A DNA stretch of 64,000 nucleotides from Candidatus Undinarchaeales archaeon (GCA_030753015.1 JASMDC010000018.1:8455-72454), one strand, 5' to 3'; positions 1-64,000 are shown, counted from the first letter of the stretch. Made by a program: numbers and translations. Notes: generated by a model from the letters alone, not told the origin.

Positions 1-1
1 C

Positions 2-1564
2 GGCCTCAAGGTCCCTGACGAGCTCTTCGTAATGCGAAAGAGCGTTGTCGATGGGAGCAACACCTCTGGATTCCAGCGCACCTGCCAGATAGGCATCCAG
101 ACCGAGGGATCAGTGCTCGAGACCACCAAGGTACCCGTCCGCATCGAGTCCCTCTTCATCGAAGAGGAGGCGGCCAAGATCGATAACAAGCGGTCCAAGG
201 GCCGGACGAGGCACTTCAGCCTCTCGCGTCTCTCCATCCCGCTCGTGGAGCTGGGTACATGCCCCGACATCGTGGATCCCGAGCACGCACGGGAGGTCGC
301 AGAGACCATAGGGCTCATGCTCCGAGCGACCGGTGCCATGAAACGTGGCATTGGGACAATCCGGCAGGACGTGAACATATCCATCTTCGGAGGGGCGCGT
401 ATCGAGGTCAAAGGATGGCAGGACCTGCGCTCCCTCTCCAAGCTCGTGGAGAACGAGACCACACGACAGGAGTCCCTGCTCAAGCTCATGGACGAGCTGA
501 AGGCCGCTGGGCTCGACAAGATACCCGGCGATGTTCTGGACGTCACCGAAACGTTCGCGAACGTGAAGACGAAGTTCCTGGCAAAGCTCATCAAGGACGG
601 TGGTCGCGTCGTGGCGACCCGACTCCCCGGATTCGATGGTAGGCTGAAGAAGGAGGTATGCACCGGACGCACACTCGGTCGGGAGTTGGCCGATTACGCC
701 GTTGCGGTAGGGGTCGGTGGCATCATCCATTCCGACGAGGATCTGAAGAAGTACGGCCTCGTCAAGGAGTTCTCCACCCTTCGCTCATCCCTTTCTGCTA
801 GCGAGAGCGACCTGGTGCTCATCGCCGCGGGCCCCGATGTCGTCGCCCGCAAGGCAGTGGACGCGGTCGTCGAGCGTGCCCGTTACCTTCTGGTGGGCAT
901 CCCCGAGGAGACCCGGGCACCTAACTACGATGACGCCACGACATCCTATGCTCGCCCCCTCCCGGGGGCCAAGCGGATGTACCCTGAGACGGACCTGCCA
1001 CCCCTTGCGGTCACAGAACTGATGTTACAGGAAGCGGAGGACGACCTTCCCGAGACCCCGGTCCAGCGAAAGAAGCGCTATCTGGGGATTGGGCTGTCCG
1101 ACGACCTCGCCGGGCAGCTCATCCGCTCGCGACACATGTTCCTCTTCGACAAGGCCGTGGAGCGTTTTGACATCAATCCCACCGTGGCCGCGTCGATCCT
1201 CACGACCATCGTGGTCGAGGTCCGGCGTAAGGACGGGGTGGACACGGACGAGATCGATGAGGATGGCTTCATGGAGCTCTTCGACATGCTCGCCGAAGGG
1301 AAGCTCGCAAAGGAGGCGATACCACGGGCGCTTGTCTGCTTGGCGAAGGGTGAGCCCATCGAAGTGGAAAACGTCTCCGGAGGCGAGCTTGATACAATCG
1401 TCGACCGTATCTTCACCGAGAAGGCAGGCATTATTGAGGCAAAGGGGGAGCGCGCGTTCGCCCCGCTCATGGGCCTTGCCATGAAGGAGGTACGAGGGAA
1501 GGTCGATGGCAAGCTCGTCGCCCAGGCGATACGTCAACGCCTCCAGGCTGCCCTGAAGGGCTAG
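2..1564 (+). CDS. gatE: Glu-tRNA(Gln) amidotransferase subunit E (5' end outside window)
   Basis: MRKSVVDGSNTSGFQRT, IEEEAA, RGIGTIRQDVNISI and RPLPGAKRMYPETD motifs; the frame is open back to base 2. Confidence 0.95.
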   Translation, partial: GLKVPDELFVMRKSVVDGSNTSGFQRTCQIGIQTEGSVLETTKVPVRIESLFIEEEAAKIDNKRSKGRTRHFSLSRLSIPLVELGTCPDIVDPEHAREVAETIGLMLRATGAMKRGIGTIRQDVNISIFGGARIEVKGWQDLRSLSKLVENETTRQESLLKLMDELKAAGLDKIPGDVLDVTETFANVKTKFLAKLIKDGGRVVATRLPGFDGRLKKEVCTGRTLGRELADYAVAVGVGGIIHSDEDLKKYGLVKEFSTLRSSLSASESDLVLIAAGPDVVARKAVDAVVERARYLLVGIPEETRAPNYDDATTSYARPLPGAKRMYPETDLPPLAVTELMLQEAEDDLPETPVQRKKRYLGIGLSDDLAGQLIRSRHMFLFDKAVERFDINPTVAASILTTIVVEVRRKDGVDTDEIDEDGFMELFDMLAEGKLAKEAIPRALVCLAKGEPIEVENVSGGELDTIVDRIFTEKAGIIEAKGERAFAPLMGLAMKEVRGKVDGKLVAQAIRQRLQAALKG

Positions 1565-1623
1565 TTTGATCCCCGCACCCCCAGAAAGCTATATAATCCG
1601 ACAGTGCCTAGGTACTAATAAGG

Positions 1624-2136
1624 ATGATGCGGCGGCGGATGATATACGGCACACGCGCTCAAGCGCCGGTCATAGGTGCGCTCCTCATGACGTTCATCTC
1701 CATCATGGTGTTCGGGGTGCTGTATAACGCCTATAATTACCTGGGCCAACTCATCGCTCGAGAGTGGAGCAATAAGCAGGAGGACATCGTTCGGGAGCGG
1801 GACCTGGACATCGTGTGGATCGGTCCGGGTCACGACAACAAGCTCTCAATCTATCTTAAGAACCTCAGCGAGAACGATCTCACTGACCTCACCATCGATG
1901 TGGGAGGGGATCTGGAGAGCGTCAAACGTATCGATACGGGGCAGGTCCTGGAACGTGGTGTAACCAAGTCCATCCCACTGTGCGACAAGGAAGGGTGGTG
2001 CCTGGAGCTAGAGCCGGGCAAGCACATCATACACGTGAGCTCCGCCCAAGGTGTGGAGTACAGGGAGGACCTTGTTCTTGACCTGGTGAACCTCAACCTC
2101 ACGGACCTGACGGTGGAGACCAAGACCACGACCTGA
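1624..2136 (+). CDS. archaeal type IV pilin-like protein (class III signal peptide)
   Basis: Basic N-terminus followed by RAQ-APVIGALLMTFISIMVFGVLY, typical of a PibD/ArlK cleavage site; beta-rich C-terminal domain. Confidence 0.7.
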   Translation: MMRRRMIYGTRAQAPVIGALLMTFISIMVFGVLYNAYNYLGQLIAREWSNKQEDIVRERDLDIVWIGPGHDNKLSIYLKNLSENDLTDLTIDVGGDLESVKRIDTGQVLERGVTKSIPLCDKEGWCLELEPGKHIIHVSSAQGVEYREDLVLDLVNLNLTDLTVETKTTT

Positions 2137-2141
2137 TCGGT

Positions 2142-3347
2142 CTACACGCCCGCCCGCACCCATGCCCTTTCCCGTGCAAGTCTGGCACGCTCTTCAAGGT
2201 TCTCCGCTTCCGTGACACGTCCGGTCGCTTGGTAGAGCTCGGCCAGATTCTCGAGCAGGTCGGCAACGAGATGATGATCGGGTCCAAGGGTCGCTTCCCA
2301 GATCGCCAAGGCCCTTAGATAGAACCTCTCTCCTTCAGCGAACCTCCCTTGTGCTCGGTAGAGGATGGCGAGGTTCTCCAGAGTTGTTGCGACATCGGGA
2401 TGGTCTGGCCCAAAGCGACGTTCACGGATGGTCAGAGCCTGCTGGAGCAGAGGCTCCGCATCCTCGAACTTGCCCATACCGCTCAGGAGCTCACCGATAT
2501 TGTTCAATGACGAGGCGACCTCCGGATGGTCCTGTCCGAAGGAGTGTGTCCTGATGGTCAGCGCTCGTTGGTAGAGGGGGAGTGCGTCGTCGAACCGGGC
2601 CATTCCCCGATAGAGCTTCGCGAGGTTGTTGAGCGAGGTCGCGACATCGGGATGGTCTGGCCCGAGGATGGTCTCACGGACGTTCAATGCCTCTAGGTAA
2701 AGTGGTTCGGCCTGGTCGTATCTGCCCCAGGCCCGATAGAGTTTGGCCTGGTTGTCGATAGCTGTAGCGACCTCCGGATGGTCCGGGCCATGGGCGGTCT
2801 TCAGGATGCCCACAGCCCTGACGTACAGGGGATCCGCTTCAGAGAACCGTCCAAGGACCGCGTACACAGCAGCTAGATTGTTGAGGGCCATTGCGACATC
2901 GAGGTCATCTACATCGGCCTCTTCCCAGATGGCAAGGGCCCGCAAATGAAGGGGGATAGTTTCGTGATACCGACCCTGCTGGTAGTACAGAGCAGCAAGG
3001 TTGTTGAGGCATGTGGCCACATCGGGGTGATGGGGCCCAAGGGACGACTCCCATATCGCCTTGGCCTCTAGGAAGTGCCCTTCGGCCTCGTCATACTTAC
3101 CGAGGACCTGCTCGTATTTCGCGAGATTGTTCAGCGAGACCGCCACGTCCGGGTGCGATGGGCCCTTGGAACGTCTGGCGAGCTCTACCATCCGCATCGC
3201 CAGAGAGGCAGCTTCACCGTACCGTCCCTGTTCCGCACGTATGGACGCCTCCACACCAAGCTCGTTCCACGTGGCCCCCTCTCCCGTATAGAGCGACATA
3301 ACTAGGACGACTACTAGAACGATCGGGATGGCCTCTTTTCTGCGCAT
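2142..3347 (-). CDS. secreted/anchored TPR protein with kinesin-light-chain-type 42-aa repeats
   Basis: About 8 repeats of HPDVAxSLNNLAxLYxxxGRxxEAxPLYxRAL; N-terminal hydrophobic segment. Confidence 0.9.
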   Translation of the reverse strand: MRRKEAIPIVLVVVLVMSLYTGEGATWNELGVEASIRAEQGRYGEAASLAMRMVELARRSKGPSHPDVAVSLNNLAKYEQVLGKYDEAEGHFLEAKAIWESSLGPHHPDVATCLNNLAALYYQQGRYHETIPLHLRALAIWEEADVDDLDVAMALNNLAAVYAVLGRFSEADPLYVRAVGILKTAHGPDHPEVATAIDNQAKLYRAWGRYDQAEPLYLEALNVRETILGPDHPDVATSLNNLAKLYRGMARFDDALPLYQRALTIRTHSFGQDHPEVASSLNNIGELLSGMGKFEDAEPLLQQALTIRERRFGPDHPDVATTLENLAILYRAQGRFAEGERFYLRALAIWEATLGPDHHLVADLLENLAELYQATGRVTEAENLEERARLARERAWVRAGV

Positions 3348-3358
3348 AGTCCGACACC

Positions 3359-3517
3359 TTACGGCAGCGCTAGGGCGAGGGCCCTCACGCTCATCATGAG
3401 CAGAATGAATATCGCGGCCATCATCGAGACGGTATCCCTCTTGGATAGGCGATATCGCTGATCGAGTAAGTTATTGCAGAGGCTGGGCGTGGCTCGTTCC
3501 TCCGTATATTTATCCAA
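3359..3517 (-). CDS. possible 52-aa membrane peptide (TTG start)
   Basis: Manual translation ends in hydrophobic MMAAIFILLMMSVRALALALP; stop lies 11 nt before the TPR gene start. Confidence 0.3.
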   Translation of the reverse strand: MDKYTEERATPSLCNNLLDQRYRLSKRDTVSMMAAIFILLMMSVRALALALP

Positions 3518-3732
3518 TCTCTACCGGTATAAGAGGCTTGGGGAGAATGTTTTCAGGACCGTCTGCACGGTCGCGTAAGGTCATTCCATTCTAGCTGAAA
3601 CGGGCGGATTATCTCCCCTACCTTTCCAAGAGAGAAAGAAAACCTTAAACGACAATATTGGGGACGAATAGGGATTTATTCATAATTCAGAGTGTGACGG
3701 GCCGCCCCTGGAACGGCCCGCCATAATTACTC

Positions 3733-5148
3733 TTATTCCTCTACCTTGGCGGGCTCGGGCTCTGGTTGTGGTTCCGGCTTCTTCTCCTTCTTCTTACCCT
3801 TGCCCGTGAGGAAGAAGCCCATTATCGAGTTGGCATAGGAAACGGCGCCGATGAGGACCAGCCCGATACCGCCCATCGTTCGCTTCTCCAGACTGATCTT
3901 CACCTGGTCGCGGATGTTGCTGATGTAGATCTTGGACACGCCAAGAGCGATGCGGCTCTCAAGTTTCTCACCCTCCATCCGACTCATGATGGGCCCGTCG
4001 TCATCGAGGATCGCGGTGACCTTCGTGCCCAGCTTCATGAACCCGAAGAGCAGCACACCGGCGATCATCAGTGCGATGCCGAAGTACTTGAAGGCGTCCT
4101 TGAACCCTGTAGAGATGCTCAGGCTCAGCACCCCGTTGATGAGGAACAGTCCTCCTCCGAGGATGAGGTCGAGCACCACGAAGATGATGAGACCCGTCTT
4201 GAGCTTTCCGTTGAGCTCGGCAGGGGTCAGTTTATCGTTCACCAGGGGGAACACCATGGCGATGGGGCTTGACAGCAGGGGGAGGGCGATGGCGAAGATG
4301 GCCTCGGGGCCCCGCTCCTGGAACATCGCCTTGGGTTCGGAGAGCGAGCCGGAGAGGCCGAGGTTCATCTCCTTGTACTTCTTCGAGAAGTCAGCGGTCC
4401 CCTTCACGCTCGCCTGGAGTTCCTTGAACTTGGTGACCTGGGGATCGGTGATGTTCAGGATCGTGTCCGCGCCAAGGACCTTCCCAGCGGTCTGGATGCT
4501 GATAACGAGGGTATCGCCCAAAGCGTTCCCGTAGAGGTTCTCAACCTTCTCATCCATGCCCTTCTTCGCACCGGGCTCGGTAAGCTCGGCCTCGCGGATC
4601 GCGGCTAGCTGAATCTGAGCTACGAGCTCCTTTTTGATCTCCTCGGTATCGCTCTCCTCGATCATCTTCCTGGAAAGCAGCTGTTTCTGCTCGCTCGTCA
4701 GCTCGAGCTTGTCGACACCCAGCTTATTGTGCAGGTCCTTCGCCGCAAGCTCCTCTTCCATCTTGTCGAAGAGGATGGTGCCCACGGCTGTGTTCACCTT
4801 ATCCTTATCAGACTCGGCTATCCCCTCCACGAGGTCAGTCTTCGTCTGACCCTCGAGCTCGAACTCGTCGTGCTCCGCGTCGATGGCGACGACGATGATG
4901 TCCACTATCTTCTCGAGGTCATCGTCCTGTATCAGTACATCGAGGCTCGCCTTCATGCTCCCCTCGGTGGAGAGGTAGAAGGCGAAGAACATCTCGGCAG
5001 TAAGCAACACTGTGATTATCAGCAACGCCGCAAGCATCATGTTCAGCATACCACGAACGAGCGAAACCACCACAACACCAAGCACGATTGCGAGCACGGC
5101 GGCCACAGCGATCATGAGCGGTCCGGACATCAGCATCTCAAGTCCCAT
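3733..5148 (-). CDS. hypothetical multi-pass membrane protein with large helical soluble domain
   Basis: 471 aa ORF, TM segments at both ends, charged helical middle, KKKEKKPEPQPEPEP tail. Confidence 0.75.
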   Translation of the reverse strand: MGLEMLMSGPLMIAVAAVLAIVLGVVVVSLVRGMLNMMLAALLIITVLLTAEMFFAFYLSTEGSMKASLDVLIQDDDLEKIVDIIVVAIDAEHDEFELEGQTKTDLVEGIAESDKDKVNTAVGTILFDKMEEELAAKDLHNKLGVDKLELTSEQKQLLSRKMIEESDTEEIKKELVAQIQLAAIREAELTEPGAKKGMDEKVENLYGNALGDTLVISIQTAGKVLGADTILNITDPQVTKFKELQASVKGTADFSKKYKEMNLGLSGSLSEPKAMFQERGPEAIFAIALPLLSSPIAMVFPLVNDKLTPAELNGKLKTGLIIFVVLDLILGGGLFLINGVLSLSISTGFKDAFKYFGIALMIAGVLLFGFMKLGTKVTAILDDDGPIMSRMEGEKLESRIALGVSKIYISNIRDQVKISLEKRTMGGIGLVLIGAVSYANSIMGFFLTGKGKKKEKKPEPQPEPEPAKVEE

Positions 5149-5206
5149 AGGATTGCACCGGCGGTCAAGGTAGGCGCTCTCCTTTAAAAAGGTTCACCCG
5201 TCCGTG

Positions 5207-5223
5207 CCAAAAGGTTTTTTAAC
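5207..5223 (+). promoter_or_regulatory. BRE/TATA promoter for the C/D box RNA
   Basis: ccaaaaggttttttaac about 25 nt upstream of the RNA terminal stem. Confidence 0.55.
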
Positions 5224-5244
5224 AGGCCGGTCTACCGTCCTTCC

Positions 5245-5386
5245 CGCGCGGATGATGAGGTGTAACACCCACTGACCTTGCCCGATGAAGAGTATTTCGC
5301 TAGCCTAGTCCGAAAGGGCGATGACAGCAAACTGTCTCTCTGAGATGTGCGGGGTATGACGAACGGTTGGTAGCTTTTGACGCGCG
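5245..5386 (+). ncRNA. box C/D guide sRNA, apparently with four guide units
   Basis: CGCGCG terminal stem (5245-5250/5381-5386); C-like boxes ATGATGA, ATGAAGA, GCGATGA, ATGACGA; D-like boxes CTGA, CTAG, CTGA, TTGA; spacers of 13-15 nt. Confidence 0.75.
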
Positions 5387-5388
5387 TC

Positions 5389-6003
5389 CTACCGAACTTT
5401 CAGTTCGACCTTACTTACTAGTCCCTCCACCCACGTCACCACGGCATGCCCCTCGGTGATGGGTGGTGTGTTCACCAACCAGGTATCAGTGGCCTCGTAC
5501 CGCATGATCTGTGGGCTGTGGACGTGGCCGGAAAGGGAGAGTGAGGGGGAGAGTGAGGCCACGAGGTGCGTGATAGTCGAACACCCTCGCCAGAGAGGGC
5601 GGGGCGACTCGTGGGTGAGGAGCACGTCGACGTGACCGGCCTCCTTCAGACGTGCTACTTCAGCCTTTCTGAAGTGACCACGCTTACGCGGTCGCTCGGC
5701 CCACACGCCCCCGAGAGCGCCAGCCGTGGCATCGAGCTCGGGGATCCGTGCGACCGTTCCCGATGGGATGAGGGTGAGCCCACGGAACGTCCGTCGACCG
5801 GTAAGGATATCGTCCACCTGTTGCCAATCCTCATGGTTCCCGGGGACAGCGTACACGGGGATTTCGGAGTCCCAGTACCCTTCGGCGTCACCGAGCACGA
5901 AGATGAGGTCGACGCGCTCGTCGGCAGCGGCTTCTCGGGCGAGATCGGCACGTCCATGGAGGTCCGAGCAGCATAGGATGCGGACCGTGTCGTTGCCTCC
6001 CAT
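5389..6003 (-). CDS. calcineurin-like metallophosphoesterase
   Basis: SDLHG, LGD, PGNHE, THE and SGHVH motifs. Confidence 0.9.
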   Translation of the reverse strand: MGGNDTVRILCCSDLHGRADLAREAAADERVDLIFVLGDAEGYWDSEIPVYAVPGNHEDWQQVDDILTGRRTFRGLTLIPSGTVARIPELDATAGALGGVWAERPRKRGHFRKAEVARLKEAGHVDVLLTHESPRPLWRGCSTITHLVASLSPSLSLSGHVHSPQIMRYEATDTWLVNTPPITEGHAVVTWVEGLVSKVELKVR

Positions 6004-6078
6004 ATCGGATCCCACCGCCGTAGGCGGCGCCCCGGGAACCTTTAAATATCTCACGACATCTGCTCAGGACGAAGCAAC

Positions 6079-7323
6079 ATGGAAGATTCAGAACTCATCA
6101 AGAAGGTCGCAACGGGCGAGGTCAGACTCCACCAAGTCGAGGGTCTTGTGGACGGCGACATCGACCGCGCCACCGAGATCCGACGGGTCGCCCTCGAACA
6201 GGCCTTAGGAGTTTCCCTCGAGAACTTGGGCTCCAGCGCGATCGAGATGAGCATCACACGTGCCAGGAACGTCGAGAATGCCATAGGGTGGACACAGATC
6301 CCCACCGGGATAGCTGGCCCGATCAAGGTCACGGGCGAGTATGCCGACGGTAACTACTATCTGCCCATGGCCACGACCGAGGGCGCGCTGCTGGCCTCGG
6401 TGGCCCGGGGCTGCTCGGCCATCTCCAAGTCCGGCGGCGCTACGGCCCGCGTGCTCCGCTCCCTGATGACACGTGCTCCTGTGATGAAGGTGCCGGACAC
6501 CGACCATGCCGTACAGCTCAAGCGATGGATCGAGGAGAACTTCGACAAGGTGGCGGCGGCCTTCAAGGGTGACGAGCCCTTTGTATGGCTGCGGGAACTA
6601 AAGATCTGGATCGTCGGGCGGAACGTGTTCATCAGGTTCCTTGCCGATCCTGCTGATGCCATGGGCATGAACATGATCTCGAAAGGGAGCCGTGCTGCCT
6701 GTGACTTCATCAGCGAGCACAATCCTTACGCCATCCTCATCGCCACCTCCGGGAACCTCTGCGTCGACAAGAAGCCCTCGGCAATGAACTGGATCGAGGG
6801 AAGGGGCAAGACCGTCCAGGCCGATGTGATCCTTCCCCGGGAGATCGTCCAGAAGATGTTCAAATGCACGCCCGAGGCCCTCTCGGACGTGGCCTACCGG
6901 AAGCTGTACATAGGTGGCGCTCAGGCCGCGGCCTACGGCTTCAATGCGCACGTGGCGAACATCATCGCGGCTCTCTTCATCGCAACGGGACAGGATCCCG
7001 CCCAGGTCGTGGAATCGTCCATGTCGATGGTCACAGCCGAGGTTACGGATGAAGGTGACCTCTATGCCAGCATCACCCTTCCATCGCTCGAGGTCGCTAC
7101 ACTCGGTGGTGGGACAGGGCTCCCCACCCAGCTCGAGGCGCAGAACATCCTTGGATGCTCAGGTCCGAACACGAAGGACCCGGGCGCCAACGCCAAGAAA
7201 ATCGCCGAGATCTTCGCTGCAGCGGCCCTTGCCGGGGAACTTTCCCTTCTGGGCGCACTGGCTGCTGGCCATCTGGTAACAGCCCACGAACGCCTGGGAC
7301 GCGGCAACGTGACCAAGGAGTGA
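6079..7323 (+). CDS. hmgA: hydroxymethylglutaryl-CoA reductase (NADPH, class I)
   Basis: ENAIG, PMATTEGAL, DAMGMNM, GQDPAQVVES and GGGT motifs. Confidence 0.97.
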   Translation: MEDSELIKKVATGEVRLHQVEGLVDGDIDRATEIRRVALEQALGVSLENLGSSAIEMSITRARNVENAIGWTQIPTGIAGPIKVTGEYADGNYYLPMATTEGALLASVARGCSAISKSGGATARVLRSLMTRAPVMKVPDTDHAVQLKRWIEENFDKVAAAFKGDEPFVWLRELKIWIVGRNVFIRFLADPADAMGMNMISKGSRAACDFISEHNPYAILIATSGNLCVDKKPSAMNWIEGRGKTVQADVILPREIVQKMFKCTPEALSDVAYRKLYIGGAQAAAYGFNAHVANIIAALFIATGQDPAQVVESSMSMVTAEVTDEGDLYASITLPSLEVATLGGGTGLPTQLEAQNILGCSGPNTKDPGANAKKIAEIFAAAALAGELSLLGALAAGHLVTAHERLGRGNVTKE

Positions 7324-7327
7324 GTTC

Positions 7328-9250
7328 TTGGACGGCGATGGGGTTCATCCGCGGATCGTAGGGACCACGATATTTGTCGTGGCCCTATTCCTTCTTGCAC
7401 ATGTCATTCCCTCGTCGGTCGTGCTCCCCTTGGTGGCTGTAACAGAGAGCGGCGAGGGCATCATCACTGACCTCATCGTCGAGGTGCGGCCCGGCTCGGG
7501 TCGTGCCCTCTCTGAGATAGTTCCTCCGCTCGAGCTCAACACTCAGCGCTCCCTCGAGGCCGCCATCTCGGCCGCCGAGATGCTGGAAGGGGTGTCCTTC
7601 GCGGACCGTGACATCATATTCTCCTTCGACACGTCAGCCCGCTCGGTAACGGGCCCATCTGCAGGCCTGCCCACAGCGGTGGCGCTCGCGGCCATCATAC
7701 GGGGACGCACTCCCAGGAGCGATGTAGTGCTCACAGGCTCTGTTGAAGCGGACGGTGACGTCCAGCCTGTGGGGGGTCTGCTCCAGAAGGCCCAGGCCGT
7801 GGCCCATTCCGGTCGAACCCTGGTGGTCCCGCAGGGGCAGGGTACGCTTATCGCGCCCCTCCCGCTCGTGATCGGTTTCATCGAACATGGGGCACCCTTA
7901 CTTGCGGGGAGTGCACTCGCGCCCACCTTCGTCGATCACCGCGATATGGTCCTGTCACGAGGTCTTTCGTCCATGGCGCTAGCACCGTTCATCCAGGAGC
8001 ACTATGGTGTCGAGCTCAAGGAGGCGGGCACTCTGCGAGAGGCTGTGGACATCGCGTTGGACGGAGAGGTGTCCGCGCGACCTTCCGGCCCGAGCAATAT
8101 CACGACCGTGATTGAGGCCGTGGCCATGACAGAGCTGAAGCGGGCCAAGGAGGCCTTCTACGAGGTGCGCGACCTCAATGGTACACATTCCATCCAAGAA
8201 CGCATCGACCGGGCGGACGATTTACTGGCACGAGGATACCGATATCCTGCGGCCTCGGACGCGTTCAGAGCAGTCATCGATATCAAGTCCCTCCACTTCC
8301 GGGAGGAGCTCGACAACAAGACCGACGCCGAACGCCGGCGTGTGGTACTGGGTCGTATCAGGACGATACGTCGCGACGCCGCGATGCTCGAACAAGACAT
8401 TGGTGCTACAACTCTCCCTCCGCTGCGGATGGAACTGATCGTGTTCGCGCAACAGCGACTGATGTGGGCCGAGTACTTCCTCTCCCTCATCGTCACCGGA
8501 CTAGGGGAGAGCGTGGAGGTACCGGACGATGAGCTGTTCGCTTTCTATGTCATGGCCGCCGAGGAGTGGGTGCACGGCGCATCGGTGTTTCATGAGCACG
8601 CGAAGGCCATTGAACCCGCTGGCAAGCCCAGGGACGTGGCGTCCCATTGTGCTGACCTCATGGAGGGGGCGCGTACCGGTATCATCAGTGCCCAGAACCT
8701 CGGGATCCCGGACCTTGTGGGGGCCGACCGCTTCTACCTGGCATCCCGTCTTGAGGAACAGAAGGGGTGGACCGTCGCTTCCTGCTTCGATGCTGCCTCG
8801 GCATACGCGACGACAGAGGCGCTCTCGGCCAATCTCAACGACCTCGAAGCACGGGCGCACTTAGAGGTGAACACGAGCTTCGAGCCCACCCATCTCTCGG
8901 GTTTTATCAACCAGGAGTACGCACTTCTCTCTCTCGAGGAGATAGGGAACGGGACGAGCAGCGCGCTGGACGCTGTACTGTTCGCTCGCCGGGCCGTTGC
9001 ATCCGAAGCTCTCGCTCTGCGGATCGCACAGGGACCGCCGTCCACACAAGCACCGATACAGGGGACCGAAGAAACGGCATCGCGATCGCTCAAGCTCGTT
9101 GCAGCCGTGAACATCACGTTCTTATTACTTGGCTTCATGCTGTGGCTCGGTCAGGGCCATGGTGGAGATCGACGTCATAGAGATCAAGAACCCGAACACG
9201 AACGAGATAATCATCGGTCAGGGGAACTTCTCCGTAAAGACGATCGATGA
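7328..9250 (+). CDS. archaeal Lon-like S16 serine protease (COG1750-like), membrane anchored
   Basis: Signal peptide, GPSAG catalytic Ser, VGGLLQKAQA Lys, helical domain, C-terminal TM. Confidence 0.85.
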   Translation: MDGDGVHPRIVGTTIFVVALFLLAHVIPSSVVLPLVAVTESGEGIITDLIVEVRPGSGRALSEIVPPLELNTQRSLEAAISAAEMLEGVSFADRDIIFSFDTSARSVTGPSAGLPTAVALAAIIRGRTPRSDVVLTGSVEADGDVQPVGGLLQKAQAVAHSGRTLVVPQGQGTLIAPLPLVIGFIEHGAPLLAGSALAPTFVDHRDMVLSRGLSSMALAPFIQEHYGVELKEAGTLREAVDIALDGEVSARPSGPSNITTVIEAVAMTELKRAKEAFYEVRDLNGTHSIQERIDRADDLLARGYRYPAASDAFRAVIDIKSLHFREELDNKTDAERRRVVLGRIRTIRRDAAMLEQDIGATTLPPLRMELIVFAQQRLMWAEYFLSLIVTGLGESVEVPDDELFAFYVMAAEEWVHGASVFHEHAKAIEPAGKPRDVASHCADLMEGARTGIISAQNLGIPDLVGADRFYLASRLEEQKGWTVASCFDAASAYATTEALSANLNDLEARAHLEVNTSFEPTHLSGFINQEYALLSLEEIGNGTSSALDAVLFARRAVASEALALRIAQGPPSTQAPIQGTEETASRSLKLVAAVNITFLLLGFMLWLGQGHGGDRRHRDQEPEHERDNHRSGELLRKDDR

Positions 9251-9647
9251 TATGTACACGGCCATCATCTCGACAGTGCCGAACGTGAAGTTCGGAGTTG
9301 CCATGAACGAGAGCAAGCCTCAGCTCACCCGGATGAACGGGAACGATGACGGTCTCAAGGATCTTGCGTCCCAGACGGCCCTCGACATAGCAGCGGGTCA
9401 TGTGTTCGTCATCTATCTCGACGGTGCCTACCCCATCAACCTCCTCAACACGATCAATGCCATCCCTTGTGTGGTCAATATCTATGTGGCGACCTCCAAT
9501 CCGCTCGAGCTACTTGTGGCCAAGACCGGCCTCGGCCGTGCCGTGGTGGGGGTCGTGGACGGGCTCCACGCAACGAAGAAGGAGACCGATGAGGAAGTGC
9601 AGGCACGTCGGGACCTCGTCAAGGAGCTGGGTTTCCTCCCGGCCTGA
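9159..9647 (+). CDS. adenosine-specific kinase / DUF355 family protein
   Basis: IIGQGNF, FGVAMNES, AAGHVFVI, YPINLLN, ATSNP and GRAVVGVVDG motifs. Confidence 0.85.
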   Translation: MVEIDVIEIKNPNTNEIIIGQGNFSVKTIDDMYTAIISTVPNVKFGVAMNESKPQLTRMNGNDDGLKDLASQTALDIAAGHVFVIYLDGAYPINLLNTINAIPCVVNIYVATSNPLELLVAKTGLGRAVVGVVDGLHATKKETDEEVQARRDLVKELGFLPA

Positions 9648-9652
9648 ACCGT

Positions 9653-10465
9653 TCACAGAACGAACATACCGGCCGCCCCGAGCACGGTAAGTGCGCCCAC
9701 TATCACGCAGAACCGGGCGAACGCGATCTTTCGTGCTACTCGCATGAGCGCACCGAGGCTCAATAGTCCGGTGACGAACGCGGTCACCATTGCCACGGTA
9801 TCGATGGCCATCCCGTGAGCACTGAGGAACACCTCGGCTCCCAGGACAGCGGGGATGCCTGCTAGGAAGGAGAGCTCAAGCGCTACAGGGGCGGGAAGCC
9901 CGCGCAGGAGGAGCACGGCCACGGTGATCCCTGACCTGCTGATGCCGGGGACGGCCGCCAGTCCCTGGCATGCACCGAGGAGCGCAGCATCACCCCATCC
10001 CAGGGTCGTGAGATCGCGATCACCGCCCTTTCCGCTATCCTCGTGGAGCATCCCCGTAAGGACGAGGGCAGCTCCCATGAGGAGCAGTAGTGTCGAACCG
10101 GGCAATATGGACGCTGCGCTCTTGACGGCAAGGTACACGGGGAGGCCCACGATCCCCGTGACCAGGGTAGCTCCTACAAGAGTAGAAATTACTGCGTCCT
10201 CCTCGGTACCGAAGGGCTCGGTACGGACGCGCCGGGCCCAACCGCTGATCCCATGAACGATGGCGACGAGCCGTGTTCGGAAGGCAACGATTGCGGCAAG
10301 AGCCGTGCCGAGATGGAGCGCAATGGCAAGGTCGACCGCCTCCCCGGGCGCAAGGTCCATGATGAATGAAGCGAGAATGGTGAGATATGCCTGGCTGCTC
10401 ACCGGCAACCACTCCAGCACGCCCTGGAGTGCCCCGAGGACCATCGAGGAGAAAGCGTCTCCCAT
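9653..10465 (-). CDS. uppP: undecaprenyl-diphosphate phosphatase (BacA family)
   Basis: QGVLEWLPVSS, LHLGT and PGISRSG motifs. Confidence 0.92.
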   Translation of the reverse strand: MGDAFSSMVLGALQGVLEWLPVSSQAYLTILASFIMDLAPGEAVDLAIALHLGTALAAIVAFRTRLVAIVHGISGWARRVRTEPFGTEEDAVISTLVGATLVTGIVGLPVYLAVKSAASILPGSTLLLLMGAALVLTGMLHEDSGKGGDRDLTTLGWGDAALLGACQGLAAVPGISRSGITVAVLLLRGLPAPVALELSFLAGIPAVLGAEVFLSAHGMAIDTVAMVTAFVTGLLSLGALMRVARKIAFARFCVIVGALTVLGAAGMFVL

Positions 10466-10578
10466 TGGGACGGGAACGACTCTCAACGGTTATAAAACCG
10501 GCGGTCGGTCGGGTGCCGCAGGATAACCTTTTTATTGCGGGGTAACCTTTTTATTATAACGCGTGAACGGTGGACACC

Positions 10579-12033
10579 ATGGATAGACGACTGATAGCTG
10601 TATTTACTCTCTTCCTGATAGCTGGACTTGCTATGGCAGCCCCTCGGGTCCCCACGGCCGATGGCAACATCGAAGGTATCACCATCAGCGGGAGTGTCAC
10701 AACCGATCCTGATCCGATCCCGACGATGGAGTTCGGGGCGGCGACGCACTCGCGGGATCCCTGTGATAAGCATACTGAGGGGGCGTGCACGGGAGACACC
10801 AATTGCAAGTGGAAAGCCGGGGAGACCACCCCTGAGGGGGATGTGCTCCCTGCCTCGTGCATTTCGGATGGGAGCGAAATGGGGGAAGGGCCAGCGACGG
10901 CTGGCGGATCCATGATCAAGGTCATGCTCAACGGTATCGCCGCAGATGCTGATGGCGAGGCCAACCTCTTCATCTCCGGATTCGGCCAGGCGACACTCCG
11001 CAGTGATTCGCACAGTACGATCCTGCTGCCCGCAGGAACGGACTCGGCGAACCTAGAGGTGGCGCACGAATCATTCCCTCAGGGCCAGGCCACCCTCACC
11101 GTGTGCATCAATAAGACGGCTTGCCCGGACTGGAGCGCCGAGTGCGCCGCCTGCAAGCACAAGCAGGTGACGATCGGCACTACTACCTACGATGACACTG
11201 GTAATGTCGTCGACATAGACAGCCAGCCGCCCATGATCTCCTTTGACGCGGGGCAATTCAATGCCGATCCTGACTGGAACATGAACCTCCTCGAGGACGT
11301 GACCGCGAACATCGTCGTGATCGAGTTGGACTCACCCTGGCAGATGAACTGCCGGTTCGTCGGGGTCGATGCGAACAATGCTCAGAACGACTCCATGTGC
11401 GCCCCTGGCGTGTTCGAGCCCAACGTTTGCGAGGGGCGGCAGGCCGCCACGCCCCCCGAGGGCGCGAAGGTGAAGATAACCATCGGGAAGGCGATGGCCC
11501 TCAACGGCTGGAAGGAAGGACGCTACGAGATCCATTGCCACGCTTGGGACTTCGCCGGTGGTGGAGACTCACAAGGGAACACCGGGACCGAGTGGGTCCA
11601 GGGGTTCCAGGTGGGGACCACCACACTTGTCACTCCGCCTCCACCCCCCGAGACCCCCCCTGATGTCCCACCCGAGGGTACTGTACCCCCTGAAGGTTCG
11701 GGAACTGCCGAGCCTCCCGCTCCGACCGACGCGGGAGGCCTCCCCATACCTACCGGGACACCCGGCCCCGGTGAACCTGAGCCAACCGCGACCGATAAAC
11801 CGATCCAGCCGGCCCCGGCCACCTGCGGCGACAACGTCTGCCAGCAGGACGAGAGCCAGGAGAACTGTTGCAATGACTGCGGTTGTCCCGTCGGATGGAG
11901 CTGTTCGGGTGGCGTGTGCGCCGAGTCCTCACCCCCCACACCCAAGCCGCCGGCCCCCAACACCGCCGTCGTCGCGGTCATTGCCATACTCGTGGTCGTT
12001 GGTGGCTTCTACGCCCTCGGGCTGAAGAAGTAG
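10579..12033 (+). CDS. secreted Cys-rich surface protein with Pro-rich linker and C-terminal anchor
   Basis: Signal peptide; CGDNVCQQDESQENCCNDCGCPVGWSCSGGVC module; TM followed by KK. Confidence 0.8.
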   Translation: MDRRLIAVFTLFLIAGLAMAAPRVPTADGNIEGITISGSVTTDPDPIPTMEFGAATHSRDPCDKHTEGACTGDTNCKWKAGETTPEGDVLPASCISDGSEMGEGPATAGGSMIKVMLNGIAADADGEANLFISGFGQATLRSDSHSTILLPAGTDSANLEVAHESFPQGQATLTVCINKTACPDWSAECAACKHKQVTIGTTTYDDTGNVVDIDSQPPMISFDAGQFNADPDWNMNLLEDVTANIVVIELDSPWQMNCRFVGVDANNAQNDSMCAPGVFEPNVCEGRQAATPPEGAKVKITIGKAMALNGWKEGRYEIHCHAWDFAGGGDSQGNTGTEWVQGFQVGTTTLVTPPPPPETPPDVPPEGTVPPEGSGTAEPPAPTDAGGLPIPTGTPGPGEPEPTATDKPIQPAPATCGDNVCQQDESQENCCNDCGCPVGWSCSGGVCAESSPPTPKPPAPNTAVVAVIAILVVVGGFYALGLKK

Positions 12034-12048
12034 GCGGGAACGGGCCCC

Positions 12049-13581
12049 GTGGCGTTCCTCTGGACAGGAGGGGCTGGTAGCGGCGGGTGCGCGGTGTGCC
12101 GGGCCTTGCGCCCGGCACTCCCGACCTATCCGGAAGATCCATCTATCGATGAGGTAGTGGCCCTTCTCGATAGTGTCCCTTTGAACGAGGAACTGGTGCT
12201 CGTCGGCGAGGAACCAACCCGAAGAGAGGACCTCGCTGATCTGGTGCGTACAGTTCGAAAGGAACGCCCTGGCGCGATCGTCCGCATCGTGACCGATGCT
12301 GCACGGTGTGCGGACCGCGCGTACGCGACCTCCTTATCGGAGGCGGGCGTTGACCGGTTCACCGTGCGCCTCTTCGGTCCTCGTCCCGCGGTCCACGATG
12401 CCGAGACAGGCACACACGGGAGCTTCGATGCCAGTGTGGCCGGGATACGCACGCTCGTCGCCCTTGGCCTCTGGGTCGAGGTCGAGGCCGTAGCGACACG
12501 ACGCGCCCTTCCCCATCTTACCGAGACAGCTCGGTTCATCGCCACATCGCTGCGTGGTGTTGCACAAGTTCTTGTACGCAATCCCCTGTGGGGCGACAAC
12601 GGACTGGTCCGAGGAACGTCCCACAAGGTGCATCCGCACGAAGCCTACCCACCGGTGGACATGGCGGCAGATATCATCGCTCACCACGATATCCCAGTGC
12701 GGCTAGAGGGCTTCCCCTTCATCGTGACCGGCGGGAAGGCGCCTTACCCGTTGACCGACAGCAAGCTCGCCGGTTGGCCCATAGGGCTCGCCCTGGAGGT
12801 GATCGCTATGGAAGAGGGGCTCAAGCCCGCAGCCCGGGTATCTCTTGATCTGGAACGTACCAAGACCCTAGCAGGCTTCTGTCGCGGCCGTGGGTTGACA
12901 TTGGAACAGGCGAGCTTCCGTCATCGTTTCGGTCCCAACGAGGCAGGCCTGCGCGAAGACTCGTCCGATCCCCGGGCGAGGCTCGTCTATTGCTATCTGG
13001 CGCCGGAGAAGGCCGCAGCGAAAGCGGTTCGGGACGCCGATGCAGCAGGTGATGATGATGCTCTGGGCGAAGCCCTCGGGTACCCGGCGTGCTGCCGCAG
13101 GTTCTACGCCCGGAACGTCACCGCAGGACATCACCCCGACCTGGCCATGGCCGCATACAACGAGGGACCAGCGGACACATATCCTTTCGAGCTGAACACC
13201 CTGTCCACATACATAACAGGCCTGGTGTTCCACCAGCCACATACCTATACCTGTGCCCCGAGCCTCCGGATGGCGCGTGATCTGATGGCCGCTCTTCGTC
13301 GAAGTGAGCCTCTCCTGGCTACCGCCGTGGAGCACGCCCTACGATGCCATGTAGTGTACGCGTCCCCGGCCAGCCGCATCTCCCTGTGGGGCCGCCGTAA
13401 GGGTGGTCGCATAGAGGTCGAGAACCTCATCCCATTCGGCGACGCTATCCGTCCGGACCTTGCGAAAGTGGATACTGTGGAGCTGGTAGAAGATGCCGTC
13501 ATGCTCCGTGCAGGGGAGAGGGTGATCGCTAGGATAACTGCTCCTGGTGGGGTGCGGCCTCTGCTCGCTACCTTTGAATAA
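12049..13581 (+). CDS. degenerate radical-SAM-like domain fused to DUF483-like domain
   Basis: TGGAGSGGCAVC (first Cys of CxxxCxxC missing), LVGEEPT, VHDAETGTHGSF; C-terminal GEALGYPACC. Confidence 0.65.
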   Translation: MAFLWTGGAGSGGCAVCRALRPALPTYPEDPSIDEVVALLDSVPLNEELVLVGEEPTRREDLADLVRTVRKERPGAIVRIVTDAARCADRAYATSLSEAGVDRFTVRLFGPRPAVHDAETGTHGSFDASVAGIRTLVALGLWVEVEAVATRRALPHLTETARFIATSLRGVAQVLVRNPLWGDNGLVRGTSHKVHPHEAYPPVDMAADIIAHHDIPVRLEGFPFIVTGGKAPYPLTDSKLAGWPIGLALEVIAMEEGLKPAARVSLDLERTKTLAGFCRGRGLTLEQASFRHRFGPNEAGLREDSSDPRARLVYCYLAPEKAAAKAVRDADAAGDDDALGEALGYPACCRRFYARNVTAGHHPDLAMAAYNEGPADTYPFELNTLSTYITGLVFHQPHTYTCAPSLRMARDLMAALRRSEPLLATAVEHALRCHVVYASPASRISLWGRRKGGRIEVENLIPFGDAIRPDLAKVDTVELVEDAVMLRAGERVIARITAPGGVRPLLATFE

Positions 13582-13591
13582 GGAGGATCTC

Positions 13592-15532
13592 ATGAGCGAC
13601 GCGCCATCTGAGGACGGTCGCGTGTTCCGCGGTACCGTCGCTGAGCTCGCTGATGCTATCGCCGATATGGTGGACGTCGGTGTGCCCGTTCAGTTATCCC
13701 TCGAGGTCCCTCCGGCGGACCGGACCCCTGCTCTGGGGCGCCGCCTACGGGACGCTCTCACAGCGTTGCGCGAGGGCGGGATCTCCGTCCAGATGCGTAC
13801 GCCTCTCCCCCTCTGCCTTCTCGGTGCCGGGGACCCGGCCTGGGGTATCGATGTGCCCACGTCATGTGATGGGTGCAAGGACGCCTGGACAGTTGAGTAC
13901 GGACGCGTGGTGCTATGTCGAGTCGCCGATAGGTGGTGCGGTCCTCCGCGCGCCTCCTTCCCGAGCGCTACTGCAGTGGCCGATTACGCTCGCCTCTATC
14001 GCGAGGCCGCACCTGTTCCCGACGGGTGTCGGACCTGCCGTCACTGGGCACGCGGGACCTGCCACTGGGGCTGCCGGGCGTCACCCCGCTCGTTCGCACC
14101 TGTCCGGCGGGCCGCAGGCAAGCGGATCACCCTGGTGTGGCCTCCCACCGTGGACGGTACCGCACCGCGCCCCTCGCTCAACCTCGCTTACCTGACCGCG
14201 GCACTGGAGCATGCCGATCCGTCCCTTGAGGTGTCCTGCATCGATACCAACCTCGTGCTTGACCTCGATAACGTCATCACCGTACCACTCGCCGAGGCCC
14301 GGCGACACCTTTCACACACTCTCTCGCTCATCGAGCGGACCCGGCCCGACATACTGGCCGTTGGTGCATGGACCTCCAATCTCCCGTTCGCTCTGGAGCT
14401 GGTCCGTGCCTTCAGACCGCGCCATCCCGACGTGCCCGTTGTGATGGGCGGCTATCCCGCCACCGAGGGGCCGGTCGAGCTCCTCTCCATCTTGTCGGAG
14501 GTCGACGTGCTCGTGCGTGGCGAAGGCGAGGCCACCCTCCCTGGTCTCGTGGCCCGGTTAATCACGGGACGGCCCATCGACGACGTGCAGGGGCTGTCCT
14601 ACCGCAGCGGGTCCAAGGTCGTACACACGCCGCCGGCGGTACCCCTCAAGGACCTGGACGCGTTACCCTTCCCCTCCTACGAGCGGTTCGTGGGTGCCCG
14701 GCCCGGTCGCGCGGTGACCGTGAGCACAAGCCGCGGTTGCCCATTCTCTTGCACCTACTGCTCCAACGAGAAGATGTACCAGGCCATGCGCCAGAACTCG
14801 CCTGAGTACGTCGTCCGTGAACTTGCCGACCTCCACAAGCGGTGGGGCGTGACGCGCATCGAGTTCTCCGACAACCTCTTCACGGCAGATCCACACTGGG
14901 TCGCCCGGTTCTGCGAGGTCCTCGATGAGAAGGGTTCGGACCTCGTGTGGACGTGCTCGTCACGTGTGGACACGCTGACCACTGACCTCATAGACCGGAT
15001 GCGCGCGGTCGGCCTGGAGAGCATCTATCTGGGCCTGGAGAGCGTGGTCCCGGACAGCCTGCGGTTCATGGGCAAGACCGGAGATCCCACTAAGTACGTT
15101 GAGCGGGCCCGGCGGCTCATAGCCCATGCCGCGTCCTCCAGTGTCGGGATGAGCGTCGGGGGCATCGTAGCCCTCCCGCACGAGGACCGCGCGGATATGC
15201 AGGCCACCGTGTCGTTCCTCGAAGAGATGGTCACGACCAATGCGCCGTACGTGAAGCCCAACCTGTTCTCTCTCATCCCCTTCCCGGGAAGTCCCCTCTG
15301 GGACGCTGTCCAGCGGGGCGATCACGCTCTGCTCCCGGTGAGGAACCCTGCCTTCTCAATCTGGAACGGCGGGCTGTTCCGTGAGCTCTACTGGCACCTA
15401 CCGTGGGTGGTTCCGGGAGCGTTCGAGTTCGCCAACGACCATCTCGAGCAGAACGAGGTGGAGCGGTTCGTCATCGAGGCTCGTGCAAGGTTGCAGGAGC
15501 TTGCACCAGAAGGATTCGAGGCGAAGTTCTGA
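13592..15532 (+). CDS. cobalamin-binding radical SAM protein with N-terminal Cys-rich (SPASM-like) region
   Basis: VVMGGYPAT and VRGEGE B12-domain motifs; TSRGCPFSCTYC; AGGAGG RBS. Confidence 0.88.
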   Translation: MSDAPSEDGRVFRGTVAELADAIADMVDVGVPVQLSLEVPPADRTPALGRRLRDALTALREGGISVQMRTPLPLCLLGAGDPAWGIDVPTSCDGCKDAWTVEYGRVVLCRVADRWCGPPRASFPSATAVADYARLYREAAPVPDGCRTCRHWARGTCHWGCRASPRSFAPVRRAAGKRITLVWPPTVDGTAPRPSLNLAYLTAALEHADPSLEVSCIDTNLVLDLDNVITVPLAEARRHLSHTLSLIERTRPDILAVGAWTSNLPFALELVRAFRPRHPDVPVVMGGYPATEGPVELLSILSEVDVLVRGEGEATLPGLVARLITGRPIDDVQGLSYRSGSKVVHTPPAVPLKDLDALPFPSYERFVGARPGRAVTVSTSRGCPFSCTYCSNEKMYQAMRQNSPEYVVRELADLHKRWGVTRIEFSDNLFTADPHWVARFCEVLDEKGSDLVWTCSSRVDTLTTDLIDRMRAVGLESIYLGLESVVPDSLRFMGKTGDPTKYVERARRLIAHAASSSVGMSVGGIVALPHEDRADMQATVSFLEEMVTTNAPYVKPNLFSLIPFPGSPLWDAVQRGDHALLPVRNPAFSIWNGGLFRELYWHLPWVVPGAFEFANDHLEQNEVERFVIEARARLQELAPEGFEAKF

Positions 15533-15533
15533 A

Positions 15534-15550
15534 GCGACGTATCACGTCGC
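15534..15550. terminator. hairpin immediately after the radical SAM operon
   Basis: gcgacgt-atc-acgtcgc perfect 7-bp stem. Confidence 0.35.
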
Positions 15551-15738
15551 CTCGTCCACCGCTCTGCTATAGATATCCTTCAGGGTATGGTGAGTAACGT
15601 CGATGGCCTTGGCCATTTCCTTGTCATCGATCCCTTCGGGCCGCAATAAGGATCCATAACTTGGGACGTCCTCCGCTCGCCGGGACCATAACCTTTATAG
15701 GCAGCCTGTCGAGCATGGTATGTCATAAGGGGATAAGT

Positions 15739-18105
15739 ATGGCAGGGGTTGCCACGAATCATAGCCAGAGCGAGGACGCTGGCGGTCAGACCGCTCACGG
15801 TGTGGGTGCCGTCGGAGGGTACGACCTGGACGGTGACTCCTACGTGTTCCACGGATCGGAGGCCGACGTCCGTATCGAGTTCCTCGCCGCCGATGTGGTG
15901 AACGTCCGGCTGGACCCTGACGGCGCCGCTCGCAAGGACTCCCCAGCCATCTTCACCCGCGATCTTGGGGGGTCCGATGTGACCGTCGAGGACCGCTCCG
16001 ATTCCTACCTTCTCACCTCCGACGAGCTCCACGTGTATGTCGATAAGACATCCGGGAGAGTGACCTTCGCCGATACCGATGACACCGTCATCACACGCGA
16101 CACCGACCAGGGCATGACCTGGGACGACGATGGCCGGATCAGGATGGAGCGTGAGGTCGCCGGGGACGAATCCTTCTACGGACTGGGAGAGAAGACGGGA
16201 GCCCTGGACAAGCGTGGCGAGCACCTCACACAGTGGACCTGGGATGCCAACGGCGACCACGCCGGTGGAACCGACGAGATGTACCAGGCGCACCCGTTCT
16301 ATATCGGGCTGCACGACGATGCTGCCTACGGGCTGTTCCTTGACAACACCTTCCGCACTACTTTCGCCATGGCCGAGAACGGGGCCGACAAGGCCACTGT
16401 GACGGCGGATGGAGGCCAGCTCAACTACTACTTCCTCAAGGGCCCCGCCATGCGCCACGTGGTGGAGCGCTTCACCGAGCTCACCGGCAGGATGCCGCTA
16501 CCTCCGCGATGGTCGCTGGGCAACCACCAGTGCAAATGGAGCTACTTCCCAGAGACCACGGTGCGCGAGATCGCGGACGGCTTCCGCCAGCGGGACATCC
16601 CCCTGGATGCCATCTGGCTCGACATCGACTACATGGACCAGTACCGAGTGTTCACCTGGGATCCGCAGCGGTTCCCGGACCCGGAGACAATGATCAAGGA
16701 CCTGAAGGACCAGGGGATCCGCACGGTCACCATCATCGACCCCGGGGTGGACGACGGGGCCAACTACGATGTGTACGCCGAAGGGATGAAGGAGGGCTAC
16801 TTCATCACCGACGAGAACGGAGAGGTGTTCCACGCCCCGGTATGGCCCAAATCCGCCGCCTTCCCGGACTTCACCCGGGAGGAGGTCAGGCAGTGGTGGG
16901 GTGACCTGTACGGCCGGCTCACCGATGCCGGGATAGCCGGTGTCTGGAACGACATGAACGAGCCCGCTATCATCGACACGTACAAGACCATGCCCGACGA
17001 CATGGAGCACCACGGCGACCTGGGTGACGTCAAGCACAATGAGGCCCACAACGTGTACGGTATGTACGAGGACATGGCCACCTATGAGGGCATGCTACGT
17101 GCCAACCCGGACGAGCGTCCCTTCGTGCTCACGCGCTCTGGCTTCTCCGGCATCCAGCGGTACGCGGCCGTGTGGACCGGCGACAACCGGAGTAAGTGGG
17201 AGCATCTGGACATGGGCATGCCCATGATGGAGAACATGGGTCTTTCGGGGATGGCGTTCATTGGCACCGACATAGGCGGGTTCGGTGCAGACTGCACACC
17301 CGAGCTCTACGCCCGCTGGCTCCAGTTCGGTGCGTTCTCGCCCTTCTGTCGCACCCACTCCTCCCGCCACACCCGTGAGCAGGAGCCCTGGACCTTCGGC
17401 CAGGAGACCGAGGACATCGCCCGGGACTACCTCACCCTCCGTTACCGCCTAATGCCCTACACCTACGATGCCTTCCGTCAGGCGTCCGAGACCGGCATCC
17501 CAGTGATGAGGCCACTGGTGCTCGACCACCAGAACGACCCGAACGTGCGCAACCTCTCGAACGAGTTCATGTATGGGGATGTCCTCCTGGTCGCTCCCGT
17601 GACCGAGGAAGGGGCGCGGGAACGCGATGTCTACCTTCCCGAAGGCCGATGGGTCGACTACTGGACCGGCGAGATCCACGATGGCCGCCAGACCGTCGTC
17701 AGGGACGCTCCCGTGGACACCATGCCCCTGTACGTGAAGCAGGGTTCGATCGTGCCCATGGGGCCGGCCATGCAGTACACCGACGAGAAACCGACGGAGG
17801 AGCTGGAGCTCCACGTGTACGCGGACGACCGCGCCGAGGGCAGGTTCTACGAGGACGACGGACACTCCTTCGGATTCAAGCAGGGCGAATACAACCTCAC
17901 CGAGTTCGCCTACCGTAACGACACCGGCACCGCCGCCATCACCGTGGACCGGGTCCATGAGGGCTACGCCACCGAGGTAGGGACCTACAAGTTAGTCATC
18001 CACTCGGAGCGCGATGTGACGGGGGCGACAGTGAACGGCCAAGACACCGCAGTGGCGCGAGATGGCGATGCGTACGTCGTCGAGGTGGACGCGGGAGCGA
18101 TATAG
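15739..18105 (+). CDS. glycoside hydrolase family 31 alpha-glucosidase
   Basis: WLDIDYM, catalytic WNDMNEP, WTGDN, DIGGF and YEDDG motifs. Confidence 0.95.
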   Translation: MAGVATNHSQSEDAGGQTAHGVGAVGGYDLDGDSYVFHGSEADVRIEFLAADVVNVRLDPDGAARKDSPAIFTRDLGGSDVTVEDRSDSYLLTSDELHVYVDKTSGRVTFADTDDTVITRDTDQGMTWDDDGRIRMEREVAGDESFYGLGEKTGALDKRGEHLTQWTWDANGDHAGGTDEMYQAHPFYIGLHDDAAYGLFLDNTFRTTFAMAENGADKATVTADGGQLNYYFLKGPAMRHVVERFTELTGRMPLPPRWSLGNHQCKWSYFPETTVREIADGFRQRDIPLDAIWLDIDYMDQYRVFTWDPQRFPDPETMIKDLKDQGIRTVTIIDPGVDDGANYDVYAEGMKEGYFITDENGEVFHAPVWPKSAAFPDFTREEVRQWWGDLYGRLTDAGIAGVWNDMNEPAIIDTYKTMPDDMEHHGDLGDVKHNEAHNVYGMYEDMATYEGMLRANPDERPFVLTRSGFSGIQRYAAVWTGDNRSKWEHLDMGMPMMENMGLSGMAFIGTDIGGFGADCTPELYARWLQFGAFSPFCRTHSSRHTREQEPWTFGQETEDIARDYLTLRYRLMPYTYDAFRQASETGIPVMRPLVLDHQNDPNVRNLSNEFMYGDVLLVAPVTEEGARERDVYLPEGRWVDYWTGEIHDGRQTVVRDAPVDTMPLYVKQGSIVPMGPAMQYTDEKPTEELELHVYADDRAEGRFYEDDGHSFGFKQGEYNLTEFAYRNDTGTAAITVDRVHEGYATEVGTYKLVIHSERDVTGATVNGQDTAVARDGDAYVVEVDAGAI

Positions 18106-18194
18106 GCCCACGTGCCCACCATGCGGTCCATGACATGAGGCAGTTCACCACCCCAAACGAATCCTTATAACGCCCCCACGCCTTCCAGTCGTCC

Positions 18195-19385
18195 ATGCCC
18201 CTTCCCGTGGTCCTGAGCCTGGCGCTGTCCTTCGCCGTGCTCTTCGCTGTGGCGCGATGGAGCCTCCCGGGCGCTCTCACGGCAGGGGCGCTGTCCTTGG
18301 GGTTCCTGACCCTCCCGCCCGCCACGGTGGTGTGGGTGGCAGGGGCCACCCTGGGCGATCCGTCGGTGCTGGCCCTCGCCCTGGCGGTCGCGGTCATTCC
18401 CCTAATCGGCGGTGTGATGGAGGAGGGTGGGCTCATGGACCGGCTCGTCGCGAGCCTCCGGATGGGCCGCCGGCCCTTCCTTGCTGTCGCGCCGGCCATG
18501 GTTGGGATGCTCCCCATGCCCGGTGGTGCACTGCTCTCGGCGCCCCTCGTGGAACGGCGCGGGGCGGACCTCCCCGGTGAGTTGAAGGCGGCCATCAACG
18601 TCTGGTACCGGCACCTCATGCTTCTGATCTATCCTCTCAGCCCCTCGCTCATCGCTTCGGCCCAGATGGCCGGTCTCGGTGTGTACGAGATCATCCCCTG
18701 GCAGGTGCCCGGGTTCCTGTTCTGTGGCCTGCTGGGCTATGTCTTCCTGTTACGACGTGTACCGGCCGATGGTCCGGGGATAGGCGATCCGAGGACCGGT
18801 AACGTGCCCCTGACCGTCCTGTTCTCGGCACCGGCCGTCGACCTGCTCCTACAGCGCGCGGGCCTGCTCCCGTTCCCGACACTTGGTGCGCTGGCGGGTG
18901 TCACCGTGGGACTGGTCCTTGCCTATGCGCATTCGGGACCCAAGGGACGCGACCTCGGGACCATCGCCCGTAAGATGCGTCCATGGAGCTTCGGCGCCAT
19001 CGTCTTGGGGATGTTCCTGTTCCTGGAGATGTTCACGGCCTCGCCCGCGCCGTCGTTCATCGCAGATGTGGCACCATCTCAGTGGGCGCTCCTGGTGCCA
19101 GTGGGCTTCATCCTGGGTGCGGCAACGGGGCGCATACAGCTCCCTGCCTCGATCCTCATTCCCATCCACCTGGCCATGGTGGGCGCAACGACAATGCAGC
19201 CGATACCCTTCGCTGTGATGTACCTGGCAGTCTTCCTGGGCTACATGGTATCCCCTATCCACCCCTGCTTGGTCGTGTGCCTCGAGTACTTCAGGACGGA
19301 CCTGCGAGGATTCGCCAGAGCCGTGGTTGGTCCGGTGACGCTGGCCTTCCTGGCCGCGGGACTGGTGGGCCTAATGGTCCTCTAG
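18195..19385 (+). CDS. DUF401 family membrane protein
   Basis: GMLPMPGGALLSAP, NVWYRH and SPIHPCL motifs; multi-TM. Confidence 0.85.
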   Translation: MPLPVVLSLALSFAVLFAVARWSLPGALTAGALSLGFLTLPPATVVWVAGATLGDPSVLALALAVAVIPLIGGVMEEGGLMDRLVASLRMGRRPFLAVAPAMVGMLPMPGGALLSAPLVERRGADLPGELKAAINVWYRHLMLLIYPLSPSLIASAQMAGLGVYEIIPWQVPGFLFCGLLGYVFLLRRVPADGPGIGDPRTGNVPLTVLFSAPAVDLLLQRAGLLPFPTLGALAGVTVGLVLAYAHSGPKGRDLGTIARKMRPWSFGAIVLGMFLFLEMFTASPAPSFIADVAPSQWALLVPVGFILGAATGRIQLPASILIPIHLAMVGATTMQPIPFAVMYLAVFLGYMVSPIHPCLVVCLEYFRTDLRGFARAVVGPVTLAFLAAGLVGLMVL

Positions 19386-19410
19386 GCCGCGACCGGTTGG
19401 AGGATCGAGT

Positions 19411-19702
19411 GAAGTGAGCGGTCGTCTGATAAATAGGGAGGATCATCATGGATGGGTCGCCTCCCCTCGGTTCACTTCTTTTTCGAGGTGCAATGTAGGA
19501 ACTCCCTTCTGTTGTCATGGGCAGGCCTCAGAGAGGGGAACGATAAGGGATGGCCCGGGGAGGGCCGTGGTGGCATCAGCACCCCCCCGGGTCGATTGGG
19601 TGATCCTCTATTCTCACATGGCCTCATGTCGTCGATACAGGATCGGTACAATCCTAGTGGTTATCGCCCGTCCCGGCTCCGGTGTGCCGGTTGGACGGGG
19701 CG
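19411..19702. ncRNA. candidate structured non-coding RNA (unassigned)
   Basis: About 7 consecutive hairpins, no credible ORF, TATA-like cttattaag at 19718-19726. Confidence 0.35.
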
Positions 19703-19754
19703 TGGCCCGTGGTCTCGCTTATTAAGTAGCTTGTGCTTCCGGATATTAATAGAA

Positions 19755-19784
19755 ATGGAACAGAATATGGTACGATGTGGAACA
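19755..19784 (+). repeat. triple RTGGWACR repeat (12/10 spacing) upstream of the kinase
   Basis: ATGGAACA-gaat-ATGGTACG-at-GTGGAACA. Confidence 0.6.
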
Positions 19785-19829
19785 TCCAGCAGCTCTTGAA
19801 GGGCGGCCGTCCTTTGGACAGACAGATAA

Positions 19830-22514
19830 ATGTTTGTGTTCATATCGTCGTACGTGGGAGCATTCGACCGGTTGAACGACCTGCAAATCTCCTCCAAGCT
19901 CTTCCTCCTAATCCTCGTGCTCTCAGTGATCCCCCTGATCATTGTCGGCTACATAGCCGTGTGGAACGCCCGGGGCATCGCCATGAACGCAGTGGAAGGC
20001 TCTACCAAAATGGGGGAGCGGGACCTGGCCGCTGCCAAGGAGCTGGGTCGCGCTGCGGTGAACGATAGTGTCGAGGCACTGGACGCGAAGGCCATCGAGG
20101 CTCTCGAGATGCGTGCCGTCGAGCTCGCGCGGAGCATCGCCAACTTCCTCTACGAGCGCGACGGCGACATCCTGGGCGCCCGGTCTCTAGACAGGAGACC
20201 GGAGACCTACCGTGCGTTCCTGCTGTCGAAGCGACATATCGTGAATCTGGGCCACCAGCGACAGGAGGTACCCCTCTACTCCGAGATGACCTTCATCGAC
20301 CTTACCGGTCGCGAGATAATAAGGGTGCACAAGGACGACATCCAGGTGGTCCTGCGCAACGTGGCTAATACCGCTGACACCTACCTCGGCGTCGAGGACT
20401 ACTTCGAGCATGCAAAGGTGCTGGGTGAAGACGAGATTCACGTCTCTCATCTTGTGGGACAACGCATTGATCCGTACCGTGCGTACAGGGGAGTCGAGCG
20501 TCCGAACGGGGACCGGTTCGACGGCATCATCCGGTGGGTGACCCCGGTATACGAGGATGATGAGAAGGTGGGCTATGTGACCCTGGCCCTCAACCACACC
20601 CACCTTATCGAGTTCATCGAGCACGTCGTGCCCACCACAAAGAGATTCATCGACATCCCTGATCCGGGAGCTGGCAGCTTTGTCCTCATGTGGGACGACC
20701 AGTGGCATAATATCGTCAATCCCCGTCACGACCGCATCTGGGGATACACCAAGGAGGGTATCGAGGGTCAGGAATGGGCCAACACGACGATCGAGGGCCT
20801 CTTGAGCTACCCGACGAACTGCGAGGTCCTGGGCACCCACCTACCCTCCTGCTCGCAATGGAGGCCCGAGAACGCTGATGCCGGTCTGGTATCCTTCACG
20901 TTCATGTGGATAGGGGAGGACCTGGTGACCACGTTCGCCACCATCCCGTACTTCTCCGGGCCTTACTCGGCCCCTCAGGGATTCGGCACTCTTACCATGA
21001 TCTCGGACAGCGCGTCATTCCACGCGGCTGCGGAACGGACCCGATGGATGATTGACGAGACCACACGGAGACAGAGCGAGCGGATCCGCGAGACGGTCGA
21101 GCTCACCATCGATACGATCGACCAGCGTGCCCGGGTCACTACCGTGCTCCTCGTGTTCGTCGCCATCGCCTCGGCCTTGCTTGTGGCCACCGTGGGCGCC
21201 GGGATGTCGATAACACTCACCGAGCCACTCATGACGCTGACCGACAGCGCCGAGCGCATCTCGGACGGCGACCTCGAGCTCGAGCTCGACGTGCAGCGGG
21301 GCGACGAGATAGGCCAGCTTGGCAGGGCCTTCAGCCGGATGTCACAGGAACTGCGCAAGACGTTGGATAACCTGCGCACGGCCAACCTCGAGCTCAAGGA
21401 GCTGGATCAGCTCAAGTCGCAGTTCGTGTCCGTCGCGTCCCACGAGCTGCGGACACCCATCATCTCCATCCGTGGTTACATCGAGCTGGTCAGGGAGGGT
21501 GAGGGCGGGCCCGTCACCGACGAGCAAGAGAACATGCTCGCAGTGGCCTCACGTAACACGGAACGGCTGCTCACCATCATCAACGACCTGCTGGACATAT
21601 CCCGCATCGAGGCCGGTGCCCTGCACCTGGATATGGTGTCCGTTGACATCAACCGTCTTGTCCGGGACACCCTCGAGGAGATCCGGCCGCTGGCGGACCG
21701 ACACGGCCACACGATGAAGCTCGAACTGGATAGCAGCATCCCAGAGGTTGAGGGGGATCCTGACCGGCTGGCCCAGATCGTCACGAATCTGCTCAGCAAC
21801 GCTATCAAGTACACACCGGACAAGGGCAGGATCGTCGTCCGTACTGAACGCGGGGATACGGACGGGATTCATCTGAAGGTGGAGGACGACGGGATTGGTA
21901 TCCCCTCCGGAGACCTCCCGCATATATGGGAGCGGTTCTATCGGGGCCAGCATGCTTCTGGCCACCATCGTCCCCGGAGCATGGACTTCAGAACAGGAGG
22001 GACCGGGCTCGGGCTCCCCATCGTGAAGGGTATCGTGGAGGAGCATGGAGGGAAGGTTCGGGTTGAGAGCGAGGAGGGTGCCGGGAGCACGTTCCATGTC
22101 AATCTTCCTACCGAGACCGCGATGATAGCAGCGACTGGGCACAGTTCGCGTAATAGGAATCCCATGGTGCTCGTCATCGACGATGATGAGGAATTTTGCG
22201 ACCAGATCGAGCTGGTCCTTCGCAAGGACTTCAAGGTGGTCAAAGCGACGAGCGGCAAGGAGGGAGTGGATATGGCCGGCAAGCACCGTCCCGACCTAAT
22301 CCTCCTCGACATCCTCATGTCAGGGCTCGACGGGTACGAGGTGTGCCGTGCGCTGAAGGAGAGCGACGACACTAAGAACATCCCCGTCATCATCCTTTCC
22401 TCGATGGACCGGGAGGACGTGTGGGCGCGTGCCGAGGACGCCGGGGCTGACGATTTCATATCGAAGACGTTCAAGCGGAAAGAGCTGCTGGAAAAGGTGC
22501 GTTCGCGCCTGTGA
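19830..22514 (+). CDS. hybrid sensor histidine kinase (TM-sensor-TM-HAMP-HisKA-HATPase-REC)
   Basis: DEIGQL HAMP, SHELRTP H-box, NLLSNAIKY, DDGIGI, GTGLGL, C-terminal receiver LLDILM. Confidence 0.95.
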   Translation: MFVFISSYVGAFDRLNDLQISSKLFLLILVLSVIPLIIVGYIAVWNARGIAMNAVEGSTKMGERDLAAAKELGRAAVNDSVEALDAKAIEALEMRAVELARSIANFLYERDGDILGARSLDRRPETYRAFLLSKRHIVNLGHQRQEVPLYSEMTFIDLTGREIIRVHKDDIQVVLRNVANTADTYLGVEDYFEHAKVLGEDEIHVSHLVGQRIDPYRAYRGVERPNGDRFDGIIRWVTPVYEDDEKVGYVTLALNHTHLIEFIEHVVPTTKRFIDIPDPGAGSFVLMWDDQWHNIVNPRHDRIWGYTKEGIEGQEWANTTIEGLLSYPTNCEVLGTHLPSCSQWRPENADAGLVSFTFMWIGEDLVTTFATIPYFSGPYSAPQGFGTLTMISDSASFHAAAERTRWMIDETTRRQSERIRETVELTIDTIDQRARVTTVLLVFVAIASALLVATVGAGMSITLTEPLMTLTDSAERISDGDLELELDVQRGDEIGQLGRAFSRMSQELRKTLDNLRTANLELKELDQLKSQFVSVASHELRTPIISIRGYIELVREGEGGPVTDEQENMLAVASRNTERLLTIINDLLDISRIEAGALHLDMVSVDINRLVRDTLEEIRPLADRHGHTMKLELDSSIPEVEGDPDRLAQIVTNLLSNAIKYTPDKGRIVVRTERGDTDGIHLKVEDDGIGIPSGDLPHIWERFYRGQHASGHHRPRSMDFRTGGTGLGLPIVKGIVEEHGGKVRVESEEGAGSTFHVNLPTETAMIAATGHSSRNRNPMVLVIDDDEEFCDQIELVLRKDFKVVKATSGKEGVDMAGKHRPDLILLDILMSGLDGYEVCRALKESDDTKNIPVIILSSMDREDVWARAEDAGADDFISKTFKRKELLEKVRSRL

Positions 22515-22526
22515 GATAGGAGGACA

Positions 22527-24080
22527 ATGATCATGGCCAAGGACAGTGCAAAGGATGAAGGCGCGGGGCTGACGGTCCTTGTGGTGGACGATGAACCGGA
22601 CACCGTGGACTACATTACCCTGCTCCTCACCACGCGCGGGTACGCGGTGCTCCCTGCCAACTCCGGCGAGGACGCTCTCGCCACACTCGACAAGCACGAC
22701 GAGGTCGACCTCGTGCTCCTTGACCTGCGCATGCCCGGCCTATCCGGTGCCGACGTCCTCATGACGATCCGGGCCGACGAGCGGACCGCGACCCTTCCCG
22801 TGGTCATACTCAGCGTCAACACAGAGACAAAGGACAAGGTCAATGCCCTCGGGCTGGGCGCGGACGACTACATCGAGAAGCCCTTCAGGAAGGAGGAGCT
22901 GTTCGCCCGCATCCGTTCCCACATCCACCGCAAGACACTTCGCGAGGAGCTGGAGGAGCTGAACCGGACCCTCGACCGCAAGGTGATGCAGCGGACCATG
23001 GAGCTCTTCCTCGAAAAGGAGTTCAGCGAGTGTCTCATCGAGAACGCCTCGGACATAATCTGTGTACTGGACCGCGAGGGGAAGCTCGTCAGGGTGAACC
23101 GGGCGGCAGAAAGGCTTTTCGGTCACGGGAAAGAGGAACTGCTCGGCCAGGCGCTCATCAGCTATGTAGTCCCCGAACACGTCCCTATCCTCACCGAGAA
23201 CCGCACCCAGCGACTGCGGGGAGCGGACATCTCACCATACGACGTTGACGTGGTGGCCGGCGACGACTCGCGTCGTACAATCGAGATAGGAACGAGCCTG
23301 GTCAAGGACGAGAGCGGTGAGTTCGTGGAGTTCATGATCGCACGGGACATCACCGAGCGCAAGCGTGCTGAGGAGGAAATGCGCCGGCGGCTGATGCGGT
23401 TCCGTCTCAAGGAAGGAACCCTCTACCTCGTGGATGAGCACGGCCCGGGGCTCGCCCTCGAGGCGTTCAGGGACCTGCTCCGTGCTGGCTATCGTGCGCT
23501 TGCCATCACCCGTACGCCCGGAGAAGAGTTCCGGAAGGATACCGGAGGAGAGTATGAGCTCGAATGGCTCGCGGAGCAAGAGGGTCCGGACGCCCTTCCC
23601 CCCGAGCTCGGGATGGTCGAGAACCGCATCAAAGGGCTATCGCGACGGACTGCCGTGCTAATCGAACGGCTCGATTATCTCCTGTTCAAGAACGGCTTCG
23701 AAGCGACCCTTTCCTTCGTCCAACGCCTTCGAGAGATCGCGTACGTCCACGGCCACGTGGTGGTCCTCGCACTGGACCCGGCCGCGGTGACGCCCGACCA
23801 GCGCAACCTCCTCGAGAACGAGACGGGAATGATCGAGACACAACAAGGAGTGCGGCTCCCCGAGGATCTCATGGTGATACTACGGTTCGTCCACCGGCAG
23901 AACCTTATAGGCGTCAAGCCCCCCCTCTCGGAGATCGGCCACGAGTTCGGGATGAGCCGACCAACGGTGCGGCGGAAGGTCAAGCAGCTCCTGGCAGGGG
24001 AGTACGTGCTGGCACACCAGAAGGGGCGATCCAAGGTGCTCGAGCTGGCGCCGCGGGGCCGACGTCTGTTCGAGCGGTGA
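22527..24080 (+). CDS. response regulator REC-PAS-DUF835-like-winged HTH
   Basis: LLDLRMP receiver; PAS ending ARDITERK; IERLDYLLFKNGFE DUF835-like segment; C-terminal HTH SEIGHEFGMSRPTVRRKV. Confidence 0.88.
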   Translation: MIMAKDSAKDEGAGLTVLVVDDEPDTVDYITLLLTTRGYAVLPANSGEDALATLDKHDEVDLVLLDLRMPGLSGADVLMTIRADERTATLPVVILSVNTETKDKVNALGLGADDYIEKPFRKEELFARIRSHIHRKTLREELEELNRTLDRKVMQRTMELFLEKEFSECLIENASDIICVLDREGKLVRVNRAAERLFGHGKEELLGQALISYVVPEHVPILTENRTQRLRGADISPYDVDVVAGDDSRRTIEIGTSLVKDESGEFVEFMIARDITERKRAEEEMRRRLMRFRLKEGTLYLVDEHGPGLALEAFRDLLRAGYRALAITRTPGEEFRKDTGGEYELEWLAEQEGPDALPPELGMVENRIKGLSRRTAVLIERLDYLLFKNGFEATLSFVQRLREIAYVHGHVVVLALDPAAVTPDQRNLLENETGMIETQQGVRLPEDLMVILRFVHRQNLIGVKPPLSEIGHEFGMSRPTVRRKVKQLLAGEYVLAHQKGRSKVLELAPRGRRLFER

Positions 24081-24108
24081 GCCTTGTAGAGCGACTGCTA
24101 CCATCAGT

Positions 24109-24138
24109 CGTCCCATGTTGTTCCATGTTCCGTTCCAT
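24109..24138 (-). repeat. inverted copy of the triple repeat downstream of the response regulator
   Basis: Minus strand ATGGAACG-gaac-ATGGAACA-ac-ATGGGACG; 22/30 identical to 19755-19784. Confidence 0.6.
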
Positions 24139-24158
24139 GTACTTATAACTGGGGAACG

Positions 24159-24785
24159 GTGTCCTTCGGATTGGGAGCGAGAACGGTCAAGAAACGCGAG
24201 CGTCTCATCACAGTGACCCAGGATTGGAGGTCGGTCCTCCATCAAGACACCACCCCCTCGGCGGCGGCCGTCAGACAGGTCGCCACGTCCGTGCTCACCC
24301 TCGTCCGTGGACGGGAGCCGGGCGCCCGCGCCGAGCTCTTTTACAGACTTCTTGCACTCTTGGCCACATGCGGTTACCGTGTGTACTACCTCTCCTGCGA
24401 CAAGGGTCGGGAGGAGGTCATCGAGCGATGCGCGAGGTACGGTCTGCGTCCGTCGTCCGTGAACGTGCTCGAGCTAGGGAGGGACTGGACCGTTCCTTCC
24501 TTCGAGCGCGATCCCTCCCATATCAAGGACCGCATCGCCTTCATACAGAACGCCCATCAAGGATTCTCCCAGGACGAGCCCCTCATCTTCGCTGGGGACG
24601 TTGTCACGCATCTGACCACGCATTACGGTGTCGCGCGGACAACCGATTTCCTGCGTGATATCGTCTCGGACGCCAGGAGTTCGACCACGCGGTTCGTCTT
24701 CCCCATCGATGGAAGACATCCGGGGACCGAGGACCTGCTTCCGACCGCGGACCTAGTGCTTGAGCTCGACGGCACTGACCGTTGA
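24159..24785 (+). CDS. hypothetical protein, degenerate RecA/KaiC-like fold (start uncertain)
   Basis: LTLVRGREPG in the Walker-A position, VYYLSCD, C-terminal ADLVLELD. Confidence 0.5.
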   Translation: MSFGLGARTVKKRERLITVTQDWRSVLHQDTTPSAAAVRQVATSVLTLVRGREPGARAELFYRLLALLATCGYRVYYLSCDKGREEVIERCARYGLRPSSVNVLELGRDWTVPSFERDPSHIKDRIAFIQNAHQGFSQDEPLIFAGDVVTHLTTHYGVARTTDFLRDIVSDARSSTTRFVFPIDGRHPGTEDLLPTADLVLELDGTDR

Positions 24786-24844
24786 TGACGCTCACCGAAG
24801 CGCTCAAGGGAAATGCTTAAGAGGGCGCTTGATAGCATACGGGT

Positions 24845-25843
24845 GTGACGATGGAGGAACCATCCGTTGGAGGACGTATCGGGAGGCGCAGGTTCCTCAG
24901 ATGGGGCCTGGGCCTCGGCGTTGTGGCCTTGGCCGCATACCGCTTCCTCCCCGTGAAGAGATTGGTGATCGCGTCCACACCCGGTACTCCGAGGAAGCGG
25001 ATCGCACCCCCGCCATCGGCCCCACCTGTTCCCTCTGTCGCACCTACGGGGTCCTCTGAGATCCCTGTCCAGCTCTGCTCGGTACGGGGTGGCACGGTGG
25101 CCGACAGGGTACGGACCGCTTTCGAGAACATCGGCCTTGATTCCCGCGTCACGAAGGGAACGAAGGTGGTCCTCAAGGTCAACCTGCTTCAAGCCTCCAA
25201 GAAGGCATGCAATGTCCCGGAGTTCGTGGGAGCGCTCGCCAAGGAGTTCCTCGACCGTGGTGCCGAGGTCCTGGTGGCCGACTCCTCGTCAGGGGGCTCC
25301 ACCCGGCAGGCAGCGGAACACACAGGGCTCCTCAAAGTATGCGACGAGGTCGGTGTCCCCTTCAAGGTGCTCGAAGATTCTGAGCGTGTTGCGGTGGACG
25401 TCCCGAACAGCTTGCGGCTCAGCTCGGTGAACGTCGCCAAGGAGGTAATGGACGCCGACCTTCTGGTCTCCGTTCCCAAGCTCAAGCTCCATGGCCAGTC
25501 CATCATCACCCTTGGCATGAAGAACATGATGGGGACCATCCACCGCTTCGAGATGAAGGACTTCCATATGGACATCCAATCGAGCGTCGCGGACCTCATG
25601 CGCGTAGTGCCGCCGGACGTCGTGTTCATTGACGGTACGGAGGCCATGGTGACCGGGGGCCCCATGAACGGGCGCATGGAGCAGCGGGACCTCGTCATCG
25701 CGGGCTACGATGTGGTGGCGGTGGATGCGGCAGGCTCCCGCGAGCTCGATATAGATCCCATGGGTGTGGGTTACATCGTGAACGCGCAGAATGCGGGCAT
25801 AGGCTCCATGGAGCCCGCGTCGTCACGGGACATCAAGCTGTGA
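24845..25843 (+). CDS. DUF362 family protein with Tat signal
   Basis: GRRRFL twin-Arg; VVLKVNL, VPKLKLH, TLGMKNMMG and DVVAVD motifs. Confidence 0.9.
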   Translation: MTMEEPSVGGRIGRRRFLRWGLGLGVVALAAYRFLPVKRLVIASTPGTPRKRIAPPPSAPPVPSVAPTGSSEIPVQLCSVRGGTVADRVRTAFENIGLDSRVTKGTKVVLKVNLLQASKKACNVPEFVGALAKEFLDRGAEVLVADSSSGGSTRQAAEHTGLLKVCDEVGVPFKVLEDSERVAVDVPNSLRLSSVNVAKEVMDADLLVSVPKLKLHGQSIITLGMKNMMGTIHRFEMKDFHMDIQSSVADLMRVVPPDVVFIDGTEAMVTGGPMNGRMEQRDLVIAGYDVVAVDAAGSRELDIDPMGVGYIVNAQNAGIGSMEPASSRDIKL

Positions 25844-25855
25844 AGGCCGGCCCTG

Positions 25856-26566
25856 CTACTCCCCCTTCTCCTTCCGTTTCTTTTTCATCTCCTCCTTGAA
25901 AGGATTGTACCCCAGTTGGGGGATGGGCTGGATCACACCGGACGCGACGTTACGCAGGTGGGCGGAGATACGACGGAGGTTGTTGGTGAGCAGAGCGTAT
26001 ATGATTGCCTTACGAGCGTCGATCTCCGTGTCCTCGGTGAGACGACGGGCGAGGTCGGCGTGTTTGCGCTTGGTGCCCTCCTCATGCATCCCCATCACGG
26101 TCTTGGCCTTCTTCTCGTTGTCCTCCTGTAACGACTCCTTGGTGAGATCGAACATCTTGATAATCCGGCCGTACATGGCGATGACATCCTTGCGGTACTG
26201 GTCGTCGTCGAGGATTGTGGGGTAGAGGAGCTTGAGCTGAGCGATGTTCTTGCAGTAGTCGCCTATACGTTCGTAATCGATGACGATGGATATCAGGTAG
26301 AGAGAGCCGGAGAGGTCGGGGGAAGCGTTGAAGGCCAGGTACTTGAGCACTTTGGTGCGCACTCCCACTTCCAGCCGGTTGATGAGCTTGTCCTCGCCAC
26401 ATATCCTCTCAGCGATGTTGCACTTATCGTCCAGCAGGCATTTGAACGAGTCGCGAAACATGGACTTGCTCTGCTCGTTCATCTCCTCGATCTCGTCGAA
26501 GGCGTCGTCGAGGATGCTGCCGCGCGTCAGTGCGTCGTATATCTCCTTGAATGCCATCAGTATCAC
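25856..26566 (-). CDS. phoU: PhoU-family phosphate transport regulator
   Basis: DYERIGDYCKNIA and LRRISAHLRNVA duplicated PhoU repeats. Confidence 0.88.
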   Translation of the reverse strand: MILMAFKEIYDALTRGSILDDAFDEIEEMNEQSKSMFRDSFKCLLDDKCNIAERICGEDKLINRLEVGVRTKVLKYLAFNASPDLSGSLYLISIVIDYERIGDYCKNIAQLKLLYPTILDDDQYRKDVIAMYGRIIKMFDLTKESLQEDNEKKAKTVMGMHEEGTKRKHADLARRLTEDTEIDARKAIIYALLTNNLRRISAHLRNVASGVIQPIPQLGYNPFKEEMKKKRKEKGE

Positions 26567-27630
26567 CGTATCATGAATATCACTATCCCGGGTACTATGT
26601 AGAACGCGAAGATCATGTAGGCCAGCGCCAGCTTGCGCTGCTCGGACACCACCTCGGCAAGCCGCCGCGCCAAGCCGATAGGCACCTGCCTGAGTGGGTA
26701 CCAGATGACGATACCGAATATGTTGAAGAGCAGGTGCGCGGAAGCAGCCGTGACCGCGAGCTCGTTCTTGGTGACCAGCGCGGCCAGGAAGGCGGTGATG
26801 GTGGTGCCGATGTTGGCGCCCAGTGTGTAGGGGAATATCATCTCCAGTGTGACGAGGCCGGCGCCGGCCAGTGGGATGACCAGGGACGTCGTGATGGAGG
26901 AGGACTGCACCGCGGCGGTGACCACTACCCCCAGAATGAACGAGATGAAGGCCGTGCGGAACAGAAAGCGGTCCAGTAGCAGCTGCATGCGGTCCATCAC
27001 TAGCGAGCGCATGCAGTTCACGATGGCCTTGAGGGCGAGGAATAGCGTGACCATGGCGAGGACCAGGATGAGCCAGAGCGGGAGGTTGTGCTTGAGCACG
27101 GCGATCACCGGCTTGATTATGTAGTCCAGCGGGCTCACCAGTTTGAGCCCACCCATGGACGCGAAGGTGCCGGCGAGCACCCGGGCCGAGGACTCGATGG
27201 GGTGGTACATGATCTCGATCGGTAGGAGCACAGCGGCGGCGAGGATGTTGAAGAAGTCGTGTACGGTGGCGGCGGAGAAGGCCTTCTCGAAGTCCCTGCG
27301 GGAGGAGACGTGGCCCAGGGAGACGATTGTGTTGGTGATGGAGGTGCCCATGTTGGCGCCCATGATGATGGGGATGGCACAGGAGAGCGTCAGGAGCCCT
27401 CCGTCCACCATGAGCACGACGAGCGACGTCGTCGCCGACGAGGACTGGATGAGGGCGGTGGCGACCACGCCCACGAAGAAGGCCGCCAGTGGATCGGTGG
27501 TGGAGGCGATGATCTGCTCCGAGTAGTCGGCGCCCACGGCCTTGAACACGGCGCCGATGGCGCTGATGCTTAGGATGAACGCGTACAACGCCAGGAGCAG
27601 GGTGGCGAGCTTGAGATGCTCCTCCTTCAC
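26563..27630 (-). CDS. Na+/phosphate symporter (NptA/SLC34 family)
   Basis: Two QSSS motifs; GANMGTS and GANIGTT. Confidence 0.93.
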   Translation of the reverse strand: MKEEHLKLATLLLALYAFILSISAIGAVFKAVGADYSEQIIASTTDPLAAFFVGVVATALIQSSSATTSLVVLMVDGGLLTLSCAIPIIMGANMGTSITNTIVSLGHVSSRRDFEKAFSAATVHDFFNILAAAVLLPIEIMYHPIESSARVLAGTFASMGGLKLVSPLDYIIKPVIAVLKHNLPLWLILVLAMVTLFLALKAIVNCMRSLVMDRMQLLLDRFLFRTAFISFILGVVVTAAVQSSSITTSLVIPLAGAGLVTLEMIFPYTLGANIGTTITAFLAALVTKNELAVTAASAHLLFNIFGIVIWYPLRQVPIGLARRLAEVVSEQRKLALAYMIFAFYIVPGIVIFMIR

Positions 27631-27690
27631 GTTAAGGGTGGAAGTGCAGTAGTGTTTTAAGCCTAACGCCGGGGCCCTGCGTTCACGCGC

Positions 27691-28878
27691 TCATGCCGGC
27701 AGCACTTGGCGCAGTATGTAGTAGAACGCGATGGACAGCACAGCCCCCGAGATGGGCGTGGCCAGCCAACCGAGCATGATGTTCCGGATGGTGCGGAGGT
27801 TCACCGTTCGCGTCCCCTTGGTGAGCCCCACACCGATGACGCCGCCCACGATCGCCTGGGTCGTTGACACGGGGATGCCCTGCTGGATGAAGACGTACAC
27901 CGTGATGGCCGACGCGAACTGCGCCCCCAGCGCCGACACGGGGCCCAGGGTGGTGATCCCGCCGCCCATGGTCTCCACCACACCGCGGCCGAACATAATG
28001 GCGCCGAGGCCGAGGCATACGCCCCCGAGAAGCGCTCCCACCATGGTTGGAAGGACGTGCAGGTCGATGTAGACGTGGCCCGATTCGACCGACGACCACC
28101 CGCCCTTCAGTGCGTACTCGTTGAGCACATTCGACCCGACCAGCGGTCCCATGGCGTTGGCCACGTCGTTGGCGCCGAGGTTGTAGGCCACCGCCATCGC
28201 CGCCACTAGGGTGAGGACCTTTACCAGGGCACTGGTCGTCGCCCTGCTGCCGGACCGTGCCAGAATCCGGTTGAAAAAGTGGTAGAGGACGTAGGCCAGC
28301 ACCATGGAACACAGAGGGGAGAGCACCCAGCTCACCAGCATAGTCTTCAGGATGGCGTAGTTGATGGGCGCGGGCATCCCGCCGAAGAGGTTGAGTCCGA
28401 TGCCCGCACCAGCCACCGCACCGATGAGCGCCTGGGTGGTGGAAGTGGGGATTTTAAGAGCGGTGATAGCGAGCATGAATACACCCGCTGCCAGGAACGC
28501 GGCGAGCACGGCGCGCCGGTCCTTCTCCAGGTAGATGATCTTCTGGCCGTTGACATGGCTGCGGCACTCGCCTGTTGTGACTTTCGCGTTCGGTGGGCTG
28601 GTGATGGCGCAGGTGTACTCCGCGTTGATGGCACGACACGGTTCGTCCGTCTCGCACTCGACGGCGGGGACGATACCCTTGCCCACGGTCTTCATGACCT
28701 TGTAGCCCTCCAGTGTGGCGCCCAGAAGGGCGAACACCACGACGATGATGACAGCCTTGTGGAACGGCAGGATGCCGCCGCCCACGGTAGTACCGATGGC
28801 GTTGGACGCGTCGTTGGCGCCAATGTTCCACGCGACCAGCAGGCACGCGCCGATGATGAGGATGGACAGGGGGTCCAT
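27691..28878 (-). CDS. PiT family inorganic phosphate transporter
   Basis: Two GANDxxN motifs; PTSTTQ and PVSTTQ. Confidence 0.93.
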   Translation of the reverse strand: MDPLSILIIGACLLVAWNIGANDASNAIGTTVGGGILPFHKAVIIVVVFALLGATLEGYKVMKTVGKGIVPAVECETDEPCRAINAEYTCAITSPPNAKVTTGECRSHVNGQKIIYLEKDRRAVLAAFLAAGVFMLAITALKIPTSTTQALIGAVAGAGIGLNLFGGMPAPINYAILKTMLVSWVLSPLCSMVLAYVLYHFFNRILARSGSRATTSALVKVLTLVAAMAVAYNLGANDVANAMGPLVGSNVLNEYALKGGWSSVESGHVYIDLHVLPTMVGALLGGVCLGLGAIMFGRGVVETMGGGITTLGPVSALGAQFASAITVYVFIQQGIPVSTTQAIVGGVIGVGLTKGTRTVNLRTIRNIMLGWLATPISGAVLSIAFYYILRQVLPA

Positions 28879-28887
28879 GATCCCACT

Positions 28888-29553
28888 CTAGGCGGTGCCG
28901 GTGATCAGCATGATGTTGAGAACGTCCGAGGCGTTCTCAGCGGCGTCGGTGAGCCCCGCAGTGGCGTCGGCGATGCCTGCCACCAGGAAGAGCAGGATAG
29001 GGTCATTGATCTCATACAGCTTCTCGTACAGCTCCCCCTTGAGTTGGTCGGCCTGAGCCTCCCGGTCGGCGATCTGCTTGAGGACACGTTTAGTGTCCTC
29101 GGGTCTCTCCTGGAGGGCGTCGTAGGCGAAGAGCAGGAGCTCGGTGGCGTCGATGCCGAGATCGGTCATGCGCTTGAGGTGCTTTGCGATGGACGGATCG
29201 CACTTCATATCCAGCATGTGCATCGAGATGCTCGCTGCGTCCTTGGACTCGTCCACGATGTCGTCCACCCGCTCCACGAGGTCGATGATGCGGCTGCGTG
29301 ACAGAGGGAGGAAGGCTCCCGAGTAGAGGAGTTCCTCGATGCTGTGGACGAAAGTGTCCGCGTCATTTTCCTGCTTTCGGATCTCCGCAAGCTTCGCCCG
29401 GGCCAGCTCCTTGTCGCACTCGCCAACGGCGTCGAAGAACTCGCCCAGTGCCACAACGCTCTTGTTGGCTTTCACCATGTGCTTTCGGATGAGCTCGAGC
29501 ACCTGGTTCTCCTTGTCCCTCCCGAAGAAGGGAATGCCGTCGAGGAATCCCAT
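28888..29553 (-). CDS. DUF47 (TIGR00153-like) phosphate transport regulator
   Basis: ENDAD...GAFLPLSR and EAQAD motifs; directly upstream of the PiT gene. Confidence 0.9.
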   Translation of the reverse strand: MGFLDGIPFFGRDKENQVLELIRKHMVKANKSVVALGEFFDAVGECDKELARAKLAEIRKQENDADTFVHSIEELLYSGAFLPLSRSRIIDLVERVDDIVDESKDAASISMHMLDMKCDPSIAKHLKRMTDLGIDATELLLFAYDALQERPEDTKRVLKQIADREAQADQLKGELYEKLYEINDPILLFLVAGIADATAGLTDAAENASDVLNIMLITGTA

Positions 29554-29622
29554 GATAATCACTCTTACTTAAGGACTAGGACATGCCACTTTTAAAACGC
29601 TTGTGCTCGCGTCCAGCCGGTC

Positions 29623-32600
29623 CTAACCGACAGTCACGGTGCACTCACAGGCGCATGAGCCGGGATCGGTGCGTATGCGGCACTTCTTCCGGTCGAGCCA
29701 GAGAGTGCAGGTCGGCAGGCAGTCGTTGCACGACACACGGAGCGTGCAGCCGGAGTAGTCGATACCGTGGTCGATGAACACGCTCTCGCCCTGCACGACC
29801 GTCGGCTCCCGCACCTCGAGCCGCGCGAGAGGGAAGAGGTCCGCGTTCACGATGCCTTGGGAAGTCGGTTCGACGGCCCACTCACGTCCGTGTACGTCCC
29901 TGGCCCTCACCACGATGGTGTAGGAGTTACCCGGTTCGGCCATGAAGGACCCAGACATAACGGTCGTGGATCCCTCGCCCCAGATGGCGACCTGTGTATC
30001 AGCGTTGCTCCCTTCGACCGCCAGCGACCAACCATCGATGACAGCAACGGACACCATTCCCTCGAAGGGCACGGTCGCGATGTCGGACAGGTCCACGGTG
30101 GCATGGACCCGCGTGGGCTCATAGAACACCGCAGAGGTGAGCCCCTCATCTGTCTCGAAACCCGCTTCGGAGATCCTGAGCTCGGGCCGCGTGATCTCGA
30201 GGTAGGCATTGGGGTAGTCCATGCGGAACTCGAGCGCGTCCTCAAGGCACCAGAAGGTCATGACCTCCCCGGAGCAGGAGTTCGAAGGCAGGCCTTGTTC
30301 AGGGAGGGTCTGGTCGAACACCGTCATGTTGTTCTCGTCCATGGCCTCCACCCTGAGCCGGAGCACGAAACCGACGTACTCTGAGGGGGTCTCCACCTCC
30401 CGTGTCTCGAGTCTGCTGCCCTCGAGCACGTCCATCACCATGATTGACGCCAGAGATCCATGGACCTCTTGTCCCTCTGCGTCCACCATGGAGACGGACA
30501 CGGTGAGGGGAAAGAGAGCGGACTTGACGGTGACGATCCCTTTGACGCGGGTACCGGCATGTGCCTTGGTCGCCCGCTCGCCGTCCACCGTGAACCAGGC
30601 GTCCTGGACTGCTACTGTGCCCATTGGCAGCACCTTCGAAATGGAGCCCACGGCCGTGGCGACAGTCCTCCCCTGCTCGTCGTACACCTCGAGCACCGGC
30701 TGCACCGTCTTACCTACAAGGTCCTCTTCCATTTCCTTGAGGTTCGAGAGCAGTGTTACGTCGGTGCCGGGGTCCACGGACGAGACGGGGATGGTGGCCA
30801 TGATGGCTGAGAACAGCTCCTCACAGGAGCACTCGCACACAGCGTCCTCGGGACAGAAGGGACATTCACAGGCATCGAAGAGCCTGAGCTTGACCTCGGA
30901 CCTACCGTAGAACGAGAGGAATCCGGCGTTGGCCACGTCCGCTCGGAACCGCACGCTCTCCCCACCATAGAGCGCTTGAACCTCGCTCTGGCCTCGGAGG
31001 GTCGCCAGGCTCACACTCAGCTCGGGAGTCAGCGCCTTGCACATGCGCGCGCACACGTCCCATATCCCCGTGTCCCGCTCGTCACGTGGACAGCTGAGGA
31101 TGCACTCGAATGTCGTATCCGGCCAGTCCCGTTCCCCCTCTCCTTCCCAGCAGTCGTCGACACAGACACGTGACTCCCTGGTCTCGGGGAACTGCGTGAC
31201 ACAGGTCCGTTCACACGCTACTTTGGCACCCATGCAACGGCGTGTGCATGCGTCCGTGCGTTCGCGGTTGCTGCCGAACAGGCTGTGACATGCTCGGCGG
31301 CACGAGGAGCTGCCCATGCACGTGGACGTGACGGGCCGTTCGTCGAATCCGTACCGGCAGCACAGCCCGATGGGGGAGCGCCCTGTCTGGCAGCGGTCGA
31401 AGAGGGGTCCGCCGCTCAGGGCGTGGGATGGTGACTCGCACAGCTCGGGATCGAACGGGCACTCGCCCTCCACGCCCTCGCCACAAAGGGCACGCGTGGT
31501 CGACCAGGGGACCGGTGTCTGTGGCCCGGGCTCGTACACGTCGGCGAACATACCCTCGCAGCAGGCCTGGATGCTCGCCCGATCGGTATCGTTGAGCAGG
31601 GGATCTGCGCACTGGTACGCCGTCGTCCGCCACTCAGTGCCCAGTCGGCACACGCACAGCTCGAGCTGGGCGTGGCAATGGGCCATTGACGTGCCATAAC
31701 ACTTCTTGCACACGTCCTCGCACAGCGAGACCTTGGGGATCTTGTGGACGAGGCAGCTCAAGGTATCTACGAATACGTCCTCCACATCGGTGTCCCTGAT
31801 GATCTCGATGGTGTCCATGTGCTCCTCGGACCACTCGTCCATGTTGATGTCCTTGATATTGGCGATGGCCGGCTCGTGGGGGGCACACCCGCCGCGGTAG
31901 CCTCCGCATCCGGGGACCGGTGGCTTGGGCTGGGGAAGCGGGGGCAGACTACCGGGCTTCATTCCCTCGGGCCGCTTTCCGCACTCCTTGACGTTGAAGT
32001 TACGACAGAACACGGCCCATTGGCGGTGCGGATCGGCGTTCGGCGGCTCCTCGCCCGTTTTGTACATCAGGTTCGGATTCGTGCCCGGTGGGAAGTGGAG
32101 GTCCTGGATCTCCACGTCAGAGCAGAACTTGCTGACCTCGGAAGGGAAGTTGTGGCGGAATGTGGTGAGGTCGGCAAGGAGCTTGTCGTTCTGGAGGAAG
32201 AGGAGCATGTCGGTGGTCTCCTCCTGGAACTCATCGGAGCTTCTGATGCGGTCCGGCTTACCGTCCGTCGCCTCGTACTTGTCGATCCTCAGTGCGATGG
32301 CGGCCAGTTCGTCCAGGTTCTCCTGGACATGTGTGTAGGTCGCGCCCTGCTCCACGTTGCTCTGGTACTTTGCCCTGACGGCCTCCAGCTGGCCGATCAT
32401 CTTGGGCAGCTCCTTGAGCATGTTCCCCAGGTAGTCGAGGATACGCTCCAGCTGGTCCTCCACCTCGCAGGGGGTTCGGTAGCTCTTCTCGTCCTCCTCT
32501 ACCTGTGACGCTGGCGGGCGGTACGCGGCGAAGTCGAAGGGCGTGTGAGCGCAGTGGTGCCCCTCGGTGGGGGGCGGGGGCCAGGCGTACTCCCCGGAAT

Positions 32601-34089
32601 CGTAGTCCTTGAGACGTGTTCCGATCACCTCGTCGAGCTCGCACACGTCGTGGAGATCGGCAAGCTCATGTGTGCACTGGCGTATCTTACGTGGTGAGGG
32701 GCGGCTGTTCTTGGCCTTCTTGGTCTCCAGTGAGCGCCAGGCCTCGGCGATGATGTGGTTGGGCCTGTAGCAGCCCGCGTTCATGTAACCGTAGGGATCG
32801 AACTGCTCGTTGATGCACGGCCGCACACAGCAGGCGATCTGTCCCTTGGGATTGACGTTGTCAAGACCGGTGTCGCATCCCTTGAAACCGCCGTGCTCGT
32901 CCGGCTGACCGATGGCCTTGTTGTCCCCGCAGAAGTAATCGTTGTGCCAGCACTCGTGCACCTCGCCCACCGGCTTTCGGGGCACCCCGTGCGTGTCGCA
33001 GTTGTCCCCGTAGTTGCAGGGATAGGGATCGCACAGAGGTTGACACATGGACATCCCGTTGTTGCCCTCGACGCACTTTTCCTTGTCCATGCAGGCCACC
33101 CTGGCCGTGCGGAAGCACGAACTGGGCGAGGGGAGGTCGCCGATCTCCACCTCGAGCACGCAGCCACCGTACTTGTCGTTGAACTCTTCGATGGAGCCCT
33201 CGCACAGGTTGCACTGCCTCTTCGCAGCGTTGTAGATGTTGCGCAGGTCCTTCTCCACCGACGTGTAGAACTTCTTGAAATTTTCATAATAGGCGATCGT
33301 GGTCTCGACGAAGTCGGCCATGCTCTCGTAGTTGGCGGCGATCTTGCTCACGTCCTCGGGACAGTCCAACAGGCTCACGTTGAGCTCGTCAGGCTCGTAT
33401 CCCGTGTACTCCGGCTTCTCAAGCCCCGCGATCATGGTGTTGCATATGTACGGTTCGCCCTCAGTGAGGGGGTTCTCCTCGCAAGGGCGGAGGTTGAGGT
33501 CGGGACGCGGTCCGCCGTTGGCCTCACCATATCCTTTGTCAACGCACACCGCGCCAACGTACCCGTCGCCCCCGAAGGCGCACTGCCAGGTGCAGATCTT
33601 CATCTTGAAGGACTGGCGACACTGCTCGTCAGCGCCGCCACCGTCCCCCCCGCCGATGCTCAGGGGACCACAGTGGCCCACGCTGTGGCCCGAGATGGCG
33701 ATCGATTCACAGCCGGCTTCGTCATCTGAGAACTCGTCCTCGCATTCGCAGTCCTCGCCCGGCAGGCAGTCCTCGCCCGACTCCCAGCAGGCGTTGTCGC
33801 CGTCGTACAGCCCCACCGAGCCACGGCACTGGAAGAACTGGCCAGGGGAGCTCTCCTCCAACTCACAATCATCGGACGCGCCCTCGGTCTCCATGATGCA
33901 CCAGGTCTCCATGCCCGGCTCCAGCTTCGGGGAGCATGCAGAGGGTGCCAGGGCTAGGTCCATGGACAGGACGGTGAGGAGGGCGAGCGTGGCGACGAGC
34001 AGTATAGCATGTGCCAGGGGGGAGCAAGGATCCCCTCCTTTCCCCTTCTTCCAGGTCAGCGCCACCGGGATGTCCGCCCTGTCATGCAT
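29623..34089 (-). CDS. giant Cys-rich secreted protein, paralog B (~1488 aa)
   Basis: Long ORF with hydrophobic signal segment, colinear with 34109-38284; start chosen at ATG after GGAAGGT. Confidence 0.85.
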   Translation of the reverse strand: MHDRADIPVALTWKKGKGGDPCSPLAHAILLVATLALLTVLSMDLALAPSACSPKLEPGMETWCIMETEGASDDCELEESSPGQFFQCRGSVGLYDGDNACWESGEDCLPGEDCECEDEFSDDEAGCESIAISGHSVGHCGPLSIGGGDGGGADEQCRQSFKMKICTWQCAFGGDGYVGAVCVDKGYGEANGGPRPDLNLRPCEENPLTEGEPYICNTMIAGLEKPEYTGYEPDELNVSLLDCPEDVSKIAANYESMADFVETTIAYYENFKKFYTSVEKDLRNIYNAAKRQCNLCEGSIEEFNDKYGGCVLEVEIGDLPSPSSCFRTARVACMDKEKCVEGNNGMSMCQPLCDPYPCNYGDNCDTHGVPRKPVGEVHECWHNDYFCGDNKAIGQPDEHGGFKGCDTGLDNVNPKGQIACCVRPCINEQFDPYGYMNAGCYRPNHIIAEAWRSLETKKAKNSRPSPRKIRQCTHELADLHDVCELDEVIGTRLKDYDSGEYAWPPPPTEGHHCAHTPFDFAAYRPPASQVEEDEKSYRTPCEVEDQLERILDYLGNMLKELPKMIGQLEAVRAKYQSNVEQGATYTHVQENLDELAAIALRIDKYEATDGKPDRIRSSDEFQEETTDMLLFLQNDKLLADLTTFRHNFPSEVSKFCSDVEIQDLHFPPGTNPNLMYKTGEEPPNADPHRQWAVFCRNFNVKECGKRPEGMKPGSLPPLPQPKPPVPGCGGYRGGCAPHEPAIANIKDINMDEWSEEHMDTIEIIRDTDVEDVFVDTLSCLVHKIPKVSLCEDVCKKCYGTSMAHCHAQLELCVCRLGTEWRTTAYQCADPLLNDTDRASIQACCEGMFADVYEPGPQTPVPWSTTRALCGEGVEGECPFDPELCESPSHALSGGPLFDRCQTGRSPIGLCCRYGFDERPVTSTCMGSSSCRRACHSLFGSNRERTDACTRRCMGAKVACERTCVTQFPETRESRVCVDDCWEGEGERDWPDTTFECILSCPRDERDTGIWDVCARMCKALTPELSVSLATLRGQSEVQALYGGESVRFRADVANAGFLSFYGRSEVKLRLFDACECPFCPEDAVCECSCEELFSAIMATIPVSSVDPGTDVTLLSNLKEMEEDLVGKTVQPVLEVYDEQGRTVATAVGSISKVLPMGTVAVQDAWFTVDGERATKAHAGTRVKGIVTVKSALFPLTVSVSMVDAEGQEVHGSLASIMVMDVLEGSRLETREVETPSEYVGFVLRLRVEAMDENNMTVFDQTLPEQGLPSNSCSGEVMTFWCLEDALEFRMDYPNAYLEITRPELRISEAGFETDEGLTSAVFYEPTRVHATVDLSDIATVPFEGMVSVAVIDGWSLAVEGSNADTQVAIWGEGSTTVMSGSFMAEPGNSYTIVVRARDVHGREWAVEPTSQGIVNADLFPLARLEVREPTVVQGESVFIDHGIDYSGCTLRVSCNDCLPTCTLWLDRKKCRIRTDPGSCACECTVTVG

Positions 34090-34108
34090 TACCTTCCAGT
34101 CCACCGGG

Positions 34109-37100
34109 CTATGTGGCCGAGGAGATGCACTCGCAGGCACAGGTGCCCGGATCAGATTTGATGGTGCATGACTTCCGGTGGAGCCAGAGGGTGCACGTAG
34201 GCAGGCATTCCTCGCACGCCACCTGGATGTTGCAGTCCGAGTAGCTGATGGACGAGTAGATGTACGTCGCCTCGCCCTGTACCAGGGTCTTCTCCTTCGC
34301 CTCCAGACGGGCCAGTGGGAAGAGCTCGGGATTCACCAGGCCCGAGGCCGTGGGGACGATGGCCCACTCCCTGCCCTGGTGGTCCGTGCCCCGGACCATG
34401 ATCACGTAGGTGTTCCCGGGCTGAGCGGTGAAGTACTCCGACCACGCTGTAGTATCCTGCTTGCCAGCGAGGGTGATGTCCACCTGTCGAGAGCTTCCCT
34501 CGACCTCCACGGACCAGGAGTCCAGAGCGGAGATGGTCACCATCCCTTCGAAAGGTATGGTGGCGATGTCCGTCAGCTTGATGGAGGCCCGTACCTCTGT
34601 CGCCTCGTACATGACCGCCGATGACAGCCCGTCCTTGGTCTCGAAAACCGCCTCATTGAGCTTCAGCTCCGGCCGGCGGATCTCAAGGTAGGCGTCCGGG
34701 TAGTCCATGCGGAAGTCCACGGTCTCCTTCTGGCACCATGCGGTCATCACGTCGCCAGCACAGGCGTCCGAGGCGAGCCCCTGTTCAGTGAGGGTCTCGG
34801 CGATGACGGTGGTGTTGTCCTCGTCCATGGCCTCGACATGGAGGCGCAGCACGAATCCGACGTACTGGGCGGGAGTTTCAACCTCCAGCGTCTCCAGCTG
34901 GCTGCCGTCGAGCACGTCCTCGATCTCGATAGCGCTACGTGAGCCCTCGATCTCGTTCCCGTCCGCGTCCACCATGGACACGTACACGGTGATGGGGAAG
35001 AGGACTGATTTCACCTTTATAGCGCCCTTGATCTTCGAACCGGCATAGGCCTTCGTGTCACGTTCGCCGTCCACGACGAACCAGGCGTCCTGGATGGCCA
35101 CCTTCCCCATTTCGAGGACCTTCGAGATAGGTCCCTGAGCGGAGCGTATCAACCGGTTGTCCTCGTCGTACAGCTCCATCACGGGCTGGACGGTCTTGCC
35201 CGCGAGCCCTTCGTCCACGCCCTTGGGATCTGAGAGAAGGACCGAGGACTCCCCTGGCTCCACCAGGGGGACCGGGATCGTGGCCAGGATGGCGCTGAAC
35301 TGGTCATCGCACGCACATTCGCACACAACCCCCTCGGGGCAGGGCGGGCAGTCACACGAGTCGAAGAGCCTGAGCTTCACCTCGGCCCGTCCACGGAACG
35401 GCAGGAAGCCCTTGTTGTCCACTGCGGCCTTGAACCGGATGTCCTCACCTGCATAGAAGGCCTGGACGTCGCTCTCACCGCGCAGTGCCGACAGCCGGAC
35501 GTCGAGCTCGGGTGCGAGCGCCTTGCAGATACGCTGACACACCTCTTGGACCTTTTCGTCCTTCTCGTCGGGCCTGCAATTACGGATGCAATCGAACGTG
35601 TACTCGGGCATCTCCTCCTGTTCCTGCTTCCAGCACTCGTAGATGCATCGCCGCTCCTCACGGATGTCCAGGGACTGTGTCAAACACTGCTGCTCGCACG
35701 AGACCTCGGCCGTCATGCACCGGGCGGTGCACGCGTCCACGCGTTGTGGGTTCCCCCTGAACTTCTCCTGGCAGCCCTTCCGGCATGACGCGCTCTCGGC
35801 GCAGGAATAGGTGATGGGCTTCTCCTCGAACCCGAACTTGCAGCACAGTCCCGTCTCGGAGGTGCTGGTCTGACAATAGTCGTAGAGCGGGCCCGCGTTG
35901 AGGACGTGGTCGGGCGTCGGGCACAGCTCCTTGTCGAAGAGACAGTTCTCGTCCATCCCCACAACGCACTGACGATTGGCCGTACCGCCACCGGGCTTGT
36001 ACACGACGTGAGGTATCCCCGTTCCGGAAGTGGGTGCGCTCACGTCAGCGTACATGGCCTCGCAGCAGGCCTGGAACTGGGCCTTGTCGGTGTCGTTGTG
36101 GATGGGCTCTTGGCATTCGTACGCGGTGGTCTTCCACTCGGTCCCCAGCCGGCATACGCACAGACCCAGCTGGGCATGACAGTGGGCAATGGACGTGCCA
36201 TGGCACGACTTGCAGATGTCCTCGCACATCGATACCGTCGGGATCTTGTGGCGGAAGCAATCTCCCGAGTCGACGAACATATCCCGGAGATCTAGCTCAC
36301 GGAACTCCTGGAGAGCCTCCATGTGCACCTCGCCCCACTCGTCCATGTTCTGGTCCTTCCAATGGAACATCTGGGGGACGTGAGTGCATCCTCCCCGGTA
36401 TCCACCGCACCCGAGGATGGGGGCTCCTTCGGCGTTCCCGCTCATCATCATGGTGGTCATGGCGAAGCTCTGCTCGTTACCGGACTGGCCGCCTCCGCCT
36501 GGGATCACGTTCCACCGGCTGCAGAAAGCACCCCACTTGTCGCAACCGTCGCCCTTGTGCTTCATTTCCTTGGGGGTTCCCCCTGGGAAAGCGAGCTCGC
36601 AACCGGCAGCGTCGAGCTTGCAGGCCACAGCGTTCCAGGAGTGCTTCTTAGTGAGGTCGGTGAAGAACTCGCTCGTCTGGAAGAACTTGACGAGCTTTGT
36701 GAGCAGCTTCTGGAACTTGTCGGTGTCCAGTTCCTCCTCGTCGCCGCTCTTCTCGAGCTTGTCGATGTTCCCCATGATGGCGACCAGTTCGTCCATGTTC
36801 TTCTTGATCTCGACGTAGGAGGCGCCCTGGTTGATGGAGGTCTGGAACTTCGTCTTCACCTTCTTGAGCTCGGCGATGGCCTTGGGCATCTGGGTGAGGA
36901 GGTTCTTGAGGTACTTGAGCGTCTTCTTCATGTCCTTCTCCACATTACAGGCGATCTCGTCCTTGTCCATCTCGCAGATGTCCCTAAGGTCGGCGAGCTT
37001 CTTCTCGCACTCCCGCACGCCCACGGGGGCCACCACGGCACGCTTGGACTTCTCGGTCACCAGCGTCCGCCATGCCTCAGCGATTATGTGGGACGCACTG

Positions 37101-38284
37101 TCCTGGAAGCATGCTTCGTCCTTGAAGGAGTAGATGTCCGTGCACGTTGGTGGCTGAGGCTCCTCATCAGGAGTGGGGGTCTGCTGCTGCGCCTCATTCC
37201 ACTCGCCCCAGGCATTGAGGAAGGCACCGAACTTGGCCTGACAGATGACACTGGCCTCCATGCAGCACCCGCCCATGTCCACGGTGGCGGGATCCGGCTT
37301 AGGATTGCACCCTGCTGCCCCGAAATCGTCGCCCGGTGAGCCGATCGTATCGTCGGTACCGCAGAAGTTCTCATTGGACCAGCACTCACCGTCGGGTCCG
37401 GGCACACCCTTTTCGCACTCCTTGCCATAGTTGCACGGGATGGCCTCACACATGGGGCACATCTTCACCATCCCTGCCTGGCCGCCGCTCCCCTCGTTGC
37501 AAACGGAACCCCGCTCGCAGAAGGGCTTGGCCACGTTCCAGCAGATTGTGGGTGCGGGCAGGTCCTCCATCTCGTTCTCGGGCATGCCACAGATGGCGTA
37601 CTTCTCGTTGAACGACTCGAGGCTGCTCTCGCATGTGGAGCACTGCTTCTTGACTGCAGTGTATACGATCTGGAGGTCGTTGTTCAGCTCCTTGAAGAAC
37701 TTGAGGAAATTCTCGTAGTAGAGGATGGTGGTTTCGACGTACTCGGCCATGTTCTCGTAGTTCGCCGCGTCCACACCGCCCTCCTCGGGGCATTCGAGGA
37801 GCGAGACGTTGAGCTCATCCACCTCTGCCTCGGACTCGAACTTCGGCTTCTTGAGGCCCGGGATCATCCCCTCGTTGATCATTGGCGATCCTTCAACGGG
37901 TGGATTTTCCTCGCAGGGCGGGAGATTGAGCTCCTCGCGGGTGGGGCTATTGCTCATCCAGCCCTTGGCGACGCATACCTGGCCCACGTAGGCCTTCTCG
38001 CCGAGATTGAATAGATAGGAGCATGCCTTCCAGCTATAGTCATCATCGTCCTCCTTGTAGTCGCCCTTCATGATGCTGAGCATCCCGCACTCTCCCGGCA
38101 TCAGGGTGGCTGCATCCTCGATGCTGCTACACTTCTCGAACTCGTCGTCGGGTTCGTACTCGTGGATGCACCACACCAGTTCCCCTTCCTCCGAGCTCAC
38201 GGGGACGGCGCTCATTAGCACTACGGCCATAACGGCCAAGATAACGTATCTGGATTTCACGATGATCACCTTCGATCGGCCCAT
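34109..38284 (-). CDS. giant Cys-rich secreted protein, paralog A (1391 aa)
   Basis: Signal peptide, Cys-rich modules, helical segments, beta-rich C-terminal domains. Confidence 0.87.
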   Translation of the reverse strand: MGRSKVIIVKSRYVILAVMAVVLMSAVPVSSEEGELVWCIHEYEPDDEFEKCSSIEDAATLMPGECGMLSIMKGDYKEDDDDYSWKACSYLFNLGEKAYVGQVCVAKGWMSNSPTREELNLPPCEENPPVEGSPMINEGMIPGLKKPKFESEAEVDELNVSLLECPEEGGVDAANYENMAEYVETTILYYENFLKFFKELNNDLQIVYTAVKKQCSTCESSLESFNEKYAICGMPENEMEDLPAPTICWNVAKPFCERGSVCNEGSGGQAGMVKMCPMCEAIPCNYGKECEKGVPGPDGECWSNENFCGTDDTIGSPGDDFGAAGCNPKPDPATVDMGGCCMEASVICQAKFGAFLNAWGEWNEAQQQTPTPDEEPQPPTCTDIYSFKDEACFQDSASHIIAEAWRTLVTEKSKRAVVAPVGVRECEKKLADLRDICEMDKDEIACNVEKDMKKTLKYLKNLLTQMPKAIAELKKVKTKFQTSINQGASYVEIKKNMDELVAIMGNIDKLEKSGDEEELDTDKFQKLLTKLVKFFQTSEFFTDLTKKHSWNAVACKLDAAGCELAFPGGTPKEMKHKGDGCDKWGAFCSRWNVIPGGGGQSGNEQSFAMTTMMMSGNAEGAPILGCGGYRGGCTHVPQMFHWKDQNMDEWGEVHMEALQEFRELDLRDMFVDSGDCFRHKIPTVSMCEDICKSCHGTSIAHCHAQLGLCVCRLGTEWKTTAYECQEPIHNDTDKAQFQACCEAMYADVSAPTSGTGIPHVVYKPGGGTANRQCVVGMDENCLFDKELCPTPDHVLNAGPLYDYCQTSTSETGLCCKFGFEEKPITYSCAESASCRKGCQEKFRGNPQRVDACTARCMTAEVSCEQQCLTQSLDIREERRCIYECWKQEQEEMPEYTFDCIRNCRPDEKDEKVQEVCQRICKALAPELDVRLSALRGESDVQAFYAGEDIRFKAAVDNKGFLPFRGRAEVKLRLFDSCDCPPCPEGVVCECACDDQFSAILATIPVPLVEPGESSVLLSDPKGVDEGLAGKTVQPVMELYDEDNRLIRSAQGPISKVLEMGKVAIQDAWFVVDGERDTKAYAGSKIKGAIKVKSVLFPITVYVSMVDADGNEIEGSRSAIEIEDVLDGSQLETLEVETPAQYVGFVLRLHVEAMDEDNTTVIAETLTEQGLASDACAGDVMTAWCQKETVDFRMDYPDAYLEIRRPELKLNEAVFETKDGLSSAVMYEATEVRASIKLTDIATIPFEGMVTISALDSWSVEVEGSSRQVDITLAGKQDTTAWSEYFTAQPGNTYVIMVRGTDHQGREWAIVPTASGLVNPELFPLARLEAKEKTLVQGEATYIYSSISYSDCNIQVACEECLPTCTLWLHRKSCTIKSDPGTCACECISSAT

Positions 38285-38594
38285 CTATGACAGAGTGGGT
38301 CCTGTAACGATACCTGCTGTCCCACGTATAAATAGGATTCTCGGAACAGCTATGGGACGCTAAATTCATGAGCACGTCCTCGTGCTAAGTGAACCGACGC
38401 TAATAGATCCATTTGGACTGGAATGGCGTGTTTCTCCAGGGATATGAACTGAACGGGGGGCGTTACGCCCTTATTAAGGACACGTATTAGTGACTCTATC
38501 CACGGCCCTGTACGTCGACAATGTAACTAGTATACTACGTCATTGACGCGAAATCTTCTCGGAAAACAGGTTTATTTCAGAATAAATCGTATTA

Positions 38595-38679
38595 ATCCTT
38601 AATAAATCCTTGGGGCGGGGGCGTAAATGTAAGAAAAAACAAGAAAATGGCTTAATATTACGAAGCATTTATTAAGGAT
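38595..38679. promoter_or_regulatory. 13-bp inverted repeat in AT-rich divergent intergenic region
   Basis: atccttaataaat (38595-38607) / atttattaaggat (38667-38679); third ttattaagga at 38471-38480. Confidence 0.5.
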
Positions 38680-38735
38680 AACCTGTCCTAGGGACAAGTC
38701 GGGCGGCCAGCCGCTCACATACCCAGGTGAGAAAC

Positions 38736-39578
38736 ATGCGCCGAAGGATTATCTCCATTTCCTTGAGGGAGGACCTCATAACCCGTGTAGACAACCTTGT
38801 CGACGGTACCGTTATCCGGAACCGGTCGCACGCTCTCGAGAGCATCCTTGTCAACTACTTCCGTGAGGAGAAGATCAAGGTGCTCATCCTCGCAGGGAGC
38901 CAGGGAAAGGACCTCCTGCCCCTGACAAAGGATACTCCCAAGTGCATGCTGGATGTCGGAGGGAAGCCCATTTTGGAGCATGTTGTACGCAACCTCCGAG
39001 TGCTCGGTTTCACCCAGATGATCATATCCGTCTCATATAAATCCGACAAGGTCATGGACTACTTCGGTGACGGGAGCCAGTTCGGTGTGGAGATCACGTA
39101 CATCCAGGACCCGGAACCTCTCGGAACGGCCGGTGCCCTCATCAGGGCCGACAAGTTCATCGACGGGCGGTTCATCCTCATCTACGGGGATAACTTCTTC
39201 AAGTTCGATCTCAGCGACATGGTGGAGTTCCACGAGAAGGCCAGCGCCCTGGGAACCGTTGGCTTGACAACCGTTCCGGACCCAGCGGCCTACGGTGTCG
39301 TCGAGCTGAAGGGTAGCAAGGTCGTGGACTACACAGAGAAGCCCACCGACTACCGCTCCTTCATCATCAACGGTGGTATCTACATCTTCGAGCGTGAGAT
39401 CTTTTCGAGCCTCGATGCCTCTCAGCGCTCCCTGGAGCGGGACGTGCTACCTCAACTGGCCAAGGAGGGGAAGCTCGCCGGGTACAACCTCGCCGGGCAA
39501 TGGATCGGTATCGACACCAAGGAAGACCTCGAGAGGGCGCGCAAGCTCTTCTCTGAGAAGAAGGTCGAGACCATCTAG
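38736..39578 (+). CDS. ribbon-helix-helix domain fused to sugar-phosphate nucleotidyltransferase domain
   Basis: RIISISLREDL...NRSHALE (NikR/CopG-like), then PKCMLDVGGKPILEH, EPLGTAGA, YGD and INGGIY. Confidence 0.85.
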   Translation: MRRRIISISLREDLITRVDNLVDGTVIRNRSHALESILVNYFREEKIKVLILAGSQGKDLLPLTKDTPKCMLDVGGKPILEHVVRNLRVLGFTQMIISVSYKSDKVMDYFGDGSQFGVEITYIQDPEPLGTAGALIRADKFIDGRFILIYGDNFFKFDLSDMVEFHEKASALGTVGLTTVPDPAAYGVVELKGSKVVDYTEKPTDYRSFIINGGIYIFEREIFSSLDASQRSLERDVLPQLAKEGKLAGYNLAGQWIGIDTKEDLERARKLFSEKKVETI

Positions 39579-39583
39579 ATCCG

Positions 39584-39928
39584 TTACACGAGCACCCGGA
39601 ACAGCCCTATTACACCGTCTTCTTCGTCGGCCAACCGATTGAACAGTTCGGCAGCCTCAGGTGTAGGGAGCGAATGCATCTTCACGCCCATACGCTCGAT
39701 CACCTTCTCGTCCGCAGGTGAGAGGTTGTGGATACCGATAAGTCCACGTCCGAACACGAATATCTGGGCATGGTGATGGAGAAGGAGGAGCTCGAGCTCG
39801 CGAAGGGTGACCTTACCCTTCTCCGTCCTAGGCTCCACCCAGCCCCACTGGGTGAGCACGATATCCTCCTTGAATGCTTGGCCGTCCACAACGATATGTC
39901 GGTGGGCGACCTCGTCGATATGGGCCAT
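39584..39928 (-). CDS. Mth938-like domain protein
   Basis: IVVDGQAFKEDI, FGRG and PTPEAAELFN motifs. Confidence 0.8.
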   Translation of the reverse strand: MAHIDEVAHRHIVVDGQAFKEDIVLTQWGWVEPRTEKGKVTLRELELLLLHHHAQIFVFGRGLIGIHNLSPADEKVIERMGVKMHSLPTPEAAELFNRLADEEDGVIGLFRVLV

Positions 39929-39991
39929 TAGTATTGTCCAATGATGTGGCCTGTACAAACATTTTAATGTCTACCCGGCTCCCAATCGGCC

Positions 39992-40450
39992 GTGGAGTGC
40001 GAGATTTGCGGACGTCAGATGCACCGAGGCGAGCGTATTCGCCTTGAGGGTGCTACCGTCACCGTGTGCAGGGACTGCGCCTCCATGGGAACCCGCATGG
40101 GCCCTGCCTACGAGCCGCGCCCGGTCGAGCGTTCCGTGAAGCGAACTCCCGACCGGCGCAAGCCCGAGGAGGAGATAGTCCCAGAATGTGCCTCACGGGT
40201 GCACCTAGCCCGCGAACGGCTAGGCATCACACAGAAAGAGCTCGCTGAGCGTCTCAACGAGAAGGAGTCGGTGATAACCCGTATCGAGACCGGACGTATG
40301 GTGCCGCCGATCTCCCTGGCCCATCGCCTCGAACGGAAGCTGGAGATAACCCTGGTGGCCGTGCTCGAAGAGGAGGATGTCGGTCCCCTAAAGAGCCATG
40401 ACGCCCCGCTCACCCTCGGGGACGTTGTCAAGGTCCGGAAGCGCGGCTGA
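39992..40450 (+). CDS. mbf1: archaeal multiprotein bridging factor aMBF1
   Basis: CEICG...CRDC Zn ribbon, Cro-type HTH, C-terminal TLGDVV. Confidence 0.93.
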   Translation: MECEICGRQMHRGERIRLEGATVTVCRDCASMGTRMGPAYEPRPVERSVKRTPDRRKPEEEIVPECASRVHLARERLGITQKELAERLNEKESVITRIETGRMVPPISLAHRLERKLEITLVAVLEEEDVGPLKSHDAPLTLGDVVKVRKRG

Positions 40451-40454
40451 ACCT

Positions 40455-43400
40455 ATGGCGAAAGCTTGGAGCAACAGCCGTGGGAAGGTCATCCTGCTCG
40501 GCCTTGGAATGACCATCTTAATCCTGACGAGCTTCTATCTCAACCACTACCTTCCGTTCAAGCAACAGATGCTCCATCTGGCATGGAAGGGCACGATCCT
40601 GGACGGTAGTGTCGAGTCCGTGAGTGTGCTTGGAGCGGAAGTACCTGTCGGAGGCGGTACATTCATGCGTCAGGTCACCTTGGCCGTAAATGGCATGGCC
40701 CTCTGGACGCTGGTGTCGTGGCTTGCGTTCTTCCACTTCGATCCAGGGCTCATGCTCCTTCTCTGGGGCACTTGGCAGTTCTCCTTCCCGGTCGGACTGG
40801 GACTGCTCACACTGTGGGCGCTGGTGAGCACGCGTCTTGAGCGCTTCGAGCAGCGGGACGGACTCCTACATCATCTTCACATCCTATCCTTCAGGTACGT
40901 GCCCCTCTTCCTAGTGCTCCCATGGGCGCTGGCCTGTTTGATGATACGGAAGCGAACCCCGGACCGCGCACCGTTCGAGGACCCCGTGGTCAGGGAGGTC
41001 ATCGATCTATCCCGGTACCACGTTCCCGTCATGGTGTTCTACTCGCTGGCCATCCTCATGCTCGTGTTCGGCATGATGGGTGGAGTACGGTCCGTGGTGG
41101 CGGCCTCCGGCGACCTCCACGGCATGCTTGACCTGCCCGAAGCGCGAAGGTACTACCTCACCGGGTTCGCTCTCGAGGCACGAGAGAACGGATTCGAGCT
41201 CCTCCCTGATCCCGGTGCGCTCCGCGAGATAGCCGTGCTCCATCTGGCTCCCATCCTCACAAAGGAGCACCTTCCGGCCGAGTACGTATCCCTCATGGGT
41301 CTCGTCGGCTTGGAGGCGGGGCAGTTCGACCATGCTCGATACACTGAACTGGTAACTGACAACGCCCTGTTCTTCACCTTCGTGGGCCCGCTCCTCACTC
41401 CGCTCGTGGCCCAGGTGGTCTCTACTTTGCTCTACTTCGCGTTCATCTGGCTGGTGCTGCCCCGGCGGACCGATGCGTCCGTGTTCTCCTCGACAGCACG
41501 CGCGCTGTTCACCATCCTCATCGCCTGGCTGGCCCTCTCTACCGTGAACTTCTGCCTGCGAACACTGGTGGGCGACATCGGAGTGGCCACTGCACCGACG
41601 AACCTTCTTACCGTCATCACCCTCATGGTCCGCTGGGTGGTCGTGCTCGGTGGGATGCTGGTGGCCTATGCCGTGCTCAGGCTCGACATCGCCAAGACCC
41701 TCGTTAACGGACTGGCCCCGGTCTCTGGGAGCAAGGACGGCGCCCGGGCCGCGATGCTGGTAGCGGTGGCGGTCGCGCTCATAGCAGGGCTGATCGTGGT
41801 GTTCACCATGCTCGCACCGGTGCTCGATCGTCTCGTGCTCTCGCCCATGAACAATCAGGTCCAGAGCCATCCGGAGCTCTATTATGACACCCTCATCCGA
41901 GCGGGGCTGGGCATCAACCGGTACCTTGCAGACATCCCTGCCGATAGCGTCCAAGTACGCGACCTCGGGGGCGAGGCACTTCGACAGAACCTCCGGTTCC
42001 AGGACAACTTCATTAATACCAACGCAGACATGCTCTCCACAGTCCGCCTGTGGGACCGTGAGCGTGCCCGTGTGCGAACCGATCGCAACATGGGCGAGGT
42101 ACCGTACCTCGACATCGGGAACGAGGATTTCCTGGTGCGTGAGGAGAATGGTCGGATGGCCCCCTTCTGGGCCGTTGAGCTCCCTCTTCGGCGGGACAAG
42201 GTGACGGACGGTGACTTCTACAACAACCACCAGTTCTACACACACTCCGATCAGGGCTTCATGACGCTGGACGCCAACACGGGCCACGGTATAGAGAACG
42301 CGTACCCCGAGGACCAGATGTACTACGGAGTCCACGAGGATTTCGCTCTCTTGGAGAGCTACCTGACCGAGGAGAATGTGACAGAGGTCGGAGACGTCAC
42401 GTACGAGGGTAAAGGCCTCGAGGTTACCGTTCCTGACGTGTTCTTCTACGACGCCCACTACATCGGATTATTACCGAACGCCCTACGTCGGTGGCGAGTA
42501 CCGTCGGACGAGACCTTCTACTGGCGATGGGCCGAAGCAATCGACCGGGGGGACATTTCCGGATTCAAGCTCCTGCTCATGCGCCGGTTGGACCTGCGGC
42601 TGCGCAACCTTCTACCCGTGCTGGCCACGACCGAACCCTTCGACATCAAGGGCAACGATCCCTATCCCATTACATATCGCGGGGGCACCTGGTTCCTCAT
42701 GCACGGATTCATCGCACTCGATCCGTCCCTCATCCCCCTCACCCGTATGGAGGTCACCGGTGGTGTGGGCTCCCGCAATCCTGTCGAAGCGTACGCCCGG
42801 TACACTGTTATCGCACTGGGAAACATCTACACGGGGGAGATCGAGCTCTACGCGCCCTTCGATGACCGGCTCTCCCAGCTCCTACGCACCGTGTATCCTG
42901 ACCTCGGCCGGGAGCTCCCTGACGAGGTCCGGCGCCAGCTCCGATATCCCAAGCAGTACCTCACCTGGCGCGCCCACAAGCACTTCGACAACCATCCCAT
43001 GCCCGAGGACTACTACAAGGGGCTGGACTTCTTCAAGTCCGATCCTTCGCAGGAGACGATTTACTACACTCCGTTCCAGATGGACGATGGTGCCACGGAG
43101 TTCGTGGGCATCCTTCCGGCGTTGCTCGACAAGGGAGCGGCCCAGACGCAGACCGAGACCGGGCTCGTTGGATTGTACGTGGTGCGCAACTCCTTCCTCC
43201 GGGACGACCTGGAGCATTTCGGAGATATCGTGCTCTACCGCTTCCCCAAGTCCGGTGGGGACGAAGGCGGCTGGCTCTTCTACTCGTACCAGGCCATCGA
43301 GCGCAACTACAAGGGCGATGCCCGTTACCAGGAATGGGCACGTCTGAAGGAGAGCGAGACGCTCAAGCCAGGCAACATGCTCCTCTATCGCATCGGCCGA

Positions 43401-43823
43401 CATTGGATCTATATCCGGCCTATCTATCTGGAGACCGGAAAGGGCATCACACGTCTCGAGAAGGTCGTTGCCATGCTCGGCTCCTACCAGGTGAACGCCA
43501 CACGGGACGAGTATCGGGTCGGTTTCGGCGATGATCTCCATGGCGCCCTGCGCGACCTCATGACGACGACAGTTGTCCCCTCGACAACGGAACCGGAACC
43601 GAACGTCACGATACCCCCGCCATCACACCCCTCGACAACTGATGACGATGTGGCCGAGGCCTTGACCGCACTTAAGTCCCTGGTGGACGAGAAGGTAGAG
43701 TGCCTGCGCGCCAACGACCTGGTGTGCGCCATGGCGGTCGAGGCACGGATGACGGAGGCCGAGGCCCGGTTGGCGGAACTGTTCGCACGCAATCGCACGG
43801 GAGGTGGTACGGATGCCGCGTAA
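40455..43823 (+). CDS. large membrane protein with UPF0182-like C-terminal domain
   Basis: Many TMs followed by FYTH, YYG, DPYP, QLRYP and GNMLLY...IYIRPIYL segments. Confidence 0.7.
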   Translation: MAKAWSNSRGKVILLGLGMTILILTSFYLNHYLPFKQQMLHLAWKGTILDGSVESVSVLGAEVPVGGGTFMRQVTLAVNGMALWTLVSWLAFFHFDPGLMLLLWGTWQFSFPVGLGLLTLWALVSTRLERFEQRDGLLHHLHILSFRYVPLFLVLPWALACLMIRKRTPDRAPFEDPVVREVIDLSRYHVPVMVFYSLAILMLVFGMMGGVRSVVAASGDLHGMLDLPEARRYYLTGFALEARENGFELLPDPGALREIAVLHLAPILTKEHLPAEYVSLMGLVGLEAGQFDHARYTELVTDNALFFTFVGPLLTPLVAQVVSTLLYFAFIWLVLPRRTDASVFSSTARALFTILIAWLALSTVNFCLRTLVGDIGVATAPTNLLTVITLMVRWVVVLGGMLVAYAVLRLDIAKTLVNGLAPVSGSKDGARAAMLVAVAVALIAGLIVVFTMLAPVLDRLVLSPMNNQVQSHPELYYDTLIRAGLGINRYLADIPADSVQVRDLGGEALRQNLRFQDNFINTNADMLSTVRLWDRERARVRTDRNMGEVPYLDIGNEDFLVREENGRMAPFWAVELPLRRDKVTDGDFYNNHQFYTHSDQGFMTLDANTGHGIENAYPEDQMYYGVHEDFALLESYLTEENVTEVGDVTYEGKGLEVTVPDVFFYDAHYIGLLPNALRRWRVPSDETFYWRWAEAIDRGDISGFKLLLMRRLDLRLRNLLPVLATTEPFDIKGNDPYPITYRGGTWFLMHGFIALDPSLIPLTRMEVTGGVGSRNPVEAYARYTVIALGNIYTGEIELYAPFDDRLSQLLRTVYPDLGRELPDEVRRQLRYPKQYLTWRAHKHFDNHPMPEDYYKGLDFFKSDPSQETIYYTPFQMDDGATEFVGILPALLDKGAAQTQTETGLVGLYVVRNSFLRDDLEHFGDIVLYRFPKSGGDEGGWLFYSYQAIERNYKGDARYQEWARLKESETLKPGNMLLYRIGRHWIYIRPIYLETGKGITRLEKVVAMLGSYQVNATRDEYRVGFGDDLHGALRDLMTTTVVPSTTEPEPNVTIPPPSHPSTTDDDVAEALTALKSLVDEKVECLRANDLVCAMAVEARMTEAEARLAELFARNRTGGGTDAA

Positions 43824-44310
43824 GCGCAAGGACGAGGAGGAGATGCCGCCCTTCGTTCCCCTTGGTCGGGATGAGGAGGAAGTGCCCGGGATCCGTGTAT
43901 TGGTCGAGGAGGACGGGAGCTACCGCGCAGGACCACGACGTGGTAAGAAGAGCTCGTCCGGTCCGAAGCCCGGTGAGGACCGCCCCCGACGGTCCTCGGA
44001 CGGAGGTGGTGGGTCTGGCCCGGTGCTCACCCTCCTTGGGCTGTTCCTATTTGTGAATGTTGTGTCCTACATGGCAGTATCCGTCCTGTACGCGCCCTTG
44101 CTCGGCCAGGACCCCTGGGTACTGATGCTCCTTGCGCTCGTCCTCACGGTGGTGCTCGCCCGGACGGTGATAGACGCCGCGAAGCATGCTCTCGCGGCCC
44201 TGGTCGCCGGTGTGCAGCGCTTCCAGAAGGAGAGAGAAGAGGTGACCCGGCAGCGCAGGATGAACCAGTTCTTCCGCCAGGGCGGGTTCGATAACGGATT
44301 CGATAGGTGA
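43813..44310 (+). CDS. hypothetical 2-TM membrane protein
   Basis: Overlaps the stop of the preceding gene; GGAGGT RBS; two hydrophobic segments. Confidence 0.65.
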   Translation: MPRKRKDEEEMPPFVPLGRDEEEVPGIRVLVEEDGSYRAGPRRGKKSSSGPKPGEDRPRRSSDGGGGSGPVLTLLGLFLFVNVVSYMAVSVLYAPLLGQDPWVLMLLALVLTVVLARTVIDAAKHALAALVAGVQRFQKEREEVTRQRRMNQFFRQGGFDNGFDR

Positions 44311-44333
44311 TTGCGTCCCATCGGTGCGGGGAT

Positions 44334-44687
44334 TCACTCGCGAGGCAATACTCCCTTTAGCACGCCCAGAGCGAGGAGATAGGCGGCAACGCCGAGCCCA
44401 AGACCGACGAGGACGTTCCATACATTTCCCTCCCAGGTGCTGGATGAGCGGGAGGCTTCTCTCACACAATAGTTACTGACACAGATATGACCTATAGGAC
44501 AACCGCAGTCAGTGCAACAGGTCTTGTACGTCTCGCCCTGGCTGCACTGCAGGTCACCGCACACCGTCGGTGGTGACGCGGTGACCAACGATTCCGCTGG
44601 ACTGACGTCCGCCAAGCACGATCGCAGGACGAGCATGGAGATCACGATGACGAGGATCCATGCTCGGGTTCGACGTTCCGACCTCAC
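44334..44687 (-). CDS. small Cys-rich surface protein
   Basis: Signal peptide, CGDLQCSQGETYKTCCTDCGCPIGHICVSNYC module, C-terminal TM. Confidence 0.75.
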   Translation of the reverse strand: MRSERRTRAWILVIVISMLVLRSCLADVSPAESLVTASPPTVCGDLQCSQGETYKTCCTDCGCPIGHICVSNYCVREASRSSSTWEGNVWNVLVGLGLGVAAYLLALGVLKGVLPRE

Positions 44688-44769
44688 CTACGAGGAGCTC
44701 ATCGACGTAATATTAAGGTTTCATCCCTTGCACGACGGGCGCACGACTACGTTGAACCGATTCGAAATG

Positions 44770-44805
44770 ATAACGAATATATAACAAATGTATATTCAAT
44801 TGTTA
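44770..44805. promoter_or_regulatory. candidate RHH operator/promoter
   Basis: ATAACRAAT direct repeats 11 bp apart and TAACAA-N12-TTGTTA inverted repeat abutting the ATG. Confidence 0.5.
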
Positions 44806-44806
44806 C

Positions 44807-45112
44807 ATGAGCCGAACCAGCGTCCTCCATCTCCGTATCCCCCGGGGTCTCGTGGACGACATGGACCGGACGATCTTGCGGATAGGTCGATGGGCTGGCC
44901 GGACCGAGTTCGTACGCGATGCATGTCGTCGTCTCGTGGAGCAGCTCGAAACGCCATCGCAACCCCCGGGACAGGTTCATGAGCGCGAGGAGCCGATAAC
45001 GAGCACGGACCGGCAGGAGGGGACCTCCGTGTGGCACGAGGCCATGGAGGAGGCTGATGGGGACGAGGGGGAAGCGAAGCTCATACTTGACGAGGAGCTG
45101 AGCGGTCTCTAA
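44807..45112 (+). CDS. CopG/RHH-family transcriptional regulator
   Basis: VLHLRIPRGLVDDMD...GRTEFVRDACRRLVE. Confidence 0.75.
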   Translation: MSRTSVLHLRIPRGLVDDMDRTILRIGRWAGRTEFVRDACRRLVEQLETPSQPPGQVHEREEPITSTDRQEGTSVWHEAMEEADGDEGEAKLILDEELSGL

Positions 45113-45233
45113 TGAGAGCAGGACGATATACTATCCTCGGGCTATCGTGATGGTCCGATATACACAGCTTCCTAGCAACAGCGCGCCGCCCCCGTCCTAA
45201 CCCTTTTATTTTCTACGCTCCTGCTGCGGAGAC

Positions 45234-46814
45234 ATGGGCACTCGCGTTCCCCCACAAGGGGGCGTCACCAGTTCGGGACGGACCGTGACCATGGTCGTCC
45301 TCATCGCTCTCCTCCTGAGCGTCTCGTGTGCCCTGGCGGCGAACGACACCGTCCATATCCACGTCTTCTACGGTGAGGGCTGCCCCCATTGTCGGGATGA
45401 AAAGCCATTCCTGGACTACCTTGAGGAGACCTATCCTTCGCTGGAGGTCCACCTGTACGAGACTTGGAGCGATCCGAAGAACGCGGAACTGTACCAGAAG
45501 GTCGCGGCCAGCTATAACGGAGAGGCCCGGGGAGTGCCTGGCACCTTCATCGGAGAGCACTTCATGATCGGGTACGGCTCTGCAACCACTTCGGGAAAGC
45601 AGCTGGAGGGCTACGTCAAGGAATGTCTTGAGAAGGGATGCGTAGACCCATTCGTGAAGGCGGGGATCACCACCGCAACGACGCCCGGTGGCTACCCGGA
45701 CCTGAGCGGTGTGGACGTCTGTCTGGTCGTCTTCCTGAACATGACCTGCGCTCCCTGTGAACGCCTCCTACCCTTCCTGGAGGAACTGGAAACGCGGTAC
45801 AACATCAACATCACGACCTACGAGGTCAACAATCCGCTCGGGAACGCCATCTACAAGGACTATCGCCGGCGCCACGGTATCAAGGAAGTGGGTTTCCCCC
45901 TAGCGTTCATCTCAGGTTATTACCTCATGGGCGAGGGCCTCATCCGCGACCACCTCCCCTCACTGCTGGAGGGCTGCTTAACCGAGTCCTGTATGTGCTC
46001 CGCAGGGAATATCGTACCGATCACTCCCGGCATACCCGATCCTATTGATGTTGATCCGCCAGAAAAAATTCATGTATGCCTCCCCTTCTTGGGTTGCATA
46101 AATACGCAGAACGCCTTCCTCCCGGTCCTCACCGTTGCGATCGCCCTTGTGGACGGCGTGAACCCGTGCACCATGTGGGTGCTCTCCTTCCTCCTGTCCA
46201 TGCTCTTCTACGCCCGATCGCGCAGGCGCATCATCATGGTGGGCCTGGTCTATCTCGTGACCGTGTTCACGGTGTACTTCGTGTTCATGGCCGCTTGGCT
46301 GAACACCTTCCTCTATATCGGCTACATCGACTGGATACGCAATTCCATCGGCCTCATCGCCGTTGTAGCGGGTCTTATCAACATCAAGGACTTCTTCTGG
46401 TTCGGTAAGGGCATCTCGCTGGTCATCCCACAGCGGTTCAAGCCCTTTCTTATGCGTCAGATGCGTAACCTTACCAAGGCCGAAGGCTGGCCCCTCCTCA
46501 GCGGGACTGTGTTCATGGCCGCGTCCGCCAGCCTCATCGAGCTCCCATGCACCGCCGGGTTCCCGGTCATCTACACGCAGATCCTGACCCAGCAGGGCTT
46601 CTCCGGCGTGAGCTACTACCTCTACCTTGTGCTCTACAACCTCGTCTACATAATCCCCGACGCCTGCGTGCTGGCGGTGTTCCTAGTCTTCATGGAACGC
46701 AACCGTAAGATCACAGAGCGGGAGGGGCGATGGATGAAGCTCGCAGGCGGTTCGATCATGCTCGTCCTCGGTCTCATCATGCTCTTCAAGCCCGATATGC
46801 TGATGTTAGGGTAG
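45234..46814 (+). CDS. tandem thioredoxin/glutaredoxin domains fused to CcdA/DsbD-like membrane domain (start may be 45291)
   Basis: CPHC and CAPC motifs; DGVNPC and ELPCTAG membrane cysteines. Confidence 0.85.
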   Translation: MGTRVPPQGGVTSSGRTVTMVVLIALLLSVSCALAANDTVHIHVFYGEGCPHCRDEKPFLDYLEETYPSLEVHLYETWSDPKNAELYQKVAASYNGEARGVPGTFIGEHFMIGYGSATTSGKQLEGYVKECLEKGCVDPFVKAGITTATTPGGYPDLSGVDVCLVVFLNMTCAPCERLLPFLEELETRYNINITTYEVNNPLGNAIYKDYRRRHGIKEVGFPLAFISGYYLMGEGLIRDHLPSLLEGCLTESCMCSAGNIVPITPGIPDPIDVDPPEKIHVCLPFLGCINTQNAFLPVLTVAIALVDGVNPCTMWVLSFLLSMLFYARSRRRIIMVGLVYLVTVFTVYFVFMAAWLNTFLYIGYIDWIRNSIGLIAVVAGLINIKDFFWFGKGISLVIPQRFKPFLMRQMRNLTKAEGWPLLSGTVFMAASASLIELPCTAGFPVIYTQILTQQGFSGVSYYLYLVLYNLVYIIPDACVLAVFLVFMERNRKITEREGRWMKLAGGSIMLVLGLIMLFKPDMLMLG

Positions 46815-46822
46815 GTGGGACC

Positions 46823-47599
46823 ATGGCGATGGAAGAGCTCTATGGTGCCCGTGTGTACGGACCTGTACGCTCCCGGCGCCTAGGTTCTTCGCTCGGTGTG
46901 GACATCCTGCCACCGCACACATGTACCTTCGACTGCGTGTACTGTCAGCTGGGGGGGACGCAGCACCTCGTGTCATCGGCCGATGAGGCCCCCGGCCGCT
47001 TTCCCACGACCGATGAGATCGTGGCAGCGGTGCAGCGGGTATTGGATGATATTCCTGAACTGGACTACATCACCATGTCAGGCCGGGGCGAGCCGATGCT
47101 CTCGCCATATCTTGGCGACGTCGTCACACGGATACGCGACATCACCGACGTGCCGCTCGCCCTCATCACCAACGCCACTCTCCTTGTCTCCCCTGCCGCC
47201 CGGAGTACGGCCTCGCGATTCGATCTGGTGGTCCCGTCACTGGACGCCGCGACCGACGAGGGTATCGCACGTGTCAACCGGCCTGCTACAGGATTCCGTG
47301 TCGAGGACATCATCGCGGGCATCGCGGAGGTGGCACGCTCGTCGGCCACGGTGTGGCTGGAGATCATGTTCGTGCGCTCTGACGAGGGGCCTTCGAACGT
47401 CGACGACGCGTCCATCGATGCCCTGGTGGCCGCCGCCAAAAGGATAGGGCCTGAACGAGTGGATGTCAACACATGCGTCAGACGACCGGCGAAGGAGTTT
47501 GTCCACGCGCTCTCACAGGAAGAGCTTGAGACCATCGCCGAGCGTTTCAGGACCGCGGACCTGCCCGTGCTTGTGGTGCCCGACAGGCCCGCCGGGTGA
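46823..47599 (+). CDS. radical SAM protein (COG0731-like)
   Basis: YGPVRSRRLGSSLGVD, CTFDCVYC and SGRGEP motifs. Confidence 0.9.
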   Translation: MAMEELYGARVYGPVRSRRLGSSLGVDILPPHTCTFDCVYCQLGGTQHLVSSADEAPGRFPTTDEIVAAVQRVLDDIPELDYITMSGRGEPMLSPYLGDVVTRIRDITDVPLALITNATLLVSPAARSTASRFDLVVPSLDAATDEGIARVNRPATGFRVEDIIAGIAEVARSSATVWLEIMFVRSDEGPSNVDDASIDALVAAAKRIGPERVDVNTCVRRPAKEFVHALSQEELETIAERFRTADLPVLVVPDRPAG

Positions 47600-47635
47600 A
47601 GGTTTATAAATTATCTACGATGACCGACACAAAGG

Positions 47636-48004
47636 ATGGCCACGGTCAAGAAGATGCTCGAGAAGGTGCTCGACGGCCTCCGGTCCGTGGGTGACATCGA
47701 GGCATCCGCCATCGTCTCCCGGGACGGACTTCTCATGGCATCTGATATGGCCACAGGTATCAACGCTGAGACCTTTGCGGCCATGTCCGCCACCATGCTG
47801 GGTGCAGCTGAGACCGCTGCCACCGAACTGGGGCGTGGCCTTCCTGACCGTATCATCGTCGAGTCGGAGGAGACGAAACTCATCGCTATCGGTACCGGCC
47901 CCAAAGCGCTCCTTGTGGTCATGACCTCCCCCGAGGCGGGGCTGGGTCTCGTCCTCATTGAGTTGGAGAAAGCGGCCGATAAGATCAAGATGATCCTGGA
48001 GTGA
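47636..48004 (+). CDS. Roadblock/LC7 domain protein
   Basis: AIVSRDGLLMAS, AAMSATMLGAAE and LGLV motifs. Confidence 0.92.
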   Translation: MATVKKMLEKVLDGLRSVGDIEASAIVSRDGLLMASDMATGINAETFAAMSATMLGAAETAATELGRGLPDRIIVESEETKLIAIGTGPKALLVVMTSPEAGLGLVLIELEKAADKIKMILE

Positions 48005-48011
48005 TTACACA

Positions 48012-48548
48012 ATGCAAATGGACCAGCATACCATCCAGCGTACCTTCGCTCTCTCGCTCATCGTTTTCGTTATCTTCGCACTGTTCATCCTCCAGGCCAG
48101 GCCGTTGGCGACCCTGTCCTCGCTCTCGGGCCAGTTCGAGCTCCTTGCAGGAGTGCTGGGCATGCTCGGTGAGCTCATCGCCGTGTATGTTGTGTGGCGC
48201 ATGTACCAGTACCTGGAGGACACCGAGTTCGGTCGTGTCGCGCTCCTAGGGGGCTGCGGGCTCGTCTACCTCGCCATCGCATCCGTGTTCAGCACGCTCG
48301 GGCTTCTGGACGCTGTGGGAGTTGTCCTGCCAGAACTGGCACGCCAGCTCGTGAGCGTGGGGACGACCTACTTCACCCTCTTCAAGGGCGCCTTCATCCT
48401 CCTGGGATTCATTGAGCTCCAGAGGTTCCTCAAGAGCCCCCAGGCGCTCCCCAGCCTGCTCCTGGCCTTCAAGCGGATGCTGGAGACCGAGTCTGGGCGC
48501 ACGGTGGACATCTGCGAGCCGTGCGATGACGAGAAGAAGGACGAATAG
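48012..48548 (+). CDS. hypothetical 4-TM membrane protein
   Basis: 7 nt downstream of the roadblock gene; four hydrophobic segments. Confidence 0.7.
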   Translation: MQMDQHTIQRTFALSLIVFVIFALFILQARPLATLSSLSGQFELLAGVLGMLGELIAVYVVWRMYQYLEDTEFGRVALLGGCGLVYLAIASVFSTLGLLDAVGVVLPELARQLVSVGTTYFTLFKGAFILLGFIELQRFLKSPQALPSLLLAFKRMLETESGRTVDICEPCDDEKKDE

Positions 48549-48559
48549 GACTCTCGCCA

Positions 48560-49024
48560 CTAGCTGAACGTGCAGCTATTATCCTTGCACATGCAAGCGG
48601 ATACCGTAGAGCTCTTCTTCAGGCACGCTGTCTGGTCGACACACACGTTCCCCTCGAGGCTGTCGAAGTTCATACAGGACCATTCGCTGTCACAGCACCG
48701 CGGGACGCAGCGACTGTTCTCATCGCAGGTCCGGTACTTGGTCGTGTCCTCGGGCATGTACTTGGCGGCATAGATGATGACGCCCGAGAGCACGAGGATG
48801 ACGAAGACGGACAGTAGGGCGACGAGCCAGAAGTGCCCTCCCTCTTCCTCCTCCTCCTCCGGGGCCGCCGCCTCGGGAGCGGGCTGCTGCTGTTGCTGCG
48901 CCGGGTAGCCCTGCTGATTATTGGTGTTGTAGCCGTAGACCTGGCTGTAGTACTGGGGGTAGGACTGCTGACCGTAGGGGGACGGGGACAAATAGGGCTG
49001 TTGTTGCTGGTCAGCGGGCGTCAT
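48560..49024 (-). CDS. single-pass protein: Q/Y-rich N-terminus, TM, Cys-rich C-terminus
   Basis: QQQQPYLSPSPYGQQSYPQYY; poly-E; TM; 10-Cys domain. Confidence 0.75.
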   Translation of the reverse strand: MTPADQQQQPYLSPSPYGQQSYPQYYSQVYGYNTNNQQGYPAQQQQQPAPEAAAPEEEEEEGGHFWLVALLSVFVILVLSGVIIYAAKYMPEDTTKYRTCDENSRCVPRCCDSEWSCMNFDSLEGNVCVDQTACLKKSSTVSACMCKDNSCTFS

Positions 49025-49151
49025 AGATCCAACCTACGCCTCGGCCAGCCCATGGGGCTCACCTTAACGGAAATGGATGATACCATCACAGTAAAAAACC
49101 CTACCCTTCGCACGGGTGCCGTCTCGGTACCGCTTCCGTCCTAAGGGGATG

Positions 49152-50636
49152 TCAACGCTTCCCGAACATGAAACCCGCCAGGGCTATGAAAGGCAAGATC
49201 TCGAGACGGCCGACGAGCATCTCGAAGATGAGGACCACCTTACCGATGGGCTCGAGCTGCGGGCCACTGATGCCCACCGACAGCCCCACGTTCCCCTGTG
49301 CCGAGGCGACCTCGAAGAAGGAGTCTGTGCCGTTGTAGCCCAGGCTCATAAAGGCGAGAGCGCCACCGAAGAGGAACACGAGGTAGAGGAAGGCGTAGAG
49401 CGAGGCGGACATGATCTCCCCCTCCTCGAACACCTTGTCCCCGACCCGGAAGGGAAGGATCGCCCTGGACGGGAGGAAGAGCTTGCGGACGATCCAGATG
49501 ACCGCCTTGAAGATGATTACGAACCGGATGAGTTTGATGGCCGATGAGGTCGAGCCGTACCCGCCCCCGATGACCATGAGGATGGTCAGGATCCATTTCG
49601 AGAAGTCCGTCCAACTGGACAGGTCCGCGGTAGCAAAGCCCGTCCCGCTGACCGCTGATGCTGTCTGGAACAGGGCCTGGCGACCACGGACGGTGACCTC
49701 CGCGTTCAGCTCCGGCGAATCGTTGGCGTAGAGCACGAGGAAATGGTGCCCGGCGATGGCAAGGGTACTGAGGAGGATTACGCCCAGCAGAGCCCTTACT
49801 TCCACGTTACCGAACAGGAAGCGCCAGTTGCGCTCGAACAGCTTCTTGTGGACCACGAAGGAGATGGCGCCGGCAAGCATGAGGGGGATGACCACCATCT
49901 CGGCGTTCAGGTTGTCGTAGTGCCCTAAGGATTTGTTCTTCACTGAGAACCCGCCGGTGGCGATACCGGTCATGGAATGGTTCACAGCGTCCCATGCGGG
50001 CATACCTGCTACCATGAGGCCGATGGCCCCCGCGGCCGTGTAGAACAGGTAGATCCACCAGATGATGCGGGCGGTCTCGGTGATGGAGGGGACGATCCTA
50101 TCGGTCCGACCTTCTGCGGTGTAGAGCTGGGCCGCGGCAGAGCCCGGTGTCAGCAGGACAGCGAGGAACAGCACGATCACCCCCACCCCGCCGAACCACT
50201 CGGTGGCCGATCGAAAGAACAGGATGGCCCGGGGCGCGCTCTCCACGTCGGGGATCATCGTAAGACCCGTTGCCGTGTACCCGGATACGCTCTCGAAGTA
50301 GGCGTCCACGTAGGCCGCGGCTCCTGGATGGAGCTCCGGCGTCTCGAACTGGAAGAACTGGATGAAGGGGAAGATCCCTACGGCGGGGATGATGAGCCAT
50401 GCCAGTGCCGAGGCCACCATCGCCTCACCGCGGGAGATGTTCTCGGGAGAGAACCGGTCGCGGAGGAGGGTGCCCAGCACGAACACGATGACGGCCGGAA
50501 CGAGGAACGACTGGATGTAGTCATACTCACCGAAGAGGAGGCAGATGATCACTGGCGAGGCCGTCATGACGGCCGTGATATGAAAGACGACCCCGAGATA
50601 GCCGAGGATGTTGGAAATGCGCGAGCCGGAGAACAT
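49152..50636 (-). CDS. trkH: Trk K+ uptake membrane protein
   Basis: FESVSGYTATG, ATGGF, SGTGF and SAQGNVGLS pore loops. Confidence 0.95.
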   Translation of the reverse strand: MFSGSRISNILGYLGVVFHITAVMTASPVIICLLFGEYDYIQSFLVPAVIVFVLGTLLRDRFSPENISRGEAMVASALAWLIIPAVGIFPFIQFFQFETPELHPGAAAYVDAYFESVSGYTATGLTMIPDVESAPRAILFFRSATEWFGGVGVIVLFLAVLLTPGSAAAQLYTAEGRTDRIVPSITETARIIWWIYLFYTAAGAIGLMVAGMPAWDAVNHSMTGIATGGFSVKNKSLGHYDNLNAEMVVIPLMLAGAISFVVHKKLFERNWRFLFGNVEVRALLGVILLSTLAIAGHHFLVLYANDSPELNAEVTVRGRQALFQTASAVSGTGFATADLSSWTDFSKWILTILMVIGGGYGSTSSAIKLIRFVIIFKAVIWIVRKLFLPSRAILPFRVGDKVFEEGEIMSASLYAFLYLVFLFGGALAFMSLGYNGTDSFFEVASAQGNVGLSVGISGPQLEPIGKVVLIFEMLVGRLEILPFIALAGFMFGKR

Positions 50637-50637
50637 C

Positions 50638-51297
50638 TCACTCGGTCCCCGTAAGCTTGGCTTTCACCTGCTTCTGGACCTCGAGGGACGCGAACACCGT
50701 CACTTTATCGCCGAGCTTGAGGAGGGTGTCCGCCTTGGGGATGATTAGCTCCTCGTCACGATAGATCGCTACGATGAGGCTCTCCTCTGGGAACTCGATC
50801 TCCTTGAGCTTCATACCGGCGATCTTCGACTCGGGTGGGACTACCACCTCGAACATCTCTGCCCTACCCCCGCCCAGGAAGTAGAGCGTGGAGATGTCGG
50901 GCCGCTTGACCACATCGGCGAGATAACGGGCCGTAGCGATGTCGGGGCTGATAGCCGTCGTCACCCCGGCCTTCTCGAAGATGCTGATGTGCTTGGGATC
51001 GTTCACCACGGAAACGATGCTCTTGACACCACGGTCCTTGGCGAGCATGGATGACATCAGGTTCAGCGAATCGTCGCGGGTCACGGACACAAGGACGTCG
51101 GCCCGGTCGACACCGGCCTCTCGAAGGATGTCAGCGTCGTCACCGTCGCCGTTGACGACAAGAGCATCGGTAGTCTTGGCGAGCTTGTCGCACAAGGCCT
51201 TGTCCCGTTCGAGGATAACCACGTTGACCCCATCATGAACGAGTAGCTTTGTGAGGTGTTCACCTATACCCTCTCCTCCGACGACAATAACATACAT
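50638..51297 (-). CDS. trkA: Trk K+ uptake NAD-binding subunit
   Basis: RCK_N VVGGEGIG followed by an RCK_C domain. Confidence 0.93.
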   Translation of the reverse strand: MYVIVVGGEGIGEHLTKLLVHDGVNVVILERDKALCDKLAKTTDALVVNGDGDDADILREAGVDRADVLVSVTRDDSLNLMSSMLAKDRGVKSIVSVVNDPKHISIFEKAGVTTAISPDIATARYLADVVKRPDISTLYFLGGGRAEMFEVVVPPESKIAGMKLKEIEFPEESLIVAIYRDEELIIPKADTLLKLGDKVTVFASLEVQKQVKAKLTGTE

Positions 51298-51326
51298 GGT
51301 CAGAACACCGTTCGATGGGGAGATAG

Positions 51327-51433
51327 TGGGCCCGCGGGGATTTGAACCCCGGACCTCCCGGTTATCAGCCTCGCCTCGCCCGGGGGAACACCCCGTACGA
51401 TCGGACGCTCTAACCTAGCTGAGCCACGGGCCC
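51327..51433 (-). tRNA. tRNA-Ile(GAT) with 32-nt intron (51370-51401) at position 30/31; CCA not encoded
   Basis: GGGCCCG acceptor stem, CT-GAT-AA loop, GGTTCAAATCC T-arm, complete bulge-helix-bulge; TATA about 25 nt upstream. Confidence 0.93.
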
Positions 51434-51486
51434 GTTCCCCAAACGGGGTGTGCACCTTTAAAAAGTTATCCTGACGGGCCGCGTCC

Positions 51487-53817
51487 CTACCGGTGACCGT
51501 ACCCAGGGTACTGGGCGTACGAGCCGTAATAGGACCCATAATTGGCGTAGGCCCCCACCTGGGGCTGCGCTGCCGCTCTGGCATACACCGTGCCCCCGGC
51601 CCCCGGAACCCATTCGCGCCGACGCGCCTCACGCATAGCGATGGCGAAGGCAGCAGCTGCAAAGGCCACCTCGAGGAACTGCATGAACATCTCCATCCGG
51701 CTGCGCGAGCTGCCCTCGTCCCCCTCGGAGAGCTTCTCGGCCAGGTCGGCTTCAGCAGTGGAGAGCCTCCGCAGGGCATCGGCATAGGCGCCGCCGTCCA
51801 TGTCCGCGCGCGCCTCGGTCACAAGGGCGTCCACCTCGGCGGTATCTAACCCTTTCCCATCGGCCCTCCCCATGAGACGCTCCACCTTGGACAAGGCTTC
51901 CTCCACGTCGCCCCGGTCCACGATCGTCCCGACATCCGGTGTGGGCGAGGGGGCGGACGTGGCCGTGGGGACCGCCGTAGGTGCCGTCGCGTTCCCCTTT
52001 ACTTTGAGTTGGAGCGATCTGTCATTAGTGGTGTAGGAGCCGAGAATACGGATCACTGGATCGTCTCCCCGCGTGAACACGGCCTCCACTGTATAGAGCT
52101 CCTCCAAGGTTGTGCTCTCCACTGTGATGCCCCCATCGATACGATAACCAAGGGCATTGAGCCGGTCACGTTCCTCGACGAACGCCGAATGTCTCCTCAC
52201 CTCTGCCTCCAGCTGAGGTGTCGGCGTACCGGGGGGGACGGGCGTAGGTGTCGGGATCGGAGTGGGTGCTGGCGTCGGGGATGGAGTCGCAGCTGGCGAT
52301 ATCTCTGGGGACACGGTGGGTGTCGTGGTCGTCGACGGGGATGGCGTGGTCTTCGTTGGGGGCGAGATGAGCATCTCGAACAAGAGCTCCTGGGAGAGGA
52401 CAGAGTGGAAGCATAGCTCCTTGAGCCGTTTCTGCTTGTTGATACATTCTGCGTATATCTTCTGTACCTCCGGGGGGGTGTTGAAGAGTGGTTGTGGAGG
52501 GCATAGGATAGCGCTCTTCACGACGCTCATACATGGCTTTTGGACGGAGGGGACAGTGCATGTGAACGAGAACGGCATCTGGGCGACGAGGTCCTCTGTA
52601 GCCTCGGGGAGGTTGAAATGAAATGAGAAGGGGATGTCGCCTTTGATAGCTTTCAGGGTTACCGCGTACTTAGAGGAGTTCGTGCACGTCTCACTGTTAC
52701 AATTCACATATCCCTGGGGATTCATGTGAGATATGGGCGGCGGTCTGTAAGTGAGCTCGCACTCCAGGGTACCGTCGGCGTCCTCGATCGCGTTGAACAC
52801 CATCTCCTGTTCGGTCTCGTCCCCCGTTACGGACAGTGTGCCGTTCACCAGGGTCTGCCCCGCACACCCCGGGCAGGTGACGCCCTTGTCCTGAATGCAG
52901 TCGCGACGCCCGAGCATGACGGTGAGCGGTCGTGTCTCCTTTCTGAAGCACTCGTTCTTACATGCCTGGCCCAGGCACATGCGGCACTCCTCGTTCTCGC
53001 CGAAGATGCAGTCCTGGCACGCCTCTTCCTCCGGTATGAACACCGAGCCTCTTCTATTGCATCCGAACTCCCATGGGTCGCATTCCTTGTTGCACGGCTT
53101 CTCGCACGGAGCACACTGTGCCAGGCAGCGGAGAAAGCACTTTTTACACGGTATCTCGGGCGTGAAGTACTCGCGATAGAGTTCGAACACGGACACGGAG
53201 GCCTCTATGGACGTCGTGTCACGCTCGAAGGCGGCCAGCACATCCTTCGGACCTTCAGGGGTGATGAGGACTGAGAACGTGTCCTTCCCATCTGTGATGT
53301 CCGTGAGCAGACCCGTGGGGATGGAGTAGAAGGTATAGTCGAGCGTGAACGTTCCCGTAGCACCTGTGCAAACCGGGATGGTCATCTCGGAAATGAATCC
53401 AGGGTGGTTATCGGAGCCCTCGGGTACGAGCAGGAATAGCTCTCCCGTGCGAGGTGAGTCCGGGGCCGGCTTCAGTACGATACGCTCTCCCGGGACCGGA
53501 TCGGGAATGATGACAGGTTTCTCCCCTATGGTGACCTCCTTCTCGCCATGGAGGAGTGTGATCACTTCAGTGGCGTCGAGGTAGACCGCGTCCAAGGTGT
53601 AATCCTCTGGAACATCGATGATGAAACCGTCGGACGCAAGGTTGGCTATGTCAACATCGATAAGTTCCTCCCAGGGGTCCTCGGGTACGAACTTGATCTT
53701 GAAGCTATCATCATCATCAAGGGCGGGCGCATCATCGAACGCTGTGCAGAGAAGCAGCAAGCAGATACCGACCAATAGTGCCCGGGCTGCTTTCACACTG
53801 CTACAGGTGGACCTCAC
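51487..53817 (-). CDS. secreted Cys-rich surface protein with P/T linkers, TM and Tyr-rich tail
   Basis: Signal peptide; CxxC/CxxxC-rich block; TPSPTP linkers; C-terminal YANYGSYYGSYAQY. Confidence 0.8.
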   Translation of the reverse strand: MRSTCSSVKAARALLVGICLLLLCTAFDDAPALDDDDSFKIKFVPEDPWEELIDVDIANLASDGFIIDVPEDYTLDAVYLDATEVITLLHGEKEVTIGEKPVIIPDPVPGERIVLKPAPDSPRTGELFLLVPEGSDNHPGFISEMTIPVCTGATGTFTLDYTFYSIPTGLLTDITDGKDTFSVLITPEGPKDVLAAFERDTTSIEASVSVFELYREYFTPEIPCKKCFLRCLAQCAPCEKPCNKECDPWEFGCNRRGSVFIPEEEACQDCIFGENEECRMCLGQACKNECFRKETRPLTVMLGRRDCIQDKGVTCPGCAGQTLVNGTLSVTGDETEQEMVFNAIEDADGTLECELTYRPPPISHMNPQGYVNCNSETCTNSSKYAVTLKAIKGDIPFSFHFNLPEATEDLVAQMPFSFTCTVPSVQKPCMSVVKSAILCPPQPLFNTPPEVQKIYAECINKQKRLKELCFHSVLSQELLFEMLISPPTKTTPSPSTTTTPTVSPEISPAATPSPTPAPTPIPTPTPVPPGTPTPQLEAEVRRHSAFVEERDRLNALGYRIDGGITVESTTLEELYTVEAVFTRGDDPVIRILGSYTTNDRSLQLKVKGNATAPTAVPTATSAPSPTPDVGTIVDRGDVEEALSKVERLMGRADGKGLDTAEVDALVTEARADMDGGAYADALRRLSTAEADLAEKLSEGDEGSSRSRMEMFMQFLEVAFAAAAFAIAMREARRREWVPGAGGTVYARAAAQPQVGAYANYGSYYGSYAQYPGYGHR

Positions 53818-53864
53818 GGAATAAATAACTACCCCAGATTAATGGGAAGGGCGAGAGGGCGTGT

Positions 53865-54530
53865 TCAGAACACGCCCTCGGCAGCCTCTTCGCCGGTGAG
53901 CTCGGACTCTTCCCCGGCCTTGTCCACCTGGAACTTGTAGTAGTTGGCGGGAGTCGCGCGGTCGTCCTTGAACTTGACCGCGAGATAGGCCTCGTTGATC
54001 TCCACGGCGAAGGCCTTGCACAGATCCTCATCGGGCTTGGTCTCGATACGGATCTCCTGGCCAGCGTCGAGGTCTATGTCCTCGAGCTCCTTCTCTTCGG
54101 ACCAGAGAATGACCTCGCCGACCTTGGCGCCGAACACGATCGTGATGTCCTTGGCCTTGGCGCGGCCGGTGTTGTTGAGCACGAACTTGCCCTCGATGGC
54201 GTGGTCCTTGCATTCGTACTCGTCCCCGATCTTCCTGCCGTTCTCGATGTCCTTGGTCGCGGACCGGGTCACCTTGAGCACAGCGGACTGGTAGCTCTCC
54301 AGCTTCTCCGCCGCATCCTCGTACTTCGCCTTATAGTCATCATGGTCAGCTTCCAGCTTGTCCTTATCTTTGCGAAGGGTAGCGACCTCCTTCGTGAGGT
54401 CGTCCTTGGACTTGGTCAGGGTTTCCTTTTCCTTTTCTAGGCTCTCGACCTTGGCCTCGAGCTCGCTGGTGTCAACGCAGCCGGCCACGAGGACCAGGGC
54501 GATCAGGATTGCGACGGTTTTGTACTTCAT
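53865..54530 (-). CDS. lipoprotein with coiled coil and beta domain
   Basis: LVAGC lipobox; heptad segment. Confidence 0.8.
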   Translation of the reverse strand: MKYKTVAILIALVLVAGCVDTSELEAKVESLEKEKETLTKSKDDLTKEVATLRKDKDKLEADHDDYKAKYEDAAEKLESYQSAVLKVTRSATKDIENGRKIGDEYECKDHAIEGKFVLNNTGRAKAKDITIVFGAKVGEVILWSEEKELEDIDLDAGQEIRIETKPDEDLCKAFAVEINEAYLAVKFKDDRATPANYYKFQVDKAGEESELTGEEAAEGVF

Positions 54531-54600
54531 AGCTCTTCCCGATGCCGTCGGTAGCGGACATCATTTAAATTGTTACTTTCAAAACACAGGGCCGAGAGGG

Positions 54601-54665
54601 ATGATATCTGTCATTATCCCCGTCCGGAACGGCGGGGCGACACTTCGCGCTGGTATCGAGCCTCA
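54601..54665 (+). pseudogene. N-terminal remnant of a GT2 glycosyltransferase
   Basis: MISVIIPVRNGGATLRAGIE after GAGAGGG; similarity then stops and the frame runs antisense into the neighbouring gene. Confidence 0.6.
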
Positions 54666-54735
54666 TGTTCTAACCAAGAGAGCGCCCACGTGCCGCGGCC
54701 AGCGTGCTCCTCGATCTTATGGGCGGACGATAGAC

Positions 54736-56361
54736 TCAGATGCACCGCCGCACGTCCAGCGGACCCAGGGCCACCTGCCAGTGAATGAGCAGGAGGTAGA
54801 GGAGGACGATCCACACAATCAGGTCGCGCGGCCGTCCACGAACGAGACTGCGCAGCCCTGTGCCGGCGGCCATGGCCATGAACGGGTAGGCGTAGAGCAG
54901 GTGCCGGTCCTGGTCGCAGAATGTGATGGTCACGCGGTTCGCGGCCAGGAACATGAAGAACACCGCGAAGCACGCTGCCAGTGCGAGCGCTGACCGCCGG
55001 TCCCGCTGCCATAGTGCGACGAATCCTCTCATGGCGAGCACAGGCAGGAGGATAGAGTGGTGCCACAATCCCAGCCAGAAGGCCGCAAGCCAGCCTGTGT
55101 TGCGTACGAGGTACGCGGTGTCCTGAGCGTAGGGTGCGCCGAACGTGTCGAAGGAGCGGCCCACCTTGAGCCACATCGGGATCACGCAGAGCACGAGGAA
55201 GAGGACGGCGCACGGGGCCACACGACGCGGGGAGGCGCCCCATGCCATCAGGGCCGCCACCGCCACGGGGACGAGCAGGATGTTGATGGCCACGGTGTAC
55301 ACGGCCAGAGCGAGTGACACGGCGACCAGGCAGCGGCTCAGGTCCGTTCTTCGTCTGAGGTGGACCACACCAGCCCACACGGCCACCGCGGCAAAGGCGG
55401 TGGACGCGATGTCCCGTTGGATCGTCATGGCGTACTTCAGGAATAGGGGCGTGGCCGCCAGGAGCACTGCGGCACAGAGACCGGCATCGGGATCGCGGAC
55501 CAGGGCCGCTGTCGCACCGTACACTGCTGCAAGGGTCGCCAGGGAGAGACACAGGCCCATGACCATGCCCGACGCCTCCATCGCGACGGGCGAGCCTATA
55601 CCGTTGATCGCGAACCAGATGCTCCCTATGGCGTAGTAGCCTGTCTCGTACACGAGCGCCACGGGCTCACCCGCCAAGAGGCCTTCGATGATCCCGAGGT
55701 GCTGGTTCGCGTTCAGGAGCTGAGTACCCAGGTAGTGGTCCGACGCGGCATGGGCAGCGGTGGCGAACACCGCGAGCAAGAGCAGGAGCACGAGGTGATG
55801 GCGGTGCTCGCCCCTCGTCTCGGCCAGCAGATCATGGCGTGCGGCGATAAGAAGGACTGGGAACACCAGGAGCAGAAGGGCGATGATGGCGCCCTCGAGT
55901 CGGGAGAGGGTGCTCGGCTCCACCTGGCCTAGATGGTCCATGGTGGAGGGAGGCCCGGGCTCGGCCCTGACCACTCCGCCCATGCGCCATGGTTCCAGGT
56001 CCATTGTACCGTCCGGAAGGGACGGGGGCAGCCGTACGGATGCCTCGCCCACGATTGCACCGCCCTGGTCGAGTACAGTGAGGATGAAGCCCTGATCCGC
56101 CAGGACGGGATCGGGGGGAGTGAGCTGGACCGTGTCCCCGGGTCTCCCTGGGATGGCAGCGAGCCCACGTTCCAGAAACTCGTTGTCCTTTACTCTGATG
56201 CGGTAGGTGAGGCCCGATAGTGGCGGGATGGGTCGCAGCTCGAGCGTCCTGAGGGCACCCTCTCTGCACACACCCCGTAGGTCGGCCACCGTCACGTCAG
56301 CGAACACGGGGACACCCCCGGACGTGGTAGCGTAGAACTGGTCGAAGGCGACTATCCCCAC
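54736..56361 (-). CDS. GT-C-like (PMT/ArnT-type) membrane protein with N-terminal extracellular domain
   Basis: About 11 TMs; AAVLLAATPLF and DRHLL segments; true start unclear. Confidence 0.6.
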   Translation of the reverse strand: MGIVAFDQFYATTSGGVPVFADVTVADLRGVCREGALRTLELRPIPPLSGLTYRIRVKDNEFLERGLAAIPGRPGDTVQLTPPDPVLADQGFILTVLDQGGAIVGEASVRLPPSLPDGTMDLEPWRMGGVVRAEPGPPSTMDHLGQVEPSTLSRLEGAIIALLLLVFPVLLIAARHDLLAETRGEHRHHLVLLLLLAVFATAAHAASDHYLGTQLLNANQHLGIIEGLLAGEPVALVYETGYYAIGSIWFAINGIGSPVAMEASGMVMGLCLSLATLAAVYGATAALVRDPDAGLCAAVLLAATPLFLKYAMTIQRDIASTAFAAVAVWAGVVHLRRRTDLSRCLVAVSLALAVYTVAINILLVPVAVAALMAWGASPRRVAPCAVLFLVLCVIPMWLKVGRSFDTFGAPYAQDTAYLVRNTGWLAAFWLGLWHHSILLPVLAMRGFVALWQRDRRSALALAACFAVFFMFLAANRVTITFCDQDRHLLYAYPFMAMAAGTGLRSLVRGRPRDLIVWIVLLYLLLIHWQVALGPLDVRRCI

Positions 56362-56407
56362 GATGAGGAGGAGCAGGGCCGCCGCATTGCGTCCCCGGAC
56401 CGTGTCA

Positions 56408-58462
56408 TCATCGGTCCCCGTGGTCCTTCACCTCCGAGGCCTGCTGCACATCGCTCTCGAGCTCTCGCTGCAAACGTCCAAAGGCCCGATCGTCGATAAG
56501 ACCTTTCTGTCGGCTCCGCTCGAGCGCAGCAAGACCTGCCGCGCGTGCCTGCCCCCTGGCTTCGTGTACATCGCGTGACGTCGGTTCCTTCTTTCTGGGG
56601 GCCTTGTGGGTGCGGGTGATCAGGAAGAGCAGTGCCGCAACAACCCCTACGACGGCAAGGCCCCGGCCCTGGTCACGGCTGGAGCCCATCCCCATCTCAG
56701 GGAGACGCGTGCGGTTCCCGAACCTCTGCTCGAGACGGCCCCAGGCACGCCGGTGGAAGTCGGGTGGTAGGGTGGGCTCCGGGGGGAGAAGGTCTGCGGG
56801 ATACGTGCTATTTGTCATCGCCGTCCGTGGGAGTACGATGAAGGCCCTGGCCGTCCGTGCATGAAGGAAGGTGTCGGCTGGAGCGGAACTGTCCCGGGAA
56901 GCCTGGAGCATCGCGCGTGCCCAATAGACCGTTGGGTCGTCCGTTCCCAGACCGTCAAGCGTCTCGACCAGAAGCGACACCTCACGCAGGGCGATGGTGC
57001 TGTTCGCGATCCCTGCCTCGATCCGAGCGAGACCCAGGGACGCGTCGACCAGTGCTGCCAGGTGGAGCCCCTGCTCGGTGAGCAGCGGGGAGGACAGCAG
57101 ATGTGCTTCCGCTCCGTAAATGTCGGTCCCGAGAGCGTGGCCTAGGGCGACGTGGGACACGAGCAGCCCCTGCAGCTGTCGTGCCCGCTCGACCAGCCGC
57201 TCCTGCTCGAGTGGCAGGATGTCGCCCGTGGCCCGGTCAACTGCGATCCGTGCCAGGTCCGTGACCACTATCGACCAAGCATGGACGCCCGCTGTTGCGT
57301 ACGCGACGTCCAACGGATCGTCGCCCGCAGCGCGCAGATGGGCCCGTGCCCACGCGATGCGCAACTGTGCGGCGAGCACCCACTCCAGGGCGCCCGTGTC
57401 CGCGAGCAGGTGGTGGGGGACCGTTCCATTGGCACGGAGTATATCTGCCTCGGCCCGCTCGCGCCAGGACAGCACCAGGCCCTCGGGATCGGCCGTCGCT
57501 GCGTAGGCGGCGAGCATGCTCAGCAGCTCCACATCGACGAGTGCCTGGAAGGCGTCGTTGGCACCGAGGTAAGTCGCGTTCATGGCGACCTTGTTCCGGG
57601 CCTGGTCGACCATGTCCCGGCCCGACTTGATCCGTGGCCCCGTCGGCTCGTCGCCGAGCTGCGCGGGTACGAGCCCGGCCACCTCGTCCGCACGGACGCT
57701 GGCGACATCGATGAGGTGGAACGCCATGTCCTGCAGGGGGTCTGCCGATACGAGGGAGAGGTCGGGGGGCACCGGTCGCACGGTACGTTCCGGTCCACGC
57801 GTACCGTTGAGGTAGGCAAGAGCTGTGACAAGGTCGGTCACCTCGACCATGGCCAAGCCCCACTGATCGGCCGCATGTGCGGCGAGGTCGACGACCACGG
57901 ATGCATCCCCTGCACCGGTAGGGACCGTCACCCGCTCATGTCCCTGGTCCGGGGGGATTAGAAGAGCGCGGCCGTCGGCGAGGGCCACGGCCCGTGCCTT
58001 CGCGAGGATCCCGCCAGCAGGCCGCACGGAACCATCGCGTCCTATCCCGCCAGTGACGTGCACGCCTTGCATGGGCTCCCATCCCTGGACGGCGGCAGCC
58101 ACCCCTACCGCCATGGCGAGCCCTGCGCTCGGCCCGGCAACGAGGGGCCCTCGCGGATCGAAGGATATAATGACATCCAGTGCGTCCGGGTCCAGCCCGG
58201 GAAGTATCCGGAGCGCCGCGACAGCGTCCTCGGCAGCATCGAGGGTCGTGTTATTAGGTGGATCGATGCCCTCGATGGACACCAGGCCCGTGCCCGGGGC
58301 CGCTGTGACCTGCATCCGTACGAGCACGCCCGCACCATCGTCGCCCACGGCGGGCACGTCCAGCACCACTTCGGCGGCCGATATCGGAGTGGCTAGAAGT
58401 AAGAGGAGGAGGAGCGCGGGTGCCGCACGGAAAGCGGGAGCACCCATGACCGAGAGGTCCAT
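56408..58462 (-). CDS. second archaeal Lon-like S16 serine protease (COG1750-like)
   Basis: Signal peptide, GPSAG, GGILAKARA, helical domain, TM near C-terminus. Confidence 0.85.
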   Translation of the reverse strand: MDLSVMGAPAFRAAPALLLLLLLATPISAAEVVLDVPAVGDDGAGVLVRMQVTAAPGTGLVSIEGIDPPNNTTLDAAEDAVAALRILPGLDPDALDVIISFDPRGPLVAGPSAGLAMAVGVAAAVQGWEPMQGVHVTGGIGRDGSVRPAGGILAKARAVALADGRALLIPPDQGHERVTVPTGAGDASVVVDLAAHAADQWGLAMVEVTDLVTALAYLNGTRGPERTVRPVPPDLSLVSADPLQDMAFHLIDVASVRADEVAGLVPAQLGDEPTGPRIKSGRDMVDQARNKVAMNATYLGANDAFQALVDVELLSMLAAYAATADPEGLVLSWRERAEADILRANGTVPHHLLADTGALEWVLAAQLRIAWARAHLRAAGDDPLDVAYATAGVHAWSIVVTDLARIAVDRATGDILPLEQERLVERARQLQGLLVSHVALGHALGTDIYGAEAHLLSSPLLTEQGLHLAALVDASLGLARIEAGIANSTIALREVSLLVETLDGLGTDDPTVYWARAMLQASRDSSAPADTFLHARTARAFIVLPRTAMTNSTYPADLLPPEPTLPPDFHRRAWGRLEQRFGNRTRLPEMGMGSSRDQGRGLAVVGVVAALLFLITRTHKAPRKKEPTSRDVHEARGQARAAGLAALERSRQKGLIDDRAFGRLQRELESDVQQASEVKDHGDR

Positions 58463-58500
58463 CCATCCTTTTATATCCTTTATCGTGCCTCGTTCCCCCG

Positions 58501-58851
58501 ATGCCTTTCGATGTGGAGCGGTTACGGGGGCGCGCAAAGGACGACTTCGAGGGCACCCGTCTCCTGGGCCCCGACGCCCACAACCGCCTCGTCGTACGTG
58601 ATGGCAGCATACGCGCAGTGCCCGAATGGGATGACACCGCTGACGCCGTGACCGCCCTGGCCGCAGTCCGGGCCGAAAGGGATTTGAAGGATGAGGGGGA
58701 GGTCATGGTTCAGGTGCGGATGGTCAAGAGCGCGTCCGACGTGAACGTGACCCTCGATCCGCGGGCCTGCGAGTTCATACGTGGGAAAGAAGCGCCGCAT
58801 CGACGTTCGTGGTCCAGTGTTCGTGTGCGTGCACGCACGCAGGACCGATAA
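58501..58851 (+). CDS. hypothetical protein
   Basis: Divergent from the protease across a TATA-like ttttatat; ends 6 nt before the next gene. Confidence 0.5.
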   Translation: MPFDVERLRGRAKDDFEGTRLLGPDAHNRLVVRDGSIRAVPEWDDTADAVTALAAVRAERDLKDEGEVMVQVRMVKSASDVNVTLDPRACEFIRGKEAPHRRSWSSVRVRARTQDR

Positions 58852-58857
58852 GGAGGT

Positions 58858-59130
58858 ATGAGTGTGAATACGGGCAACATCCTTTTCTGGTTCATCGGCT
58901 CAGCGTGCATCCTGGCGTCGTTCGTCGTGCTGACCGGTGTCATGAACAACATAGAGTCGGGGGCCCTCTCCCCCGAGTCTGCGGACATGTGGGGTGCTGT
59001 GATGCTGTCGCTCGCTCTGGTGATGCTGGGCGGATGGATGTGGATCGGCTGTGCTGTGGGGATCGTGGAGGATGGTGGCGATGACTGGGACGAGATGGAC
59101 GACGACACACCCGGCGGACCTGTAGATTAG
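58858..59130 (+). CDS. small 2-TM membrane protein
   Basis: AGGAGGT RBS; two hydrophobic helices; acidic tail. Confidence 0.7.
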   Translation: MSVNTGNILFWFIGSACILASFVVLTGVMNNIESGALSPESADMWGAVMLSLALVMLGGWMWIGCAVGIVEDGGDDWDEMDDDTPGGPVD

Positions 59131-59182
59131 ATTTCCGGCACCCACGGGAGCGCTTATATTGTTTAGTCCACTTGCATGATCC

Positions 59183-59521
59183 ATGCCAACGATGCAGGTG
59201 GATAACGAGGAGATCGAGGAGCTTTCAGGACGCATCCTGAAGGTCATCGGCGAGTACATGACTGAAGTCGCCGAGCTCAATCCCTCCGAGATCGCCCTGG
59301 CGCTGAGCCTTGCTTCCCATAAGCTGTGGGAGGGTGAGGGGCCAGCAGAGGAGGGTAGTGATGCTCCCGAGGCCGAGCCGGAGCCGGCCCCGGCCCCCGA
59401 GCCCGATCCGACCCCCGCCCCGGCCCCCGAGCCCGATCCGATCCCCGCCCCGACGCCTCCCACCCCTGTGGAAGAGCCGTCGAGCGATGACGAGGCCATC
59501 GACTCGTTCCTGGACGAATAG
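59183..59521 (+). CDS. small acidic helical protein with Pro/Glu tail (paralog 1)
   Basis: MPTMQVDNEEIEELS...ELNPSEIALALSL; 24-bp tandem repeat encoding PAPEPDPx. Confidence 0.8.
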   Translation: MPTMQVDNEEIEELSGRILKVIGEYMTEVAELNPSEIALALSLASHKLWEGEGPAEEGSDAPEAEPEPAPAPEPDPTPAPAPEPDPIPAPTPPTPVEEPSSDDEAIDSFLDE

Positions 59522-59631
59522 GGTACACGCTCAGAACGGGGAAGGAACGCAGGACCTCCCGAGAGCGTGAGCTCGGTCCCGGGCGCCGCCTTGGGGCCAT
59601 GTTTTTATTTCTTGGTCCACTCAGCAAGACC

Positions 59632-59802
59632 ATGCCGACGATGCAAGTGGACAACGAGGAGGTGGAGGAACTCTCCAACCGCCTTCTGAAGGTCGTCAAG
59701 GACTATACCGGTGAGGTCGCGGAGCTCAATCCCTCCGAGATCGCCCTGGCACTGAGCCTTGTTCCGTACAAGCTCTGGAAGGAGATGGAAGGAGCGGAGT
59801 AG
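59632..59802 (+). CDS. small acidic helical protein (paralog 2, 56 aa)
   Basis: Near-identical to the N-terminus of 59183-59521. Confidence 0.8.
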   Translation: MPTMQVDNEEVEELSNRLLKVVKDYTGEVAELNPSEIALALSLVPYKLWKEMEGAE

Positions 59803-59811
59803 TAGGCGCCG

Positions 59812-60114
59812 TCACCCGTCAACCTTGAACACGAAGATAGTGCGGTTCGGGCGGGAGAGCTCGACCTTCTTTGCAAGAGCCGTCCGCTCCCCGTCCACGC
59901 GCAGGGGCGATGGGACCAGAAGGTACTGGGAACCGCGGTCCACGAGCTTGGACGCGGCATGGTAGCCCTGGTCGCCGACGAGGATGATCTTGTTACCGAG
60001 CTGGAACTGTTCGCTGAGCCGGTCGCTCTCGATCTCCACGTGCACTCGCAGCTTGCGGTCCTCCTTCAGATGCTCGACACCGACGAGCTTACCCTCGATC
60101 ATGGTCGGATACAA
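59812..60114 (-). CDS. AbrB/SpoVT-like domain protein
   Basis: GSQYLLVPSPLR motif; AGGTGA RBS before TTG. Confidence 0.65.
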   Translation of the reverse strand: MYPTMIEGKLVGVEHLKEDRKLRVHVEIESDRLSEQFQLGNKIILVGDQGYHAASKLVDRGSQYLLVPSPLRVDGERTALAKKVELSRPNRTIFVFKVDG

Positions 60115-60181
60115 GTTTCATCACCTTTATTTAATTTTACCTTAAGATGTATCAGAAATCCTGGCTTCGGGATACGAAGGG

Positions 60182-60496
60182 ATGCGAATGGCCATAATCG
60201 AGAAAGTCGAGGCGGCAGAGGAGGACGAGGACGTCAGGCTCCATGTACGCATGAGCTACGAGGAATTCATCGCCCTTGAAGGGCACATGAAGGGCATCCA
60301 TCTATTCTCTGAGGCGGCGAGCAAACACACGACTACCATCTCGCGCAGGGGGCCGGGGAGCACGAGGTACATCCTCATCCCCAAGGCTCTGCGCAAGGGC
60401 ATCCCTCAATTCATCAAGGATGTACCAGTAACCCGTCTTGCCACGGCCTCTAAGGAATTCATCATCTTCACCATCTCGAAGCGGATACTCGGGTGA
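60182..60496 (+). CDS. AbrB/SpoVT-like domain protein, paralog of the divergent neighbour
   Basis: GSTRYILIPKALRK motif. Confidence 0.7.
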   Translation: MRMAIIEKVEAAEEDEDVRLHVRMSYEEFIALEGHMKGIHLFSEAASKHTTTISRRGPGSTRYILIPKALRKGIPQFIKDVPVTRLATASKEFIIFTISKRILG

Positions 60497-60500
60497 GCAC

Positions 60501-61169
60501 ATGAAGCGCTGCAACACTGGCATCAAGAACCTCGACGCGATGGTCGGGGGCGGCTTCCCTTGTGGGAGCATCATCGGCATCGCCGGCCCTCCAGGCACCG
60601 GGAAGACGAACCTATCCCTCCAGTTCCTCATGGAGGGTGCGAAGAAGGGCGAGAAGGGCTACTACATAACGCTCCAGGAGCCCGTGAGCAACCTCGAGAA
60701 GGCTTACGCCTCCATGTCGTGGGGGAAGGAGTTCGAGACGCTCCGGAAGAAGGGCAAGATCGTCCTCAAGCACCTGCCCTATGCGGATTTCGAGGGGAAC
60801 CTCGACGCCATCGTGGACGAGGTGCTCGCCGACACGAAGGCACATCGCATCGTCATCGACTCCCTAGACGGCCTCATAGAGTTCATGAAAGAGCGCAAGA
60901 GGGGCGTGCGCGCCGTGCTCGATCCCCTCTTCGTGCGCCTGCGGCGTGACGACCTGACCACGGTCGTCGTGCTCGAAGGCTCTGGTGAGAATGGTCCGTC
61001 CAGTGTGGAGAAGTTCCTCGTGGACGGCGTCGTGTCCCTCGACCTGTTATCGTGGGGCGAGCTCGAGCGGCGTGTCTTCATACCCAAGATGCGGTGGACC
61101 GCACAGTACGAGTCGAGCGTGGGATACAAGATCACCAACAAGGGCATCGAGGTCGATAAGCCCGAGTAG
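60501..61169 (+). CDS. KaiC/RAD55-like single-domain ATPase
   Basis: TGIKNLDAMVGGG, GPPGTGKT, IVIDS, VDGVVSL and KMR motifs. Confidence 0.92.
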   Translation: MKRCNTGIKNLDAMVGGGFPCGSIIGIAGPPGTGKTNLSLQFLMEGAKKGEKGYYITLQEPVSNLEKAYASMSWGKEFETLRKKGKIVLKHLPYADFEGNLDAIVDEVLADTKAHRIVIDSLDGLIEFMKERKRGVRAVLDPLFVRLRRDDLTTVVVLEGSGENGPSSVEKFLVDGVVSLDLLSWGELERRVFIPKMRWTAQYESSVGYKITNKGIEVDKPE

Positions 61170-61448
61170 GTCAGCGAGAGCGGTCGCTGGCGAGGCCCGA
61201 CGGGGTATTGTTCAAGGCACCTTCGGATAGATGCTCCTTCGTTTCTCTTGCGGATCCCCGGTCCGTTGTGAGAAACTACCCTTTTACGCTCCTCTACTGA
61301 ATGCGGATAGTGGGCAACGTTGATGTGGGGATGACCGTTCTGGTATGCGGGTGAATGTACAAATATGGGGATATTAAATCACAATATTGGATACAAAAGT
61401 CCTCAAAATAGTAAAATATATGAGTGGACTATATGACATAGACCCGAC

Positions 61449-62552
61449 ATGGGAAAGAATCTGACGATATTCGACACTACTTTGCGTGATGGCGAGCAGA
61501 TGCCCCACGTCGTGTTCTCCAAGGAGCAGAAGCTCGAGCTCGCTATGCTCTTCTCGGAGTTCGGAGTCGCATACATCGACATCATGCCCTTCATCTCGTC
61601 CCATGAGCTCGAGGTCACTCGGGAACTTGCCCGGCTCGATATGTCCGCTGAGATCGTCGCATCGTGCCGGATGATGCGAAAGGATATCGATACCGTCCAC
61701 CAGTGCGGAGTCCGTCGCATCTGCCTCTTCACGCCGCTGTCCGACCTCCACCTGGAGCGCAAGCTCGGCATCAGCAAGGAGCGGAACCTCGAGCGCTCGC
61801 TCGAGATGATCGATTATGCTCGTCGGAAGGGCCTTGCCGTCGATTTCGCCTGCGAGGACTACTCGCGCGCCGACAAGGATTACCGTTTGCAGTTCGTCGA
61901 TCGGATCTCCGACAAGGTGGGGACCTTCTTCCTGGCCGATACGACGGGATGCAAGACTCCCTCGGAGACCTTCGACATGGTGAAGGCGATCACGAGTCGG
62001 TGCGACTGCAGGATCGGACTGCACGAGCACAACGACTTTGGGATGGCGACTGCCAACACGCTCGAGGGGATCCGCGCGGGCGTCGAGGTGTTCTCGGGCA
62101 CGTTCACGGGCATCGGGGAGCGGGCCGGTAACGCCCCCATCGAGGAAGTGTGCGCTGCATTGAAGTTCATCGATAACGTCGACCTTCCCGTCAAATACAA
62201 CCTCCTCAAAAACATCTGTGACCGGGTCCAGGCGTTCTCCGGGATCAGCTTGCATCCCCATAAGCCGATAACAGGCGAGAACGCGTTCTCCCATGAGGCG
62301 GGCATCCACGTCCAGGGCATCCTCACCGATGCGCTGATGTACGAGAACTTCGACCCGGCATTCGTCGGGCATGAGCGGAGGATCTTGTTCGGAAAGCACA
62401 GTGGGAAGGCCGGGCTGAACCATTTCATAGACGATGCGCCGGACGACGAGATACAGATGCTGCTGGAGACCGTCAAAGAGATGTCCCAGGAGCAGGAGCG
62501 GTCGTTCTCTGCTTCTGAAGTGATTGAGCTTCACGGCTCTCTGTTCCGGTAG
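61449..62552 (+). CDS. homocitrate/isopropylmalate synthase family (AksA/LeuA-like, no regulatory domain)
   Basis: DTTLRDGEQ, HEHNDFGMA, GIGERAGN and HEAGIH motifs. Confidence 0.9.
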   Translation: MGKNLTIFDTTLRDGEQMPHVVFSKEQKLELAMLFSEFGVAYIDIMPFISSHELEVTRELARLDMSAEIVASCRMMRKDIDTVHQCGVRRICLFTPLSDLHLERKLGISKERNLERSLEMIDYARRKGLAVDFACEDYSRADKDYRLQFVDRISDKVGTFFLADTTGCKTPSETFDMVKAITSRCDCRIGLHEHNDFGMATANTLEGIRAGVEVFSGTFTGIGERAGNAPIEEVCAALKFIDNVDLPVKYNLLKNICDRVQAFSGISLHPHKPITGENAFSHEAGIHVQGILTDALMYENFDPAFVGHERRILFGKHSGKAGLNHFIDDAPDDEIQMLLETVKEMSQEQERSFSASEVIELHGSLFR

Positions 62553-62561
62553 CGCAGGATC

Positions 62562-63830
62562 GTGTCGGATATGGGCAAGACGCTTGTCGAGAGAATCTGT
62601 TCGGACAGGTGCGGGATGGACGTCTCCGCAGGGGACGCCGTCATCGTGGATCTTGACCATTGCTTCATCCATGACGCCACGGGTCCTCTTGCCGTACGTC
62701 AGCTCGAGCGTCTGGCCGATCTTCAGCGGGAGCGGTTCGATGACACACGGGTATTCTTGGACCATTTCACGCCAAGCCCGAGGATGGGCATCTCCAATGA
62801 TCACGCACTTCTCAGGGATCTTGCCGAAGAGAAGCACTGTTTTCTTTCCCGCGAAGGCGATGGTATCTGCCACCAGATCATGGCGGAGCGATTCGTAGCT
62901 CCTGGCGATGTCGTTGTGGGGGCCGATTCTCACACGTGCATGCTTGGGGCACTATCTGCATTGTCGGTCGGGATGGGATCGACCGATGTCGCGGTCGCCA
63001 TCGCCCTGGGTAGGACCTGGCTACTGGTCCCACAAACTATCAGGATCCTGGTGGATGGTCATCTCCCCTGGGGCGTCTATGCGAAGGACCTGGCCCTGCA
63101 TCTACTTGGCAAGATCAAATCGAACGGTGCAACGTACCGATCCCTGGAATTCTCGGGGACATTGATCGAGGAGCTCAGCCTCGGTGACAGGATGGTGCTC
63201 ACGAACATGGCCGTCGAGTTCGGGGCCAAATGTGGCCTGATGGAATCCGACAGGAGGACCGAGGAATACCTTCGCAGACACGACAGGGGCCACCAGTATA
63301 AAAGGATCGCGGCCGATCCGGACGCCATATACGAAGCGACCATCGAGATAGATGCTGGTGAGCTGGAGCCGAAGATAGCATGTCCCCACTCTCCAGACAA
63401 TGTCACGACTGTGACGAGTGGCGAGTGTAAGAACGTCCGTATCCACCAGGTGTTCATCGGATCGTGTACAAACGGAAGGATCCAAGACCTTCGGATCGCG
63501 GCCAAGATCCTTGACGACAACCAAGTCCATCCGCGGACGAGGTTGCTCGTATCCCCTGCTTCACGAAGGGTCTACAAAGAGGCAGTCTCCGAGGGGCTCA
63601 TTGATACGTTCATTGATGCGGGAGCATCGATAATCCCTCCTGGCTGCGGTCCCTGCGGTGGTGGCCATCAGGGCGTTCTCGCCGACGGGGAGCGTTGTCT
63701 CTCCACATCGAACAGGAACTTCCAGGGTCGGATGGGGAATCCAAATGCGTTCATTTTCCTGGCCAGCCCCGCTACTGCTGCTGCAACGGCACTGCGCGGG
63801 ACGATCACTGACCCGCGGGGGGAGCTATAG
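62562..63830 (+). CDS. leuC: 3-isopropylmalate dehydratase/homoaconitase large subunit
   Basis: GADSHT, GSCTNGR, CGPC and SNRNF motifs. Confidence 0.9.
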   Translation: MSDMGKTLVERICSDRCGMDVSAGDAVIVDLDHCFIHDATGPLAVRQLERLADLQRERFDDTRVFLDHFTPSPRMGISNDHALLRDLAEEKHCFLSREGDGICHQIMAERFVAPGDVVVGADSHTCMLGALSALSVGMGSTDVAVAIALGRTWLLVPQTIRILVDGHLPWGVYAKDLALHLLGKIKSNGATYRSLEFSGTLIEELSLGDRMVLTNMAVEFGAKCGLMESDRRTEEYLRRHDRGHQYKRIAADPDAIYEATIEIDAGELEPKIACPHSPDNVTTVTSGECKNVRIHQVFIGSCTNGRIQDLRIAAKILDDNQVHPRTRLLVSPASRRVYKEAVSEGLIDTFIDAGASIIPPGCGPCGGGHQGVLADGERCLSTSNRNFQGRMGNPNAFIFLASPATAAATALRGTITDPRGEL

Positions 63831-64000
63831 TGATCCTGAGCGGACGTGCGTGGAAGTTCGGGGACGATATAAGTACGGACCTGATTCTTCCGGGTCGTTT
63901 CTTTCCTATCTGCTCTTCCAACGAGGAACTCTTCAAGCATGTGTTCTCCGACATTCGTCCGGATTTCCTCTCCTTGATCGGAAGGGGGGATTTCATCGTG
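63830..64000 (+). CDS. leuD: 3-isopropylmalate dehydratase/homoaconitase small subunit (truncated by window end)
   Basis: GTG start; GRAWKFGDDISTDLILPGRF. Confidence 0.88.
   Translation, partial: MILSGRAWKFGDDISTDLILPGRFFPICSSNEELFKHVFSDIRPDFLSLIGRGDFIV

Follow-up and report, generated by a model that had tools for sequence, protein, structure and literature searches.

What do two adjacent genes for giant, cysteine-rich secreted proteins do for the archaeon that encodes them? The genes, here called A and B, lie within a 64,000-nucleotide stretch of DNA (the window) from a Candidatus Undinarchaeales archaeon (GCA_030753015.1, JASMDC010000018.1:8455-72454). With a probability of roughly 0.55, we read A and B as surface scaffold proteins, stapled by disulfides, of an apparatus directed at bacteria, in which they would represent "bare scaffold" members, devoid of enzyme domains, of a lineage-restricted family of giant proteins.

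A tandem pair of constrained genes

Gene A (P0001; 34109..38284, minus strand) encodes a secreted Cys-rich scaffold protein of 1391 aa from its ATG, and its paralog, gene B (29623..34089, minus strand), encodes 1488 aa from the ATG at 34089, the stop codon lying within both intervals. The preliminary description of two colinear giant paralogous ORFs about 19 nt apart was borne out, as the proteins shared 47% identity over 1425 columns in BLASTP (E = 0) and all sequence blocks quoted at the time were present in the A-B alignment (LNLxPCEENP, DELNVSLLxCPE, ANYExMA..., HIIAEAWR, GCGGYRGGC, KDxNMDEW, AHCHAQLxLCVCRLGTEW, and CLPTCTLWL...CACEC). The 19-nt spacer (34090..34108, minus strand) follows the TAG stop of A (34109-34111) and carries a Shine-Dalgarno-like GGAAGGT run. 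The long ORF of B (29623..34140, minus strand) would yield 1505 aa from an upstream GTG; the ATG at 34089 is the likely start, since the GGAAGGT run lies directly upstream of it and the ortholog P0006 begins at the identical Met.

A scan of positions 29300-38800 gave zero terminator-like sites on the minus strand, and since the spacer is thus free of such a site on this strand, A and B are likely co-transcribed. A TATA-like box read from the sequence (TATTTATA; 38327..38334, minus strand), 43-50 nt upstream of the ATG of A, is a candidate archaeal promoter. In 3 runs from 2 studies, contigs of RNA libraries overlapped portions of both genes (151-331 nt, none bridging the spacer), a weak hint of expression, given that these contigs are short and of low depth and that DNA carry-over is possible. 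A tie of the pair to its neighbours, which comprise genes for phosphate uptake (PhoU, PiT, and Na/Pi) and an NTP-transferase gene, was considered and rejected, as these are unrelated housekeeping genes that have a TATA-like box of their own. Seven kilobases from A/B lies a gene whose product combines a signal peptide with two thioredoxin-like domains and a CcdA/DsbD-like membrane domain; it was counted toward the best explanation.

Both proteins are about 150 kDa in size and acidic (pI 4.6-4.7), and three N-X-S/T sequons occupy matching positions in the two. Cysteine makes up 5.7% of either stop-to-stop frame, with 79 Cys in the called protein of A and 89 in that of B. Between the two species compared, dN/dS was 0.057 for A and 0.088 for B (dS ~0.52), indicating that both are real, constrained genes; their being spurious ORFs of a GC-rich genome was rejected on these values and on the orthologs. 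Identity to the same-genus orthologs was 94.3% (A) and 91.5% (B), the highest among 17 paralogs (others, 46-90%) and on par with the syntenic neighbours (43-94%).

The preliminary description had also pictured divergent loops forming variable tips. The loops do differ between A and B, but they are conserved between orthologs, and thus they are not fast-evolving tips. In 60-codon windows, dN/dS stayed at or below 0.24 except in the first window of B (0.70), which holds the signal peptide, and in the last 12 codons of A (0.61), so diversifying selection on the loops was rejected. In paralogs, these same loops are the insertion sites of enzyme or binding domains.

Domain architecture and searches for relatives

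Protein A begins with a Sec-type signal peptide (residues 1-31; 38192..38284, minus strand), whose residues 6-24 form the sole window with mean hydropathy >2 and whose cleavage site is a prediction. As first described, neither protein has a C-terminal anchor, since outside the N-terminal signal neither shows a strongly hydrophobic 19-residue window; the next-highest windows (1.4-1.6) fall in sandwich strands, and no further hydrophobic segment was found in A or B. Both proteins lack a C-terminal sorting signal of the PGF-CTERM/archaeosortase or LPXTG type, ending instead in a hydrophilic Cys-rich domain without a hydrophobic stretch, and both lack a class III signal peptide ([KR]-G/A followed by a hydrophobic helix), bearing ordinary Sec-type signals. 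A lipobox, read by eye, was lacking from A, took a non-canonical form in B, and was inconsistent across the family.

Next to the signal lies an acidic, Cys-containing segment (A 32-134; 37883..38191, minus strand; pLDDT <50; dN/dS 0.04-0.07 between species). It occupies the place of the long N-terminal extensions of the paralogs, and mapping also puts one paralog's M23 domain and another's lectin domains there. The models then predict a helical-bundle head (A 135-689; 36218..37882, minus strand) with helices of up to 54 residues, Cys-rich loops, and beta-hairpins, without a specific known fold. Foldseek of the head returned a best E of 2.3 against the PDB and of 2.5 against viral models (BFVD), and ESM Atlas gave no usable match for A 135-760; as modelled, the head appears to have no match among solved structures. 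Models and insertion mapping delimit a small Cys-rich alpha/beta domain (AHCHAQL...; A 690-825; 35810..36217, minus strand), together with a loop at 751-785 that houses, by insertion mapping, an NlpC/P60 domain in three paralogs.

The following stretch (A 826-922; 35519..35809, minus strand; model residues 137-233, block-mean pLDDT mostly 85-95) carries six CxxxC motifs (834-920) on consecutive helices. Twin-CX3C hairpins, as in the small Tim proteins, pair CxxxC motifs on antiparallel helices. The stretch in A is modelled as three such twin-CX3C-like helical hairpins, a structural motif and not a sign of homology, which would presumably be disulfide bonded. Three Ig/CBM-like beta-sandwiches come next (A 926-1329; 34298..35509, minus strand), namely D1 (926-1058), which contains a CxCxxCxxxxxCxCxC cluster, D2 (1059-1204), which is similar to Wzt-type glycan-binding domains, and D3 (1205-1329). 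Structure search resolved them at model residues 237-370, 370-516, and 516-640, followed by a Cys-rich beta tail; both the helical CxxxC repeats and the roughly three sandwiches before a Cys-rich end had thus been correctly anticipated. The tail is a Cys-knot beta domain (CLPTCxLxxD...CxCxC; A 1330-1391; 34112..34297, minus strand) and varies least of all parts of the family, its Cys columns being unchanged over 38 aligned rows. It forms the C terminus of 17/17 paralogs and is also found on three other giant ORFs. Mean pLDDT was 88.5 for the C part of A and 71.6 for the N part.

No known family had been recognised at the outset, and the searches agreed. Pfam gave no match for A or B at E <= 1 and NCBIfam none at E <= 0.1, so that within these limits neither a murein-hydrolase catalytic domain nor a recognised binding domain nor a known S-layer domain family was found; a profile search against PDB sequences yielded nothing under E 0.19, with a Sap fragment at E 0.39. 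Foldseek matched the Ig-like beta-sandwich string to that of bacterial surface proteins with Ig arrays and of MG-domain proteins (antigen I/II, PrgB, alpha-2-macroglobulin/C3/C5, and a mastigoneme protein), where it serves as an extracellular stalk. The likeness is one of generic fold only (TM ~0.15; 7-13% identity). Unlike these proteins, A and B show no thioester, isopeptide, LPXTG, or Pfam match, and nothing in them corresponds to the head, the CX3C hairpins, or the Cys-knot tail.

Searched with a profile of the A/B family, 1.84 billion proteins yielded 37 representatives. Among JGI metagenome contigs, the A/B alignment hit 591 pattern stretches, none of which was a relative, a 4-row alignment scan of genome contigs found one locus, in the same-genus genome, and by cluster look-up the distant members come from ENA or Logan assemblies only. 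By sequence comparison, the family thus appears to occur almost nowhere else and to be lineage-restricted, without recognised domains or described relatives. The literature search found no account of it in article texts; S2 Table of PMC12352652, which holds archaeal hydrolase matches, may include the lineage.

Murein hydrolases and prepilin-like partners in the family

The 3.85-Mb genome, labelled Undinarchaeota, encodes 17 full paralogs of 1064-2845 aa, among which A/B are the smallest but one; the same-genus genome encodes 19. Pfam identified murein-hydrolase domains in six of the 17 and lectin, FG-GAP, or Kazal domains in three, leaving eight, A and B included, with none. Insertions map to A positions ~265, 488-504, 756-787, and 1125 and to the N-terminal extension. 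The inserted hydrolase domains occupy loops that are short in A/B, and the paralogs bearing them reach 1900-2170 aa on a scaffold core of ~1000-1400 residues. All nine hydrolase hits of the whole genome by Pfam fell within family members (4/4 M23, 4/4 NlpC/P60, and 1/1 SLT), whereas among 14 control genomes these Pfam families were present in bacteria only. Catalytic motifs were intact in 3/4 M23, 3/4 NlpC/P60, and 1/1 SLT domains.

The genome is metagenome-assembled with an estimated 5% contamination, and the murein-hydrolase paralogs sit on contigs other than that of A/B. Their scaffold homology, their counterparts, and their linkage to Y genes argue that they belong to the archaeon: close counterparts were found in a second assembly for 16/17 paralogs, and two murein-hydrolase paralogs are physically linked to Y genes with archaeal look-alikes. 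Eight of the 17 paralogs lie at most 12 kb from a Y gene, in cassettes that encode the prepilin-like Y and a secreted partner, X; about 20 X-Y cassettes are present in the genome. The signature [KR]GQ followed by ~20 hydrophobic residues was found in 14/19 stand-alone Y ORFs, with variants in two more. A Y-like domain is fused within one paralog in both species, and the ESM Atlas look-alikes of Y are DPANN hypothetical proteins (scores 0.90-0.91). Over cut-off, the genome also contains 4 A24 prepilin-peptidase and 5 T2SSE ATPase matches.

At 3.85 Mb, the genome is three to six times the size of those of known relatives and is not reduced, unlike the tiny symbiotic Undinarchaeota. In seawater data the organism is widespread: near-identical DNA occurred in runs of 9 studies, and RNA libraries from 2 studies, including a tenth one, contained small shares.

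Function of the pair and its significance

Because the archaeon has no murein of its own, the target of its murein hydrolases must be bacterial, and contact with or attack on bacteria is the probable role of the A/B family. Its proteins would exit the cell via Sec and fold outside with many disulfides; lacking anchors, they may be held at the surface through the common C-terminal domain, possibly on a pilin-like structure of Y and X. Taken together, the family's members may bind and breach bacterial cell walls, in antagonism, predation, or murein feeding, while A/B, perhaps as a heteromer, would contribute a core function that is structural or glycan-binding. Since A and B carry neither a hydrolase nor a recognised binding domain, their link to murein runs through family membership alone; the hydrolases and prepilin-like proteins of the family are the pointer to their function. 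That no X or Y gene lies near A/B likewise counts against the bacteria-directed reading. A housekeeping envelope role fits the high conservation of A/B just as well.

A fuller version of the bacteria-directed scaffold seems rather doubtful to us. It sees in the family the part that does the work in an undescribed archaeal apparatus attacking bacteria, in which Cys-knot-tagged scaffolds docked on X-Y display hydrolases, lectins, and integrin-like modules, A/B form a conserved heteromeric core, and the host, a marine archaeon whose genome is large beside those of the tiny symbiotic Undinarchaeota to which it is related, makes its living by lysing bacteria on contact or by feeding on them.

A heteromeric extracellular apparatus had been proposed in the preliminary description, with single occurrence of homologs named beforehand as evidence against it. 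We regard an obligate A + B complex, of subunits non-redundant since an old tandem duplication, as a tentative alternative. Two species share the order of the pair, and a third lineage has one ortholog of each (P0004 and P0005), both on contigs of the same lengths. In a quick tree, the A clade and the B clade group as sisters (100% SH-aLRT for A+B), indicating that the duplication is older than the lineage split; the short spacer with its Shine-Dalgarno-like run suggests joint expression, and purifying selection is strong on both. However, the retention of both copies speaks for non-redundancy, not for binding, and among the 17 paralogs A/B are the only pair, nine being single and six lying in two trios, so that the scaffold needs no paralogous partner. 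Heteromer formation is thus no general property of the family, though the A/B pair is kept in three lineages. A complex prediction for the C-terminal halves (471 + 471 residues, own alignments) scored 0.00 against a mark of 0.32 and counts neither way.

It is unlikely, in our estimate, that A/B constitute an S-layer or envelope lattice, a housekeeping coat to which the hydrolase-bearing paralogs are accessories with a common anchoring module. Their conservation, highest among paralogs and level with housekeeping neighbours, their acidic pI, and their conserved sequons are all in keeping with a coat. Solved S-layer proteins, too, contain Ig-like arrays, and one of them, Sap, appears in the Foldseek matches; A/B also stand apart from the X-Y cassettes, with no X or Y gene on the A/B contig and none within ~300 kb in a better-assembled relative. 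Against a lattice, A/B contain no S-layer domain known to Pfam or NCBIfam and no membrane anchor, no obvious anchoring partner adjoins them, and the sparse RNA-library contigs are unable to rank expression.

Lower still we place the reading of A/B as released, soluble exoproteins, e.g., binders of seawater polymers or particles, unattached to the cell: the invariant C-terminal domain shared by the 17 paralogs and three other giant proteins suggests a common docking or sorting partner, and genes for prepilin-like surface proteins accompany half of the family. A two-component pore former and a fusion protein were also raised at first. That A/B make up such a pair, forming pores or fusing membranes with helical heads that enter the target membrane, is very improbable in spite of the long helices with beta-hairpins in the head and a family apparently aimed at other cells, as no hydrophobic or amphipathic membrane segment was found and the Foldseek searches of the head gave no fold match.

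For the bacteria-directed scaffold, the closest precedent is the killing of bacteria by archaeal murein hydrolases, e.g., the M23 zoocin-A homologs of Halobacteriales (PLoS Biol 2025, PMC12352652). In both cases an archaeon encodes secreted M23-type murein-cutting proteins and domain shuffling is evident. As far as the available portion of that article goes, its proteins combine M23 with PG-binding domains, whereas here the hydrolases are inserted in loops of a scaffold without known relatives; NlpC/P60 has 0 occurrences in that text, compared with 4 NlpC/P60 domains in the present family, and, unlike the hydrolases it describes, A/B have no hydrolase at all. The giant proteins of predatory Omnitrophota (bioRxiv 10.1101/2023.11.21.568195) are, in the accessible part of that preprint, bacterial, up to 85,804 aa long, rich in transmembrane regions, and mostly equipped with SecA-like domains; the archaeal family differs in size (1064-2845 aa), in having no transmembrane segment past the signal, and in its Cys-rich scaffold.

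Archaeal antagonism of bacteria has been shown only recently, and with small enzymes. What is new here is that every murein-cutting domain of a genome lies within one giant scaffold family, about half of whose genes are near prepilin-like genes. Being enzyme-free and the most conserved, with a head whose modelled fold matched no known one, A/B appear to be the cleanest entry point to this family. If the bacteria-directed reading is true, the family would offer a concrete, testable way into the molecular basis of contact between archaea and bacteria, of lysis, or of murein scavenging in the ocean and would bear on the role of giant Cys-rich proteins in DPANN-type archaea.

Layout and conservation of the gene pair

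Gene A (34109-38284, minus strand) is an ORF of 1391 aa from its ATG, and gene B follows on the same strand, where its ORF was listed from a GTG at 34140. The likely start of B is the ATG at 34089, giving 1488 aa, since this codon lies 19 nt past the TAG stop of A with GGAAGGT just upstream, and the ortholog on record, P0006, starts at the equivalent position. The two proteins aligned over their full length with 47% identity, and every sequence block quoted in the preliminary description was found in this alignment. Each contains one strongly hydrophobic segment, located at the N-terminus, in agreement with the N-terminal signal and the lack of a C-terminal anchor described there. A and B contain 79 and 89 Cys residues, respectively; in both, acidic residues make up about 16% and three N-X-S/T sequons occur at corresponding sites. 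A TATA-like box is located 43-50 nt upstream of A, and a terminator scan revealed no terminator-like site on the same strand between A and B.

The surrounding genes are unrelated to the pair: downstream lie genes for PhoU and for PiT and Na/Pi transporters, and upstream one for a nucleotidyl transferase. The window is archaeal, with markers including GatE, HMG-CoA reductase and a 107-nt tRNA gene (51327-51433, minus strand; Rfam, 49 bits; missed by ARAGORN) that probably contains an intron. Also in the window, a 1141-aa ORF (40398-43823, plus strand) showed only a partial UPF0182 match (E 2e-11) and is 89% identical in the sister species, and ORFs of 776 aa (51487-53817, minus), 541 aa (54736-56361, minus), 471 aa (3733-5148, minus) and 487 aa (10570-12033, plus) had no Pfam family at E <= 1e-5.

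Both genes are present in G001, a genome of the same genus, in the order and neighborhood seen in the window. With a dS of about 0.52 between the two species, dN/dS was 0.057 for A and 0.088 for B, and it did not exceed 0.24 in any 60-codon window except the first of B (the signal peptide) and the last 12 codons of A. A and B are real, strongly constrained genes encoding secreted, anchor-less paralogs. The Cys-rich loops had been proposed to serve as variable tips; the low per-window values indicated that the loops in which A and B differ have been conserved among the orthologs of each gene rather than evolving fast. One ortholog of each gene is also present in a third lineage: P0004 shares 63% identity with A and P0005 shares 61% with B, and each was seen on two contigs, the longest being 94,593 bases for both. 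A quick maximum-likelihood tree, built on the C-terminal 650 residues, groups the A and B clades as sisters, with SH-aLRT support of 100% for A+B and of 91 and 90 for the individual clades.

The C-terminal 702 residues of A were modeled with a mean pLDDT of 88.5, yielding, in order, a small Cys-rich alpha/beta domain, consecutive helices with six CxxxC motifs, which we liken to twin-CX3C hairpins, three beta-sandwich domains and a Cys-rich beta tail. In the modeling of A, loop 751-785 is a stretch of low confidence.

A lineage-restricted family with murein hydrolases in its loops

The window's own assembly, G000, comprises 3.85 Mb in 117 contigs (98.9% complete, 5% contamination), and G001 has 3.6 Mb; the collection's remaining 15 genomes from this class and phylum range from 0.6 to 1.2 Mb. 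These two genomes thus represent a large-genome lineage within a group known for reduced genomes.

Pfam matches to A were no more than sub-threshold noise, and B had none; NCBIfam gave nothing meaningful for either. Scoring 1.84 billion representative proteins with a profile built from 17 paralogs over the conserved core (A 398-1391) returned 37 matches at E <= 0.001, of which 27 reached E <= 1e-30; three of the weakest, the Cys-poor repeat proteins P0038, P0040 and P0042, are probably unrelated. A word-based search with A 100-420 retrieved A itself, P0004 and P0005, and no others. Of the 17 genomes of the phylum in the collection, two have the family, both from the same genus; among 41 archaeal genomes sampled, the number was also two. 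A few profile matches have both a low-GC style of composition and the C-terminal motif of the family, which shows that metagenomes contain more distant carriers; these distant members were sourced solely from ENA or Logan assemblies. A literature search, exclusive of supplementary tables, found nothing on the family. The A/B scaffold defines a new, lineage-restricted family.

G000 encodes 17 full paralogs and one fragment, and G001 encodes 19. The 17 paralogs, which occupy 2.6% of the genome, are 1064-2845 aa long from called starts (1067-2850 aa stop-to-stop), and all possess a signal peptide, 4.0-7.2% Cys and a common C-terminal domain. Nine are single and six form two trios, leaving A/B as the sole pair. 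Close G001 counterparts were found for 16 of them (64-94% identity over aligned parts), A (94.3%) and B (91.5%) being the most conserved; the seventeenth, L033, had a best match of just 46%.

When all 17 paralogs were run against Pfam, six were found to carry murein-hydrolase domains: M23 in L023, M23 plus SLT in L025, NlpC/P60 in L026 and L027, and M23 plus NlpC/P60 in L033 and L037. Three others carry binding or inhibitor modules, namely three C-type lectin domains (L036), FG-GAP repeats (L024) and a Kazal domain (L031), and the remaining eight, including A and B, have no Pfam domain. Mapped on A, the insertion sites are at about 265, 488-504, 756-787 and 1125, plus an N-terminal extension, and coincide with the loops that the preliminary description had named as divergent. 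The loops of the family hold all murein hydrolases of the genome: whole-genome Pfam scans placed 4/4 M23, 4/4 NlpC/P60 and 1/1 SLT domains of G000 within family members, and in 14 control genomes these domains occurred in bacteria only. Catalytic motifs (HxxxD and HxH for M23, the Cys of DCSG and a His for NlpC/P60, and ES for SLT) look intact in three of the four M23, three of the four NlpC/P60 and the single SLT domain. As the archaeon is without murein, these domains must act on bacterial walls. The nearest published concepts are archaeal murein hydrolases, small M23 enzymes having recently been shown to act on bacterial walls (PMC12352652), and the giant proteins of predatory Omnitrophota (bioRxiv 10.1101/2023.11.21.568195).

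Recurrent X-Y cassettes and other giant ORFs

A screen of the neighbors of family members yielded two recurrent genes, X (about 930 aa, secreted, beta-strand-rich, with a conserved C-terminal NPGxW...C motif) and Y (about 600 aa), neither of which has a Pfam or NCBIfam family. G000 contains 21 X-like and 19 stand-alone Y-like ORFs, mostly adjoining, and the resulting cassettes occur at about 20 places (loci L040-L046, e.g., 7133-11802 on contig C21), nearly all of them within 12 kb of a giant ORF of the A/B family or another. At the N-terminus, 14 of the 19 Y ORFs display [KR]GQ and then a stretch of about 20 hydrophobic residues, which we take to be an archaeal class III (prepilin-like) signal; of the other five, two have variant forms and three are truncated or unclear. 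A Y gene lies within 12 kb of 8 of 17 family members, so that about half of the family is encoded together with these prepilin-like proteins. No X or Y was found near A/B, either on their G000 contig or within about 300 kb in G001. In paralog L032 of both species, a Y-like globular domain is fused into the N-terminal extension (G000:C39:26931-28181; G001:C1:23086-24306), corresponding to Y residues ~42-468 at 33-36% identity.

G000 also gave four A24 prepilin-peptidase and five T2SSE ATPase matches above cut-off. One T2SSE/PilB-type match (G000:C26:56894-57376, plus strand), contained in a frame of 779 aa, precedes an X-Y cassette (X frame 59983-62850, Y 62753-64687) by about 3 kb. A query with a single Y protein identified Y in this genus alone, in two of the 41 genomes sampled. 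In the ESM Atlas, the clusters closest to Y consist of hypothetical proteins from DPANN archaea; their scores (0.90-0.91) are of borderline significance.

Three further giant ORFs rich in Cys (2102-2416 aa, 9.3-9.8% Cys; C36:22454-35266, plus, and C51:41755-49005, minus) share only the last ~190 residues of the family, i.e., the final sandwich and the Cys-knot tail, which looks like a portable C-terminal module. Two of the three come after an X-Y pair on C36. Across G000, stop-to-stop ORFs of at least 1000 aa number 109 (14.5% of the genome), and Cys content reaches 4% or more in 33 of the 51 ORFs that are at least 1500 aa long. Among the long ORFs are one of 8360 aa on C40 and one of 4159 aa on C51, the latter with 15.3% Cys. 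Given the GC-rich genome, some of these long ORFs could be spurious frames.

Occurrence and proposed role

Near-identical copies of gene A were detected in marine or seawater DNA runs of nine studies (P1-P9); several of these runs may be the source of the assembly. Three RNA-library runs, from studies P4 and P10, also contained small shares of the gene, bringing the total to ten studies. The RNA-library contigs, which could reflect DNA carry-over, were short and 100% identical, with two on B and five on A in run X18, two on B and four on A in X19, and five on A in X20; none in these runs crossed the A-B spacer.

We infer that the family proteins would fold outside the cell with many disulfides. 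A candidate for extracellular disulfide handling is encoded 7 kb from gene A (45234-46814, plus strand): this 526-aa protein combines two thioredoxin-like domains (with CPHC and CAPC motifs) with a signal or membrane segment and a multi-pass domain whose PC motifs are typical of CcdA/DsbD. The invariant C-terminal domain would serve to dock family members at the cell surface, perhaps to X-Y structures, and the family may function in binding and breaching bacterial walls, with A and B, which are without enzymes, as structural or glycan-binding core members.

A role of A and B in an S-layer is a live alternative, since both proteins are conserved. The pair had also been suggested to be a two-component pore former, which was not supported. 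The original observation of two giant secreted paralogs was thus confirmed, and its interpretation as an extracellular apparatus was supported in part. A and B would be large archaeal surface proteins, with an unexpected tie, at the level of the family, to bacterial cell-wall attack.
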